A stretch of 64,000 nucleotides of DNA. It comes from Daphnia carinata. Its lineage: Eukaryota. The translations under genes were made by a program, and so were the position numbers. The first letter of the stretch is position 1, and the number at the start of each line of letters is the position of its first letter. Below are positions 1 through 64,000 of this stretch, in pieces. The stretch lies in NCBI RefSeq assembly GCF_022539665.2, contig NC_081333.1, forward strand, positions 3,224,001-3,288,000, in the 5' to 3' direction. The notes under the pieces were generated by a model that was not told the DNA's origin, ran no database searches, and saw only the letters and a list, made by a program, of their open reading frames with translations.

Positions 1-505
1 GTTGCTTGTGGGGGATTGCCTGGTGTATTTGGCATACCTTGAGGGGGCTGGCGAACACATAAGACATTGATGTTACTCAAAGCTTTCGCAATTGTTTAAG
101 AAACTTACAGGAAGAAGTGTCTGAATGTTCTGAGCTGGATCAGCAACTGATGCCAAGTAGACCAGATTACGATGGAGTATCTGTTCGACCCTGTGAGAAC
201 AATGATTAAGATTTAAATAATTCAAATTTAGAAGGAATATAAAATGCTTACTGTAAACACTCATGTGTCTTTCCCCTGGCTTGGTAGTCCTGAATTGTCA
301 TTATATGTTGACTATTTTCATCCAATAGCTAAAAGGAGGGAAAAAGCCGGTAATATGAGGTAACGAATATGGTACGAAATAAAATAACGGCAATTTTGCT
401 CTGCTGCCATTTATGACGTCGTAGTTGTGTAGGGAATAATCTCACCTTTTGGATCTGAGCAGGTGAAGGCGGTGGTCTCCCTCTTTGAGCAAACGTAAGA
501 GACAT
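1..505 (-). CDS. SS18: SS18/SSXT-family protein (SNH domain), 5' exons; gene runs off the window start
   Basis: Spliced exons 505-446, 328-252, 190-109, 47-1 (GT-AG) give MSLTFAQRGRPPPSPAQIQK-LLDENSQHIMTIQDYQARGKTHECLQ-VEQILHRNLVYLASVADPAQNIQTLLP-PPQGMP..., matching the SSXT N-terminal motif (LDEN...QQ.LHRNLVYLA..AD). Confidence 0.9.
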
Positions 506-2110
506 GTTAATTTGATTCTCAACGAGTTCTCTCGACTGTTTACGCTAGCGGAACTGTATGAATTTATTCAAATTCACTGAATGAGCTGTCACGTACAGGC
601 AAGAAAATTGGACGCTATTAATTCCGGGGTTGCCGATCTTTACCCGCTGGTTGTTGGGCTAGGGAAGATGAAAGGCTACGTTTTCAAGTGGGTAGATGGC
701 AGCAATACAAAGTGAATTTAATTTTGTATGCTCAATAATAAGTGGTATTTTAAAAACTTAACGTGAATGCAATAGTAATGTTGTTTAAAATTAGCATAAG
801 ATGACAAAACGAAATGTTATAAAGAAATAAAATCTATTGCTGTTTTCGAAATCTGAAGCCATCTAGTGAAACAAAATTTATAAGGAAGATTAATACCCGC
901 TAGATGGCTTCTTTAGTCACTATAGGAAACAAAGAAGCTTGATCCAGCGTCCATTGCACACGACAAGTTTTTTTCCCGTTCAGGAGCAGCAGCATTTTGT
1001 AGCTTCAAAGCTTCAGTCAACCGCCATTGCGCGTTCGATAAGGTGCGGCCAAAACTTTGTCGCTGCCCGTCTCAATCCTCCGCCAACGTGTCCGGCTCAT
1101 TTCCCGCGCCTGTCCACCTTTCGCGAACTACAAGATTCTTTCTGTACAACTCAGGATAATTTTGGCGTGCATTTTATGCGCGTTAACCAGCAAGAAGGAG
1201 CATTTTGTACGAGTGTGTGAGTTGTGCAGTGTCTTGTGTGCTGCAGCGGCCATTTTCTTTTCCCTTACGAAACTTGATTGAAAAGTGATCATCAACGTCA
1301 TCACTGCATGCATCGTATATATGTGGCGAACAGTCGTCTAGGAAATGCATTGAAGTTAGATCATCCTTTTCCTATAGGCCACGATCTCGTTTGGCAACCT
1401 ATTGCAGAACACAACAAAACAGCAGCGGTCCACAGAGTGGCACAGGCAGTGCGAGTGGAGGCCCTTCCCATTTAGTAGGTTTGTCCCACTTGTCGGGTTC
1501 CCACAAGGACAATACTATGGGTTTATGCAACCCGAACTGGGTTTGAGTTATTTTTTTATGCGCAAGTGTTGCTCTAAATCAGACTTGCTGAAACCTTATT
1601 TTTTTTTTTTTCAAACGAAGGATCACGTTATGCTTTATCATTAGGAATTGTGTTATTTAGAAATTAAATGGGATAACAATAAAGAATTTTTATTAAAAAT
1701 GAAATGTTTTCTGGGTGTCTTCATAGTTCCTTCGTAAGAAATTATACAGCGAAGAAAAACGGATAGTACACTTGGGTAGCAACTAAAAATTCTAAGGGGT
1801 TTGCAGCTTATAGTAGAAACCAAATTAAACACTGCTTTTTTTTTATCGTAGTCATTCCTAGCAAAATATCCCAATAAATTCGTGAAAGTAAATTTTTCTA
1901 GAGTTTGTTTCATTTCGTAAAGTTAAAGAAACAAGCTCGGCTTCTAGAAATGGCTTCGATTTTTTTGACAGCGAGAAGGGTTGTTTAAAAGACGGCACTG
2001 TATCACTGGTAAAGATTACCTCGGAGGTTCCTTTCCGTGCAGGCTCCGCCCTTTGCCACGTTACTCGTCTACCACGTTGTGGACCGCTGCTTAACCACCG
2101 AAACAAAAAC

Positions 2111-2919
2111 ATGACAGACATCAGTGCCAGCAAACGAGAATCGCTGCCTGGTTGGGAACCGGGCTCAGTTGCAACGGCTGCTGCGTTGGCTGCTGTTGCA
2201 GCCGCCTCCTCACCATCCGGCGGACCGTACCCGACTGTCGGCCTTTACTCGAATCAGTCCGGGAGTAGTGGCGGAAGCAACAGTGGAAATGGCGCCCCGC
2301 CACCTCCTCACCTTCCATCACCCTACTCGTCTTTCTCGCAACCGATCCCCTCCTCCTCTGCCTCTTCTTCAGCTCCTTATGCGCAGCCTCAAGGTATATT
2401 GCAATCTCAGTGCACCGCCCCATTATTTGTGTTGTCTAATCTTTTTCCATCCTTTTCCGTCTCCCTTTCGTAATCTTATTACCATATTCCGTTTTTGGCT
2501 CAGACTCGTGTCACGTTGGTCAATGTCCAATTGCGATTTCATGGCTACGTTCACAATATTCGTTTCATTCCTGTTCTTTATGATTGTTTAAAATTAGGTT
2601 TGCCGCAGGGCTATCCTTACCATGCATTGGAGAGCTACCCTGGCCAGCATTTGGGTTATCCATTACCCCATACGTCTCATCATCCTTATCACCATCATCA
2701 AACGCAATCATACCCTGGGTTGCCATCAAGCTCTTTGTCTCCGCAAAATTATCCGCCTCATTCCAGCATGATGGTTCATCCTTATCATCATCATCATCAT
2801 CTCTATTCACCTCAACAACCTGCAACGCCGAACCAATCACCAGGAATGGGATACACGCTGACTGTTCATCCGCAACAACAACAGCAACAACATGGTGAAG
2901 TCCACCACCAGCCCCCACA

Positions 2920-2955
<36 letters not shown>

Positions 2956-5764
2956 AGTAGTTAGTCAATCACAACCTGGATATCCATCGCTGAGTTATCA
3001 ACAAGCACCGGCTGGATCGACCCAGCAGGGTATTAGTATGCCAATATCAACGTACATCCCTCCTGTGCAGACATACGAGCCCCCTTTGGAAAGATCTGAG
3101 AATCCTCCACAAATTCAGCGACCGACGCCGATCCTTGCCGAACGGGAAGTGAATGCAAATTCCGTACACATGGTTCCTCAGACGCCGACTTCAGCGGTGC
3201 CCATATCGTTCCATCTTCAGCAACAGCAGACTTCACCCGCTCCTCCATCTCCCGGTTCTTCGGGCATGATGACACCTGGAGGAGGATCTCATCCAGACTT
3301 GGAACATGATCTCCCGCCAGAGCTGCTCCAACAGGGATGGAGAAAGATGTGGTCCAAACGAGAAAATCGAATTTATTTTTGGAACAAGACCAATGGCGAG
3401 TCACTTTGGGAAATGCCTCCCCTTCGAGCAAACGTGCGATATTGTTTATTATTTTTTTTTTTTTCTTTACTCCTGTTATCTGCGTTATCGGTGGTTTCAT
3501 AAACTATTGATTTTCGTTTAGTACGACCCGGTGTCCGACCCACTTGGTATTCAACAACCAAACCAGCAGCCTCCGGGAGCTATCAAACGGCGTGCATCTG
3601 ATGATGGGATCGGCAGTCCTTTGGCCAAACGCTTTATTCTCTCGTAATTTAAACTTGTACAGTTTTCCATTCATCAGTGTGTCACCGTTTAATCGTCTTA
3701 TAGGGGCCCGTGGGATTTGGAAGTGCCGACCAATGCCGTCGTCTTTGAAAGGAGTCCGTTGAGTTGGCCACACCCCCATCCGGATATCGAGGGCTACCGG
3801 GCAACTTTGGTTGTGAAATTGCGCCAGGCCTATCAAGAAATGTGCCATTCTAGGGAAGGTGTGTATCATGATACAACAAAAACACGTTTATGACAAGTGA
3901 AATAATAAGATTTATTTCTCACACGATAATGTGGTGAAAAATAGCAATCGACGCACCTAGAGATTCGTTTAACCGATGGCTGCTCGAGAGAAAAGTTGTT
4001 GACAGCGGCACCGATCCCCTCTTTCCCGGCCAGTGCCACCCCGAAGTTTCCCTATCGATGTATAAGGAAATTATGAACGATTTGCCCATGAAACTAGAAC
4101 GGCCAAAGTTTACGGGGGATGCGCGAAAACAGTTGTCGAAGTACGCAGAAGCCGCGAAAAAGATGATTGAAACCAGGTATTTCATTTGTTAATATTCCAA
4201 CAAACTGGTGCATCGCAATAGGCTAAATCACATTTTATTACAGGAATGTAAGCTCAGAGAGTCGTAAAATTGTCAAATGGAATGTAGAAGAAACCTTTCA
4301 GTGGTTACGACGAACTGTAGGCGCTACGTATGACGACTTTCAAGAACGGCTGGCGCACCTTAAACGTCAATGTCAGCCGCACCTGACGGAAGCTGCGAAA
4401 TCATCCGTTGAGGGCATCTGCATCAAGATGAATAATCTGTCAGCAGAATACGCAAAAAAGATACGAGATAAGCACAACGAGTTACTCAAGGAGAATGGAC
4501 TTGCCGGTAAATTTACACTTTCCTTTTTCTTAAAATTTTTATTCAAACAGACAGTTGCTTATTTAGTTTGAAAATTTTATCAGATTTGGAACCCAATGTA
4601 AACCTACTCCATCCGCGAAAAGTCTGGTGTTATCCGGTCCTCTTTGCTCTCCCATGTCCTCGATTACCGCCAGTCGAATTCCTTCCCGACAAGGACCAGA
4701 CGTTGCTACGCTACAAAGGTGATGCAGTACGAATTAACAATCTCCATTTTCAGAAACTGGTATGGTTGGATCACTTTTTTTAAGCCACCAACGTAGTAAA
4801 TTTTTTTGTCCTACTTTTTTCATTGTTGGCTCTTTCAGGAGCAACTGTATCGGTACAACTGCTTTGAGGACCGCAAATTTGAGTGGTTTTTGCCGCGAGT
4901 CTGGTGCTTACTCAAGCGCTACCAGTCCTATATGGGGGCACAGACGGGCAACGAAGGCCAGGGCACTCAGGGTGCTCTACCACTGACCGTTTTTGAGGCC
5001 CTTTACAAACACTTTGGCGTCTCTTTCGAGTGCTTCGCCTCGCCGCTCAACTGCTACTTCCGTCAATTTTCCTCCGCTTTTCCCGACACGGATGGCTACT
5101 TTGGTTCCAGAGGGTATGCGCTATTGCGTTCTCTACTCTATCAATAATTTCTTAATTTTCCCCGTGAACCTTGTAGGCCAATTCTCGAGTTTAAGCCGGT
5201 ATCAGGATCTTTTGAGGCCAATCCCCCCTTTTGCGAAGAGTTTATGGATTCGATGGTCACACATTTCGAGAAGCTTTTATCCGACTCCAGCGAACCACTG
5301 TCTTTCATTGTTTTCATACCAGAATGGCGCGAGCCAGCCCCACCTGTTCTCAAAAGACTGGAAGAGTCATCGTGGAAGAGACGTCAGGTTGTTGTGCCCA
5401 CCTTCGAACACGAATACCGACATGGTTATCAACACCTCGTCCCAAAGTAATTATTATCCTGGAATAATGACCCTTCTCTTTCATACAAAGCGTATTTTGT
5501 CTTTGTAGATCCGAAATAAATGTAAGGGCAGCACATGGGACAGTCATCGTCTGGTTACAGAACGAAGCCGGATATCAAAAATGGGGACCGACAGATGAAC
5601 GGGTAGATGCTTTACTGGAAGCTTACCGGCCTGGCCGAGAAAGAGAACGAGACCGGCAAGAGCTTCTAAGTCCTCCAAGACCTAATCAGTCACTTGATGG
5701 GCCTATTGCTAACATGTTAAATGTCAACGGTAGTGCAGCAATAGCTGGTATGAAACCTATTTGA
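2111..5764 (+). CDS. PCIF1: Phosphorylated CTD-interacting factor 1 (mRNA cap m6Am methyltransferase), multi-exon
   Basis: WW domain [36 protein letters not shown]; conserved [28 protein letters not shown]; catalytic FEANPPF (5220-5231); [11 protein letters not shown]; last exon [12 protein letters not shown]...MKPI* ending at TGA 5762-5764; short GT-AG introns. Confidence 0.93.
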
Positions 5765-6191
5765 ACATCAGTTTCTGGCTTAGAGGCTTATCTCTTTTAA
5801 TTCATTTTCTAAATTGATAAACTAATGATTGGCTGAATTTAAATGATAAAAAAAAACACATTATTGATTGAAAATGATTAAGTTTGGTTGATTCAAATGT
5901 ATTGTTTTCTGACTTCCCCGAAATTTGGGTTTTATTTGAAACAAAACAAAGATGTGTGAAGCATACAATGCGTGTGCAATGTTATGGGAGCTTTTCTTTT
6001 TGACCAACACTGTTTTTTTTTTGTTTTTTCTTTCTTTGTATGTTTGTTGTGATTCTTTTGCTGAAAGGATATTTTATAAAGATACAGTTTGAAACAATAA
6101 AATATTTTTGATCAAACAAACTTGCAGTTCTCCCCATCAGTCGCGAGAAAAAAATTTTATCTCCCTCCCCCGAAAGAAAAGATCGAGCTGA

Positions 6192-6300
6192 ACGTGCAGT
6201 TTTATCGATCGAATTCAAATCAAAATTTTATTTGATTGAAATCGATCGAATTCAAATCAAAATTTTATTTGATTTGAATTCGATCGATAAAACTGCACGT
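6192..6300. repeat. Short palindrome with ~33-bp arms and an internal direct duplication
   Basis: acgtgcagttttatcgatcgaattcaaatcaaa ... tttgatttgaattcgatcgataaaactgcacgt; atcgatcgaattcaaatcaaaattttatttgatt occurs twice inside. Confidence 0.85.
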
Positions 6301-6591
6301 CTAGCCACTTATGGCAACCCGTTTTTCCCAAAATAAAAAATAAAAATACGGTCTTTTTTTCTCTTTTACTATGGCATATGGCTATGGCAATCCGTTTTAC
6401 ATAAAAAAATTTAAAAAAAATGGCGGAAAAAAAAAAAATCGCACTTTTTTCTCTTTTTTCTACCCGTAGCCATCTATCAGTCGGTTTCGTTATTACAGGC
6501 ATGTAAGCAATTTGAGTTAATTGTATCCCATTAGCAGTTAATTGAGTAGCGTGGCTGGAGAACAACGCGTGGCTGGAGGAACAATTGAAAA

Positions 6592-7600
6592 ATGGATAAG
6601 ATAATAAAACAAAAAAATGGTAAGTATAAACATTATTATATTGGTTTTCAATTATTAATTATTGTTTATTAGATCAAATTATGAAGCTGCAGGCCCAGTT
6701 ATTGGAACAACACAAAATATTAGATAACAAAGCTAAGGATCGTAGGCCTAACACGTAATGATTCTATTTATTTGCTTTTATTCATTCGTGTTTTGTAGCT
6801 CAAATTTTGAGTCTACAAGCTCAGCTAGGGGAAAAGAACAAATTGGAATGAAACAGTTTCCAAACAGTGAAGGAGGTTTTTCCAAACTCATGCCTAACTG
6901 AACATGAGGATGAATTGGCATTAGGTGAAGTAGTTAGGTACCTAAACTTTTCAAATAAGAATTCAAAATAAGTATAGAATTTTAACAAACAATTATTTAT
7001 TGTTTAGTTATTCAGTCTACCACCTGATAGTGTGTTAAATTTAAATTCTGTTAGTGCTGCACTAAAAGAATCGTTAGTAATAAGCTCATGCAGTGAAGGA
7101 ACTGAACAATTGTGGGACCGTATTTGGGCCGAAAATGGGTGTGGTACAGAAACCCAGAAATGGCACAAGTTCAACATGAAACATAGATTAGTTACTTTTT
7201 GGTTTTTTGTCTATCGAAAAAGTATTTTTAATGCTATTATTTTGCATTCACAGATTTTAACGGGGGATCAAATCAAGTCTGGAAGTGTTACAGGATGGAA
7301 GAGTGAGCCTACAGATGAAAAAACACTGAGAGTGCATTACCGTAAGGTGTGAGGTAAATTAATAGAGTAATGCAAATTGCCTAATGAGAAGTACCATCTT
7401 GTGTTAATGAATCCAGTACAACAGCAATCCTTTATAGTTCTGTCACAGCTAGAAGCCTCAAATAATTCTGCTTCTCTGTCTAAAGAACAACTTGTCCTTT
7501 ACGTTCAGACTGTTGGGGAAACTGGGTACTTAAATGGCCCTAAAGATGTTTTAATTTTGCTGCTATTGCAGAGATGAACATCATACATGGACTCTTTAGG
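6592..7600 (+). pseudogene. Spliced coiled-coil gene remnant in left arm of palindrome 1 (3' end approximate)
   Basis: ATG GAT AAG..AAT G|gtaagt, ~50-nt introns, exons MDKIIKQKN-DQIMKLQAQLLEQHKILDNKAKD-xQILSLQAQLGEKNKLE*...; premature TGA near 6848. Confidence 0.6.
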
Positions 7601-8065
7601 TATGAAAGGATTTTTCTTCAAATAATTTTGAATTTATGACGAAGAATTTCTCCTCCTTTTTGCCAACCAGGTCTTATCTACCAAAAAAAAATTTAACCAA
7701 TAGGAAAGGATTTTCATGTACTGGGAACACAACTATCAACAACGCAACATTCTACAGGTGCTAGTTTATCATTCAAGAGCCTTATACAATGAAGTTAATC
7801 TGCAATTTGTATGTCCTTTCCCAAGCTTCCACCAGAAGTTGAATCTATGAGTCATGTAAGTTCCATGATCAACAATTGATGTGTTTAATGGTGTTGTTTT
7901 TCTTTTCTCAATATAGGTTAATAGTAAAATTGGATCTGAAAAGATTCTTGGTTGGGGCAAGACACTGAATAAATTGTATTGATTGGATGGATGACATGAC
8001 ATTGCTATACTTAATTCGGATTCCCCAGACGGTATTTGATATTAAAAAAATTGAAGTGCATATCT

Positions 8066-8408
8066 GGGCTCCCTTCTTTTCTGAAGCCCCGTTTCCCCTT
8101 GACTCATAATAAGCCCGTAGGGGGTCATGCCCCTACTGTACGGTATATATAAAAACAACATATACCGAGGTTTGGAGGGCTCTGGCCGGAAAGGGGACGT
8201 GGGGTGCCGCTTAGTCCGATGATGTGTTCACGGAGGGTGACGTGGCTGCCCACAAATCCGAACTAAAGGTTAATCGCTCCTGTAAAAATGTTCCAAATCT
8301 TCAGCTCTTCTTCCGGCTTCTCTTAGCCAATCACCGGGTAATCTCCCCGGTGGGTCAACAAGGCAGTGTCTCCCCCTGCCTGGGTTGACGGCAACTTTTG
8401 AAAGGGCT
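8066..8408 (-). ncRNA. Candidate structured RNA of unknown class (left arm, copy 1)
   Basis: Reverse complement of 9352-9694; multiple hairpins and long-range stems. Confidence 0.45.
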
Positions 8409-8674
8409 ATTGTGCCTTTTTAAAGTTGCAAAAATAATTGTTATGTGCAGAGAATTGTCAATAAAATTTTTTTTATAAAATGTTTTTTGCAAAATTTTTT
8501 TCTTTCATTGTCTGTGTTCGCTTTGTTCACACATTACATTTATCAACTTTTTTTTTATTTAGCTTGCTCATTTCATCTTTATTGTTTATGCCACCTTTGT
8601 TCTTTATCAGCATTGTTTACTATTTATTACACTAATACATGGATATTATCTGTATTTTGTACTTGTACATTGTT

Positions 8675-8742
8675 TTATTCAGGGATCGATCCCCAGACAT
8701 TCAGCGTGCAACGCCGATGCTCTAACAATGAGCCACGAGATA
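8675..8742 (-). other. tRNA-like unit (TGC at anticodon position), degenerate
   Basis: rc: TGGCTCATTGTTAGAGC (A box/D arm), TCGGC-GTTGCAC-GCTGA anticodon arm, GGATCGATCC (B-box-like). Confidence 0.6.
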
Positions 8743-9021
8743 TATCTAAATTTTTTATCATCGCATATCATATGTTATCGTCTAGCATGTTTATGCACTT
8801 TGAATAAAACTGAAATGTTTATCTATTTTTTTCTTCATTTAGATATAGATCTTTAAACATCTCACTGCGATAACTGAACCCAGGGTTCAAACCGCAGCTG
8901 AATGCTTAAAGATCTATATCTAAATGAAGAAAAAAAATTGATAAACATATAGTTTTATTCAAAGTGAAAGATGCATAAACATCCTAGACGATAACATAAT
9001 ATGCGATAATAATAAATTAAA

Positions 9022-9088
9022 TGATTCATAGCTCAATGTTAGAGCATCGGCGTTGCACGAAATGTCTGGGTTCGATTCCCATGAGTAA
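9022..9088 (+). other. tRNA-like unit, degenerate (pseudo-tRNA or SINE head)
   Basis: TGATTCA TA GCTC AATGTTA GAGC A TCGGC GTTGCAC ... TGGG TTCGATT CCCA TGAGTAA: acceptor stem 6/7 paired, canonical A and B boxes, anticodon arm partly deleted. Confidence 0.65.
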
Positions 9089-9351
9089 AACAATGTACAA
9101 GTACAAAAATACAGATAATATCGATAAAATAAATAGAAACAATACTTACAGATAAACGATACAACGGTGGCAAAAACAATAAAGATGAATTGAGCAAGCT
9201 AATAAAAAAAAAGTTGATAAATGTAATGTGTGAACAAAGCGAACACAGACAATGAAAGAAAAAATTTTTGCAAAAAACATTTTATAAAAAAAATTTTATT
9301 GACAATTCTCTGCACATAACAATTATTTTTGCAACTTTAAAAAGGCACAAT

Positions 9352-9694
9352 AGCCCTTTCAAAAGTTGCCGTCAACCCAGGCAGGGGGAGACACTGCCTT
9401 GTTGACCCACCGGGGAGATTACCCGGTGATTGGCTAAGAGAAGCCGGAAGAAGAGCTGAAGATTTGGAACATTTTTACAGGAGCGATTAACCTTTAGTTC
9501 GGATTTGTGGGCAGCCACGTCACCCTCCGTGAACACATCATCGGACTAAGCGGCACCCCACGTCCCCTTTCCGGCCAGAGCCCTCCAAACCTCGGTATAT
9601 GTTGTTTTTATATATACCGTACAGTAGGAGCATGACCCCCTACGGGCTTATTATGAGTCAAGGGGAAACGGGGCTTCAGAAAAGAAGGGAGCCC
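9352..9694 (+). ncRNA. Candidate structured RNA of unknown class (right arm, copy 1)
   Basis: GC-rich island in AT-rich context; stems gtcaac/gttgac, aggcag/ctgcct, caccggg/cccggtg, gccggaa/ttccggc, ttagttcgg/tcggactaa, cggtatat/atataccg, gtagg/cctac, gggcttc/ggagccc; G-U pairs favour this strand. Confidence 0.5.
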
Positions 9695-10159
9695 AGATAT
9701 GCACTTCAATTTTTTTAATATCAAATACCGTCTGGGGAATCCGAATTAAGTATAGCAATGTCATGTCATCCATCCAATCAATACAATTTATTCAGTGTCT
9801 TGCCCCAACCAAGAATCTTTTCAGATCCAATTTTACTATTAACCTATATTGAGAAAAGAAAAACAACACCATTAAACACATCAATTGTTGATCATGGAAC
9901 TTACATGACTCATAGATTCAACTTCTGGTGGAAGCTTGGGAAAGGACATACAAATTGCAGATTAACTTCATTGTATAAGGCTCTTGAATGATAAACTAGC
10001 ACCTGTAGAATGTTGCGTTGTTGATAGTTGTGTTCCCAGTACATGAAAATCCTTTCCTATTGGTTAAATTTTTTTTTGGTAGATAAGACCTGGTTGGCAA
10101 AAAGGAGGAGAAATTCTTCGTCATAAATTCAAAATTATTTGAAGAAAAATCCTTTCATA

Positions 10160-11170
10160 CCTAAAGAGTCCATGTATGATGTTCATCTCTGCAATAGCAG
10201 CAAAATTAAAACATCTTTAGGGCCATTTAAGTACCCAGTTTCCCCAACAGTCTGAACGTAAAGGACAAGTTGTTCTTTAGACAGAGAAGCAGAATTATTT
10301 GAGGCTTCTAGCTGTGACAGAACTATAAAGGATTGCTGTTGTACTGGATTCATTAACACAAGATGGTACTTCTCATTAGGCAATTTGCATTACTCTATTA
10401 ATTTACCTCACACCTTACGGTAATGCACTCTCAATGTTTTTTCATCTGTAGGCTCACTCTTCCATCCTGTAACACTTCCAGACTTGATTTGATCCCCCAC
10501 TAAAATTCTGTGAATGCAAAATAATAGCATTAAAAATACTTTTTCGATAGACAAAAAACCGAAAAGTAACTAATCTATGTTTCATGTTGAACTTGTGCCA
10601 TTTCTGGGTTTCTGTACCACACCCATTTTCGGCCCAAATACGGTCCCACAATTGTTCAGTTCCTTCACTGCATGAGCTTATTACTAACGATTCTTTTAGT
10701 GCAGCACTAACAGAATTTAAATTTAACACACTATCAGGTGGTAGACTGAATAACTAAACAATAAATAATTGTTTGTTAAAATTCTATACTTATTTTGAAT
10801 ACTTATTTGAAAAGTTTAGGTACCTAACTGTGTTCACCTAATGCCAACTTCATCCTCATGTTCAGTTAGAGATGAGTTTTGAAAAACCTCCTTCACTGTT
10901 TGGAAACTGTTTCATTCCAATTTGTTCTTTCCCCTAGCTGAGCTTGAAGACTCAAAATTTGAGCTACAAAACACAAATGAATAAAAGCAAATAAATAGAA
11001 TCATTACGTGATAGGCCTACGATCATTAGCTTTGTTATCTAATATTTTGTGTTGTTCCAATAACTGGGCCTGCAGCTTCATAATTTGATCTAATAAACAA
11101 TAATTAATAATTGAAAACCAATATAATAATGTTTATACTTACCATTTTTTTGTTTTATTATCTTATCCAT
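10160..11170 (-). pseudogene. Spliced coiled-coil gene remnant in right arm of palindrome 1 (3' end approximate)
   Basis: Mirror image of 6592-7600, with the same premature stop. Confidence 0.55.
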
Positions 11171-11439
11171 TTTTCAATTGTTCCTCCAGCCACGCGTTAT
11201 TCTCCATCCACGTTCCTGAACTAACTGCGAATGGCATCCAATGGACTGAAATTGCCTACGCCAGTAATAACGAGTCTGAGCGGTAGATGGCTGCGTGTCG
11301 GAAAAAAAGAAAAAAGTGTGATTTTTTTTTTTTTTTGGCGAAATTTTTTTTTTTTTTTGTGTAAAACGGATTGCCATATTTCGTCATCTACCGGTCACGT
11401 TAATTCTCTAAATACACAAAAAAAATTTTAAGCCCAACT

Positions 11440-12210
11440 AAATAAGCCCGACTTTACTCGGTCGGGTTTAAAAAAATTTTCTGCAAAAATTGAAGCTAAT
11501 CAGAATTGGTTGAATATCACAGGATATACTCAAAATTGAATGCTGATTCCGGGGAAATTGCTACTTTTTTCACTGAGTTAATCGTTTTTGAAGTAAACCG
11601 AATATTTGACGCAGTGCTAGCGCGCCAGTACGCTACAGCGCTAGCGCGATGCAGCAAAATATTAGTTGAGTGTATGTAGAGAACTAACTATATATCTGGC
11701 CGGTAGATGGCGATAGCAGTGGGTTGAAAATAAGCCCGACAAAAAAAATTAGCCCGAACTGTTAGCGCAACATGTGTATTTTACATTTATTTCAAAAACC
11801 GTAAAGCAAATGCAAAAATAAACTTGATTTTCATGATTTCCATTCAATTACGAATCGAAATGATGTATTTTACGTGAAATTTAAATTTGGGCCAAAGATG
11901 AAAAAGTGGGAAGGCTATATAGCCTTCTCACTTTTGTCAAAATCGGCCAAAAACGAAATCTCACGGAATTGGATGAAAATCGTACCGTATAATCAAAATT
12001 TAACGATGATTTCGATTCTGTGATTGGTTTTGTCGCTAAGCCATCCGTTTTTGAAATAAATTTAGAAAAGAAAAATAAACTTGGTTTTCTTGATTTTTGA
12101 ATAGAAATCATTTTAAAATAAATGATTTTCACTTAAAATAGTGAAGTTTAAATTTTTCCAACATTGAAAAGTGGGAAGAGTATAGGCTTCCCCAACGAAA
12201 CGAAATTTCG
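11440..12210. repeat. Second repeat family (AAGCCCGAC hairpin plus GCAAAAATAAACTTGATTTT / GAAAAAGTGG modules)
   Basis: 11812-11910 aligns by eye with 63856-63952; both loci also carry an aagcccgac...gtcgggytt hairpin (11441, 63712). Confidence 0.7.
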
Positions 12211-12283
12211 GAAAGTACACTGATAGAAAGTGCTATGTCTATGTCATATGGCATTGCCCTATTTGAATTTCGTTATCATTTAA

Positions 12284-12578
12284 TTCTATTGGGATCGAAC
12301 CCTAGTCTTAGAGCACCTCACGCCGGTGCTCAAGACTCTGCCTCGATGTCCTCTGGAGACAACATAAGGACACTTGTAACAATAACGAAAAATAATAATT
12401 TCGAAGTTTTTCAAGTTCAATGATGAAATATTATTTCGTAAAACACACCGTTGGTGACTATCAGCGTTTTAGTTACACATCATAATGTTTAGTACAGTGT
12501 TTCAGTTTAACTGTACCAGGACTCGAACGATAAATCTTCGCTGTGCCTTACTGATGCTCAACTCTTGAGCCACTACTT
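12284..12578 (-). other. Two further degenerate tRNA-like units (about 12284-12350 and 12511-12578)
   Basis: rc ...GAGCACCGGCGTGAGGTGC...AGGGTTCGATCCC and TGGCTCAAGAGTTGAGCATCAG...GTTCGAGTCCTG (A- and B-box-like). Confidence 0.45.
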
Positions 12579-13027
12579 GCATCTACACGTAATTGCATCT
12601 CTGGCACTAGCGTAAACGTTCTGTATAAACAAAAATAATACATCCGACTTCCCGGGTTTTTTTTTATTATTTTTTTTTTTTTTTTTCAAAAACCTAGACA
12701 GTTAGTTCTACCGGTAGAGATCTTAATCTTTAGACAATTGAAAGCACTTCGATGGATAAAATTTTACGTAAGAGAATTGGACAAACCAGTTGTCAAACTC
12801 TGAAAACACATGATTGTCTTGCATACTGACAGACCTAGCGGACAATGCGACTAAAATTTATTGTGTGAGGCAATACTAAATGATTACCATACCAAGTTCG
12901 ATGGTCTTTAAACCGTAAAACTATGGGCTGAGACAATTACGTTAATACGCCTCAGTGTTCTTCAGCGTTTGGGTGGATCAACACTCGCTTCATTCCGGAA
13001 AGTCTAATTTTTTTACCGGTGACCGTT

Positions 13028-16000
13028 CTAAATTATTGTAATTTCTTCTTCAGTGGGTGGAAGGGCGTGAGCCTGCGAGCTGGAGGAACAACTAAAATCC
13101 ACGTAATTTTCATGATGGGCTTCGAAGTCCTCCAGGGAGCAACGGAGCTCACGGAATGTAGGGCGGTCGTCGGGATTTGCGCTCCAACATTTCAGCATGA
13201 CTTGATAACTATAATAATTTTTTAAAATAATGTTAATGCCACTTAATACGAAAAGACTTGCAGTCTTAAAAAATAGGTTACAGTTTTTCGGAGACATTAT
13301 CTGGCCTAATTAACCGATTGCCAGACAGCAGGTACGTCATCAGTTGAGCGTCGGAAATATTGGCGTAAGGGAATCCACCTATAAAAGAAAGCTTTAATTC
13401 GATTTTTATATTCAAGAATATTGAACCAAATAAAAAAGGATGAGAAACCTAGCGTGCAAATTTCCCATAGTACCACGCCGAAGGCCCAGACGTCGCTCAA
13501 CGAGGAATACAAATTATCCGTCATGGATTCAAGGGCTAGCCAGCGAAGTGGAAGCATTCTTTTCCGTGTGTTCACGTATACGCCATGGCGTGATAGTCCA
13601 AAATCAGAGATTTTCAGCACACGGCCTTCGCTAACCAACAAATTACGAGCAGCTAGATCTCTACACGAAGGGTTTTAAATTAGTACCGCGTTTTTAACGG
13701 ATTCGAATCATCGCTTACCGATGCGTGATTCCTTTCAATTCCAAATGTTCCATGCCCCGTGCAATTTGCCGAGCGAAATCGTGTAATTCCTCAGTGTCTA
13801 TGGTTCGGCTCGTTGGGAACGCTTTCAGCAAACCCCGATAATAGTTTGGTATGACATAAGACGAAGACGAGTGCGACGATCTAAGCGTTCAATCGATAAC
13901 GCAATTAATTTATACCAGACGCTGCTATTTAAAATTGTTTGCGTACCCAGTTGATTGCGAGCTCATTGAAGCGAAAATGTGATTCAGATGATAAGATTTC
14001 GAACTGTCTGATGTGCTGTGCGTGGTCGATTTTCTCGGTAGCAAGGCCACTGATGAACTCGATCCTCCTATGCTGGCAGATACGGTATCTGGATGATGTT
14101 GGACTTTACTGTCAACCGACCACACTGTACAACATTTTCAAAAACATTCAAAACAAGCAATTTAATTAAAGCCTTATTGTAACCTTTGGATTGGTGGTAA
14201 ACAGCTCGCAACGTCCTAAGGTAATGGAGTAGGTCGCCATAGGGAACGTACTCTAGGATCATCGAATATGGTTGATTTAGAGTAACGCAGGCTAGCATAA
14301 CGACAATGTTTTCATGACGACCGACACGTTTCATCATAGCGATCTCAGCCAGAAAATCGTCTCTTTCATCCAAACCAACTTTCTCTGGAATAAGGAAGCA
14401 AGAACAAATGTAAAACGACATTGGCAAAGTTTTGATGTCAACAATAAGCTTACTTTTCATTTGCTTGACGGCAACAAGAGTCGGGCCAGGAAGGCCGGGT
14501 AGGTTTTCGACTGTTGCCAGGTGAACGCGACCAAACGCCCCCTTTCCGATTTCTACCCCCAGCTTCACTTGGCTAGGATCAATTTCATAGTCATCCACGA
14601 CTTTGTTATTTCCAAGTAAATGATGACGGGGTTCCTACATTTAAAAAAAATATCCATTAGACCGCTAGAATAATCGATCACGTTACAACAAAGTTTGGCA
14701 ACTCATAATTTTTTTTTTGTTTTCTTCTTTTCCTATAACACAAAGGAGCCTTAAGCTGGTTGAACTTACTTCAGAGTCTCTATCCGCGTGCAGGACGTTC
14801 ATCAAACGTTGGCAGGTACCACTGGAGCCATTAGTTAGCAAAGTCGTGCGTCGGCTGTCCCTATACGAAATCGATCATAATGACAGTTTCATCATTATGG
14901 AGTTTAGAAACTTTTGTTAACCCTTGGATTATACACGGCTCCTTTACCAACAGCCAAAGACGCCTATAGTACGGAAAAATTGTACTACCAATAATGAAGT
15001 TATAAATGATATCCACCTTCCCCCAAAAAACTAAGTTTGAAGTTCAAAATGGACGTGTAATCAATACGCTGTTTACACAAGAAACTACTTCCAACCATTA
15101 TTCAACTGGTTTTCAGTCATCTAAGGTCTTTATGGTGCACTACTTTGTAATAACAAAGTTCAGACTATGCTTTACAAACCGACTCCCACTCCCTGGCAAA
15201 CAGAAAGTTCGTATTCTTGTTTGAAAAATTAAACCGCCTGGGAAGATTAGAGAGGTGCTAATAAAGAATGCGCCTGTGGAATGTTTAAAGTGAATGCGCG
15301 AATCCCTACCCAGTGAGTGAAACGACGGGGAACAATCAGAAGAAAATTGAAAATTTAAACCTGTGGAAATTTTGCGGAGAGCGTGAATAACGCGCCGGGG
15401 TGTGATTGCCTGTTGCAGCAGTCGCCGCCATGAGATGTAATCGTCGAAGAAAGCGTCTCCAACTGAGTGCAATAACCAGAGCCATGACGGCCAAGAAAAT
15501 AACGCCAAAGACGACTGCGCTCACCATCGTTTCCTTAAAAAAAAAAAAAAGAGAAACAAAAACAAAGGTATACCATTAGGCGGGACAATTACAAGAATGC
15601 CGTGCCTTTGACAGACATGCGCCATTAACCAGCAAAGGTCATATGGAAAAGGGTAACGTTGGTGGATATTCAATTTTTAATGGAAAGGCGGAATAAAAAA
15701 ATTACTACAAAGCTGAAAGCCGAATACAAAAAATCGTGCCTGACGAACGTTTCGTTTCGCGGTACATGTAATGGATTTACCTTGTGCAAGCTAGGATCTT
15801 TTTCTAACTTCACATCTCCTGAAAAAAAAAATGCATATTGAATTATTTATTGCGAGATTTCACAATTGCGCATTTGGATATATACTGTTCAGGTAAACTT
15901 CTGCAATCTGGCCCTCGCAGTGATGCGAGTCGTAGGCGAGGATCCGGATACGATAATTGGAATGAAACTCTAAATGATGAATCGGCTGCTGGAAAAAGTT

Positions 16001-17418
16001 GAGACCGGGTACAACGTTGTGTCTGTATTCCCTGACTTTGCGGAAAACAGGTCCGAGGCCAAGGACATTTTCCGCTCGTTCCACCCGTACAACCACAGTG
16101 GTATCAGTGGCCTCCTCCAATGGACCACGATACGACCATGAAACAAGATAGCTGCGTTCGTCATGGAGCCCGGAAGCCACGGTGATCTCGTGTGTGGCCA
16201 ATTCTTCCGGTTTCGGCAAACGCGGGCGTGAACCGCACCGACAAACTCCTTCCACGCAATCTAATTTTGGAAACGTTGGTTTTTATTAACATGGAAAAAG
16301 CATTTGCTCAATATATGAGCGGATGCCAACCTGGAACGGTAATGTTAACGAAAAGTGGGCGATCAGGGGAAATTATGGGTGACGCTTGGACACTGACGGC
16401 GTAAGAGCATCCAAACTGGACCAGATGATCTCCTTTCTTCGTCCCACTTCCAATTTCGATGGATGGTGTTTCCTTTATTTTCATCCAACCAAAACAATAA
16501 AAACAAAAAGACCTGTGAGAAAGTAATAACCTTTTAGGAAAAATGAGTTCGGAACTTACGCTGTACTCTACGTGATGAAAGAAATCCGTAAAGTGTTCGG
16601 TACAAGACGACGTGTCACCCATCGAACGAGTAGATGGAATCAATGGCCTTACCTCCACATTGTATCCCTCGGGTGGTTCTCCTTTTTACGCCATAGTCAG
16701 TACAGTAATTGACAAAACTTCAACTTTAACTTCGTACTTTAGCAATCACGTTGACACAACACAGCACACCACGAAGAAAAAGAAAAGGAATTTCTTCCAT
16801 CCAGAAAGGTAATTACCCGCTGTCGGATGTAGCCATCGAATCACTAATTTGAGACGTTTGTTTGCCACGGGATCTGGCGGAAGAGATGACAATTCAGATT
16901 GATCTCTCGCGGATAACGCAACTGAAACCGTCAGATTCAACCCACCGTCGGCGGTACCTAGGCGATATTTTGAAAACGTACGTAAGGAGAAAGTTCAAGA
17001 GAGATGGACTATGATAAGACATGCAAAAATGCCTGGGGAAGAAGAGCTGTTGAACTCCTGGAATTCGATTTGGTCCTTTCCCTATGGATAAACAAAATTG
17101 TCAAACTAATCGAATAGTAACCAAATTGAAAGTCAACAGGTCGGAGAATTTTTCGAGCTCATCTCCATGTCTCATCGCGCATCAATATCAAACGATGAGC
17201 CGTTATATTAAATCAAATAATGAATGAGCCCGCTTGATTTTTTCGCGTCGTTTCTTACAACGACAAACAAACGATCATTGAGTTCAAATCGAGACGTTAA
17301 AAAAACTTACATTGGATGAAAGATCTGGCACAATAGTCGCCGCTGAAACTGGTAACGAGTTGAGACAACCGGTAACGACGAGGATAAATAGCAGGAAGTG
17401 CCATTTCCCTAAATCCAT
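13028..17418 (-). CDS. Receptor tyrosine kinase (signal peptide, FN3-like ectodomain, TM, split kinase), multi-exon; Torso/Ret/FGFR-like group, orthology not established
   Basis: N-terminus [56 protein letters not shown]; kinase motifs [21 protein letters not shown] (split by an intron), [41 protein letters not shown]. Confidence 0.9.
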
Positions 17419-19062
17419 TTCGTCGTTAGTCACGAAACTCTTGGCGGAAAAACTTGTGAAGGAACGTGCTAGAGAGTAGGACTTACTAACATAGAAATTC
17501 TGCTCAATGGGGACTTTATTGCAGGTCGGTAAGTCTCGAAAACTTGTAGACTCTGACTTGCGCAGATGATCCGCTACGGAGGCGAAGGCTGGAAGAGAAA
17601 TATGAGTTCTGTAAACATGAGCAAATGGAATATCGGGATGGTTAAAGCAAAAAATGAGTAACTGATATTATGGCAAAATAATATTCGTTCTTTACGTAAA
17701 GAAAAATCGATATGATCTCGCGACTGAAAAGCGGAAATTTTTCTAGGGCAGCTAAACAGTAGAAAGAAAAATAAAAGCGGTTGTTATCTTACTATTTTCC
17801 TGGTCTCCACGTGTGGTAAACCTATCACAAAGCGAGTGAAAAACAGCCAGTGTATGAAAAATAAAAAGACAGTCAATGGGATTTTCCTCCGCTGGACCGG
17901 ATATGCCGACCGATAAAAATTCTGTCGCAGTAGTAAGGTTATCGATCGCCTTTTGTCTTTGTTTCTAAAATGCATGGTCCACTTGGCGTCAGCATCCGGA
18001 AATATTATTATTCACAGTGGCATTTTCGTTTAAAAAAAAAAAACTAACGTACGGGACATCTAAATAACTTACTTTAAAATTCCAAACTTTATAAGACTTC
18101 CATTGATGTCGTAAGTTAAATAACTTATCTTCAACGCGGCAGTGGACGCACACGGTAAACTCAATCTAAGATAGGGCCAATAAAAAAAGTATTAAAAAAT
18201 AAAAATGGACTTGCACAACTTTCCCATTAATCTTGTCATTCACTTCCTCCTAAGCTTTCAACTGATGGAAGCGGCCGTTGAGTATGCAATCGTATGGGTG
18301 GCAGTTGACCGTCATCCATTTCATCGTTGTTGACAAAGAGTCCGCTGTTTTGGAATCACGCCATGTGCTTCCCATTTTAGATCCAGCACTCCAATCAATT
18401 AGTTGCGGGCACGTTTTAACTTTGCCATCTGACACGTTAGTGCAAAAGCTCTTCAGATAGCACTGCCGTTGCCATGGAACTATTTTTTCAAAAGCAAAAA
18501 TAGCGGTTTGCGGCGGGTGTGCAGTAGACAAATCACGCAAGTCGACTGTCACTTCTTTTTTCTTTCGCGAAAAAAGCCTTCATCCTTCGTTTTTTTCAAG
18601 CTGGAACTTCCTTTTTACCGATTCTGAATGGTTGAACATTTAAATTTGGCCTGCAACCAACAAGTGTGTGCGTTTTCTTTTCGACGTTCAATTAACTGGA
18701 TTAGGGAGAACTCATTCTGCACATTCGTACCAAAAGGCCTCACCTTTGCCGATTACTTTTTTCTTAAAAAGAAAAACATTTATTCATCGCATTGATTCAT
18801 GTCTTTCAAAATAAACGTCAGATGCTGCTGTAAAGTCAGGCAACTCGTTTTTGTTGTTCTACAATAAATGGAAGAACAAATTGTTACGGTTAAGGAGAAG
18901 AAACAACGTGGGATGGACGGAAATTCGTTGCAATGGTGAAAAGTTAAGACGTGTGGGTTCCAAAAGGAGGAATGAGAAAAGGCAATGCTAGTCACAACTG
19001 TTGGTAGTCTCCAACATAACTTTTAAAAAGGGATTCTAAAGAAAACGTAAAAATTGCACCGT

Positions 19063-20739
19063 TTATAGCCGATGAGATGTCATGGCTGTGGCAGTCAACA
19101 GTAAGAGTGCCGACATCGGGATGAGCTTAGTTGGAGTTAATCCGGTTGAGCTGTTGCATCCGTCACCCGTGCACGTATAAACGCATGAGCGGTACTCGCG
19201 TTGGTCGCCTGGCCTCCGGACATAAGTGCAGTAGTTGTCCAGGAAACGTTCAGAGCAGAAACGTTTCGCTCCAAGATTACCTTTAGCACAATTACATGAA
19301 TTAGTATCTCTGAACAATGAATGAAAACAACGGGAAGAAAGGGAACGAGCAAGTACTAACACCATCACACAGCCAGAGCGCATTACAAACTGCCCTTTCA
19401 CACAAAGCAAAAAGCATTCCAGAACAACGCAAAATGATAAACACATTCATGCCATTGTAGCTCATAAGCATTACATGTTTACAAATGTTATTTCTTGTAT
19501 CGCACACATCAACCACTCCAACAAACACACAATTTTTTTGGCAAGCAGCTTTTCAGTCAACAACATGAAATACCAGAAAAGATTCCAGTCGTTTTGATGC
19601 AATATTGCGCATCTGAAAGTGGACATTCCGTCACACTGACATCAGTGAATTTCGGGTCAAAAAACTCTCCGCAGGTGTATTCGTCTTCTGACGAACACTG
19701 GTAGCACCTGAGAGACTCGGCTACAATGGAAAGATCAATTAACGTGGTTAATGTGATGATCATATTCAGCATTTTCTGCGACACGTAGATTTGTTTAGGG
19801 CAACTGGCTGGGTGCGAATCTTGTTGTTCCCTTACCTCAACATTTACTACAAAATACCTCCAAAAATGCCAGTCATCTTGACACAATATCTGGGTTCTGA
19901 TAGTGTGTTACATGGCAAAGATCGTAGGAGATCTCTATTGGTCAGCTCTTCACTGCAGCGGATGTCTTCAGATGAGTCACACTGATAGCATGACAAGCTA
20001 CTAACTAAATGTCAATGCATCGCAAAACTGTTAGTTTTGGTTACACGAGAAAAAGCCCACAGTCCAGGTGCAGTGACAGAAATGAGCAGGTTGATTTTGT
20101 AAAGTGAAATTTCTAGCCATATGAAAAGACTCTGATCAACAAGATTCGCAATACCACATGTACATGAACAAAACAAGTATCAAATTAATAGTTTGAATTT
20201 AATGGAGAACTAGGCAATAATAGAGAAAAAGGATTTTTTCCAGTAACTACAGCACAAACAGATAAATAAAAAAACTTGTGCTGAAATATGTTTTGGACTG
20301 AATTCACAAAGCCAAAAAGTAAAACTCCAGTTTGATTTTTGGCCAGCAAACAGAGAAGGGAAATATAATACAATCAGGAAAGACATTTTGAGAATGTTTT
20401 TCCCCATTGTAGTGCTCTATCAAACCTTATTTTGACTATTGATTTTAAGTTGCCATAAAGTGTTTTTCACACATGTGCCTTTTTCATTGTTATTTGAGAT
20501 TAAATACATGAAATCCTTCTGTTTTATGTGAAAAAACAGAAGAAAAACAATATTTATGCAATTTTTTGTAAGGCAAAGCAAAAACAGTGAAGAGACATTG
20601 TGTAAAAGCACTTTCAATCAATATAAATATGAAACACCCCAAAAAGAATTTCATGTTGATATTTTACTTTACCTAACGAAAAGAGACTCAGTTGTAGAAC
20701 TATCGCAAACATGTACCCAGTTGAGGTAGCTAGTTTCAT
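19063..20739 (-). CDS. bou: Ly6/three-finger GPI-anchored protein, boudin-like
   Basis: Exon 20739-20673 signal peptide MKLATSTGYMFAIVLQLSLFSL; two alternative 147-nt exons 20004-19858 and 19720-19574 (CYQC...C...C...YC.K.TGIF); last exon 19280-19063 GNLGAKRFCSERFLDNYCTYVRRPGDQREYRSCVYTCTGDGCN plus hydrophobic tail, resembling Drosophila Boudin as recalled from memory. Confidence 0.8.
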
Positions 20740-21104
20740 TTTCAGAGATGTATGGTTGTCGAAGGAACAAGAAAATAATTCCTGCAAGTAGGAATTTAGA
20801 AATTAAAATTATGCGAACCACTTGGTCTAATTCGTTACAGCCAACGCCCCAATACGTAACGTACCACTAAAAATTTATCTAAAACCAATGAACTTACACA
20901 ACACTCTACTGACAGTGGTGAGGAAGGAAGTGATAAGTTTCACTGAAATACTAAGATATTCATATTTCAAAACAACAGAAACAAAACTGCTATCCCAAAA
21001 TCTTTCCTGGTTTCACTAACTGTCGCACACAAACGCCTCAGAGGTATGAAAGTTGCCGTTTCCATAGCAACTTGAGGCCAAAGGAGTTTAAGGCGCCTAA
21101 TCCT

Positions 21105-21196
21105 CGCCATCTGGTGGTAAATGGAACAGCTTCTACACGCCATCTAACGGTAAATTGTGTTTTGAAATCAGATGCAGCGTTTTCGCCATCTATTGG
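21105..21196. promoter_or_regulatory. Cluster of three CTCF-like motifs
   Basis: CGCCATCTGGTGG (21105), CGCCATCTAACGG (21138), CGCCATCTATTGG (21184), all in the same orientation; resemble the CTCF consensus CCACYAGATGGCG (rc). Confidence 0.5.
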
Positions 21197-21586
21197 CAAG
21201 CAGCGTTCTCTAATAATATTTATGCGATTGGTTTCATCGACCTAGAAACGTTTAAGTCGTCCTTTTTTAGAATTAAAATAGAAAAATAAAGCACTAATAA
21301 AATTATTTTTATCGTATTATCGCCATGTATTGTTCAAAGTAAACGAGCGCCTCCACGGAGATAGTGTTAAGAATACGACACGTAAAGGGAACAGTTATGC
21401 CTCAGTTTGTTTCACATCTATGTGGAATGATTTGTGTTGTAGCTAAGGGAACCGGCAAAAGGTAGAGATTGCTAAGGGTAAAAGTAGGGAGAGCAACGGG
21501 AGGATCCAGATTGTAATTAACACATAATGCTGAAACTCAATAAGGGCAAAGAAAGACACGGCGCCGTTTCTTGCATAAATCTGCTT

Positions 21587-22572
21587 CTACAGCTGGCCGC
21601 AGTCGACGATCTTAACGGGCTTGACTGGTTTGCCACTAGAAGAGCCGCAAGCTTCAATCTGAAAATAAAAACGCCATCACTTCTAGTTGCAGCATTACTT
21701 TGAATTTCAAATTACCTGTCTAAGGAGATCCATGCCCTCAACAACTTGACCGAAAACAACATGTTTTCCATCTAGCCATGAGGTCTTGGCAGTGCAGAGG
21801 AAAAACTGACTGCCGTTGGTGTTGGGACCAGCATTGGCCATGGACAGGATACCTGAAACAATCAAAATGAAACTATACAACACAGCTAACTATACAGTTG
21901 AGCGGGAAGTTACCAGGTCCAGTGTGCTTCAGTTGGAAGTTCTCATCCTCAAACTTGTTGCCATAGATGGACTTGCCTCCAGTGCCATTGTGGTTGGTGA
22001 AATCACCACCTTGGCACATGAACTGGGGGATGATACGGTGGAAAGTTGATCCCTTGTATCTCATTCCACTCTTTTCACCCGTGCACAAGGCTCGGAAATT
22101 CTCGGCTGTGCGAGGAACCACATCAGCGCGGAGCTAAAGAAAGATAAGATTAAAATGCAGTGCACAAAATCAGTCTGAATTATTCACGATGCGGTCTAGT
22201 CTTAACAAAAAAATATATTACAAGTCATATCTATCATTATGGTACAGATTCTTAGTGTCATGCACGTGGCTCACAAGCCGCCATGTTGGACCACGCCAAA
22301 CGGGAGGGATTGCAAAACGCCGGCAAGTAAAAATATGAACTATTTTTAAACCGGTAGGAAAGGTTCCAAAAATAAGGTTAAAAAGTTCCAAGAGTTACCT
22401 CCATGACCAATCGGCCGGCATTTTGGTTGTTGATGGCAATATCGAAGAAAACCTTTGGGTTGGCCATGATTTTTTCGGTGTTTTTGGCGAACAAACGAGA
22501 GAAGGAGACTGTAACACGCGCTGTAGTCAAGTGAGGAGAGAGAAGCGACGAACGGCTTACGATAAATGCCAT
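21587..22572 (-). CDS. Cyp1: Peptidyl-prolyl cis-trans isomerase, cyclophilin A type; 4 coding exons; alternative starts at 22572 and 22467
   Basis: [10 protein letters not shown]..., [82 protein letters not shown], ending DCGQL*. Confidence 0.95.
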
Positions 22573-23690
22573 GGCGCCAGTGGACAATGATGGCAATATG
22601 TGGGTGCACTGCTTCAAGTTAAGGCATTGGTCTCCAGAAAAAAAGAACGAATTTAACGACGCCATCTATGAGTCGCTTTTGAAGCTTAAGAGCTAAGTCA
22701 ATATGACATTTTAAAAGATTTTCTTTTTCTTTCTGAAATCTTCTGAGCAACTCAAGAAATGCCTTACATTATGACGGCAGAATTACTCTTATCCAATACA
22801 TTGCATTTGTTTTCCTATTTAAAAAATGAAAACTAATTTGAATATTCAATCAGGCAAGGCGGCTCTAACCTGCTGTATATTTCCATAGCCAAAAGAAAAA
22901 ACAACGTTACTTTGACTAGTTTTTTAGGTGTGCATTGCCGCAAGGTCACGCAATGTACATATACGACCTTTGCTCGTGACATCGTATGTGCTACGCATGT
23001 ACACCATGTCGACGTTCCATGTCGTTATTCGATGCCCAACACCATATACGTCAAATGCACAATCGCAGCAACGAAAATACGGCGTTTACTGAAGTGGATA
23101 GTATTCCCTTCTGCCAACGTTAATCAAGTTAATATTTTGCAAATTAACTTTGTTTTCAAAGTCACGTTCGATTGTCATCACTCGGCCATTTCCAGTCATG
23201 CATCTGTTTGATTTACGTCCCTATTTCTCTTGCAAAAGCTGTCAAAACGAAACGACGATCGAAACGTGAAATATCTTTCGTGGCGCCCTCTTTGCAGTTT
23301 TCTAGCATGCAAGAAAGTTAGCGAACGGGTTAAATCCACGATGTTTTCCAATGCCAAACGCAAAATGTTCCGAACTGGTTCGTGTGCAAGGTTGTTCCTG
23401 TTCAAATGTTATCGACAATATCGTTCCACACCCTTCACAAGAAAATTAAATGAACCACCTTCAGCATCTGTGAATTGGGCGTTGTTTCTCCTTTCTTTTG
23501 TTCTATGCATTTGTTAATCCATATAAATACTCTTAAAAACTGACACCTAACTTAATTCCCTGGACGTTGTCAGAAAATTAAGAGCCCTCGCGGAATAAAC
23601 CCACGGTTCTCAGGTATCATGGAACGCTCTGTTCTTTCTCATCATAACTTGTAATTCATGTACTCATTCCTGACATTTGATTGAAACAGA

Positions 23691-24806
23691 ATGCATTCGG
23701 AAGCTGCTGTAGTAATCACAACATTCGTGATTATTGCAGCACTTTTAATTGCCCAAACATCATCTCTTCCAACCACGAAAAAAGCATTGGACATCAGATC
23801 ACCATCGACTACCACGACGGGTACGAATGACGTCACAAGTGTCATCTCCAGCAACAAAGCAGCCATTCCCCCGACATCGAATTCCATTGACAACAAAGGC
23901 TACATTCGAGTCAATCTCGACGACGGCAATCTTCAAGAATTGTCTGCTTTTGCTACGGGGGAGATTCGATTACGTCAGAAATCCGCAGATCTCTCGTTGA
24001 AGGGCGTCTCGTTCGCTTTGAAACAAATTTCTACATCACTCGCAGAGAGCAACTACAAGATGACGTTGGTGCTGGCTAACAAGGACGAGAAACGATCCCA
24101 ATTTTTAATTTGCAACGTCGACATCGTTCACGATGCATCCGCAAATCAGAGGCGAGTGAAAACAGATTGCCTAAGGGCTAACATTGTGACCGGCATTCAG
24201 TCGATACGTCCCGACGGCATTTTCCAGGAGGATGCCGATCTTGCGGCAGCTGTTTTCGCCGCAAACGAACTCAATCGCCAGAGCAACAATTCATCTCCGC
24301 TGACTCTCGTGCATTACGTGGCTTCCGGCTCGCACGAAATGATATCCGGCACTGAATACAAATTGCACATGCAGGTGCAGACGAGCCCGAAAGATGACAA
24401 GGTTTTGCTTTGCGAAACGAGCGTTTTACCGAGAAGCCCCAAGATGCTGCACGGAACTGAGTGTGGCACTCTAGCGGGAAAAGACGATAGCGGATCTTAC
24501 AGCGCAGCTGACGTCAAGGATGCGGATGTGATAGAGACGGCTGAATTTGCTGCCAATGCCCTGATGGAGCGGCAAGTTGCAGAAGCACCTGATGAATTGA
24601 TTCCAGTGAAAGTTGCGAGAGTTTGGAAGAAACCTGTTCGCGGAATTCAACGACGACTTCGTATGACATTGAGCGACGATGCCGAAGGTGGCCAGCCGTC
24701 TTCGTACTGCCTCGCAGTCGTCTTTGAAGACAGGCTGTCTGGCGAATATGAACTGGTTACCGGAGCTGGAAACACTGTCTGTTCGCCTACGCCACCTACC
24801 GTTTAA
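23691..24806 (+). CDS. Secreted protein with three cystatin-like domains, single exon
   Basis: 371-aa ORF, hydrophobic signal peptide, three repeats of (A.FA..el) ... degenerate QxVxG/NY strand ... C...C. Confidence 0.7.
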   Translation: MHSEAAVVITTFVIIAALLIAQTSSLPTTKKALDIRSPSTTTTGTNDVTSVISSNKAAIPPTSNSIDNKGYIRVNLDDGNLQELSAFATGEIRLRQKSADLSLKGVSFALKQISTSLAESNYKMTLVLANKDEKRSQFLICNVDIVHDASANQRRVKTDCLRANIVTGIQSIRPDGIFQEDADLAAAVFAANELNRQSNNSSPLTLVHYVASGSHEMISGTEYKLHMQVQTSPKDDKVLLCETSVLPRSPKMLHGTECGTLAGKDDSGSYSAADVKDADVIETAEFAANALMERQVAEAPDELIPVKVARVWKKPVRGIQRRLRMTLSDDAEGGQPSSYCLAVVFEDRLSGEYELVTGAGNTVCSPTPPTV

Positions 24807-26873
24807 ATTGATAAGATTTTATACTCAAAACACTGGCCGTTTTTAAATAAATACGTGTACCTTCTTCGAGAATCACATTTCATCTATCAATTGTTCATTC
24901 GTTTTTGCATCGGTATTTTCAAATATTTACCGCTCCCAACAACCTTGTACATTTTTTACTCCACAGATGGCGACTGTATCCTGTTTGGCGATTGCCGAGA
25001 AAAAAAAAAAAAACAAACATCAAATAGACAAACTCAAGAGGCGATGACTGCCGATGATTGACACACAAAACATTAAAAACAAATGAGTAGGGTGGACTTT
25101 AGTCAAGTAGAAACAAATAAGGCGCTGATGCTGGGCGTATTTTTTCATCGTAGAATCGGGACGGCCAGAAGTTTATCTGGAGACTCATAGATGCACTGAT
25201 TTCATATCCTCCAGTTTTATTTACTAAGGAAAAAGAAAAAAAAAAAAAAAAAACGAACGAAAAAATACGTGTGTTTACCTTAGTCTTTCGACCCTTTGGC
25301 CGTCATGTAGGTTAATGATATATTGACTTTAAACGACGGGGATGGACGGGAGAAACATACGGAATGTCACAAAATCAACACGGCACTGTGACTCTCCCCT
25401 TACTTTTCCAACTTCCAGCATATAATATCAAATATTCTATATATTTTCCCCTCAATTTTGGTCCCAACTTCATGTTCCCAAATTTGTCCCTTTTTTTTTT
25501 TTTTTTTTTTTTTTTAGAACAACAAGAAAAATCCCGAATGGCGACATGAACCCGCTGTTGGATGGATTGATGAGTCCCGTCCCATTCAGATGACATTTTT
25601 TTTTCTCAAACACGAAAACGGAACTAGCGCGTTATTCCGTTTTCTTTCCTCCCCATTTTAAATGTTGGTGAAATTTGGCTGTCCAATGAGCCGTAACGGT
25701 CAGTCCATTTTCTTGTCCATGAGAAATTTCAAAAAATACGAGACCCGCTGCGCCGACACTTTGAGAAGCATTTCATTTTTAAGCTTAGACGTTAAAGAAT
25801 AGAAATCTCTCACATCCGATTTCGTGTTTCTTCTTGTTGTTAAAATAATTCCCCTTCTTTTAACCGGAATCACGATCACTTTTTTCATGTCGCCAACGGT
25901 CGGGATTCATTTTTTTTTTTTTTTTTTTGTTTCGTTCACATAGTCCATCGTTTCCTCTGATGTGAATTTCTTCTTCTTTTATTTTCTTGTTGTTTGGCCG
26001 ACACGAGAGTTGAAATAACTGGACGATGGGCCAGGAGCGTGATTCTCAGTTAGAAGGCCGGACAGAAGGGAAACTTATGTGTTTTTTTTTTGTTTTTTTT
26101 CCAGCCATCGGCGCTGGCCCCCAAGTCATTTCCGGATGAATGGATGACCGAAGAAATAAGAGGACACACACACACACACACACACATCCCCATATCCCAC
26201 ATCCTCTCATTTCCCTCAGCTTTTCTGGGAAGACAAGGCCTACATGGAGAGGATTATGCCCTAAAGGAAGTTTCTCAACCTGTAAAAAATAAAACTCAAT
26301 TGTTCAAGAAAAACAAAAAAAAAAAAAAAAATGGGGAGACGTGTGTGTGTGTGTTGCGGATGTGTCTGTTGGTGAGCTTGCCATCATGTCCCAACGTCTT
26401 CCACATTTCTTTTTTTTTCTTTTTTTCAGTGATGATGGGGCGTGCCTGGCGTTCTCCTCGCTCATTACCAGGTGTTATTTTCGGGACACTTCTTTTCCTT
26501 CCTACGTATTTTTTTTTTTTTTTTACGTGTCCTCGTGCGTTTCCTATTTCTCTCCTTACGGAAAAGAGTCTTCAGGCTATGATGATATTAAACTAACGTA
26601 CATCTTCCTCCTTCTATTGTTCTTCAAAATTCTGATTTCAAATCATTTTCCTTTTTCAATAATCCCAACGTCCAATTATTATTTGAAAAATCACGCATCC
26701 GGAAGACCTGAAGTCTGTCCGTGATGAAACAAATATCAGTGTCGTTACTTGTTTTGATTTTTTGTTTTTCCGGTTTGCCGCAGGTGCCAAAGAAAACATG
26801 AAGAATAATAAAAAAAAAAATACATCGAGATGATAAAAAAAAAAAAATGAAAAATATATATAAGTATAGACTA

Positions 26874-26908
<35 letters not shown>

Positions 26909-27159
26909 CGGTGCTGGCCACCACCGAACACACATACCGCCCGCCGTCACCGCACGGCCGCTGCCTGCTGGCCTGCCGCCGCCCTTCTTTTTGCGGTTTG
27001 CTCGATGTTCCCGTTTGCTGAGTCCGCACGCGCACACTGTTTCGTTTGGGCTCATCAGCCGGATAAGACCATACTCACCTCTTCTATATGTTATAACTCT
27101 CACATCAACATTTTCCGCCTGCGGAATTCTCTTAGAACACATCGGTACGGACTTGGGAA

Positions 27160-27195
<36 letters not shown>

Positions 27196-27681
27196 AGGAT
27201 GGAAAGAAATACAAAGTCCGTCCGGTCATCTTTTTTTTTTTTTTTTTTTTTAAAGGCCGGACGTCTTTAAATTTTTTTTTTTTTTCCGTGCAACGGGTCA
27301 GGTGATTGAACTCACCTGTGTTATCTCTAATAACATTGTCCGTACGAGTTATACTTTTATTTTTATGGAGCTTTTCTTTGCGGCCGGACCGCTGCTGGCG
27401 TTGTGTCCGGCTCTGACCTGGCGTTCTTCTTCCTCCTCTCTTGGGCCAAGCCATCAAAGTTCTCTCTCAGCAGTTGAAGAATCCGTTGCGGATATCCGCG
27501 CTAAAAAAGAAAAAAGAAAAAGGACAACGCGGAGAAACAAGAGAGAAGAAGCCATTGTTGTTTCTCCAAACTGCGTGTGTGTGTGTGTGTGAACCTTCTT
27601 TCTTCAGCCTTCCTCTTCGGAGAAGACGCACAAATGACGTCTTTTCTCTCTGTCTCTCTCCCCACCGTGTTCTTCTATGAA

Positions 27682-27714
<33 letters not shown>

Positions 27715-29178
27715 GGGGATATTAAACGCATTCGATAACGACACACAGATATACTCTTATATAATAAAAAAAAAAAGAGAGGATAGAAACTTGACAATAA
27801 TAAAAATATGAAAATAAGACGAGAGCGGAAGTTGAAAAGCTCTTTTGTTATTACCATATTCCCTTATGCGAAGAAGCCGTGCAACACGCAAAGCGACTGA
27901 ATTACACGCGTCGCATTCACCAAAAAAAAAGGGAGATTCTTTCGAAAGATTCTTCTTATGTACACACACACACACACAGAGAGAAGAAAAGGATGTGTGT
28001 GTATACAGTTTTCTCCCGGCGCTCCTGGCACAGGATATGTGTAATGATCTCCCCCCCTCCAAAAGAAAAAGAGAGATGACCTTTTGCAGCGTGGGGGATG
28101 TGTGGAGGTGGCTGCTGCAAAACAACAACACGGTCCTGACCTTTCACTTCATCCCGACACGGAGATGCATGAGAATGGCGCGCGAGGCAGCGCGTCATCT
28201 TCAAGAAGAATAAAGAAGAAGAAGAAGAGGAGCGTGATGCCGTCAAAGGTTACCGTCAAAGTTCAAGGTGGGGCAGACTCGCAAGATCATCACTGAAACG
28301 AAAAACTAAATAAAAAAAAATAAAAGGTGAACCTTGAAGGGAAGTAAACAAAAAAAAAAAAATAAGAGATGAACGCACATTTTCTTTTCGACTTTAATCT
28401 CGATCTTGTAGAAACGAAAACGCTGCCCGGGGGAAAGGGATATATTATCGTTATCTATCTATAAGGTTTCTTCTTTTTTCATAAGTTCAAGTATGGCTTC
28501 TTTCATTTTTTTTTTCTCCTGATCTTGTTAGAAGATCCTTTTTTTTTTTAAAAAAAAAAAACAAACAAGTTAACCAACCGAAAAAAGGGGGAGTCTGTTC
28601 TTCTTTTTGAACTCCCACTTTAAGCAAATTCGGAGGTGTACATCAGTCAAAGAGAGAAAAAAAAAACATCAGACGAAAGTTTGCTCTTTTTTTTTTTAAC
28701 CTTAACTACGATCCCCTCGTTCGTGTGATTTACGTCTGCGTGTAAACGTAGGTCTACAGACGATAGGGTAACGTACGTCACGAGAGCGGTGAACGAAGAC
28801 GACAAGATTTCGAGCGAAAAATGAAACAAACGAAATCACAAAAGATCGAATTAAAAACGTTCACGTACGTGAGAATTCCATCGAACCCAACCCCCTGTGT
28901 GTGGGGGGGGGGGGTGTAACGAGCTGCTGTGCCGAATTGTTTTTTTTTTTTTTAAACGTGGTGGGGTTCACAGAGACATTGACGACACACAATGCCCAAC
29001 AAAATGGCGAAAATGGCGATCGATAGGCGGAGCACAAAATGGTTACCTTGACGACAGCTGGATCGATCCGCACTATCGACAGGACATGAACGACAAACTG
29101 AACAAAAATTTTCAACCCCCCCCCTCTCCGAAAAACCGTGACACGTGTCGTTAGTTCTAGAACATCCAATGATCTGAA

Positions 29179-29211
<33 letters not shown>

Positions 29212-29219
29212 AGCAAAAA

Positions 29220-29400
29220 ATGCAAAATCGAGAGAAAAAAAAGTAAGGGAAGGGAGAGGAAAACCAAACGATTCGAACAAAGAAAAGCAAATGATGCAAA
29301 TTTCGAAAGAAAAAAGTAAGAGGAAAAACAAATGATTCGAACAAAGAAAAGCAAAAGATGCAAAATTCGAGAGAAAAAAAAAAAAGAAGGGGAAGAGAGA
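29220..29400. repeat. Imperfect ~65-bp tandem repeat, about 2.5 copies
   Basis: gattcgaacaaagaaaagcaaa(t/a)gatgcaaa(t/a)ttcga occurs at ~29270 and ~29334. Confidence 0.6.
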
Positions 29401-32400
29401 CGAAAACTTGTCAAAAGAAAAAAAATGTAAATTAGCACATATTCAAAATGATTTGAAAAAAAATAAATGAAAAAAAATAACCCTCGAATTCAAAACAACT
29501 TTTACTTTAACGTGAGATTGCCTTGGTAATTACACCAAGATGATACAAACGGCGGATGGACGGAATTCTGTGTAGAGCGTCCGGAAGCCGCGGGCCAAAC
29601 AGCATCCGGCATGGCGACCGCAAAAAAAAAAAAGAGAGGGGAGGAAATCAATGAGGGTCTCTCTTGCAAGTCGACACACTCAAACAAAATTTGATCGTAT
29701 TTACCTATTATTTATCACCTGATTTCCAAAACGTCTGGAACAGCCATAATAAAAAAAAAAAAATATGTGGAACACACGCGTAGTTCGATTTGGAGTGTAA
29801 CACGTCAATGTCCAAAAGAGAGACAACGTTTTTTCTTTAAAAAAAAAATCAAAACAAAATGGAAAAGAACGGGACGATCGACTCCAGTTGTTTCATTTTG
29901 TTGCAGGATGGCGTGAAAAAAAAAAAAAAAAAACGAACCAGAAAAACAAAACAAAAAAAAAATGAGAAATTGGATAAAAGATCTCGCGTTCACACAGACA
30001 CAGACATCAGCTTTTAAAAAGAAAAGAAGGGGAGAAATCAATAAATGTACGCACACACCCGACTTTTTGCCTTGGTCTAAACTTGTCGTCGAAATAAACA
30101 GGACCACCTGGGTGTTGTCCATCCATTTTCTTTTACCTGGGCGATGAAAATGGTAAGAAACGAAGAGAACAGGAGCACTGGAAAGCACAGCAGCCTCTCA
30201 AGGTGTTTAGTTTCTTCTTTTTAAATCTTCACTTTTTGTTTTGTTTTTTTTGTATCGAAAATGTTCATTGAAAAAAACGTCTGGTCGTTTCAAAAATCAA
30301 CTGGTCAGACAAGAACAGGTTTAACAACTTTTTTTTTGTTCCAACGTTGCAAGATGTTGACAGTGACATCTCGAGACATAATTTTTTTTTTTTTTTTACA
30401 GAAAATCAGAGGAACAAAAAAAAAAAAAAAAAAGAAAGAAAGAACTGTGTTCTCATCTTTTTTTACGTGCGTTGTTTCGTATGTCTCGCTCAGCTGATTC
30501 GCTTGATGCGAGTTGTTATTAGTTTGGCTGTGTGTGTGAGGTGGAGGCTGCTGCGCCTCCTTGAGCAGCAGACAGCAACACATCCGGCCGGAATACGTAA
30601 CAACCTTGACATTTTCCTTCTATCTTCCCTTTCTCTCTCTCTCTCTCTCTCTTCATTTTCGTTCTCGTTTCATTTGAAAACACACCGAAAAAAAAAAAAA
30701 AAAGAAAGAAAGAACACAAATATAATTATGAATCGTTTCTTCTCCCTTCTGCTGCAGCAAGAAGAACACAGACGAAAAGAGACAGCACCAAAGGGAGGTG
30801 GGTCTGTTTTTCTCTCCCCCCTCCCCCCCCATGTCTACTTCACCTGGTTGGTGGTTTTCCGGTGGCGGATGAGACACACAAGAAAGAGAGAATTAAAAAA
30901 GACGAAGCGCTGACTTGGAAAAGAAGAAGGCAGAGTCTTGAGAGAGAGAGAGAGGATGTAATCATCTGGCAGCAAACCGGGAGCACCTGGCCCTATAGCT
31001 CTCATTATATCATTGTCATTAACTTTTTTGTTTCTTTCCCTTTTTTTTTTAACATCCCTCTTTCTTTCTTTTTTTTTTTTTCTCAAGATATAAGGCAAGT
31101 TTAGTTTCCGCATCAAATGAAGAAGAAGGACGTTGGACCAACCAAACATTTTTTTTTTGGGTTGATGAAACGATACGTTTTGATTGGGCATAAAACAAGG
31201 TCTATTAGAAAAACAATGAAGAACGATGATCAAAAACGTGGGGTTTCAGACAAATAGAAATGTAATGTTTAAAAAAACAAAACAAATACAAAATGAAATG
31301 GTAACCAAGGCAAAGATGGTTTTTGGACGGGCAAAAGAAAAATTTGGAAGACGTTGATGAATAAGAGCGGCGAGGCGGTGATACTATCCCTTAAAAACAA
31401 AAGATGTGCTCTGTCTATGTAATAATCTGATCTCTAACGTTCTTCTCTTTTTTTTGTGTGTGTGTGTGTCTCTCTCTCTCTTCGCATTGCATCATTTACG
31501 GTTCGGAAAAAAGGAATATATCAACAACCGGTTCGGTTGCCATGGAGACCCCCCAAAGAGATATGACAAAGAAGCAGGTAACAAAAAAAAAAAAAAAAAT
31601 ACAATACAATAAAACAAACGATATCAAAAAGAGACGAGAAGAGTTGGAAATGATTTCGAGAGCAGCAGCATCAGCTCCTTTTTTTAAAAAATAAATGAAA
31701 AGGCCACTGATTTTTGCTTATGTATATGTACCTATATACAACACGTCTACTAAATAAATTAAAGACTCACATGCCCATCGTTTGTTTTTTGTTCTCATCG
31801 GGAGTCTATAAAAGTGCAGCCGTCAGAGGAGCGCCATGTTCGGTTCGTCCAACCGAAAAAGAGATGCTGCGATGAAAGGGATCCATCACCGATTGCAGGG
31901 CGGTTTTACGTTCATTAAATATAACGTCTCGAGAAAAAAAAACAAAAAAACAAAAAAAAACAAGTTGGACAGACACAAGAATGTTTGCTTTCTTTGATTG
32001 GACAGACTTGAAATAAGAAGGGGAACCTGTTCTCCCCTTTATTCTGTTTGTTTAAAAAGAAAAAAAAGAAAAAAACTGGTGGCTATATCTTGTCAACTGT
32101 ATGCGTTCAAACTCTTGATGGCCGGCTGCATCCAACTCAATTTGAATGCCGGACTAATGAAGACGCCATTGGAATCTCTTTTCCATCGCCAGACTTTGAA
32201 AAAAAAAAAAAAGAGTTTTATTTTTTTATTTTTATTTTAAACAATCCATCAAGACCCATTCCATCCAAGAGATTAGGCCTGCACGATCATCGCTACCGTC
32301 TCTCATCGTTAGATATCTATACCCTGAAAAAAAAAAAAACAAAAAAGAACTGTACGCATCCCGACCTGATGTGAAATAGAAGATGTTCCCAATCAGATGT

Positions 32401-35400
32401 TGTTCCCATCATTTATTCTTTTTCTCAATTTCCACCGTTTTATTCGGGCCCCTATGTCAGCGCCGAACGGATCGATAGACGCCCTAAATACCTTCCTATG
32501 CGTCTATACAGCAATACAGATATGTAAATGAATTTCTTTTTTTTTTTTTTTTTTTTTTTTTTTTCCTAAAGTCAATATTACGTGGTCCGTCTTTTCTCCT
32601 AGCAGGTTTTTTTTTTTTTTTTTTTTTCGTTCGTTCGGTTTCATCTCTTTTATTTCGTGCATGCCTCCGAATGCCATTTGTTTTACGTGTCCATTTTTTT
32701 TTTTTTTTGTTCTACGTCGATCCGCTTTGCTGCATCCCGCCAATCTCTCCTTAGCGACAGGATGATGATGGGCAAAAGGGACATTCCAAAAGGCCAACGG
32801 AGAGATGATTCTCATCTTATATAGAACAAGTCCTCCGAAGAAGTTTTTTTTTTCTTCCACTATGTCGTACGCCGCTAACATCACCAAGTAGCGGTGATAG
32901 TAGAATCTCGTTTTGTTTTTAGAGAAGAGAATGGCGATGGATACATCAAATAGACAAGACATAAAAAAAAAAAAAAAAAAAAAAGAGCTCCAAAAGAATC
33001 CGGATCACTTTCTCAATCTCATTTTTTTTTTTTTTGCTGGCTCGTCAGTTGGGATGCGGCTGCTGCAATATCTGTCGGAATGCGGATCGTACCCGACGCG
33101 ATGCGCAAAGGAGATATTTTTTCCTGTTCCAAGAGATTCTCTCTCTCTCTCTCTTTTTTTTTTGTTGTTTGTTTCGGGACGCAGGAGCAGCATGCAAAGC
33201 GGCCAGAAACAAACAAAAAAAAAAAAGAGAATCACATAGAGGAAAACGGCATTCTCGGCATGTCATCGTGAGAGATTTGAAAACTAGACAACTCGCAGGA
33301 AGAGAATCTTTTTTATTTCAACTTCTTCGAAATCAGACGGACAAAGAGAAGAAACAAAAATAATACCCTTTTTTTTTTGTTTTTGTTTTGTTTTTGATTT
33401 TCGGGGGGAAGGGTTTTCGAGGAAATGCGGATGACATGCGTGTCGATAGCGCGGAAGGGGGGTTTACTGGCCCGACGGATGTGATTGGATCATCTCTCCG
33501 CAACGATCCGCGAAGCTTTGGCCGGGGGTTTTGAAAGGGCGTGGCTAATTTCTAGCAGCATATCCATCCATCGGCCAAGAAGACGCAGCATCCAATCACG
33601 ACGCTTTGCCGCAAGAGGGAACGAGACGTACAAAATAAAATCTGGAAAAACATTTGCGCATGCGCGTTCAATTTTCTAAAAACAAAAGTCCAGCATCCTC
33701 TCTCTCGTGTTTTAGACGGGCCATACACGGCACACCAGCGCCTAAAGGGAACCGCTCGATACAGAAAAAGCATAGGCTTTTTTTTTTAACAGCACGGTTG
33801 TCATGACGATTGTTAAACAAGTTTTATTTACTCTTTATTTTGATAAGAAATTATGATAGGCCGTGTACGACGTTTGATTTTTAATGGGCGCATCATCAAT
33901 CGAGGCAATCGGCACCGCCAACCAACTGAAATTCGAATATAGGTGACTTTTTTTTTTTTTTCAACTGGCTACGCGTGTAGGTGGATGAACTGCTGAAAAA
34001 AAAAAAAAAGTTATGACTGGCGGGTCCATCCGCCGTCCGAAACGGAGATATGCCGGGTTGGTGCGCGTCGGGAACAGGTGAAACCGTAAGAGGCAGCCAA
34101 CGTGATGAGCATCTTCCGGTTGTATATATACATATATATATATATCTATTCTTTTTTTTTTTTTTTATTTTTCTTGAGCAGGAGGAAGAAATAAGCGGAG
34201 ACAGAGAGGAGGGGTATAATAATGACGTGCATACGTCGGGGATGTTGTTTTTGGCCATTCTCTCTCCTTCTTTTCGGGAGGGCCATAGTTTTAAATAAAC
34301 TCACAAAGATAATTCTTTCTTTTTTTTTTTTTTTTTTTCTTCTTCTTCCGATGATGAACAGAAGCAAAAAAAAAAAAAAAAAGGCTACTGGTTTTTTTTT
34401 TTTTTTTTTTTTCTTGTGTTAAAAATTTCTACATTTGACGGTTGATGTTTTTGAAAAGGGGGGGGGGAGTTGACGTGGCCTGCGGAGATTGTCGTTAAGG
34501 TTGCAGACTGACCACTAAAACTTTTTTCGGTCTTCTTCTTTTTTTCAAACAGCAGACAGAGAGTTGGTCGCCATGTCCCCCCCCCCCCCCCCCCTCATAA
34601 GAAAGAGAAGCGAGCTCGCGCGCTGATTACCTTTAATGGCCGCACGGGAACCATTAAAAAAAAAAAAAAAAAAAAGAGGAAATGTTCGGTAGGAAGAAAG
34701 GAAAAGAAAAAAAAAGCTTTCCATGTCTACATGTACAGTAGGTATATACACAATTTATCGCGGTGTTGCTGTGTGTGTGTGTCTGTGTGTGTAGCGGTGT
34801 GGCCACGTATTATTATTTATACTCCTCCTCCTTCTTTTCCTACGTCCGCCTTCTTCTTTTTTAAAGAAGAAGAAAAAAAAAAAAAACAAAACAAAACAAT
34901 ATAATAAGATGCCGGAGGATGTTCATGTACTCCAATCTACAAACTACAGTGGTCATTTTTTTCTTTTTTCCTTTTGCCCGTCAGCGGCTCATTTTATGCC
35001 GCCCCGAATGTCCTGGCTCCAAGGGATATGCCGGAAGCCATCCGGTCACCTTCTTTATACAAAAAAAGAATTTTTTTTTCTTTAGCTCTCTCTTTTTTTT
35101 TATGATTAAAAGAGAATAAGATAGAAGAAAAAAAAAAAAAAATGTATTATTGATGTTTTTATGATGATCATCGGTACACGCGCCGTTTCCAAGGTGACCA
35201 TGTCGAGTGTTTGTTCAAGAGGAATTCCGCATCGTCTCACATGTCATCGTCTGCATTTTGTTTTATATATCCACCTTAACATCAATCGTCTTCTGATGGA
35301 AGAGTCTTTAAAAAAAAAAAAAAAAAAGGGCGTGGTGATTTAAAAAAACAAAAAAAAAAAAAAAAAGAAGGAGAGAAGTTGTTGCGCCATTTCTCGAAGA

Positions 35401-35759
35401 AAACGTCCAGTACCGGAGTTTGGTGGCACCTGCAGGCGCTCTATGACCACTAACCAAAGCCAGAGGGTATGATGACCGAGGTCTACATCATTTTCTTTCG
35501 CTCTCTCTCTTAAGAAAAAAAGAAAAAAAAAAAAGGAAATCCGAATGTGTATATAGGATCTTGGTATATGATGGAAGTAACGGACGAGTGGTATTTAAAA
35601 ACACTTGGGATAGTTGGCCATCCCGAGAGTCCCTGTGTGTGTGTGTGTGTGTGTGTTTTTACTGTTGCGCAAGCGCACTCACGATAAGAGCCGAGTGCGT
35701 GTGATTGTGTTTGATGATGATGGAACAAGGTGTACATACACCAAAAAGACGTTATTACT

Positions 35760-35800
<41 letters not shown>

Positions 35801-36344
35801 GCCTCCGGTGCGGATCTCTCTTACATCCGCTAGCCGAACTCTCGATAGCCCATGGCTATGCCGACTGGACATGTGTGTTTCTTTTTTTTTTTTTTTTCTC
35901 GATATTTTCTATTTTTTTTTTTTTTTGGGGGGGGGGGGGGGGGGAATGAATGAATGAATGGAAAAAAAAAAAGAAAGAAGGCGAGTTGATTCTCTCTTTT
36001 TTGATTTATTTTATTTTTACAAAGGAATGATGAGAAAAGTTGTCGTAGACCTTTCTTTGTTGAACACATCTTTGCAATCTGCGTTCAAAAAGAAGAAACG
36101 TCCAAGTTCCCACGGAGCAGTAGCTCCTGCTCGCGTGTCTCCCTCAAAATGATGATGGCCAACTTTTGAAAGCCGACCCCATTCGAAAGCAAATCATAAA
36201 TCGACCGGTGTATCGCCGTTCCTTTAATTTTCGGAAGCAATAGAACTGCCCAGATAAGATGGTCAGCCCGGCCAGCTGTCATCAAAATTACACGAAAAAC
36301 AACACACCTCAATTTCTTAGGCGACGCGAAACAAAACGGCAACG

Positions 36345-36375
<31 letters not shown>

Positions 36376-38791
36376 GCAAATTGAATTGATTGGAGGAAAA
36401 CATCCAATCAGATTTTGTTCGGATTTTTGTGGAGAGATAAGCCTGTCATCAGGAGTCGGTGTCTTTTTTTTTTTTCAAAAACAAGCCTTTCACCGAACTT
36501 TTAGACCTTCCAGAATAAGTGGAACATCGGCTTCATTTTGGAACTCGTGTATATTTATAGAACGTGTAAGGGTGTAAATAATAAGAAGGGGGGGACCCAT
36601 AGATACAAAAAAAAAAAAAATTGGGGGTCCACCATCATCTCATTTTATTATTATTTTTTTTTTTTCTTGAAGTCCAGGTGGCTGCTGGAACATTTTCTTC
36701 GGCGGGGTTGTCTCTTTTTCTCTGTGTGTGTGTGTGCGTGGGGGGGGGGGAGGGGAGGTATTATAACAATGTTTTAAAACCTTCAAGAGAAGGAAGAGGG
36801 GGGTTTGGGGGTGGGGAAGGAGTCGGCTGGTCCAGCGGCAGCAGCAGCAGGGTCTTTGTGTAATGGGCCAGAGAAACAGGATGAAGAAGGAGAGGGGGGG
36901 GGGAGTTAGGACCCCCACCTGGAATCAGATTGAAGGGAAGATGATGATGATGGCCTTACTTAAAAAAAAAAGGACTTCTTCTTTTCTTGTTTGAAATGGG
37001 GGGGGGGGGGGACATAAGAAAAGGGGCCCCATCTTCTATATTTTACAAAAAAAAAAAAAAAAAAGGGACTATGGAACATCTTGGAAACGGACCCCCATCC
37101 AAAGAAGAGTCTCTCGTCGCTCATCTGCTGCTGACCTTTTCTTCTCTTTTCGATGAGAAAAAAAAAAAAAAAAAAGGGAGAGGTTATTCAAAAAGAGGAA
37201 ATTGAAATTGAAAAAAAAAAAAATGTAGGCCGCCGTTATTTCTTTAAATTCTATTTATAGGCCCATATTTTTTTTTTCTTCCATCCAGCTGGAACTGCTT
37301 CTTTTATTTAAAAAAAAAAAAAATCCTTCTGTAATCATCGAACACCTTTTGATTTTTCAAGGTGCACAAAAAAATGAAAGACAAAACGTTGCAAAAAAAA
37401 AATCTATACCCGCATGTTCAATCAAATTAATTTCCTTGTTCCAAAAAATTTAAAAAAATCTCGCAATGCCCACACACGGACGCAAGCGGCTGATAGATGG
37501 CACAGGTAAAAAAAACAAACAAAAAACAATACACCACGCTCATCAGCAGGAAGAGAATTCTAAACGGAGTTCACGGATCGATGCCTCCTTCTTTTGTTGT
37601 TGTTTTCTTATCAAACCCATCCTGCTCTCAAAAACCAAAAACAAAAACAAATTCTACATGTACCGCAAAACAGGGATCTTTTTACTTGAAGTGCGGTACG
37701 AGCTGTTTGATGAGCGACGACTGTTGTAATTGGATTCTGCGAAGAAAAAAGAGAGAGCGTTTCCCTTTTGAGCCTTCAAAACTTTTGTTGTGTGATAAAA
37801 CGAGTTTTCTGTTCCAAAAAGCGTCACATAAAGTTCTTGAAAAAAAAAAAAAAATAAATAAATAAAATTAAATAAATAAAAGGGGAGCCTTGACGAGTCG
37901 ACTTCTCCGCGTATGAAATTGCGGCCGGGGATGGACCGTTCCAGCGTCGTGAGGCTCGAAACCAAACGAACAAAACAAAATCTCGCCTTCCATTTAATTT
38001 TGAAAAAAAAAAAAAAAAAAAAAAATAGAAAGAGAGAAAGGATGTGAACATGTGAAGAACTAAAAAAAAAAAAAAAAAAAAATTCTTTTAGAAGAAAACG
38101 ACGCTGAAGGCGACGGAAACGACGCCGATTTTCAGTGTCTATTTTCCCTTTTTTTTTTTTTTTTCTTTCTTCTTTTCGAGCTTTGATTGCTGCCTTTTTG
38201 TGTGTGTGTGTGTGTGTCTTACCATCATCAAAAAAAAAAAAAAAAAAAACTCCAGGGGGGGGGGGGGGGGGGAGGGTACCTCAACTCGATATCCATCCAC
38301 TGGAATGTTTTTGCGGGACTCGCGTTCGTTTGTTATCCCGAAAGAATGAACCGAACGAGTACCGATATTTTTCAAAATTGCAGAGCGTCCCCCCCCCCCC
38401 CCCCCCCGCGTTTTTTTTTTATATGATTGCGTAGCCTATGGTTGCGAACGGATGGTTAGATAAATACATATTTATCTCTCTTCTAATCACCACCACCGAA
38501 GGGTGCTATCCCTCCCCCCCTCTCCAATGCTTTCCCTTTTTTTTTTTTTTTTTAAATGTATATTCAATCAACGGCCCGTGCGCGCGCGCGAGCCCTCGAA
38601 CGCGCCTCCGGCTGCGTGAGTTCCCCTTCTTTTTTTTTTGGAAGGGATTGCGCCGCTACTGCGGGTGCGTGTTTCTCTCGCGTATGCAGGTGCACTTCTT
38701 CTTATTCTTTTTTTTTTTTTTTCGAAACATTTTTTGTTTGTTTTTTTTCATGTCAGAAATCTTTTTTTTTTCTTCTTTTGGTCTACACGAG

Positions 38792-38824
<33 letters not shown>

Positions 38825-40985
38825 AGAAGACGTGCACACGCAATGGCCGATGACAAACGACACGAAGCCGAAAACATCTTCATCAACCGGCGTCTGTCAT
38901 CAGCCCCTCCTACTTTGAAACATTCGACTTTTTTTTTTTTTTAATTTTCATTCGAACAATTCCCGGCCAGGAGGGAGAGTCTTTTCATTTTAAATGAAGA
39001 ACTTTCGGGGGTGTGGCCCGCAGTTTCTTTTCTAACAGACGCATAACGAAAAAAAAAAAAAATAAAATAAATAAATAATAATAATAATAATAATCTGCAT
39101 GAAAAATGTGTATATGATCTCCTTTTTTTTTTTTTATTTTGAAAAGCCAAAACGCTATAGATATTGAAATGAGGTCGGTGACGAGCAGTTTCATTGATTT
39201 AATAATGGCATCCCTTTTTTTTTTTTTTCGCTGTCATCACGGATCAAACAAAAACTAAAAAAAAAAACAACAAAACGTGGAGACGAAACAAACACAGATA
39301 TCGCTCTCTCTCTACACACACACACACACATAAGGAGCTATGTTGTGTGTGTGTGTGTGTGACCATCCGAAAACGATCTCGTTGCATGCGCAAGTAGAAC
39401 ACACGTCGGGAAAATTACATAGGACGCGCATAGAAGAGAACGCACGGGGGCCAATAACATCCCGCATGATCCATCCTAGTTTGCTCATTGATCCGCTTGT
39501 CTCTCTCTCTCTCTCTCTCTTTATATGCATATAGACATCATGCGGGAATCTCGTGACACACACACACACACAGTTTTTCTTTCTTTTTTTTTTTTTTCAA
39601 ATCTAGTCTTTTGTTTTTCTCAATTATTTTTTTTTGCGAGAGTTGTAAGTTTCATCCAAATCTTAAAAAAAAAAGATCTTGATGTTTTATATTTGATTTA
39701 GTCTATAAAGGTTTATTGATTTGTTTCGTCTGGCTGACTGTATATTTACATAACACGTATACGTGTGTGTGTGTGTGTGTGTGTGGCCTATCGATTGTTT
39801 GAAAGGGGACGACCCCGCCCTTCAGTAATGTTTTCTTGTTCTCTCCCATAATTTTTTTTTTTTGGCTGACATTATTTTTTTTTTTTAGATCATCAAAAAA
39901 GATGTCATCTCGTTCATATACTTCTCCCCTTTACCTATATGATTCAGAGAGAGGGGGGGGGGGATTTATACGTATACCACTCCTCTGTGTACATATACGA
40001 ATCTCTATGCTCTCATCCCTTTTCTGTTTTGTTTGTCTCTCTTGATGATGTGGCGACCACACCCAGCCTCGCCCCACCATCAGCAAATGTTGCATTCTAT
40101 TTTTAATTTTCAACGTAACATCAGGTCTGCTGTTTGAATGATCTCATCAAAACGATTCCAGAAACCCACCAATGTAAAATCCCCCCTTCTCTCCTCTTCT
40201 TTTTATCAGATAAGATTTTCAAACACATCCAACGGTCAAGTTGTGGGCGAGAAAAAAAAAGATAAAGGACATTCACATCCGCCGCCTTGTCTTTTTACAA
40301 TGTTTAATCTGCCTCTTTATTTTATAGTTTTAATTTGTTTTTTGTTTTTTTTTTATCAAAATGATTTTAGATCGTTCAACACGAAAAATGAAGGGGCACC
40401 CTGATGTGCATTTTCGTTTTTTTTAAATATTTTTTTTAGACACAGGTGCAGCTTCGAAGGCTTCCCTTCTCAGGATGTGAGTCAGATGAAACACATACAA
40501 AAAAAAAAAAGGAAGAGAGGGGGGCAGCAATAATGATGAAGGCTTTAGCCATCCCAACGATGGACGTCTCGTACAGAAAGGGGGAGGAAGAGAGCGCCGG
40601 CTCCACCCACCTCGGCTCTTTTTTCATTGGTCGGACACGTTGAAAATATCTCTTTGAAAAAAGAAAAAAAAAATAAAAAAAATTAAAAATAGGTTCCCTC
40701 ACAGCGGTGGGGCGGGGGGGGGGGGGGGGGGTTGGACAGTCCCTTTCACCTCTATTCTAAGCTCCATATCTACACCTAGCTCTGGCTGCTGCTGGCTTTA
40801 TACATTCATTACATTAAAAAAAAGAAAGAAAAGAAAAAAAAAAAATGGAAACTATATATCCCCATATTAAAAAAAAGAAAATGAATTTATGAAACATCAT
40901 CCGAACGGACTTGATCTTTTTGCGGGTTTCCTTTTTTTTTTTTTTTTTAATCAGGGAAAGGTCTTGGATATACATCATGTTATAC

Positions 40986-41017
<32 letters not shown>

Positions 41018-41072
41018 TTCTTTCTTCCGGCGACGAAATTATCCGTTTTCTAATACAAGGAAAAAAAAAAAC

Positions 41073-41133
<61 letters not shown>

Positions 41134-42340
41134 GCTTGTGCGTCGGCGGAGGGGAAATGCGTTTCAGCAAAAGCGGGGGGTGGTGGTGGTGGGGTGGGGA
41201 GTAGAGAGAAAGGGATCGAACTCTCCAACGTCCATCATCCCACTCTCACCGCTCTCTCTCTCTCTCTCTGTGTGTGTGCGCATCTAGAAATTAAAAAGGG
41301 GAAAACTTTTATTTTGTTTGTCCTTTTTTTTTTTTTTTTTTTAGGTGTACACATGTCAACCCCCCCCCCCCCTCTTTCTATCAACCACAAAGATTTATGT
41401 TACACAGGGAGGGTAACCATGGCAACCACTACAACACTTGAACGAATTTTGATTGCAATTGTATTTCACCTGTCGATCGAAGTTTCAAGCGAAATTTCGC
41501 ATTTTATCGTTTGGAATTCATTTTTTTTTTTAAATTTCCGTTAGGGACATCATTTTTTTTTTTTTTTTAAGGTCTACCCCCCTTAAAAACAAGACGTGAC
41601 TAGCCAATACTTCCGTTCAATTAGCGAAACATTGCCAACCATTTTCCCCTCACGCAGATCTGCAAAGGAGACAAAAAAAAAAAAGGGGGGGGGAAGGCGA
41701 AAAAAACAAAAACGGCAATTCAAGAACACGACTTTCAAAAGATAACGTCGTTATTTACGTATATATTTTTCTTTTTTTGTTTGTGTGTTTTCCCTTTTTT
41801 TTTTTTTTTTTTTCAAGGTAAGTTTACTAGGTGAAGCCAAGCGTTGCCATGGCCACACCACTCGCTCCGCCATCATCATCTTCTTTTTCTTTTTGAGTGT
41901 TCAAGGGTGTTCTCCACTCGGCCAGTTGCTGCTGTTTTTTTTTTTTTTTTTTTTTGTTAATCTATATATCGAAGGATAGCATGTCTCTACACACACATAT
42001 AGGGACCCCCCCTTCTCTTTCTGATATCTAGAGGAACACCTATATTTTCTTTCTTCTTCGAAAAAAACTCCCACTGTATATAAGCCCTTCTTGGCTCAGC
42101 TGCCCCCGAGAAGAGGTTCTACCGCTGCACACCTGCCGTCTTGCAACAGCAGTCACAGGGAGAGAGAGGGGGGGGGGGGGAGCAGCAGCTGAAGGAAGAA
42201 GAAGAAGAAGAAAAAGAAAAAAAAAAGAAAACCTTCCGCTTTTCTTCTCAACTCCCTCGCACAGCCAAAGCTCTTCCCCTCTCTCATGTCTGACGTCACT
42301 TTCCCTTCGTCTTCACAGTCTAGAAATTGTGATAATGAAG

Positions 42341-42374
<34 letters not shown>

Positions 42375-43147
42375 ACGATTGTTGTATAAAAAAAAAAAAA
42401 AGAAGAAGTTGGGGAGTGTAGGATACATTCAGCGAGTCGAGACGATGCAACAGCGGCGGTGATATGGTCCAGAAATGATAACCTTCGTCCGCCATACATT
42501 TTATTTTATTTTTTTTTTTTTTTTTGTTAGGGGGGGGGGGGGGGGCTATGCATCTGCTCCTATTCCCTTTCTTAAGGGGGTAGGTGGAGAGGGTGGGGGA
42601 AACGATTTGAATGCTTCTTCGAAGATGTTGTCATCTTCCATCTGCTCCTTCAAAAAATCTATTGAAAGAAACAACCCCCGTGTGTGTTTCTATGGAGCAG
42701 GTCACCTTCTTCTTCTTTTTTTCTTAAGGGGGGGGGGGGGGGTTACATCCTTATGTGATCCACCGCCACATAAGAAGATGTACTTTCATCCGGTTGGTAT
42801 TTTTTTATATATATATATATACGTAGACATCTGCAGATGGGATATCTGTCAAACGGACGCAAACATCTGCTACCTTCCATTTTTATTTTGTTTTGTTTGG
42901 CGATATCGTTTCAAATGTTTGGATAAAACGCAGCATCATTGATTATTATTATTATTTTTTTTTTTTTGGACGATACTAATATCGGTTACCGTGGCAACCG
43001 AGATAACCGGCTCTCATCAATGTGCCTTCAATTGACCACGTTAATTACTAAACATTTCAAAACAAAAAAAATCAATTAGATCAAGAGGACAGCAACGCGC
43101 ATTCATTTGTAAGGGCAGGGAAGTTGTAGACAAATATGAACGAAATG

Positions 43148-43187
<40 letters not shown>

Positions 43188-43862
43188 TTAATGCACTTGA
43201 TGAATAATGGAATACACACGTGAGCGGAGGGGGGTAATGGGTGACCGAAGGCGGGTGGATGTATATGATTGCACGCATCAGCAGTTTCATAGGTGTTTGA
43301 GAGCGAAAAGAAAAAGCACGCGTGTTGTTTTGTGTGTGGATTGAAGCGAGGTGTCGGTCGTCATGGCAACGCCGTTCTTTTTCGTGTGTGTATGTGGCCC
43401 ATTGCATAGAATAATTGTACACACACACACACACGACGCTTATATATATGGAGAGAAGAAGCTCTATCCTCTCATTTGTCACGCTGACCAATGCCTTTCG
43501 TGAATAATAGACGCACTTCGGCACCAGTTTCCCTTCTTATGTTCCATCAAAAACCTCTTTTGCCCAGCAGACTCTCTCTCTCTCTCTCTCTCTCTCTGTG
43601 TCGTCCATTGGATTATCGATAAAACAATCCCACCCCCCACCCCCCAACACACAACAAACAAACAAAAAAAAAAGGAAAACAAAGTCGACACAAATATCAA
43701 ACGGATGCGCGGACGATGACAAAGGAATCCAAATGCATTTTGTTTCGATCCAGTTTTTTTTGATTTTTTTTTAAATTCAATTCCGGAATGCCTTATAATA
43801 ATTCTATGTCTAAGCATGCTAGATAGATGAGCATAGATATCAACCGTGAAAATGTGTTGTGA

Positions 43863-43896
<34 letters not shown>

Positions 43897-46800
43897 ATAC
43901 GTCTACCGTCTTCTTCTTCGTTTGCGACGTTCCCTTGTTACCCGAGTATTTGACATTCCTCTTCCTTTTGAAAAAAAAAAAAAAATGCGCTTTGAAAATA
44001 TATAAAAACCGGTCGTCATGGCTACTCTAGTGCAGCTGGCATGCCTCTTCTACTTCTCTGTCTTCTTCTTCTTCTTTTATCGATTTAACAAAATAAAAAT
44101 AAAAAAAGCACCTGGAGAAAAAGAAACAAAACTCGAATGATTTCTCATCTCAATGGTGATACTTCCAGTTCATCAGGCTAAAAATACAGTTCACTTGAAT
44201 TTATCCTATTTCTCGAAAAAAAAAAAAAAAGAAAAAAAAAGGGATGTTTTTGTAGGCGAGGTACAGGAAAGAGCATAAAAACAAAAAACAAAAAAAAGAC
44301 AGGGAGGGCTTACGTAAACATGAAGAAAAAGAAGAAGCCATTGAACCGATACGTTATAACGACTCTACGGGACGATGACAGAGTTATTAGCGGTCCCCTT
44401 TATTTTTTATTTTTTTTCTTGTTTTTATACCAACACACACACACACACACACACACACAGGGCTTGTTTCCAGCTGACTCACGAAACCTTACATCATCTA
44501 GCGCAAACCAACAGCAAAGGGCTGAACGCACGATGATGAATAGAGTCTACGTACAGCTCGTGCTCGTTCCTCTCAATCGTGTGCCCGTCGTTACCCCCAA
44601 AAGACAATGTTTGTTTTTTTTTTTTTTTTTATTTAATAAAAAAAAAAAGAAGAGGAGGAGGAATTTGTTATTATTATTATTATTTTTTTTTTTGAATTGT
44701 TGTGTGTTTGTTGACAGGTGACCAGCAAACTGTTTTTGCTCTACAGCCTTGAAAGAGAAAGAAAAAAAAAAAAAAAATCTTGTTTTTCTTTTGTGACTTT
44801 CGAGGGGTGGGCATATCGGTGTCTAGGTGAGGGACGTGAGAGAGTAAGATCATCAGATGATAGCCAGAAGAGTCAAAGGTCGTCCCGCATTTTTTTTTTT
44901 TTTTTTTTCGCGGTGAATTGTTTTCTCCTCGCCGCTTGAGAGGGACAACAATCTCAAGAGTTTCCATCCCCAAGCGGATCGTTCCAGATTCCTCTTTTTT
45001 TCACCTGTGTGTGTGTCCCACCCCTCAATGGCCCCCCTAGTGTCTTCTATATGTGAAAAAAAAAAAAAACTCTTTCCTCTCTGTCCTTCTAAGAAACAGA
45101 GTGTCCATTTTTTCGCTATACATCCTTCTCATTTCATTAGCATAAAGCATTTCGAATTTGTGGTCCAAAATGTAGTGGAATGTTGTGTCTCTTCTTGTTC
45201 ACAAAGTCTTCCATCTTATGAATTTATTTTTTTTTTTCGCCCATTGATAGAAATGAAAAAAAAAAAAAATCAAAAACATTCCACGTGAATGGGGGGGGGG
45301 GGGTTAGGAAGAACAACATCTCAAGAAATTTATCGAAGGAGCTTTTTTTTTCTATCCTTCTTGTTTGTTTTGTTTTTTGTTTTTTTTTCACTTCATCATC
45401 AGCTTCTTATTGTTTTTAACCTTCTGAACGTATCAAACATTCCGATGAAGAGGACAGGTTTTATATATCCTGTGCTTCACTATGAAAATGACCTTATAAG
45501 GCTGTTTTAATTGTTTTTTTGTTTTGAATTTTTTTTTTTTTTGCCGACATCTTAGACTTCCATTGTTTCACCGGATAAAAACGTATAGAGCCACTCACCA
45601 ATGCCAAAGAGATTCTTCCTCGTCAATAATAAATGTATTTTTTTTTTGTTGTTTTGTTTTGTTTTTCATTCTCCCCCCTCCACTTTACACACAGAATGCT
45701 GTTCACTTGGCCAGTGATATCACGAAAAGAAAAGAGCTCATCACGAAGAGAGTTATATAACCAAATGATGTAGACACGTTTGATTTTTTGAGTTTGCTCT
45801 GTTATTAGACTTGTTCCATGATCTTACCTACTAGAAACAGCAAAAAATTAAATTTCGAATCTCGTTCGACCGGATTTGGCAACCGGATCTTTTGTTTGGA
45901 ACAAGGAATGTTTTTTTTTGTTTTTTTTTTTTTGTTGATAACAAACCAAAGGCATTTTTTTTTCTTTTCAAAAAAAAATTCCACGTCTGCTAGATTGTTA
46001 TGTTGAAACATAAGAACCAATCGGAGGCTGTTTTATCCTAGCTGGCCGTATCATCTTTACATGCGTGGACTTGTTCGCCCTCTTCTTATTTATTTATTTA
46101 TTTTTTTTTTTTACATTAGGCTATTATGCAGAGTAGCTATGACACAGCAAATCGAACCTCTCGATTTTTTTTTGGACTTTCTCTTCTAGTTAATTAATAA
46201 TTAACTCAAAGGGGAACGAGAGAAAGAGAGAGAGATGATTGATGCATCGAAATTGGAAGATGAGGACGATCTTTTTCATTATGGACAAACAAACAGATCG
46301 CTAACCCGTGAATGTTTTTAACCGCTAATAGATTTTGATTTTTTTTTTTTGGGGGGAGGGGGGCGAAGATGGGTGTTGTATATCAGAGAAACAAAACAAA
46401 AAAGGTCGTTCAACTTTCACTTTGTCTGAGAACGAACCGGGCAATTTGTTTTCATCCGTTTTCTCGGTTTGTTTGTGCAAACGAACTTTTTCCCCGTGCA
46501 GCAATAACGTCTTCATTCCGCATTTCCGGTCTGACGGAATCTTGGATATCCCCCCCCCTCCTCTGTCGTATTTTAATACGTCAAAGAACCGCGAGAAGAA
46601 GAAGAATCCAGGGCCCGCTTTTGAAAAATAGCTTCTCCGGACGGAAGTTAAACCATTCAATCTAAAAAATAAAAGGGCGGGGGGGGGGGGGGGGGGAGAA
46701 CAATAAGAATTGCATCATTCAATTTCAATAATATCACAGTGAGACAAATAGAAACAGCTAAAAAATAATTCATCCCCTTTTCATAAATTTTATTTTTTAA

Positions 46801-48529
46801 ACCCTTCCCCCCGTCTAAAATGGGAGACCTTCATTCACTTAAACAAAAGTTTGGGGGGGGGTTTAGGTATGTAGAGCGGGCTAAGGTGGGCGTACGTGTG
46901 TGTGTGTGTGTGTCGGGGGTATGACGTCAATCACGCGAGACCTCCGTTTGTATCTGGCCCGGTCTGTTGATCAATCAACCGTAGCCCAGCTTGCCGCACA
47001 CAGCTTCACTTGCAGCATTTTCATTTTTTTTTTTTCTATCCTGGCCCAGTGTGTGTATATATGTGTGTGTGTGTGTGTGTACACGAACGCAAATGCAAAC
47101 AGAACAATAATTCCTAGGAAAAAAAAAAAAAAAAAGGAAATAGATGACAAGCATTGCGGAATGAAATCGGCCCATTCAGCCCAACGGGCAAATCAGGTAA
47201 GTGAAAATATCCAGGAGTAGGGGAAAGCTTTTTTTCTTTTTCTATGGAAAGGGTTAGAATATTTACTTACTTCATTTGGCATTTTAAAGAACAAATTTGT
47301 TTTTTCGAAAAGCAAAAAAAAAAAAAAAAAAAATTTTGTTTCACACTTTTTTTCGGGTTTTTTTTTTTGTTATGGGGGAAGGACTTGAAACGGCCAAGGT
47401 TTCGTCTGCGGTTCGGGGGCCGGCTGATGATGACACGGTCCGCCACCGAACAAATAAAAAGTGACTCATATATTTCTCCTGAAATGAACTGGTTTTTTTT
47501 TTTTTATTTCTTTGTCAATCATCTCGAATCGATTGTTAAACGCAATTTTTTTTTTTTAAACGCGATCTGTTTTTTTTTTTCGCAAATCCTTCCCACCAAA
47601 AATACGTCAATTCAAAAACTAAATTGAATCTGTGCGACAAGTCCTTTTTTTTTTTTTTTTACTGTCCTTCGTCTATATGAGGCAAACCTACTGATAACAA
47701 CATGGGGATTTTTCACTCGTCCCATCCTCCTCCTTTTTTTAAATATGCATATTTATTTTAACAACCGGCCATTTTTTGTTTCTAATCAGTGGTGAACAAG
47801 AATAAGCCTATACATTTTTTTTTACGACACCTCACTAATGAGTGTCACGTGATTCGTCTAAACCACGTCTTTTGCGATCATTGTCAGTTTCAATCGTTTC
47901 TATTTTTGATGACCTCGGCATTGGACTTTGCCGGGGTGGGGTTTGACAATCGCAAAAGGATTGCCTGACCTTTGAGATATGGACCATCACATTTTGTGAT
48001 GGAAGGGCGGTGCAACAACTCATGTCGAATATACGAAAGCGAATAATTTCATTAAAAAAAAAAAAAGCCATAAACAGAGTCGCCCCGCAACGTAAGGCGC
48101 ATTGCGCAGCTGAGCAAAAAGGCCAACTGATAAACGGTGATATCACCTGTATTAGTTGACGCGGACGAATATATATATATATATATCCTGCACATTACGA
48201 ACACTATCTTTGAAAACGGTGACGTTTCATGTCGCCATCCTATTGGCCCTTCGTACAGATTTCATCTCGTCGATTAATCATCAAGTTTGCCGATAACGGA
48301 GGGCATCAAGCTGGATAGGCGTTACGTTTTTATGCAGGAATCGTAATCTTAATTGAACAAAAATAAAAAAATTATTCTGAAAATAAAAAATACACATACG
48401 TTCGAAAATGTGTTATAGCAAGAACCCCCAGTGAAACAGACAAGAGAGGCAGGAAAAAAAAAAAAAAAAAAAAGGGTCTATGAGTGGGAGGCGGGAAGTT
48501 TGAAACCTTTTGTGTGCGCACCTTTTGTT

Positions 48530-48619
48530 TGTATGAAGAGAGAGAGAGAGAGAGAGCCGCACCGGATAAGACGACGCTCTCTGTGTATGTATAGGAAACA
48601 GTACACATCCACCCACTCT

Positions 48620-48665
<46 letters not shown>

Positions 48666-48900
48666 TCCCTCTTCTCCTCTTTCGATAGGAGGAGGAGAGA
48701 GCCAAGGAGAGCGGGGAGGGGCTTATAACGGGTGCACACCTGAGTTCTTTTCTCTGTGTGTGTTTGAATATATATATATTTTTTTTTCTTCTTTCGTCTT
48801 TTTTTCCAGGACGCAGTATAGCGAGTCACGTGACCGCGCCCCCTTCTCCTCTCTCTCTCTCTGTCTCCTCTTTCTCTCTCTCTCTCGCTCTCGGCACGTC
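48530..48900 (+). promoter_or_regulatory. Probable RREB1 promoter region: long GA/CT tracts, TATA-like TATAA (48724), palindromic E-box GTCACGTGAC (48825)
   Basis: Motifs visible ~600-900 bp upstream of the ATG; TSS not determinable from sequence. Confidence 0.35.
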
Positions 48901-49461
48901 TCATATTGGACGCCTCTTATTCACCGTGTTATTCAGCTTCAGTCCAGCGCCAGGCGCTTAGCAGAGCGGTCGCATTCTTTATCAAATCCCGCTCTCTGAT
49001 TTATTCAGAAAGATAAAAAAAAAAAGAAAAAGAGAAGTTTGAGTTTGCACCATCTCGGCCACACACTTGTCCCCTCGCATCCCATTTCGAAATCTCTTTT
49101 TGAATTTTCCAATTGTTATCAACTCTCGTGCGGGGAATTTTTCGTTTCTTTTCGAACCGAGTGACATCGACATTTTAACTAAAACGTGTGAGGGCGTGAA
49201 TGAATTGAAATCGAAACAATTCGTTTCTATGTGAAATTAAAGTTCGTGAATTATTTTGTTTTGGTTTAGTGCCGTGGAAAGGACACGCGCGGACAAACGA
49301 TTGTCCTTTGATTTGTTCGATTTGGACGTTGGGACCGGGGGAGGGGGATCCCGGATCGGCAGTGTTTGATTCGTTGTGTGTGTGTGTGTGTGTGTGTGTG
49401 TGGAAGCGAGTCGATCCGGCGGAGGAGGGCGGAGACGACATTTGAGAAAGAGGAGGAGGCG

Positions 49462-52400
49462 ATGATGCAGCCTCGCGACGCTCACGACGACGGCGATTGC
49501 GCAATGGAAGAGGCAGGCGGTGTACTACACTCGTCGCCCATGCCGGCCGTCATGACTCTGACGACCAGCTCGAAGACGAACGCCTCTTGCCCATCATCGT
49601 CCAATCAGCAAACAAACGAGCAGATCAGGCACCGTCAGAGGACGGCCTCGCCGCTCTCTGCAGCCGCCGCCGATGCGCTCGTCGGGGCCAGGAAACGCAA
49701 AGCCATCAGAGTGGTCAAACATCAGCAGGTCAGTCCTCCTCCTTCCCCCCCCCCCTCCCAACTCTATTTCGCTTAATTATTATGGAATATTCATCCAAAG
49801 AAATATGGGCATTTGCATTTGTTTTTGCCTCACGCTCGTTTGCTCGTAATCGATTCAGACGTTTTCATTTGCATTGCTAATGATGTCCAAATAAAAAATA
49901 AATAATAATTGAATAGCAGGCGTCGAGTCCGATGAAAGCGGATCCCGAGCCGGAAGAGCCTATCGTTTTGACGAGAACGAGCCACCACTTGGCCGGATTC
50001 AGTGGAAACAACAAGACGGCCGAGCAAGGCAACACGTCGATGGACACGGGCGTGTCATCGGACCTGTCTGAATCGAGGCCCAGCCTGGCCGGCGAGGAAG
50101 ACGAGGAGGAGGAAGACGTGGAAATTCTGAACGAAGACGACGAACGTTCGCACGGATCGGCCGGAGAGGAAGAATCCGGCGGCGAGTTTTATCAATCGGC
50201 CGCCAGTCATCGCAATCATCATCACCGCCGCCGCATCATCGGCCGCCATTCGGAGGATTCCGAGAGCAACGATTCCGGTAGCGGACACGAAGACGGCCGG
50301 CGTTTGAGACAGAAGAATCGGCGCACGATGAGACAGCGGCGCGATCAAGGAAGGAAACGCCAGCGGACAGCGGATGAGATGATAGACGAGGATGATCATG
50401 AGATGGATCATTGCGGCGCTGATGCGGACGACTCGCGCCGCTGTCACCCGATCGGCGAGCAGAAGACGAGAATTTCGATACTCCAAGACGCGAGTAGCGT
50501 CGGTAGCGTCGACTTCTCTTGCCAGCGAGCCACGTCCAACATGATCCATCCGGCGACCTTGGCCCGTCCCGTCCTTTCTTCCGCCCACTTGGCGGCCGTG
50601 GGATCGCCACACTTGGCCGTCGAGAGCATCTCTTCTTCGAAATCGTCCGCTCCGCTGGCCGTGGTGGAGACGGGCAGCGGTGAGGCGGTCCGTGCGCCCT
50701 TTGCGACGGCGGCGACATCTAGCGGTCGGTACGCTAACCACTTGTTTCAACACGACGAGCTCCTCACCAACCCGCCGGAAGAGTACAAGAACGAGGAGGA
50801 CGATCCTTTCTCCGCCGTCCTGCGCGAAATGAAAATCAAAGGAGAATTCCCCTGCAGACTCTGCGAAGCCGTTTTCCCCAATCTGCGCGCTCTTAAAGGT
50901 CAGTTTTCAAATTTTATTTGTTTTCTTCTTATCAATGCGACAGGAAGGAAGTTGTGAAAACGGTGCGTTATCAATTCTAATCGTGTTGTTCAAACTCTTG
51001 CCAGAATTAAACACGTTAAGGAAAAAAAAATCCTTACAGTTAATGACGCTGTTACTATAATTACAAATAATATTATCTGGCGTTAGCCAAGCGTGGGGCG
51101 CAGGCGCAGATATTTGTGTCTCGTGCACCGGAAATGCGTTAGATAACCGGCAGAAAAGAGAAAAAAAAAAAAAAATCAAATAAAATCTTGCAGTCTCACA
51201 TTTACAGACGCATAACAACAAAATAGAAACTAAGACGTAATGTGGGGGATCACGCGAGATGCAAGAGGAAGACGATGGGGTTAGGGAGAACGAGATCATC
51301 TTCCTTCCTTAAACGAATTGATTGATTAAATAATCGATTCTATTTTCTTTTTCTATTTTTTTTTTTTTTTAATTTGAACCAAAAAAAAAAAAAAAAATGG
51401 AATTCAGGTCACAACCGGAACCATCTGACTCACGCTCCTTACCGGTGCAACATGTGCCCGAGCACGAGCCACGATAAGGGCGCTCTGATTCGGCACATGC
51501 GGACGCACAACGGCGAGCGGCCCTACGAATGTCGCGACTGCCAGTACGCCTTCACCACCAAGGCCAATTGCGAGAGGCATTTGCGCAACCGGCACGGAAA
51601 GGCCAGCCGGGAGGCTGTTAGGGCCTCGATCGTTTACCACTTGAGCGAGGACGCCAACCGGGCGCTGGGCGGCGATAATTCCGACCATTCCGGCAGTTAC
51701 TACCAGGGCCACAACGACCAATCAGCTCTCGATCTAAGCGCCGATCGCGACGAGTCCATCGACGGCGAGGAGGAGGAGGAGTCCACTGATTATCCGTCGG
51801 AAGAGGAAGCTGAAGATGAACGTGGCGCGGCCATCGTCGAACAAGACGGGCCGTTAGATTTGACGGTGGACGTGTTGGATTTGCGGAAGCGGCGGCAGGA
51901 AACGAAAGCCCCGCCGTCGAATTTCAATCCCGTGGCCGTCGTTCCAGTCACGTCGGCGTCGCATCATCAGAACGCCGTTCCGGCTCAGACTGTCGCTCCG
52001 ACGGCCGCCGTTGCGCCCGCCGTCCAGACTTCAGTTGCCGACGTCAAACCGGCCGTACCTTTCGCGCCGCCCTATTTCGGATCGTCTTACCCGGGCACGG
52101 TGGCCTCGCTGGCCGGCTTGCCTTTCTTCTATCCCGGCCTGGGCGGGGCCAATTATTCCGCATTTTTCGAATCGAAACTGGTCGAAATGGGCCATCAAAA
52201 TCCGGCTGTTGATCTGTCCGCCTTGGCTTTGGCCGCTGCTCATCACGACGCGCTGCGTCAGGCCCAGCAAGTGCAGAAACCTCAGCCGAATCATCCGCCG
52301 CCGGCCTCGTTGGTCGAAGGGCTCTTAATGCCCGCTGCTAAAAAATTCAGCGCTGACCCCGCCGAGAACGTCCGTCCCGTCCCGATGCCCATCCCGACGA

Positions 52401-54632
52401 GTCCCGCCAAATTGGAGTCTAAAAAATCGAGCCATCATCACAGCGGTTCGTCCGCGCAGGCCGTTAACGATCCGGGCGTCAAGATGGTGCTCAAGAACGG
52501 CGTGCTGGTCAAGAAGCAGAAACAGCGTCGCTACCGGACGGAGCGTCCGTTCGGCTGCGAGCACTGCACGGCCCGTTTCACGCTGCGCTCCAACATGGAG
52601 CGACACATCAAACAGCAACACCCGGACATTTGGTCGACCCGTCCTCGAGGGCATCGAAGATCGGCCTGCGCATTAACCAAAGCGGCCGCTCTGCCCACGA
52701 TGGTGGACCTGAAAGGCCACATGGTCAACGCGATGCCGGCCCTCGCCCCGCAAATGGTGCAAGAGGCTTCCGTCAAGCTGGAAATCGGCGGAGGGAAAGC
52801 GCCCATCTCGGAGCAAGTCCGCCAGGCCGTCCAGCAGAAATTGAAGAAGCGCCGCAACAGCGAGCATTCCGAAGACGAGGAAGAGGACGATGATGAGGAA
52901 GAAGAAGAAGACGACGATGGTAATTTGGTCATTGATATTGAGCGGAAAGATCACGGCCCAACTGGCCAGAGAATTGTGGCCAGCAAGCCGGAACCGGCCG
53001 ATTTGGCCAGCGTTTCCAAATTGCTGACCAACGCCGTGGCCCAGAGTTTCCAGCAGTATTTCAATCAGCACCGCGACGCCGAGCTGGAGAGCTCGGTGAC
53101 GAGCGACAAGATGAACCGGGCCAGCCCGTCTGAAGGCAACACTGACGAGATGGACGAAGGTGAATGCACGAGCATCAGCGACGGCCATTCGGGCGGCAGC
53201 GATTTCGGCGGGAACCGCTCGGACAGCGGCGGCGGACAGGCGGTGAAAGGGAAGAAGAAGAGCGCTTATTCGAACGCTCCCCATCGGGTGAGTTGCCCGT
53301 ATTGTTCGCGCAAGTTTCCGTGGACCAGCTCGCTGCGACGTCACATCCTGACGCACACGGGCCAGAAACCGTACAAGTGTCCGCAGTGCCCGCTCTGGTT
53401 CACAACGAAATCCAACTGCGACCGCCATCTGTTGCGCAAACACGGAAACCATCTGCACGGCGGAGGCGGCGAGACGGCCAACAACAACAGCAACAACAGC
53501 GTGGCCAGCAGCAACGCGGCGGCCGATAATTCGCGCAACGTTCCAGACCGGCCGTACAAGTGCGCCCTGTGTCCGTCGTCCACCTTCGCCACGTCGGACA
53601 ATCTGAAGAAGCACGTCGACAACAAACACTGCCCCGCCCATCACGGCGGAATGAGCAGCCCGGAGTCGATCGCGGCGGCCGACGGCGAGTCTGAGAAAGT
53701 GCGCCATCATCATCAGTCCAGCAATCCAGCCAGTCCGGGCCCTCAGGCGGGCGACGGCAATTCGGCCGCTGGGGGCCCTTTGGGCGGCCGGCGAGCAACT
53801 GCCTTTCAAATGCCATTTGTGCGACGACTCTGGAGGCTACGCCGAGAGACAGGAAGTGCTGGATCACCTCCAGCGGGACCACACGGAAGAGTTCCATGAC
53901 CTCGTAGGCAAAGTCGGCGCTTTGGTGGCTGAGCCGCCGCCAATGCCGTCCGCTCCGACTTCGGACGAAGGCGAAGACTACGATTCCGTCCGCGGCAAAT
54001 TCCCAGATTACGTCAACAGAAAGGTAAAACATTTTTCGCAACCCTCAAATAGATCAAGAAAGAAAAAAAAAACAAAAAAAAAGAATTACAGTTTATAATA
54101 ATAATAATACATTTTTAATTTTTTTTTAAATAATTAGGTGATTTGTGCCTTTTGTTTGCGACGCTTCTGGTCGGCCGAAGACCTACGACGTCACATGAGG
54201 ACGCACAGTGGCGAGCGGCCATATCAGTGCGACGTGTGCTCGCGTCGCTTCACCTTGAAACATTCCATGTTGCGACACAGACGGAAGCACGGCGGATCCG
54301 GTCACGCGGAAGAGAGCGACGAAGAGGAAGAAGAAGAAGAGGAAGAAGAGGATGGATCGATCAGTTCGGATCATCGGGCCAATCAGCGCCACGCTCGTCG
54401 GGAATCGTCCAGGTCTTCGGCCAAGGCCAAAGTGCGCATGCAGGCTGCCCTCTGGAGCGGCTCCAAGTCCGTTAAATCGACGGGCGGTATGAGACTCCGC
54501 GGACCGTGCGGCTCAGATCTGATCGGCAACTTGCTCGGCATTCCAGACACGTCGCTAGTAGAGCAGCTCATGTCCAAACCGGCCGACGATGCCGCTCGTC
54601 TTCTGGGCGTCACCGGTGGCAATCGCGTTTGA
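49462..54632 (+). CDS. RREB1: Ras-responsive element-binding protein 1 / hindsight (pebbled) C2H2 zinc-finger transcription factor
   Basis: Exons 49462-49728, 49920-50898, 51408-54023 (one apparent frameshift near 53780), 54138-54632; characteristic fingers [76 protein letters not shown] CtBP-type motif; DLASVSKLL box. Confidence 0.92.
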
Positions 54633-56410
54633 GAAAAACTGATCAGCAAACCAAAAGAAAATAGTAATTCCATTTTTTTTTTATCATTCCTAATACGCAT
54701 TAAGAAACAAAATCATAATTAACGATTTAAAAAAAAAAAAAAAAGAAAAGGAAAAAAAAAAATAATAATAATTTGAATATTGAAATACCAAAGATCAACG
54801 TGAAATCATTCCTCTCTATTTTAAACATTTTTTGGTCCTTCGTCTTCTCTTTTTTTTTCGTGAACATTTTTTTTTTTTGGTTTGTTCTTCTTTTTAAAAT
54901 GGAAAAAAGGGGGAAGGGGACTGATAGGGTTTAGAAAATGTCTGTCTTAATGTTCTGCGTGGCTGCCGAGACTCGGATCTCGGAACAGCTATATATCAGT
55001 GTATATAAAAATAACCGAGATCTCTTCGACATCGATATGTTTTTTTCAACAACTAAAATTTGACAAGGAATTTCGTTTAACTGGAGAATACTGACGACGT
55101 ATATCCTTTTATTTCTCACCACTAACTCTATATCGATACACATTTTGAAAGAAAAAAAAAAAAAGAACAAAAAAAAAACATCAATAATTATTAATATTAT
55201 AGAATGTCTGAATTATTGAGTCATTCGTTTCCCAAAGAATAGCAATATTGCTGTACCTATTATTACCAGACTTTTTATATAACCTACCCCGCTCTCTTCA
55301 AACGATGTTAGTTCCTCATTTCTTTCTTTTTTTTTTGTTTGTTGTCCTCCTCATGTCGTAGACAGATTTTTGTTGTTTTGACAAGCAACAAAGCAATCAC
55401 TCTTGATAATTTAATTCTGACTGCCCCATAAAAATGTGTCCTCTTTTGTATAACATGGGAAGAAATCCAATGAAAATGCAGTACTTTTGACAGTCACTTA
55501 TTATCGTGAAATCTTTCTCTTGGCAAGTTGAGAAATCGGATGCATTTTTTCTTTTCTTTTTTTTTTTTTAAATTTGAATTATTATAAAACATTTTAATTA
55601 TTATTCCTCTCTCCCTTATTCGGCAAGTTCCACTCATTTCCCGTCCATTCGCTGGAACGTCCCCACTCTTCATGAATGAACGTAAACATTTCATTCCTAT
55701 CATTGTCTGTTCGTTTTTTAAATTTCACATTCCCCTCATCAATTGTCAAGTTTGTTTTCTTTTTAGTGCGATTCTGATTTCAGTTCGTCTTTTTTTTTTT
55801 TATTCAATGTATAAGCACATTCCTTTCGACTGATTAAAATGATTACAAAAAAAAAAACGAAAACAAGAGTCTTTTTCATTGACTTTAAAGGGATCGAATG
55901 TCCAGCGAGGTAACGCAGTACCACGTATTCGTAATGAGTGTCTGTTTCGATGATGAAACTTGGGCTCATTAACAAGTGGAACATTTCTTTTACCCACTGG
56001 TCGAGGCAATTAAAAAAATTTCAACGAGTTTGAGAAACCAGAAGAAAAAATACGCAAATCAATTTTTACGTTTTTTTTTTTCGAGTTCCGAAAAGCCGTC
56101 GCCATTTTGGCTGTTTTATTTTTCTCCCGGCCTGTTTGCGTGTCGTTGTTGACTTGAAATCAAAAGTGGCCACGTTTGCACGTTCACGCTGAAGCAGCGC
56201 GATTTTTCGTGGTGTAGTGTCGAAAAGCAAACAAGCGGTCACGTTTCGCTCTCATGACTCGTGTTATAGCACAAACAAACAAGGGCTGGAACGTTTCGCG
56301 ACAAACACTAGAACATGAGTCAAACGCAACTCACAACCGTGCGAGAAGAGAATCTCGAAGACTCGCAGATTCGCAGGCTTTTCAACGGTGCGAAGCTGCA
56401 CCGTTTCGAG

Positions 56411-58240
56411 TTACTGTTGATGCCAATGGATCATTTCGACAACGAAAACCTGTGAAGCAGATAGTGCGGATGCATCAGCTAAACGGAAGGATATCCTGTA
56501 TGGTTTATGTACCTCGGAACTAACGTTCGTAACTGCTAATTTGTCACTGGATCCGCTCCACGAAAGAGTTTGGTGCCAGTAATTGGGTCCCGTCTTGGCC
56601 TCGTACATTTTTCGCCAGTCCTGCATCAACATTAATTGGCTTAGTAAGTAACTAAATGTGAGTGCTAGTGAAATTGGGTAACTAACGTTCGTTAATCTGA
56701 TGATCAAGTGTCCATCCCGATCAACGGAGGCTAACCATCTCCTGTCCGGCGAAAAGGATACATCGTTAACGGCAACAGCATGTCCGTAAAGCGTTTGGTG
56801 TTGATCTTCGTCGTCCTTCAGGTTCCAGACGACTACGGAACCATCCGCACATCCCCTTCAAAGATAAAAGTAATGTCGAATGAGTGTACATTTAAAAAGG
56901 TTTCAACATTCATTTCTCACCCGACAATGATTAACGAATCAGACTCACGTCCCGGTGGAAACCAATCAATGCATCCGACTGCCGATTTATTTGTGTAATT
57001 GAGTCTTCTGATTGGATCTTTTCGACTCGTTGACCAAAGCTTCAAAGGTATAACATCTCAGGTATTTTATCCTGAAAAAGGAAATAATTTGTTTTGTTTT
57101 ATTTACCTGTAAAAGCAGCTGGTCGTTGCTGGAAGATGACACCGAAGCCAAAAGTTTGAATGGGCCGTTCCATTTCAGGGCATTTATTGAATCCTAATTT
57201 AACGTGAACCATCAGCTTCAACGTGATCGCATTTCAATTGAAAACAACAAAATGAACAAGTGGTGGTGTCAGACTTACACCGTGTAGGAAAGTCATGACG
57301 GGACTTTCTCTACCAATTTGACAAATATGAATTATCCCGTCATTTTGGTCTCTGGAAAAAGAAGCGAATTGATTTTCGGAAATCCAAACGACGTCGTGAA
57401 TTCGATCGCCTTCGTGAGCAACAAATCGTTGAACCAGCGGCGAAGGTTTCCTGTCAGCATCCCACACTATGGCTGACTTGAAATTCAACAGGAAAAAAAA
57501 ACGGAAGAAAATGAACGTCGAGTCACGTAAGATTTATCGGGAAAAATATCGCGTGCTAAACAGCAATTCATTTTACACTGATTTATTACCCTGTCATTAC
57601 TTCCGGTTGCGAAGACATTGAGCTGGATTGGGTTCCAACGAATGCTCGAAATGAAAGAGGTGTGCTTTCTCCTCTCAAACAAACGACATCCGTCCCGACT
57701 CCACAAAATCAACGTGCCGTTTTCGTAACCAACAGCTAATCGTTTTCCTTCCACCTTGTGTAAACAATCCGTTCATTTCACGTTCGTGTGGCACAAAATT
57801 AGTGTGGGGGGAGAAAAGGTTAATCGAATTACAACAATCTCAAAACGGTTGATGCCAAACAAGAACTTACGTCCCACTGTAAACAGGAAATTCCGGAAAT
57901 GGGGTGTTGGGTTGGAACAGGATTTAGCACTGTCTCGCTCCACTGAGACAATGGAACAATCAGTTCGGCACCACCGTTCAATTCGATGTGTTGCTTGTGA
58001 TATAGGCAAATTTTTCCGCCGTCGATTGCACAGGCGAGAACTGGTTCACGCGGATGAAAAGAACATTTTGATGATTGAAGACCGGCGTCGTAAAGAATTT
58101 TCGAGGAAATTGTGAATTCGACTGGCATGGCTTGAAGCACGCAACGATTTGATAATTCTAGACTTTTGTTGACAGGTTTTCTAAAGTCGAGAAGACCATA
58201 AACTTACGGCCATGTAAACGAGGCATATCTGAGCTTTATC
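56411..58240 (-). CDS. WD40-repeat protein, divergent TBL1/Ebi-like; 5' end unresolved
   Basis: Exons encode CSFHPREPVLA, ISCLQWD-VEGKRLAVGYENGTLILWS, HTSFISSIRWNP..FATGSNDR-SAIVWD, IHDVVWISENQFAS, INALKWN, GHAVAVNDVSFSPDRRWLAS; same repeat order as the TBL1 WD repeats. Confidence 0.75.
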
Positions 58241-58712
58241 CTAAAAAAAAAAACGTAGTTTTATCTTAAATCTGCTGATAATTTGAAGAAGGTGCTCCGG
58301 TTCCACGGTGTCATCGTTTCACAGGATGACGCAGCACTTTCTTTTCTCGTTGATAAAAAACCACTACAATATTTAGTTTTCCGATAAAGATTCTCTTTAG
58401 AGTCTAGATGATTGCTGAATGTACCACCGACACCATTGTGACGGATATGTCTGCCAACAGATGACGCCTTCATCGAAAAATTAAAACCCTTTACCGCTTT
58501 GATATGGCAATCCGTTTAACACAAAAAAAAAAAAAAAATTTCGCCAAAAAAAAAAAAAAAATCACACTTTTTCTTTTTTTTCCGACACGTAGCCATCTAC
58601 CGCTCAGACTCGTTATTACTGGCGTAGGCAATTTCAGTCCATTGGATGCCATTCGCAGTTAGTTCAGTAGCGTGGATGGAGAATAACGCGTGGCTGGAGG
58701 AACAATTGAAAA

Positions 58713-59770
58713 ATGGATAAGATAATACAACAAAAGGATGGTAAGTATAAACATTATTATATTGGTTTTCAATTATTAATTATTGTTTATTAGATCAAAT
58801 TATGAAGCTGCAGGCCCAATTATTGGAACAACACAAAATATTAGATAACAGCAAAGCTAAGGATGGTAAGGCCGTAATGATTCTATTTATTTGCTTTTAT
58901 TCATATGTGTTTTGTAGCTCAAATTTTGAGTCTACAAGCTCAGCTAGGGGAAAAGAACAAATTGGAACGGAACAGTTTCCAAACAGTGAAGGAGGTTTTT
59001 CAAAACTCTTCTCTAACTGAACATGAGGATGAGTTGGCATTAGGCGAACACAGTCAGGTACCTAAACTTTTCAAATAAGAATTCAAAATAAGTATAGAAT
59101 TTTAACAAACAATTATTTATTGTTTTGTTATTCAGTCCACCACCTGACAGTGTTTTAAGTTAAATTCTCTTAGTGCTGCACTAAAAGAATTGTTAGTAAT
59201 AAGTCCATGCAGCGACGGAAGTGAACAATTGTGGGACCGTATTTGGGCTGAAAAATGGGTGTGGTAAGGAAACCCAGAAATAGCACGAGTTCAACGTAAA
59301 ACATGAATTAGGTACTTTTCGGTTTTTTGTCTATCGAAAAAGTATTTTTAATGCTATTATTTTGCATTCACAGAATTTTAGTGGGGAATCAAGTGAAGTC
59401 TGAAAGTGTTACAGGATGGAAGAGTGAGCCTACAGTTGAAAAACACTGAAAGCGCATTACCATTAAGGTATGAGGTAAAGTAATAGAGTATGCAAATTGT
59501 CTAATGAGAAGTACCATCTTGTGTGAATGAATCCTGTGTAACAGCAATCTTTTATAGTTCTGTCACAGCAATCTTTTATAGTTCTGTCACAGCAATCCTT
59601 TATAGTTCTGTCACAGCTAGAAGCCTCAAATAATTCTGCTTCTCTTGCTAAAGAACAACTTGTCCTTTACGTTCAGAGTGTTGGTGAAGCTGGGTACTTA
59701 AATGGCCCTAAAGATGTTTCATTTCGTTGGCATTGCAGCGATGAACATCATACATGGACTTTTTAGGTAT
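58713..59770 (+). pseudogene. Spliced coiled-coil gene remnant, left arm of palindrome 2 (3' end approximate)
   Basis: MDKIIQQKD|DQIMKLQAQLLEQHKILDNSKAKD|AQILSLQAQLGEKNKLERNSFQTVKEVFQNSSLTEHEDELALGEHSQ| is open across three GT-AG-joined exons; later exons disrupted. Confidence 0.6.
59541..59617 (+). repeat. 24-bp tandem triplication
   Basis: acagcaatc(t/c)tttatagttctgtc x3; single copy in the other three arms. Confidence 0.9.
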
Positions 59771-60230
59771 GAAAGGAATTTTCTTGAAAATTTTTTGAAT
59801 TTATGACAAAGCATTTCTCCTGCTTTTTGCCAACCATGTCTAATCTAAAAAAAAAAATTTTATCCAATAGGAAAGGATTTTCAGCATACTGGGAACACAA
59901 CTATCAACAATGCAACATTCTAGGGGTGCTATTTTATCATTTAAGAGCCTTATACAATGATTTTCATCTGCAATTTGTATGGCCTTTCCCAAGCTTCTGC
60001 CAGAAATTGAATCTATAAGTCATGTAAGTCACATGAGCAACAATTGAGATGCTTAATGGTGTTTTTCTTTTCTCAGCATAGGTTAATAGTAACATTGGAT
60101 CTGAAAAGATTCTTGGTTGGGGCAAGACACTGAATAAATTGTAATGATTGAATGGATGACATGACATTTCTATACTTAATTTGGATTCCCGAGACGGTAT
60201 GTTATATTTAAAAAATTGAAGTGCATATCT

Positions 60231-60573
60231 GGGCTCCCTTCCTTTCCGTAGCCCCGTTTCCCCTTGACTCGTAATAAGCCCGTAGGGGGTCATGCCCCTA
60301 CTGTACGGTATATATAAAAACAACATATACCGAGGTTTGGAGGGCTCTGGCCGGAAAGGGGACGTGGGGTGCCGCTTAGTCCGATGATGTGTTCACGGAG
60401 GGCGACGTGGCTGCCCACAAATCCGAACTAAAGGTTAATCGCTCCTGTAAAAATGTTCCAAATCTTCAGCTCTTCTTCCGGCTTCTCTTAGCCAATCACC
60501 GGGTAATCTCCCCGGTGGGTCAACAAGGCAGTGTCTCCCCCTGCCTGGGTTGACGGCAACTTTTGAAAGGGCT
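60231..60573 (-). ncRNA. Candidate structured RNA (left arm, copy 2)
   Basis: Near-identical to 8066-8408. Confidence 0.45.
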
Positions 60574-60798
60574 ATTGTGCCTTTTTAAAGTTGCAAAAAT
60601 AATTGTGATGTGCAGAGAATGGCCAATAAATTTTTTTTTATAAAATGTTTTTGCAAAATTTTTTTCTTTCATTGTCTGTGTTCACACATTACATTTATCA
60701 ACTTTTTTTTTATTTCAATTCACCTTTATTGTTTATGCCACCTTTGATTGTAAGCATTGGTCCCATTGGTTTATCGTTTATCTGTAAACATTCAATTA

Positions 60799-60866
60799 TT
60801 ATCCAGGGATCGAACCCTGGATGTTCGGCATACCGCGCCGATGCTATACCAATGAGCCATGAATCA
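60799..60866 (-). other. tRNA-like unit with a different anticodon-loop sequence (GCGGTAT)
   Basis: rc: TGATTCA TG GCTCATTGGTATAGC A TCGGC-GCGGTAT-GCCGA ACAT CCAGGGTTCGATCCCTGG. Confidence 0.6.
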
Positions 60867-61114
60867 TATGATGTCAGGTTAGCTTTTTTCTAGTCACTTG
60901 CGGACTTGCATTTACACTTTGAATAAAATTGAAACGTAGATCTTTATATATCTACTAAGGTTTGAACCCAGGGTAACAGTTACCGCAGCTGAATGCTCTA
61001 CCACAGAGCTATGAACCTTATGAAAGTTATAAAAAGATAAATATATACTTGTGAAAGACTACATAAACATCCTATACTATAACATATGATATGCGATAAT
61101 AGATATGATAGATA

Positions 61115-61185
61115 TATCTCGTGGCTCAATGTTAGAGCATCGGCGTTGCACGCTGAATGTCTGGGGATCGATTCCCATACCAGTA
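61115..61185 (+). other. tRNA-like unit (TGC at anticodon position), degenerate
   Basis: GTGGCTCAATGTTAGAGCA TCGGC-GTTGCAC-GCTGA ATGTCTGGGGATCGATTCCCA. Confidence 0.6.
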
Positions 61186-61500
61186 AAACAATATACAAGT
61201 ATAAAATTACTTCAGAAAATATCCAGGTATTACACGCTGTTCCTTGTCTAAGTTAAAGAATTCAAGAAGTGTAATAAGTACTAATTGAATACTAACAGAT
61301 AAGCGATACAATGGTGGCAAAAACCATAAAAATGAATTGAGCAAGCTAAATAATAAAAAAAGTTGATAAATGTAATGTGTGAACACAGCTAACACAGACA
61401 ATGAAAGAAAAAAATTTTGCAAAAAACATTTTATAAAAAAAAATTTATTGACAATTCTCTGCACATCACAATTATTTTTGCAACTTTAAAAAGGCACAAT

Positions 61501-61843
61501 AACCCTTTCAAAAGTTGCCGTCAACCCAGGCAGGGGGAGACACTGCCTTGTTGACCCACCGGGGAGATTACCCGGTGATTGGCTAAGAGAAGCCGGAAGA
61601 AGAGCTGAAGATTTGGAACATTTTTACAGGAGCGATTAACCTTTAGTTCGGATTTGTAGGCAGCCACGTCGCCCTCCGTGAACACATCATCGGACTAAGC
61701 GGCACCCCACGTCCCCTTTCCGGCCAGAGCCCTCCAAACCTCGGTATATGTTGTTTTTATATATACCGTACAGTAGGGGCATGACCCCCTACGGGCTTAT
61801 TACGAGTCAAGGGGAAACGGGGCTTCAGAAAAGAAGGGAGCCC
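61501..61843 (+). ncRNA. Candidate structured RNA (right arm, copy 2)
   Basis: Near-identical to 9352-9694. Confidence 0.45.
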
Positions 61844-62304
61844 AGATATGCACTTCAATTTTTTAAATATCAAATACCGTCTGGGGAATCCAATTAAGTA
61901 TAGAAATGTCATGTCATCCATCCAATCAATACAATTTATTCAGTGTCTTGCCCCAACCAAGAATTTTTCAGATCCAATGTTACTATTAACCTATATTGAG
62001 AAAAGAAAAACAACCATTAAACATATCAACTGTTGATCATGTAACTTACATGACTCATAGATTCAACTTCTGGTGGAAGCTTGGGAAAGGACATACAAAT
62101 TGCAGATTAAAATCATTGTATAAGGCTCTTGAATGATAAACGAGCACCTGTACAATGTTGCATTGTTGATAGTTGTGTTCCCAGTACATGAAAATCCTTT
62201 CCTATTGGATAAAATTTTTTTTTTTAGATTAGACATGGTTGGCAAAAAGCAGGAGAAATGCTTTGTCATAAATTCAAAACTATTTGAAGAAAAATCCTTT
62301 CATA

Positions 62305-63319
62305 CCTAAAGAGTCCATGTATGATGTTCATCTCTGCAATGGCAGCAAAATTAAAACATCTTTAGGGCCATTTAAGTACCCAGTTTCCCCAACACTCTGA
62401 ACGTAAAGGACAAGTTGTTCTTTAGACAGAGAAGCAGAATTATTTGAGGTTTCTAGCTGTGACAGAACTATAAAGGATTGCTGTTGTACTGGATTTATTA
62501 ACACAAGATGGTACTTCTCATTAGACAATGTGCATACTCTATTACTTTACCTCATACCTTAATGGTAATGCACTCTCAGTGTTTTTTCATCTGTAGGCTG
62601 ACTCTTCCATCCTGTAACACTTCCAGACTTGATTTGATCCCCCATTAAATTCTGTGAATGCAAAATAATAGCATTAAAAATACTTTTTCAATAGACATAA
62701 AACCGAAAAGTACCTAATCCATGTTTCATGTTGAACTTGTGCCATATCTTGGTTTCCGTACCACACCCATTTTCGGCCCAAATACGGTCCCACAATTTGT
62801 TCACTTCCTTCACTGCATGGGCTTATTACTAACAATTCTTTTTGTGCAGCACTAACAGAATTTAAATTTAACACACTGTCAGGTGGTAGACTGAATAACT
62901 AAACAATATATAATTGTTTGTTAAAATTCTATACTTATTTTGAATTCTTATTTGAAAAGTTTAGGTACCTGACTGTGTTCGCCTAATGCCAATTCATCCT
63001 CATGTTCAGTTAGAGAAGAGTTTTGAAAAACCTCCTTCACTGTTTGGAAACTGTTCCGTTCCAATTTGTTCTTTTCCCCTAGCTGAGCTTGTAGACTCAA
63101 ACTTTGAGCTACAAAACACAAATGAATAAAAGCAAATAAATAGAATCATTATGTATTAGGCCTTACCATCCTTAGCTTTCCTGTTATCTAATATTTTGTG
63201 CTGTTGCAATAATTGAGCCTGCAGGTCCATAATTTGATCTAATAAACAATAATTAATAATTCAAAACAAATATAATAATGTTTATACTTACCATCCTTTT
63301 GTTGTATTATCTTTTCCAT
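62305..63319 (-). pseudogene. Spliced coiled-coil gene remnant, right arm of palindrome 2 (3' end approximate)
   Basis: Mirror of 58713-59770; same GT-AG exon structure. Confidence 0.55.
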
Positions 63320-63699
63320 TTTTCAATTGTTCCTCCAGCCACGCGTTATTCTCCATCCACGCTACTGAACTAACTGCGAATGGCATCCAATGGACTAATA
63401 ATGAGTCTGAAGATTGCCTAAAAAAAGAAAAAAGTGTGATTTTTTTTTTTTTGGCGAAATTTTTTTTTTTTTTTTATGTAAAACGGATTGCCATACTTTG
63501 ATTGTTTTATTTATGAACTGCAAAACCAACAGGAAAACTGATATTGTTTTTGAAATAAGCATTAAATTTTGATTAAATTCCACGAGTTTTTTAGATTTCC
63601 AAGAGATGTCAAACAAAAGTGGGAAGGCTGCGATTCATTTTTCAAGTTCATTTTTGCATTTTTTTTTTGAAATATTCGTAAAAAACAGAGGGTGCGCTA

Positions 63700-64000
63700 A
63701 GAGGTCGGACAAATAAGCCCGACCCTCTATGTGTCGGGCTTATGTTTCTAGCCAAACATTTTGACAAAACTACTTGAAATTCAATGCAAAAATAAACAGT
63801 TATTTTAAAACTATATTGAATATTGGGCTGTAGCGTTCAAACCACAAACCCAATGCAAAAATAAACTTGATTTTCGTGGTTTCCATTCAATTAAGAATCG
63901 AAATCATGTATTTTAAATGAAATTTAAATTTTGGCCAAAAATGAAAAAGTGGAAAGCAAAAATAAACTTGATTTTCATGATTTCCATAATCAATTTTAAC
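63700..64000. repeat. Second repeat family, related to 11440-12210; runs off the window end
   Basis: ATAAGCCCGAC-loop-GTCGGGCTTAT hairpin and repeated GCAAAAATAAAC(T/A) modules. Confidence 0.7.

What the first reader, a model, noticed from the sequence alone, without database searches (positions are those of the whole stretch)
6383..11378. 5-kb self-complementary mobile element with a modular arm: spliced gene, structured RNA and tRNA-like unit around a central hairpin
Seen: the whole element is one inverted repeat with ~2.5 kb arms meeting at a small central hairpin with essentially no unique spacer. It recurs at 58503-63495 with the same TATGGCAATCCG termini. Each arm has, from end to centre, an inward-facing intron-containing gene, an outward-facing ~340-nt foldable GC-rich block and an outward-facing tRNA-like unit. 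No transposase, RT, Rep or integrase motif is visible. Known: foldback elements (FB, Galileo, MULE-derived) have long TIRs, but these are usually AT-rich tandem arrays around a spacer. Inference: this is a non-autonomous family, possibly undescribed, that moves or replicates as a hairpin and carries functional RNA cargo.
Basis: partly seen in the sequence, partly recalled or inferred. Interest (0 to 1): 0.9.

Follow-up and report, generated by a model that had tools for sequence, protein, structure and literature searches.

The report
Mirror transposon carrying ultraconserved structured RNA
This is a real 5-kb mirror-image jumping gene in a water-flea-type genome, likely a crippled offshoot of the IS3EU DNA transposons, whose decaying gene ends in a 333-base hairpin-rich block about nine times better conserved than the rest, which likely works as RNA but matches no known RNA family.

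Summary
In detail: 6383-11378 is one inverted repeat (95% self-complementary) with an 88% identical copy at 58503-63495; four distinct arms rule out a fold-back artefact. TATGG..CCATA ends and a 6-bp target duplication (copy 2 only) are IS3EU/GingerRoot hallmarks, so it likely moves by cut-and-paste with a transposase supplied in trans, not as a replicating hairpin. The arm gene is spliced; intact copies give a 143-aa protein annotated at four Daphnia carinata loci, and exon 4 is homologous to the stretch leading into an IS3EU transposase HTH. No DDE core was detected; all four arms here are broken. The unusual part is a 333-nt block (8107-8439): 4 of 333 columns vary among arms against 10-12% in exons and introns (p about 1e-9); it folds at z = -5.5, has no Rfam match, and is likely the 3' end of the inward transcript, not outward-facing. 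The central units are degenerate tRNA-like remnants, three in copy 2. Copy 1's arms were likely homogenised by conversion. Verdict: new variant of a known kind; the block's function is inferred and no covariation could be tested.

The parts
6383..11378 (.). Copy 1: whole palindromic element, ends TATGG..CCATA, no target duplication left
6383..6591 (+). Left terminal region with presumed promoter and 5' UTR; differs from the right end at 37 of 209 sites
   Evidence: promoter role inferred
6592..8112 (+). Left-arm spliced gene. Introns 6620-6672, 6742-6798, 6938-7007, 7192-7253 (supported by run X1 and the RefSeq protein), 7354-7416 (weak X1 joint), 7856-7916 (predicted only; an X1 contig reads through it). 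Exons 1-4 carry the 143-aa frame, broken in this arm
7008..7145 (+). Exon-4 stretch homologous to the segment leading into the HTH of an IS3EU-type transposase fragment (P0006, Daphnia magna)
8107..8439 (+). Ultraconserved hairpin-rich block, likely the 3' end of the inward transcript
8440..8560 (.). AT-rich spacer with an AATAAA at 8460
8680..8735 (-). Degenerate tRNA-like unit (A and B box, D, anticodon and T arms, no acceptor stem), outward-facing
   Evidence: (22.5 bits)
8855..8915 (.). Central hairpin of copy 1: a broken third tRNA-like unit
   Evidence: by alignment to the intact unit of copy 2
9022..9089 (+). Degenerate tRNA-like unit of the right arm
   Evidence: 28.8 bits, cut-off 29
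9321..9653 (-). Conserved block, right arm
9648..11170 (-). Right-arm spliced gene, frame broken
6310..6382 (+). 73-bp end fragment of a sister family (TATGGCAACCCG) abutting copy 1
58503..63495 (.). Copy 2 of the element
58497..58502 (.). Left 6-bp target duplication CTTTGA
63496..63501 (.). Right 6-bp target duplication CTTTGA
58713..60277 (+). Copy 2 left-arm gene, frame broken
60272..60604 (+). Conserved block, copy 2 left arm
60804..60859 (-). tRNA-like unit of a different variant
   Evidence: 24.8 bits
60947..61018 (-). Third tRNA-like unit in the asymmetric core of copy 2
   Evidence: ARAGORN, relaxed threshold only
61122..61177 (+). tRNA-like unit, copy 2 right arm
   Evidence: 23.3 bits
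61470..61802 (-). Conserved block, copy 2 right arm
61797..63319 (-). Copy 2 right-arm gene, frame broken

Best explanation
The element is a 5-kb palindrome with IS3EU-type ends, likely a non-autonomous IS3EU/GingerRoot derivative that is likely cut and pasted by a transposase made elsewhere, and whose conserved 333-nt hairpin block likely acts as the structured 3' end of the spliced RNA made inward from each arm. Shown: palindrome, two copies, TATGG..CCATA ends, 6-bp duplication at copy 2, spliced gene, homology of exon 4 to the lead-in of an IS3EU transposase HTH, ninefold higher conservation of the block, a 1306-bp tract identical between the arms of copy 1. Inferred: it arose when the transposase-side arm of a two-gene, tail-to-tail IS3EU was copied over the other arm by snap-back or template switching at the opposed tRNA-like units; arms keep exchanging sequence by gene conversion; the gene has decayed to a 143-aa coiled-coil remnant plus a long untranslated tail; the hairpin block ends and stabilises each transcript near 8439, before the centre, so that a transcribed palindrome avoids making a 2.5-kb fold-back dsRNA, and the outward Pol III-type units may add a barrier. 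Odds: IS3EU origin 0.85, block functional as RNA 0.55, the 3'-end role in particular 0.35.
For: Ends and duplication: against the IS3EU definition (PMC10045372 and PMC12730594, passages) and two authentic elements found here with TAYGG ends and 6-bp duplications (L030, L051). L030 has two inward-facing genes, an rva_4 transposase and a HECT-like ORF. P0001 against P0006: 30 of 59 identical, E 1e-18; P0006 residues 53-161 match an IS3EU transposase profile built here, E 2e-7 and rva_4/HTH clusters at 0.96-0.89. Dispersal: four D. carinata LOC ids on four contigs of different length; 661 variant contigs in run X1. Splicing: X1 joints skip introns 1, 2, 4, 5, loose ends join exons 3 and 4, flanks have no cover. 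Block: 4/333 variable columns against 50/420 (ORF), 76/729 (later exons), 38/366 (introns), Fisher p 1e-9 to 8e-9; invariant X1 contigs at 8107-8204 and 8304-8439; X2 differs at 0 of 162 sites in 8272-8433; X1 summed depth falls from 2475 to 299 at 8440 (a weak hint only). Of 8 substitutions seen in the block 5 are C>T and 0 G>A, against 12:14 in the gene part; two of them cost 1-2 kcal/mol on the + strand but about 7 on the - strand. Conversion: arms 1L and 1R are identical over 7254-8559 and share a stop and a dead splice donor while their ends differ at 37/209.
Against: Copy 1 has no target duplication (1 of 2 copies). No DDE core found: frameshift-tolerant score 19 against a shuffle maximum of 20.7 for the transposase profile, 23-28 against 38 for the P0006 HTH; only one of two IS3EU subfamilies could be profiled. 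No autonomous partner with these ends was found (no genome held). Run X1 is labelled DNA by guess and is contigs only, so strand, ends and level are not shown directly, and no single contig links exon 7 to the end of the block. The block folds equally well on both strands; there are no compensatory double changes; one of three paired C>T changes (8407) costs more on + than on -. Only 2 of 16 other IS3EU transposases have strongly folding sequence downstream, neither similar to the block.
Confidence: 0.62

Rival explanations
1. The block is conserved as DNA: an outward-facing Pol II promoter or protein-binding site that would drive antisense RNA or aid transposition.
For: It holds a TATA-like run at 8144, a CCAAT box at 8325 and TGACG at 8238 and 8386; it folds as well on the - strand.
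Against: 333 nt at 99% conservation with five dense hairpin domains is unusual for a promoter (own knowledge); tolerated changes lean to + strand G-U pairs; X1 cover is continuous from the spliced exons to 8439.
Confidence: 0.17
2. The block has no function; a recent sweep of gene conversion or a repair hot spot homogenised it across copies.
For: Conversion between arms is evident in copy 1; only four genomic arms and three runs were compared.
Against: The sharp border at 8107 recurs in X1 variants and in wetland run X2, where 8 of 9 differences in 8056-8225 lie upstream of it; copy 2's arms are not converted elsewhere (50/729) yet differ at 2/333 in the block.
Confidence: 0.13
3. The duplicated arm derives from the HECT-like second gene of IS3EU rather than from the transposase (this changes the origin of the gene only).
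For: A colinear stretch in exons 5-6 scores 48 against the L055 HECT-like ORF, above 100 shuffles (maximum 42).
Against: The same score is reached by unrelated window DNA (maximum 48); with a profile from 119 homologues the score is 17-21 against a shuffle maximum of 24; exon 4 links to a transposase HTH.
Confidence: 0.12
4. The element replicates or moves as a hairpin (rolling-hairpin or virus-like).
For: Copy 1 is self-complementary to its centre; arms exchange sequence.
Against: IS3EU-type ends with a 6-bp duplication; no Rep, HUH or polymerase family in any frame; copy 2 has an asymmetric core.
Confidence: 0.04
5. Assembly fold-back artefact or ordinary segmental duplication.
For: No read or contig spanning both arms was available.
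Against: Four different arms, unrelated flanks, a target duplication, homologues on four contigs.
Confidence: 0.02

Closest known systems
IS3EU/GingerRoot DNA transposons (PMC10045372, PMC12730594, PMC6839031; passages read)
   Same: TA..TA and TAYGG..CCRTA ends, 6-bp duplication, inward-facing genes from both ends, a stretch homologous to a transposase N-terminus
   Different: No DDE core and no second gene; the inverted repeat is the whole 2.5-kb arm instead of 30-150 bp; carries a conserved hairpin block and tRNA-like units not seen in the IS3EU loci fetched here
Foldback elements FB, Galileo, Tetris (PMC4079207, passages read; end and duplication lengths recalled)
   Same: Very long inverted repeats, non-autonomous; foldback form is said to arise independently in several superfamilies by transposase loss and TIR elongation
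   Different: No tandem AT-rich subrepeat arrays; arms are a transcribed gene; IS3EU rather than Mutator or P ends
tRNA-derived SINE heads and tRNA pseudogenes (recalled)
   Same: A and B boxes with D, anticodon and T arms
   Different: No acceptor stem, below the Rfam cut-off; embedded in the centre of a DNA transposon; independent mobility not tested
Structured 3' elements of transposon RNAs such as ENE triple helices (search listing only; features recalled)
   Same: Structured module at the 3' end of a transposon-derived transcript
   Different: No U-rich internal loop in the predicted fold; five hairpin domains over 333 nt; no Rfam match at E <= 10

Membership tests
IS3EU/GingerRoot (filed here only as a likely non-autonomous derivative, not as an autonomous member) | TA..TA termini, TAYGG..CCRTA | tested here: met
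   all four ends TATGG / CCATA; definition
IS3EU/GingerRoot | 6-bp target site duplication | tested here: inconclusive
   present at copy 2 (CTTTGA), absent at copy 1, which abuts another end fragment: 1 of 2
IS3EU/GingerRoot | TIR longer than 30 bp | tested here: met
   whole-arm inverted repeat
IS3EU/GingerRoot (autonomous) | DDE transposase core (rva_4, PF24764) | tested here: not met
   Pfam none; own profile none; second subfamily could not be profiled
IS3EU/GingerRoot | Gene homologous to the transposase outside the core | tested here: met
   indirect, through P0006; 59-aa stretch only
IS3EU/GingerRoot (autonomous) | Second gene opposite the transposase | tested here: not met
   replaced by the mirror arm; HECT-like profile not significant
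IS3EU/GingerRoot | Autonomous partner with the same ends in the genome | not testable with these tools
   no genome held
FB-type foldback | Long TIRs built of tandem AT-rich subrepeats | tested here: not met
   only 2-3 copy repeats of 14-18 bp inside the element
Galileo (P superfamily) | THAP/P transposase, 7-bp duplication (recalled) | tested here: not met
tRNA gene | Cloverleaf with acceptor stem above detection cut-off | tested here: not met
   ARAGORN 0; Rfam 22.5-28.8 bits, three of four hits cover model positions 8-63 only
Known ncRNA families (Rfam 15) | Covariance-model match to the block | tested here: not met
   0 matches at E <= 10 over 8090-8460; 0 at gathering score in the window
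Conserved structured RNA (new) | Compensatory base changes | tested here: inconclusive
   only 8 substitutions known, none double
Any described repeat family | Full-length match in Repbase or Dfam | not testable with these tools
   neither library is offered

The most novel reading that the evidence does not exclude
A DNA-transposon family that has given up its transposase and now spreads and expresses a new class of structured RNA: the 333-nt block is the selected cargo, and it lets a fully palindromic, transcribed element stop both transcripts short of the centre and so escape small-RNA silencing, or serves the host as a multicopy non-coding RNA gene.
Probability: 0.27. Interest if true: 0.82.

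Novelty: new variant of a known kind. Interest (0 to 1): 0.55.

Why it matters
Long palindromes are normally unstable and silenced, yet this family appears dispersed and transcribed. Inside a decaying transposon, a non-coding block nine times better conserved than the protein frame points to selection on an RNA or DNA module of unknown kind. It offers a testable case of how a transcribed palindrome might avoid dsRNA silencing, and a clear record of arm-to-arm gene conversion. It also extends IS3EU to a foldback form and to Daphnia, neither of which turned up in the paper searches; Repbase was not searchable.

Tried and rejected
No whole genome is held, so copy number and a partner were not counted. 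Pfam on read-through frames: 0 families in 12 of 12 whole frames; 4 weak unrelated hits (E 0.06-0.16) in 24 sub-frames. Word-based protein searches with exon 4-5 and with P0006 among longer proteins: none, weak evidence. P0002, a bacterial Ig-repeat protein, scored through 25 low-scoring repeats and was dropped as spurious. By eye the later exons resembled first IS3EU DDE motifs and then HECT motifs; both failed frameshift-tolerant tests with shuffle and other-DNA controls and are rejected as unproven. Recurrent in-frame TGA as selenocysteine: rejected, stops of all three kinds occur in every frame. Fanzor/OMEGA: no nuclease family. 7SK and telomerase RNA: no GATC and no CCTAA/TTAGG in the block (motifs recalled). 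Collection scans: terminal pattern, 4 viral contigs, none with further similarity; block pattern 0; P0006 in viral contigs 0; exon-4 alignment in metagenome contigs 0 of 154 candidates. Model of the last three hairpins: only the 4 window copies in 82 sources (window, 80 of the 120 IS3EU loci, L125). AlphaFold on the 143-aa protein: helix 2-60 confident, rest not, pTM 0.29; no PDB match; Atlas best 0.76. No RNA holder listed by the run search; run X4 laid nothing. Synonymous to non-synonymous codon differences between arms, about 9:17, show no clear protein constraint in these broken arms. Earlier findings: none.
Full report
1. The observation. Self-BLAST shows 6383-11378 as one inverted repeat, 95.0% identical to its own reverse complement over 5049 columns, and a second copy at 58503-63495, 88% identical. 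All four ends read TATGGCAATCCG. The arms are four different sequences, the flanks are unrelated and copy 2 lies between 6-bp direct repeats, CTTTGA, so a fold-back read artefact or a plain segmental duplication is unlikely. Copy 1 is 82% self-complementary through its centre, whereas copy 2 has an asymmetric core at about 60747-61308. No whole genome was held.

2. Superfamily. IS3EU elements have TA..TA ends and usually 6-bp duplications and form one lineage with GingerRoot (PMC10045372, passages); rust-fungus families end TAYGG..CCRTA and carry a second gene opposite the transposase (PMC12730594, passages); GingerRoot TIRs are 100-150 bp (PMC6839031, passages). As a control I fetched 120 IS3EU transposase loci with a short motif. 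Two have TACGG ends with clean 6-bp duplications (L030, L051; two further candidates lack a clean one). L030 carries two inward-facing genes, an rva_4 transposase and a HECT-like ORF. The window's element looks like this layout with one arm mirrored. Against: copy 1 has no duplication; it abuts a 73-bp end fragment of a sister family.

3. The gene. Six GT..AG introns were predicted. Run X1, labelled DNA by guess, has contigs that skip introns 1, 2, 4 and, weakly, 5, loose ends that join exons 3 and 4, and no cover of the unique flank, so it behaves like an RNA library; one of its contigs reads through intron 6, which is therefore predicted only. 661 contigs at 80-100% identity were laid, which suggests many copies. 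A search of 1.84 billion representatives gave 6 hits: two Daphnia carinata proteins (143 and 102 aa, 90% identical; with cluster members four LOC ids on four contigs of 9.4-14.4 Mb), three more distant relatives, and one spurious repeat protein. The 143-aa protein follows exons 1-4. All four arms in the window break this frame. It is predicted to begin with a long helix; the rest is unmodelled and has no structural match. The D. magna relative P0006 shares 30 of 59 residues with it (E 1e-18) and continues directly into an HTH region that matches my IS3EU transposase profile from 19 loci (E 2e-7, residues 53-161) and rva_4/HTH clusters in the Atlas. I infer that the arm is the transposase arm. 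The downstream exons did not match significantly: transposase profile 19 against a null maximum of 20.7, P0006 HTH 23-28 against 38, HECT-like ORF 48 against 42 (shuffles) and 48 (other DNA), deeper HECT profile 17-21 against 24. The alignment of IS3EU cores in the supplement of PMC10045372 (part 12 and search passages) shows two subfamilies; only one could be profiled, so the origin of exons 5-7 is open.

4. The conserved block. Over 8107-8439 only 4 of 333 columns vary among the four arms, against 50/420 in the ORF, 76/729 in the later exons and 38/366 in introns (Fisher p 1e-9 to 8e-9). X1 has invariant contigs at 8107-8204 and 8304-8439; wetland run X2 differs at 9 sites in 8056-8225, all but one upstream of 8107, and at 0 of 162 in 8272-8433; X3 differs at 5 sites and 2 gaps in 8207-8456. 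The block folds at -132 kcal/mol, z = -5.45 on + and -5.64 on -, into two small hairpins, a large branched domain and three terminal hairpins. Rfam gives nothing at E <= 10. X1 cover runs on from the spliced exons and falls from 2475 to 299 at 8440; contigs cannot show ends, so this is a hint. Of 8 substitutions seen, 5 are C>T and none G>A (gene part 12:14); two cost 1-2 kcal/mol on + and about 7 on -, one goes slightly the other way. There is no compensatory pair, so structure is not proven. TATA-, CCAAT- and TGACG-like motifs keep a DNA-level role alive. The block is not general to IS3EU: 2 of 16 other transposases have strongly folding downstream sequence, unrelated to it, and a model of the last three hairpins found only the four window copies in 82 sources.

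5. The centre. Outward tRNA-like units score 22.5-28.8 bits against a cut-off of 29; ARAGORN finds none by default. They keep A and B boxes but lack an acceptor stem, and the centre is the most variable part (175/299 columns). Copy 2 has three units; copy 1's central hairpin is a broken third unit made more symmetric. They are best read as tRNA-derived remnants, not working tRNAs.

6. Arm exchange. Arms 1L and 1R are identical over 1306 bp and share a stop codon and a dead splice donor, while their outer 209 bp differ at 37 sites and the 1R end is closer to 2L (10 sites). This indicates recent intra-element conversion in copy 1; copy 2's arms differ at 50/729.

7. Mechanism. Shown: anatomy, ends, one duplication, splicing, constraint, conversion tract. 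Inferred: origin by mirroring the transposase arm at the opposed tRNA-like units; movement by an IS3EU transposase in trans; the block as 3'-end and stability element that halts each inward transcript before the centre and so avoids a long fold-back dsRNA. Rivals are a DNA-level promoter or binding site, neutral homogenisation, a HECT-arm origin, hairpin replication and artefact.

8. Known and new. Foldback form is said to arise independently in several superfamilies by transposase loss and TIR elongation (PMC4079207, passages), so the palindrome alone is a variant of a known theme; FB-type tandem arrays are absent. Searches for IS3EU with Daphnia, palindromes, tRNA-like or non-coding cargo listed no paper describing this (listings only, apart from the papers named and two uninformative passages of PMC9587614). 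Repbase, Dfam, subscription papers and bioRxiv supplements were not visible, and a Repbase entry is quite possible. The new and unexplained part is the constrained block. Verdict: new variant of a known kind, interest 0.55.

Noticed in passing
L030:379-6358; also L009, L012, L013, L018, L036, L041, L055, L064: Animal IS3EU loci carry a HECT-like second gene; in L030 it faces the transposase tail to tail (Pfam HECT E 9e-5, below the curated cut-off); 148 homologues found; 'IS3EU' with 'HECT' gave 0 papers
   Followed up: partly
window 6554-6593 and 8479-8566, run X3: One 151-nt contig at depth 3 joins the spacer to the reverse complement of the 5' UTR, as a one-armed variant with about 210-bp TIRs would; weak
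   Followed up: no
window 8439, run X1: A contig continues past the block with a different, self-complementary sequence, suggesting a variant with an extra hairpin; another transcript shares only 8430-8564
   Followed up: no
window 6192-6300: Self-complementary 110-bp MITE-like element with an internal 37-bp repeat
   Followed up: no
window 6306-6309 and 11379-11720: Copy 1 and the 73-bp fragment may sit inside the left end of a 340-bp element with imperfect inverted repeats and a CACTG-type end
   Followed up: partly
window 11796-11913 and 63839-63956: The same 118-bp repeat (89%) lies 340-420 bp to the right of both copies
   Followed up: no
window 49300-54630: Multi-zinc-finger gene resembling RREB1/hindsight (name recalled) in a microsatellite-rich region between the copies
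   Followed up: no
L125:944-1057: Broken IS3EU-type transposase fragment in an alphaproteobacterial MAG, probably eukaryotic contamination
   Followed up: partly

What the first reader, a model, noticed from the sequence alone, without database searches (positions are those of the whole stretch)
8865..8897. Central hairpin is in flip versus flop orientation in the two copies
Seen: copy 1 centre is CTGCG ATAAC TGAACCC A GGGTTCA AAC CGCAG CTGAATGCT. Its reverse complement, CTGCGGTTTGAACCCTGGGTTCAGTTATCGCAG, matches the copy 2 centre GGTTTGAACCCAGGGTAACAGTTACCGCAG (60959-60988). The asymmetric flank CTGAATGCT stays on the right in both copies, so the core is inverted relative to its own flank and not just with the whole element. 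Known: flip/flop isomers are typical of hairpin resolution (parvovirus rolling-hairpin and poxvirus termini) and of inversion between inverted repeats. Inference: the palindrome may be an integrated dimer of a hairpin-ended molecule, or the centre is a nicking or inversion site.
Basis: partly seen in the sequence, partly recalled or inferred. Interest (0 to 1): 0.75.

Follow-up and report, generated by a model that had tools for sequence, protein, structure and literature searches.

The report
Microinversions in a giant palindromic transposon
In a water-flea-like genome, two copies of a 5-kb mirror-image DNA element differ by a small inverted patch at their centre, likely left by ordinary DNA-copying slips between the two arms rather than by a virus-like hairpin-end mechanism.

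Summary
The inversion is real, but it is not a flip/flop pair. Both sites are centres of 5-kb whole-element palindromes (6383-11378, 58503-63495). These have TATGG..CCATA ends, and copy 2 has a 6-bp target duplication, as in IS3EU DNA transposons.

Only copy 1 folds into a central hairpin (z -7.4; copy 2 z 0.0). The central base is not flipped. Copy 2's centre is a degenerate tRNA-like unit, paralogous to four flanking units.

Two nested template switches from a copy-2-like state cut the difference between the cores from 14 edits to 4. The best of 178 controls reached 8, and the reverse direction also 8. The switches build copy 1's hairpin as a by-product. Across the inner ~330 bp of each arm, 28 markers alternate in 7 parallel/flipped blocks, so breakpoints are many, not one nick site. 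The outer arms are homogenised within each copy.

Each arm carries a broken spliced gene of a dispersed Daphnia carinata family (96 annotated sequences). A D. magna homolog resembles the N-terminus of eukaryotic IS3-type integrases.

The mechanism is known; the palindromic element family was not found in my searches.

The parts
6383..11378 (.). Copy 1 of the palindromic element; TATGG..CCATA ends; no matching 6-bp flanks
58503..63495 (.). Copy 2 of the palindromic element; TATGG..CCATA ends
58497..58502 (+). Left 6-bp target-site duplication of copy 2 (CTTTGA)
   Evidence: chance agreement 3.5e-4
63496..63501 (+). Right 6-bp target-site duplication of copy 2 (CTTTGA)
8865..8897 (.). Copy 1 core: perfect 7-bp inverted repeat around base 8882; core inverted relative to copy 2; inferred product of two nested template switches
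60947..61018 (-).
   Evidence: RF00005 18.2 bits, E 0.68, below gathering score 29; aligns with the four flanking units
8560..9200 (.). Copy 1 central quasi-palindromic spacer: patchwork of parallel, flipped and homogenised blocks
8619..8641 (.). Outer flipped block (left arm of copy 1 matches right arm of copy 2)
8736..8770 (.). Middle flipped block
60690..61360 (.). Copy 2 central spacer (approximate bounds); its two sides are only 79.8% alike without gaps
8680..8735 (-). tRNA-like unit pointing outward (copy 1 left)
   Evidence: RF00005 22.5 bits
9022..9089 (+). tRNA-like unit pointing outward (copy 1 right)
   Evidence: RF00005 28.8 bits
60804..60859 (-). tRNA-like unit pointing outward (copy 2 left)
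   Evidence: RF00005 24.8 bits
61122..61177 (+). tRNA-like unit pointing outward (copy 2 right)
   Evidence: RF00005 23.3 bits
7254..8559 (.). 1306-bp tract 100% complementary to 9201-10506: inferred recent arm-to-arm conversion in copy 1
6592..8465 (+). Broken multi-exon gene of the left arm of copy 1, pointing to the centre (ATG 6592; AATAAA 8460; stop in exon 3); 3' end approximate
9295..11170 (-). Mirror gene in the right arm of copy 1 (frameshift in exon 3)
58713..60630 (+). Gene in the left arm of copy 2 (frameshifts in exon 4); its introns are skipped in contigs of run X1
61444..63319 (-). Mirror gene in the right arm of copy 2 (frameshift in exon 4)
6310..6382 (+). Extra partial terminus and reiterated TATGGC directly left of copy 1

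Best explanation
The inverted core is likely the scar of DNA-polymerase template switching between the two arms of a 5-kb palindromic element that has IS3EU-type ends and is likely a non-autonomous DNA transposon. Shown: the two ~2.1-kb outer arms are homogenised within each copy, while the inner ~330 bp on each side is a patchwork. Inferred steps: (1) The family-type centre is copy-2-like: a non-folding spacer with a tRNA-like unit across the axis. (2) While copying the left arm, the polymerase hopped to the opposite-strand copy of the right arm, copied the ~25-bp core backwards and returned. This inverted the core and perfected the adjacent 3 bases. (3) A second, nested switch perfected the 7-bp inverted repeat and re-inverted the central base. 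(4) Similar earlier exchanges with other breakpoints gave the two outer flipped blocks. The hairpin is therefore a product of the inversions, not their recognition site, and has no inferred function. The element itself likely arose by fold-back duplication of one end of an IS3EU element, including a decayed transposase-like gene, and spreads by a transposase supplied in trans.
For: Core distance 14 drops to 7 with one switch and 4 with two, going from copy 2 to copy 1. The reverse direction gives 9 and 8, and a pure inversion gives 9. Controls: best two-event value 8 among 178. The hairpin is in copy 1 only. The copy 2 centre matches the full tRNA model weakly and aligns with four flanking units; no tRNA hit covers copy 1's centre. 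28 parallel/flipped markers fall in 7 runs, p 0.0026 against shuffles. Two-and-two columns in the outer arms: 51 within-copy, 3 flipped, 0 parallel; from 8521 inward: 8, 21, 14. Spacer inversion together with arm conversion from one intermolecular switch, and reversal by sequential switches, are described in yeast (PMC8604942, passages). Ends and target duplication: against PMC10045372 and PMC12730594 (passages). Dispersed family: 15 clusters with 96 member sequences, all 15 representatives named D. carinata, on contigs of 10 different lengths, 7.9-14.4 Mb. 3 of 46 listed members are one identical protein under two consecutive gene ids, as two arms would give. The C-terminal part of D. magna homolog P0002 resembles helix-turn-helix N-termini of PF24764-bearing eukaryotic clusters (TM 0.66-0.74).
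Against: Only two full copies were available; no genome is held, so the direction of change has no true outgroup. The switch model is flexible (2-nt homology was required by construction), and the controls were random mutations, expanded from the top 8 first-step products against 25 for the real case. Four differences remain unexplained. The outer flipped blocks were not modelled, and crossover or conversion would give them equally well. Copy 1 lacks a target duplication. No transposase domain was detected in the arms, and P0002 has no Pfam, longer-homolog or meaningful PDB hit. Its link to the arm is about 45 residues at 56% identity, and its annotation could be a chance fusion. Gene ids need not be positional.
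Confidence: 0.7

Rival explanations
1. The patchwork comes from homologous recombination: crossovers and conversion between the arms, or between family copies in opposite orientation, rather than polymerase hopping.
For: A 1306-bp perfect tract in copy 1 is the size of palindrome conversion tracts, and rare crossover inversions are known in Y palindromes (PMC3723533, abstract). One X1 contig joins left-type to right-type spacer sequence on opposite strands (60802/61246, depth 10.9, 54 letters). The family has many possible donors.
Against: The core events span about 10-30 bp in a region where copy 2's sides share no pair-exclusive 9-mers, which is poor substrate for strand invasion. Inversion coupled to perfecting of adjacent bases fits better than pure inversion (7 vs 9).
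Confidence: 0.15
2. The exchanges happen during transposition: a copied-out single strand of the palindrome snaps back into a 2.5-kb hairpin whose heteroduplex is repaired or re-copied, so each jump homogenises the arms and reshuffles the centre.
For: The whole element is self-complementary, arms are closer within than between most copies (97.9 and 95.4% vs 93.1-96.0%), and IS3EU is assigned to the IS3 family (PMC11934779, passages). Copy-out transposition of bacterial IS3 elements is recalled knowledge, from no call.
Against: Repair of one snapped-back strand homogenises but does not swap alleles. Copy 2's arms are no closer to each other (95.4%) than the two right arms are (96.0%). No intermediate was observed.
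Confidence: 0.08
3. One reading: an integrated head-to-head dimer of a hairpin-ended replicon, with flip and flop isomers made by nicking at a terminal resolution site, as in parvoviruses.
For: The element is a palindrome with a locally inverted centre, and alternating AAV concatemers show both orientations (PMC11575299, passages).
Against: No hairpin in copy 2, central base not inverted, six orientation changes, a tRNA-like centre, transposon ends with target duplication, an intron-containing gene, no relevant Pfam family, and 0 hits for a conserved 23-mer in viral contigs.
Confidence: 0.04
4. The palindromes or their centres are assembly or fold-back read artefacts.
For: 1306 bp of 100% arm identity in copy 1; no raw reads of this genome could be laid.
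Against: Arms differ by 46 and 97 substitutions outside the centre, two loci share ends and architecture, copy 2 has a target duplication, and alleles are shared crosswise between loci.
Confidence: 0.03

Closest known systems
Template switching at imperfect inverted repeats (Ripley type; yeast REG2 and SYG1 cases in PMC8604942, passages read)
   Same: Spacer inversion with arm perfecting from an intermolecular switch; reversal by sequential events.
   Different: Here nested and repeated at the axis of a 5-kb palindrome in a transposon family, with blocks out to about 260 bp from the centre; the yeast cases are 2-5-bp spacers in 10-16-bp arms.
IS3EU/GingerRoot DNA transposons (PMC10045372, PMC12730594, PMC6839031; passages read)
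   Same: TA..TA and TAYGG..CCRTA termini, 6-bp target duplication (copy 2), dispersed copies.
   Different: The inverted repeat is the whole element (~2.5 kb per arm) against >30 bp or 100-150 bp reported; no recognisable DDE core; two converging copies of a broken gene.
Foldback-type long-TIR elements such as Galileo (PMC4168063, passages read)
   Same: Inverted repeats extended to kilobase size by recruiting internal, even transposase-coding, sequence; changes in one arm spread to both.
   Different: Galileo is P superfamily with a 7-bp target duplication and keeps an internal region; this element has IS3EU-type ends and only a short quasi-palindromic spacer.
Sex-chromosome palindromes (human Y P6; PMC3723533, abstract read)
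   Same: Arm-to-arm homogenisation in kilobase tracts, with occasional inversions about the spacer.
   Different: Much smaller, multicopy and mobile; exchanges are dense at the centre.
Parvovirus (AAV) flip/flop terminal hairpins (PMC11575299, passages read)
   Same: Two orientations of a central segment within a palindrome.
   Different: No conserved hairpin, no fixed breakpoint, central base not inverted, no Rep gene detected.

Membership tests
IS3EU/GingerRoot | TA..TA (TAYGG..CCRTA) termini | tested here: met
   All four ends; definition
IS3EU/GingerRoot | 6-bp target-site duplication | tested here: inconclusive
   Met in copy 2 (CTTTGA both sides; chance 3.5e-4); absent in copy 1, whose left end is reiterated. 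1 of 2 copies.
IS3EU/GingerRoot | Terminal inverted repeats over 30 bp | tested here: met
   About 2.5 kb per arm
IS3EU/GingerRoot | IS3-like DDE transposase (or a derivative of it) | tested here: inconclusive
   No Pfam hit in 6 pieces (one at E 0.15, unrelated) or 9 read-through frames. Indirect link only: exon 4 matches P0002, whose C-terminus resembles PF24764-cluster proteins.
IS3EU/GingerRoot | Dispersed multicopy insertion with an autonomous partner | tested here: inconclusive
   Arm gene is dispersed in D. carinata; no genome held to find ends or a partner
Parvovirus/poxvirus-type flip-flop hairpin | Same hairpin present in both isomers | tested here: not met
   z -7.44 vs -0.01
Parvovirus/poxvirus-type flip-flop hairpin | Two exact reverse-complement isomers from one fixed nick, tip included | tested here: not met
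   7 alternating runs; central base not inverted
Parvovirus/poxvirus-type flip-flop hairpin | Rep/NS1 or resolvase gene | tested here: not met
   No such Pfam family in the arm pieces and frames scanned
Parvovirus/poxvirus-type flip-flop hairpin | Extrachromosomal hairpin-ended DNA | not testable with these tools
   Only contigs could be laid
Template-switch microinversion | Spacer inversion together with perfecting of the adjacent arm | tested here: met
   14 to 7 to 4 edits; controls at best 10 and 8
Template-switch microinversion | Polarity from imperfect ancestor to perfect repeat, shown with an outgroup | tested here: inconclusive
   Direction favoured 4 vs 8 and tRNA-like shape kept in copy 2; no third full copy
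Foldback-type long-TIR element | Kilobase inverted arms that took in internal sequence and evolve together | tested here: met
   51 within-copy vs 3 other two-and-two columns in outer arms; gene present in both arms
tRNA gene | Cloverleaf passing tRNA detectors | tested here: not met
   ARAGORN 0 genes; five RF00005 hits of 18.2-28.8 bits, all under gathering score 29: tRNA-derived remnants

The most novel reading that the evidence does not exclude
A high-copy IS3EU-derived family in Daphnia that moves as an intact 5-kb palindrome through a snap-back single-strand intermediate, homogenising its arms and reshuffling its tRNA-derived centre at each jump, while its two converging spliced genes and outward transcripts from the centre make double-stranded RNA against its own family.
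Probability: 0.1. Interest if true: 0.72.

Novelty: new variant of a known kind. Interest (0 to 1): 0.38.

Why it matters
The flip itself is an ordinary mutational process. The setting has some value. Long near-perfect palindromes are usually unstable (general knowledge), yet this family appears to spread as one, in probably tens of copies in D. carinata. Those copies would be a natural replicate series for measuring template switching, arm conversion and hairpin birth at a palindrome axis, and a handle on IS3EU elements, whose structure and function are called largely unexplored (PMC11934779, passage). It also suggests that about 96 'uncharacterized protein' annotations in D. carinata are transposon pieces.

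Tried and rejected
No genome is held for the window, so the genome-wide tally could not be run. The one metagenome scan with a centre pattern gave a single chance bacterial match, L001 (17 bases only). A conserved arm 23-mer gave 0 hits in viral contigs.

Run X1 contigs leave 8803-9112 (copy 1 core and right spacer) uncovered at 80% likeness, while they cover copy-2-type spacer on both sides. A hole proves nothing, so I do not count it. One 159-nt ungapped X1 piece crosses copy 2's centre (60943-61101, 17 other letters, depth 2.4) but has only 27 letters on the left of the axis, under the tool's 31-letter rule: a hint only. X3 laid nothing. X2 (share 0.08) laid 1 and 4 short pieces. Summed contig depth was not used as copy number or expression.

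Rfam microRNA matches are hairpin artefacts below gathering scores. Word-indexed searches for longer homologs of an arm piece and of P0002 found none; the atlas found nothing usable for the arm piece; PDB gave one hit at E 1.5. The first MAFFT alignment misplaces copy 2's innermost left arm; one search was used for the painting. The exon-4 translations printed are off frame and were ignored.

Three look-ups of earlier findings gave nothing relevant. Literature searches listed no description of this family; Repbase and paper supplements were not read and may already hold it.

Full report
OBSERVATION. The quoted strings are at 8865-8897 and 60959-60988. Each lies at the axis of a ~5-kb palindrome, 6383-11378 and 58503-63495; the two are about 88% alike in either orientation. 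The reverse complement of copy 1's core fits copy 2 better than the direct strand (edit distance 7 vs 12). Both left arms share one flank allele and both right arms the other, so the core is truly inverted against its flanks. But only copy 1 folds (-17.5 kcal/mol, z -7.44, 0 of 200 shuffles as good); copy 2 does not (z -0.01, 95 of 200). The central base is A on the + strand in both.

THE ELEMENT. All four ends read TATGG inward, and copy 2 is flanked by CTTTGA on both sides (chance 3.5e-4). Copy 1 has no matching flanks and has a partial extra terminus at 6310-6382. IS3EU elements have TA..TA ends and usually 6-bp duplications (PMC10045372, passages), and fungal families end TAYGG..CCRTA (PMC12730594, passages). 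Outer arms are 97.9% (copy 1) and 95.4% (copy 2) alike within copies and 93.1-96.0% between copies, with a 1306-bp perfect tract in copy 1. Two-and-two columns there are 51 within-copy, 3 flipped and 0 parallel.

THE GENE IN THE ARMS. Each arm holds a multi-exon gene pointing to the centre. Contigs of run X1 skip its GT..AG introns, and also an intron of the neighbouring gene, so that run behaves like RNA although labelled 'DNA?'. A search of 1.84 billion representatives with one arm piece gave 3 hits: D. carinata P0001, D. magna P0002 and unnamed P0003. P0001 equals exons 1-4; all four arms here carry a stop or frameshift against it. It has 15 clusters with 96 member sequences (isoforms possibly included) on contigs of 10 different lengths. 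In 3 of 46 listed members one identical protein sits under two consecutive gene ids, as expected if other copies are palindromes, though ids need not be positional. P0002 shares about 45 residues with exon 4 (56%), and its remaining part resembles helix-turn-helix N-termini of eukaryotic PF24764 integrase-core clusters (feature scores 0.89-0.93, TM 0.66-0.83). No transposase family was detected in the arms themselves. I infer a decayed IS3EU-type gene; this is unproven. The host is Daphnia-like by these homologs; I did not determine the species.

THE CENTRE. Four outward-pointing tRNA-like units flank the axes (RF00005 22.5-28.8 bits, below the gathering score of 29; ARAGORN none). Copy 2's centre is a fifth, on the minus strand (60947-61018, 18.2 bits, E 0.68), and aligns with the others. 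Painting copy 1's inner arms against copy 2's left and right alleles gave 126 classified events: 17 parallel, 11 flipped, 31 with both arms left-type and 67 with both arms right-type (some of the last may be private changes in copy 2's left arm). The 28 parallel and flipped markers form 7 runs (p 0.0026), with flipped blocks at 8619-8641, 8736-8770 and 8872-8874.

MECHANISM. On 61-nt cores anchored at shared flanks (distance 14), I enumerated intermolecular template switches needing 2-nt homology at each hop. From copy 2 to copy 1, one switch gives 7 and two nested switches give 4. From copy 1 to copy 2 the values are 9 and 8; a pure inversion gives 9. Randomly mutated controls reached at best 10 for one event (40 and 178 controls) and 8 for two (178 controls; top 8 first steps expanded, against 25 for the real case, whose best path began with a top-ranked step). 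The first switch inverts the core and perfects three flanking bases; the second perfects the 7-bp repeat and restores the central base. This is the behaviour described for yeast (PMC8604942, passages). Shown: inversion, block structure, hairpin in one copy, better fit of one direction. Inferred: polymerase hopping as the cause, copy 2 as ancestral, the same cause for the outer blocks, fold-back origin, and mobilisation in trans.

RIVALS. Recombination between arms or copies (0.15) explains the long tract and outer blocks equally well (PMC3723533, abstract) but fits the tiny, diverged core less well. A snap-back transposition intermediate (0.08) rests on recalled IS3 biology and would homogenise rather than swap alleles. 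Parvovirus-type terminal resolution (0.04; PMC11575299, passages) fails on the hairpin, the fixed breakpoint, the central base and the gene. An artefact (0.03) is unlikely given crosswise shared alleles and the target duplication.

COMPARISON AND NOVELTY. It works like a foldback, long-inverted-repeat element such as Galileo, whose repeats recruit transposase sequence (PMC4168063, passages). By ends it is IS3EU-like, with membership incomplete: duplication in 1 of 2 copies, transposase indirect. Reported repeats of that group are far shorter (PMC6839031, passages). Searches listed no account of this family; Repbase and supplements were not seen. The flip is a known process; the whole-element palindromic family is a new variant of a known kind.

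LIMITS. Two copies only, no genome, no raw reads, and a metagenome scan that returned only a chance hit. Interest 0.38.

Noticed in passing
window 8083-8432 (mirrored in all four arms): GC-rich block 98-100% alike among all arms, more conserved than the coding part, with several local hairpins (150-nt windows z -2.4 to -4.8); no Rfam family; covered by X1 contigs. Possibly a structured 3' region or a transposition signal.
   Followed up: partly
window 61223-61296: X1 contigs skip a GT..AG segment on the + strand of copy 2's right arm (2 contigs, 23 letters on the short side): a weak hint of a spliced transcript running outward from the centre, antisense to the arm gene.
   Followed up: partly
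window 6192-6300: A separate 109-bp AT-rich palindrome (85% self-complementary) directly left of copy 1; possibly a small MITE. Only microRNA-model artefact hits.
   Followed up: no
window 11748-12178 and 63642-63995: The right flanks of both copies hold pieces of a second repeat family (118 bp at 89%, with internal repeats). Could be a shared target preference or coincidence.
   Followed up: partly
window 6310-6382: Partial extra terminus plus reiterated terminal motifs at copy 1's left end, which lacks a target duplication; suggests repeated insertion or end rearrangement.
   Followed up: partly
window 59541-59617: Three tandem copies of a 24-bp unit in copy 2's left arm only, in frame within the decayed gene; an X2 contig lacks 48 bases here.
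   Followed up: no
window 1892-5670, 13300-17700, 49900-54650, 56400-56860: Ordinary host genes around the elements, named by eye from translations and not tested: a WW-domain PCIF1-like gene, a receptor tyrosine kinase, a multi-zinc-finger hindsight/RREB1-like gene with a long low-complexity upstream region, and a WD40 gene.
   Followed up: no
D. carinata proteins P0001, P0004-P0005, P0007-P0060: About 96 RefSeq 'uncharacterized proteins' of 102-180 aa appear to be pieces of this element rather than host genes.
   Followed up: partly

Follow-up and report, generated by a model that had tools for sequence, protein, structure and literature searches.

The analysed DNA (64,000 nt of Daphnia carinata contig NC_081333.1, hereafter the window) contains two palindromes of ~5 kb, copy A (6383-11378) and copy B (58503-63495), which are about 88% identical to one another and carry TATGG..CCATA at all four of their ends. 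Copy B is bordered on both sides by a 6-bp direct duplication, CTTTGA (58497-58502 and 63496-63501). Inspection of the element borders identified no target-site duplication for copy A, the left end of which is rearranged, and such a duplication is thus present in one of the two copies. To the left of copy A (6192-6345) lies a palindrome of 110 bp, followed by an extra terminus-like sequence, TATGGCAACCCG, at 6310, and this arrangement may explain the absent duplication. Ends of the type TA..TA or TAYGG..CCRTA, together with 6-bp duplications, are given as hallmarks of IS3EU transposons in the accessible text of PMC10045372 and PMC12730594.

Every arm carries an intron-rich gene (with short GT-AG introns) directed toward the centre of its element. 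In copy A this gene was located at 6592-7318 (left arm, forward strand) and, by comparison of the arms, at 10442-11170 (right arm, reverse strand), while in copy B the same comparison placed it at 58713-59436 (left arm, forward strand) and 62587-63319 (right arm, reverse strand); stops or frameshifts break all four copies. When one arm exon was employed as a query, it matched 14 protein clusters among 27 candidates (114-162 aa; 83-93% identical), all of which are labelled Daphnia carinata and, judging from these matches, the arm gene is a member of a multicopy family of this species. Additionally, a profile search with the arm protein returned 10 proteins, eight of which were looked up (four from D. 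magna, one from D. sinensis, one from D. carinata and two unnamed). Exon 4 of the arm gene matches the D. magna protein P0017 (E 1e-7), the continuation of which is similar to rva_4 integrase-type transposases at their helix-turn-helix N-terminus (TM 0.70-0.73, both being predicted models). P0017 has no Pfam match, and a search for a longer homologue of it returned none; a GCR1_C lead for the arm protein (score 0.77) was dropped as too weak. An integrase-like DDE transposase was not found in the arms, the arm protein having no Pfam match and being linked to such enzymes indirectly, via P0017, and the elements were therefore filed as a non-autonomous IS3EU derivative. The arm gene is probably a truncated, transposase-derived gene in such an element. 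Further GT-AG intron/exon-like blocks were noted past the stop codon at 7319-8030 and in the mirror regions, and these probably represent the decayed remainder of a longer gene; a post-stop segment (10273-10395) is present in related organisms in public sequencing runs.

The centres of the two elements (8680-9089 and about 60796-61175) each contain two to three degenerate tRNA-like units. One of these, at 9022-9089 on the forward strand, scored 28.8 bits against the Rfam tRNA model (cut-off 29; E 0.003) and faces outward, head-on to the direction of the arm transcript, and a second outward-facing unit lies at 8680-8735 on the reverse strand (Rfam tRNA E 0.18). The centre also holds a hairpin of ~115 nt at 8823-8939. 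The outward tRNA-like units may block read-through between the converging arms. Elsewhere in the window, host genes at 2495-5670, 23691-24806 and 51374-53899 encode, respectively, a WW-domain protein that looks like PCIF1, a protein containing the SQAPI domain of protease inhibitors and a zinc-finger protein of the C2H2 type. GGTAGATGGC motifs resembling a CTCF site occur at 11280-11295, near the element end, and at 11700-11715 in the flank.

A conserved block in all four arms and its homologues

The block under study, a putative structured RNA module of ~345 nt, lies about 1.7 kb inward from the nearer element end. In the right arm of copy A it spans 9363-9706 on the reverse strand, with its 5' end at about 9706 and an extra hairpin that extends it to 9330. 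Alignment of the arms, combined with the model, placed the remaining modules at 8054-8397 (A left arm, forward strand), 60219-60562 (B left arm, forward strand) and 61512-61855 (B right arm, reverse strand). An earlier note on this DNA had located one copy of such a block in each arm, and these four locations were borne out. The same note had remarked that the arms differ little here, as was indeed observed: 7 of 347 ungapped columns are variable in the block, whereas the gene has 145 variable columns out of 1445 (Fisher p 8e-8), and pairwise divergence of the arms amounts to 0.3-1.7% in the block against 4.9-8.1% in the gene for five of the six pairs. Gene divergence between the two arms of copy A is just 1.0%, and these arms are 100% complementary across 1306 nt, gene sequence included; being homogenised over this length, they do not represent independent copies, and gene conversion thus contributes to the identity of the arms. 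The A/B and B-left/B-right comparisons display the same contrast, with 1.2-1.7% in the block (0.9% in one A/B pair) and 5-8% in the gene. Low divergence furthermore runs on for about 150 nt into the AT-rich side (6/149 columns). The block is selectively conserved while the arm gene decays.

A metagenome scan with a single 20-mer identified 12 loci (L001-L012) that possess the core of the block. Two of these, L009 and L010, are full length and about 70-71% identical to the block of the window, and alignment of the metagenome loci with the arm is confined to the block, the rest of the arm being unmatched. Identity to L010 is highest in the core nearest the gene (9643-9706, reverse strand), where 61 of 64 columns are the same and which thus forms a near-invariant 5' core, and is about 50% in the variable hairpins. 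L011 (2139-2423) retains the 5' two-thirds of the module with a different 3' domain, and L003 (1455-1556) retains only the 5' core of ~100 nt, partial forms which suggest that the putative RNA is modular. A second, degenerate partial copy of the 5' core was noted in L004 (647-702; E 5.5e-6). The flanks of the 12 loci fall into several unrelated groups, with a gradual decay of flank similarity, and none of the 70 selected open stretches of these loci reached the Pfam cut-off. Neither IS3EU ends nor homology to the arm protein were found in these short loci, and the association with IS3EU is therefore drawn from the window.

Of 24 public runs, all of them contigs of guessed or unknown type with at most 0.23 of the words matched, eight from related organisms were examined, and their cover was concentrated on about 9327-9716. 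In one run the depth of the block was 2e4-1e5, compared to at most 536 elsewhere in the arm; this depth is not a copy number, and it suggests that the block belongs to a high-copy family. Viral contigs (searched with three patterns), phages and plasmids yielded no homologue of the block, and three prokaryotic matches were discarded as bare 18-mers with no model score.

The decamer AATAAGCCCG of the core was found seven times in the window, where 0.09 matches are expected. Three of these are extra matches in flanking DNA (11441, 11729 and 63712), none more than 360 bp from the right end of one of the two elements, and no others occur elsewhere in the window. These flanking copies fall in a hairpin motif that belongs to a different repeat (the stretch 11796-11913 is similar to 63839-63956), so that one and the same repeat family adjoins both elements.

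Predicted fold, strand and splice-like motifs

The earlier note had proposed a set of nested helices on the outward-reading strand. Its complementary segments can be read in the sequence of the window, for which single-sequence folding is indeed stronger outward (z -3.35) than inward (z -1.44), but two of its named helices, the closing helix AGCCCTTTC and the inner helix TTAGTTCGG/TCGGACTAA, are absent from L009, L010 and L011, and the T-run that it described past the last hairpin has a counterpart of at least four T in only one of the 12 homologous loci. Nor was the choice of the outward strand borne out. L010 folds with z -0.72 outward and z -4.87 inward (L009, L011 and L001 fold weakly on both strands), and RNAalifold applied to four full-length sequences gave -69.7 inward versus -58.7 outward, with 11 of 66 inward pairs changed on both sides as against 7 of 59 outward pairs. 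The direction of single-base changes favours the same strand: where a pair is Watson-Crick in one or more of the sequences, the variants comprise 11 G·U and one A·C on the inward strand (p 0.006). About ten alleles from the public runs, mapped to the helices by hand, are likewise G·U inward and A·C outward, three of the inward G·U pairs being consecutive in the last hairpin, and the three stem polymorphisms of the window arms (9509, 9522 and 9629) are G·U-compatible inward. Since a change on one side of a pair tends to yield G·U when read inward, the RNA would be sense to the arm gene, and the block is predicted to fold as RNA on this strand.

Covariation, by which the earlier note had suggested that its proposal be judged, was assessed on an inward structure of nine helices in ten sequences. 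The nine helices are retained, with 97% of 312 cells paired, and 8 of 46 pairs are changed on both sides (3/500 shuffles), compared to at most one in slid controls; the covariation score is 0.119, compared to at most 0.033 in those controls. As the structure was picked from the very sequences on which it was assessed, few in number and related (about four lineages), the controls lean in its favour, and this covariation is to be read as support and not as proof. Helix 6 contains two mismatches in the window lineage. Several crossing helices are possible in the 5' core, none of which ever varies, and these consequently receive no support from covariation. The 5' heptamer of the module can pair with its 3' end and recurs directly past that end in L010, with near-repeats in L009 and in the window, so that two alternative closing stems could form.

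A splice-donor-like motif, G/GTAT, is located 22 nt 5' of the RNA (9723-9728, reverse strand; mirrors at 8032, 60197 and 61877) and may be used as a donor. Its distance to the start of the RNA is 22 nt in all four arms and 21 nt in seven of the 12 loci (11 of 16 sequences); weaker GT motifs are present at 23 nt in L005 and at 19 nt in L011, and L001, L006 and L003 lack the motif among the 16 sequences inspected, a loose donor motif within a span of 8 nt having a background of 0.08. Additionally, GTAT occupies the donor position in all 15 of the displayed loose ends of the public runs. On the other side of the RNA, inspection of the sequence identified a TGCAG that could serve as 3' splice site, with AATAAA after it, at 9294-9310 (reverse strand). 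Such an acceptor is plausible in the window, is strong only in L010 and appears as a CTG variant in L009, and in the public runs the loose ends show no clear 3' splice site. Nor did these runs contain a joint spanning the candidate intron, their organisms having flanks too different from those of the window. Given a donor-like motif that recurs and an acceptor that is uneven, the chances that the block lies in an intron are about even. In its arrangement the RNA looks Pol II-made and intron-borne.

Tests against known RNA classes

No Rfam family matched at its gathering score, and nothing credible for the block emerged at relaxed thresholds. A protein-coding exon was rejected on account of its broken frame, the window and L010 being separated by indels of 4, 3, 16, 2, 2, 2 and 1 nt. 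The description of the block as a conserved structured RNA of no known class, put forward in the earlier note, thus holds by covariation, by the lack of an Rfam match and by the lack of a coding signal. Of the three hypotheses offered there, a scaffold RNA fits best; no ribozyme family was matched, and a replication signal fits the strand bias of the G·U pairs poorly.

Self-cleaving ribozymes and introns of groups I and II had no Rfam match, and telomerase template, hammerhead, HDV, twister, group I P/Q/R/S and 7SK were rejected on inspection by eye. An omega-RNA of the OMEGA type was rejected since the RNA is internal to the element and flank similarity decays gradually; similarly, no Pfam match to IscB, TnpB or Fanzor was obtained with the arm protein or the 70 selected open stretches of L001-L012. 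An outward-reading Pol III gene or tRNA-headed SINE is disfavoured by the presence of a T4 run in only one of the 12 loci and by internal T5 runs in the window, and a Pol III-like terminator reading of the T-run fails on that same count. The tRNA-like head that a SINE would require is about 270 nt away, and was not found in L001-L012. A type-3 Pol III promoter reading outward (with the PSE/TATA spacing of Drosophila) is absent in L009 and L010, and the stretch concerned reads inward as an acceptor and poly(A)-like sequence.

RNase P RNA merits separate mention. Searches with RNaseP_nuc and RNase MRP models returned no match at E up to 10 on stretches of 366 and 351 nt, with filters in Infernal that could lose a very remote relative. 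Nuclear RNase P RNA is characterised by a CR-I/CR-V P4 pseudoknot beside P1 and by CR-II/III T-loops, according to the accessible part of PMC10966300. The CR-I/CR-V P4 pair was not recognisable by eye in the alignment of the homologues.

On its sequence, the block belongs to an unclassified structured RNA family, which in the window is carried by IS3EU-type transposons. Among the titles and abstract openings surveyed, none reports an RNA of this kind from IS3EU elements or from Daphnia, Repbase and most subscription papers lying outside this scope. Both the RNA family and its setting are considered new, less so if the RNA is an offshoot of RNase P RNA.

Possible roles and relation to known systems

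The reading that we tentatively favour, short of an even chance, is that of a Pol II-made and probably intron-released RNA which acts in cis as a protein-binding scaffold and aids the movement of the element or its escape from silencing. The arm promoter would drive transcription inward, through the gene and into the module, and a stable RNA would be obtained either by splicing from the GT located 21-22 nt upstream or by nuclease trimming to the closing 5'/3' stem. The invariant 5' core would then bind a protein, encoded by the element or by the host, and the nascent RNA would be tethered to its own locus, such that transposition or survival would be more frequent for copies whose RNA is intact. 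Tethering of this kind would explain retention of the RNA in dead, non-autonomous copies; since a trans-acting RNA would not be retained by such copies if it brought them no benefit in cis, a cis-acting RNA is favoured. A bolder claim, which we consider improbable, is that IS3EU transposition depends on the RNA as an obligatory cofactor that partners an animal DDE transposase and perhaps steers target choice; the extra matches of the core decamer AATAAGCCCG beside the elements are relevant here.

Four other explanations were weighed against the cis-acting scaffold. The block could descend from an intron-embedded RNase P RNA (RPR) copy whose catalytic signature disappeared after its capture, which dispersed along with transposons and which may still bind Pop/Rpp proteins. 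Its size, closing 5'/3' stem and donor-like motif agree with this, and the helix order in its 5' two-thirds may recall the RPR layout P3-P8-P9-P10/11-P12, but the RNase P and MRP models did not match, no CR-I/CR-V pair could be made out by eye, the loops that would correspond to CR-II/III differ between homologues, and the block has three 3' hairpins where RPR has one. Crustacean RPR genes are intronic and Pol II-dependent, have switched from one recipient gene to another and are ten in number in D. pulex, as stated in the accessible part of PMC4287351, a precedent that speaks for such an origin; taken together, we view it as rather unlikely. A self-processing or mobile intron, in which a ribozyme of an unfamiliar type would cleave, circularise or reverse-splice so that a GT-[RNA]-AG unit enters unrelated genes, would account for the observation that similarity between loci with unrelated flanks starts near the donor (L005/L009 and L009/L011) and stops near the acceptor (L009/L010). 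The alternative closing stems permitted by the repeated 5' heptamer and the several crossing helices possible in the invariant core also suit such an intron; however, no Rfam ribozyme or intron family was matched, the crossing helices never vary and so lack covariation support, and no empty site was seen, making this explanation unlikely.

The position of the block, sense to the gene, past its stop codon and ahead of AATAAA, would equally suit a 3'-UTR stability or processing element (of the nuclease-block or triple-helix type) that protects the mRNA of the element and is not released, as would the peak of conservation at the 5' core with its pyrimidine-rich loop. We nevertheless hold this to be quite unlikely, for the block is kept though the gene is dead, has unrelated sequence after it in other loci and, as a 3'-UTR element, would leave the fixed upstream donor-like motif unexplained. 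Finally, the block might be a relic without current function, homogenised by gene conversion among many copies, as the identity of A-left and A-right over 1306 nt (gene sequence included), the low divergence reaching into the AT-rich flank and the depth of one run, suggestive of very many copies, would allow. Conversion alone cannot yield conservation across lineages with compensatory and G·U-biased changes, and a relic is accordingly very unlikely.

Animal cut-and-paste DNA transposons are not known to require anything beyond their ends and a transposase. A selected, large folded RNA in dead, non-autonomous copies and across lineages with unrelated flanking genes would point to an RNA step that has gone unrecognised in the life of these transposons, or else to intron-borne RNAs of a new class. 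The RNA is multicopy in Daphnia, a laboratory genus, and short enough for direct probing and assay.

Several known systems bear comparison with the block. The omega-RNA/HEARO RNAs of OMEGA systems (IscB, TnpB, Fanzor) are transposon-borne structured RNAs of a few hundred nt located beside an element gene, as is the block, which differs from them in lacking a RuvC/HNH nuclease, a guide derived from the flank and a HEARO match. Retrozymes and the HDV-like and hammerhead ribozymes of retroelements are multicopy structured RNAs in mobile DNA, a description that also applies to the block, although the latter has no Rfam ribozyme match and its host is a DNA element with terminal inverted repeats. 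The intron-embedded RNase P RNA of insects and crustaceans shares with the block a size of about 340 nt, a closing stem, a multicopy state in Daphnia and a sense orientation inside Pol II genes, in different host genes (accessible part of PMC4287351), the intron placement of the block being a candidate one; the block in turn has neither an Rfam match nor a recognisable CR-I/CR-V core, has apparently far more copies and is transposon-borne. Compared with IS3EU/GingerRoot transposons, the elements of the window are non-autonomous and fully palindromic, have no DDE core, possess a tRNA-like centre and carry a conserved structured RNA, a feature that goes unmentioned in the accessible text of PMC12730594 and PMC10045372. 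They resemble these transposons in their TAYGG..CCRTA terminal inverted repeats and 6-bp duplication, as described in those same sources, and in an arm gene related to a protein with an integrase-type N-terminus.
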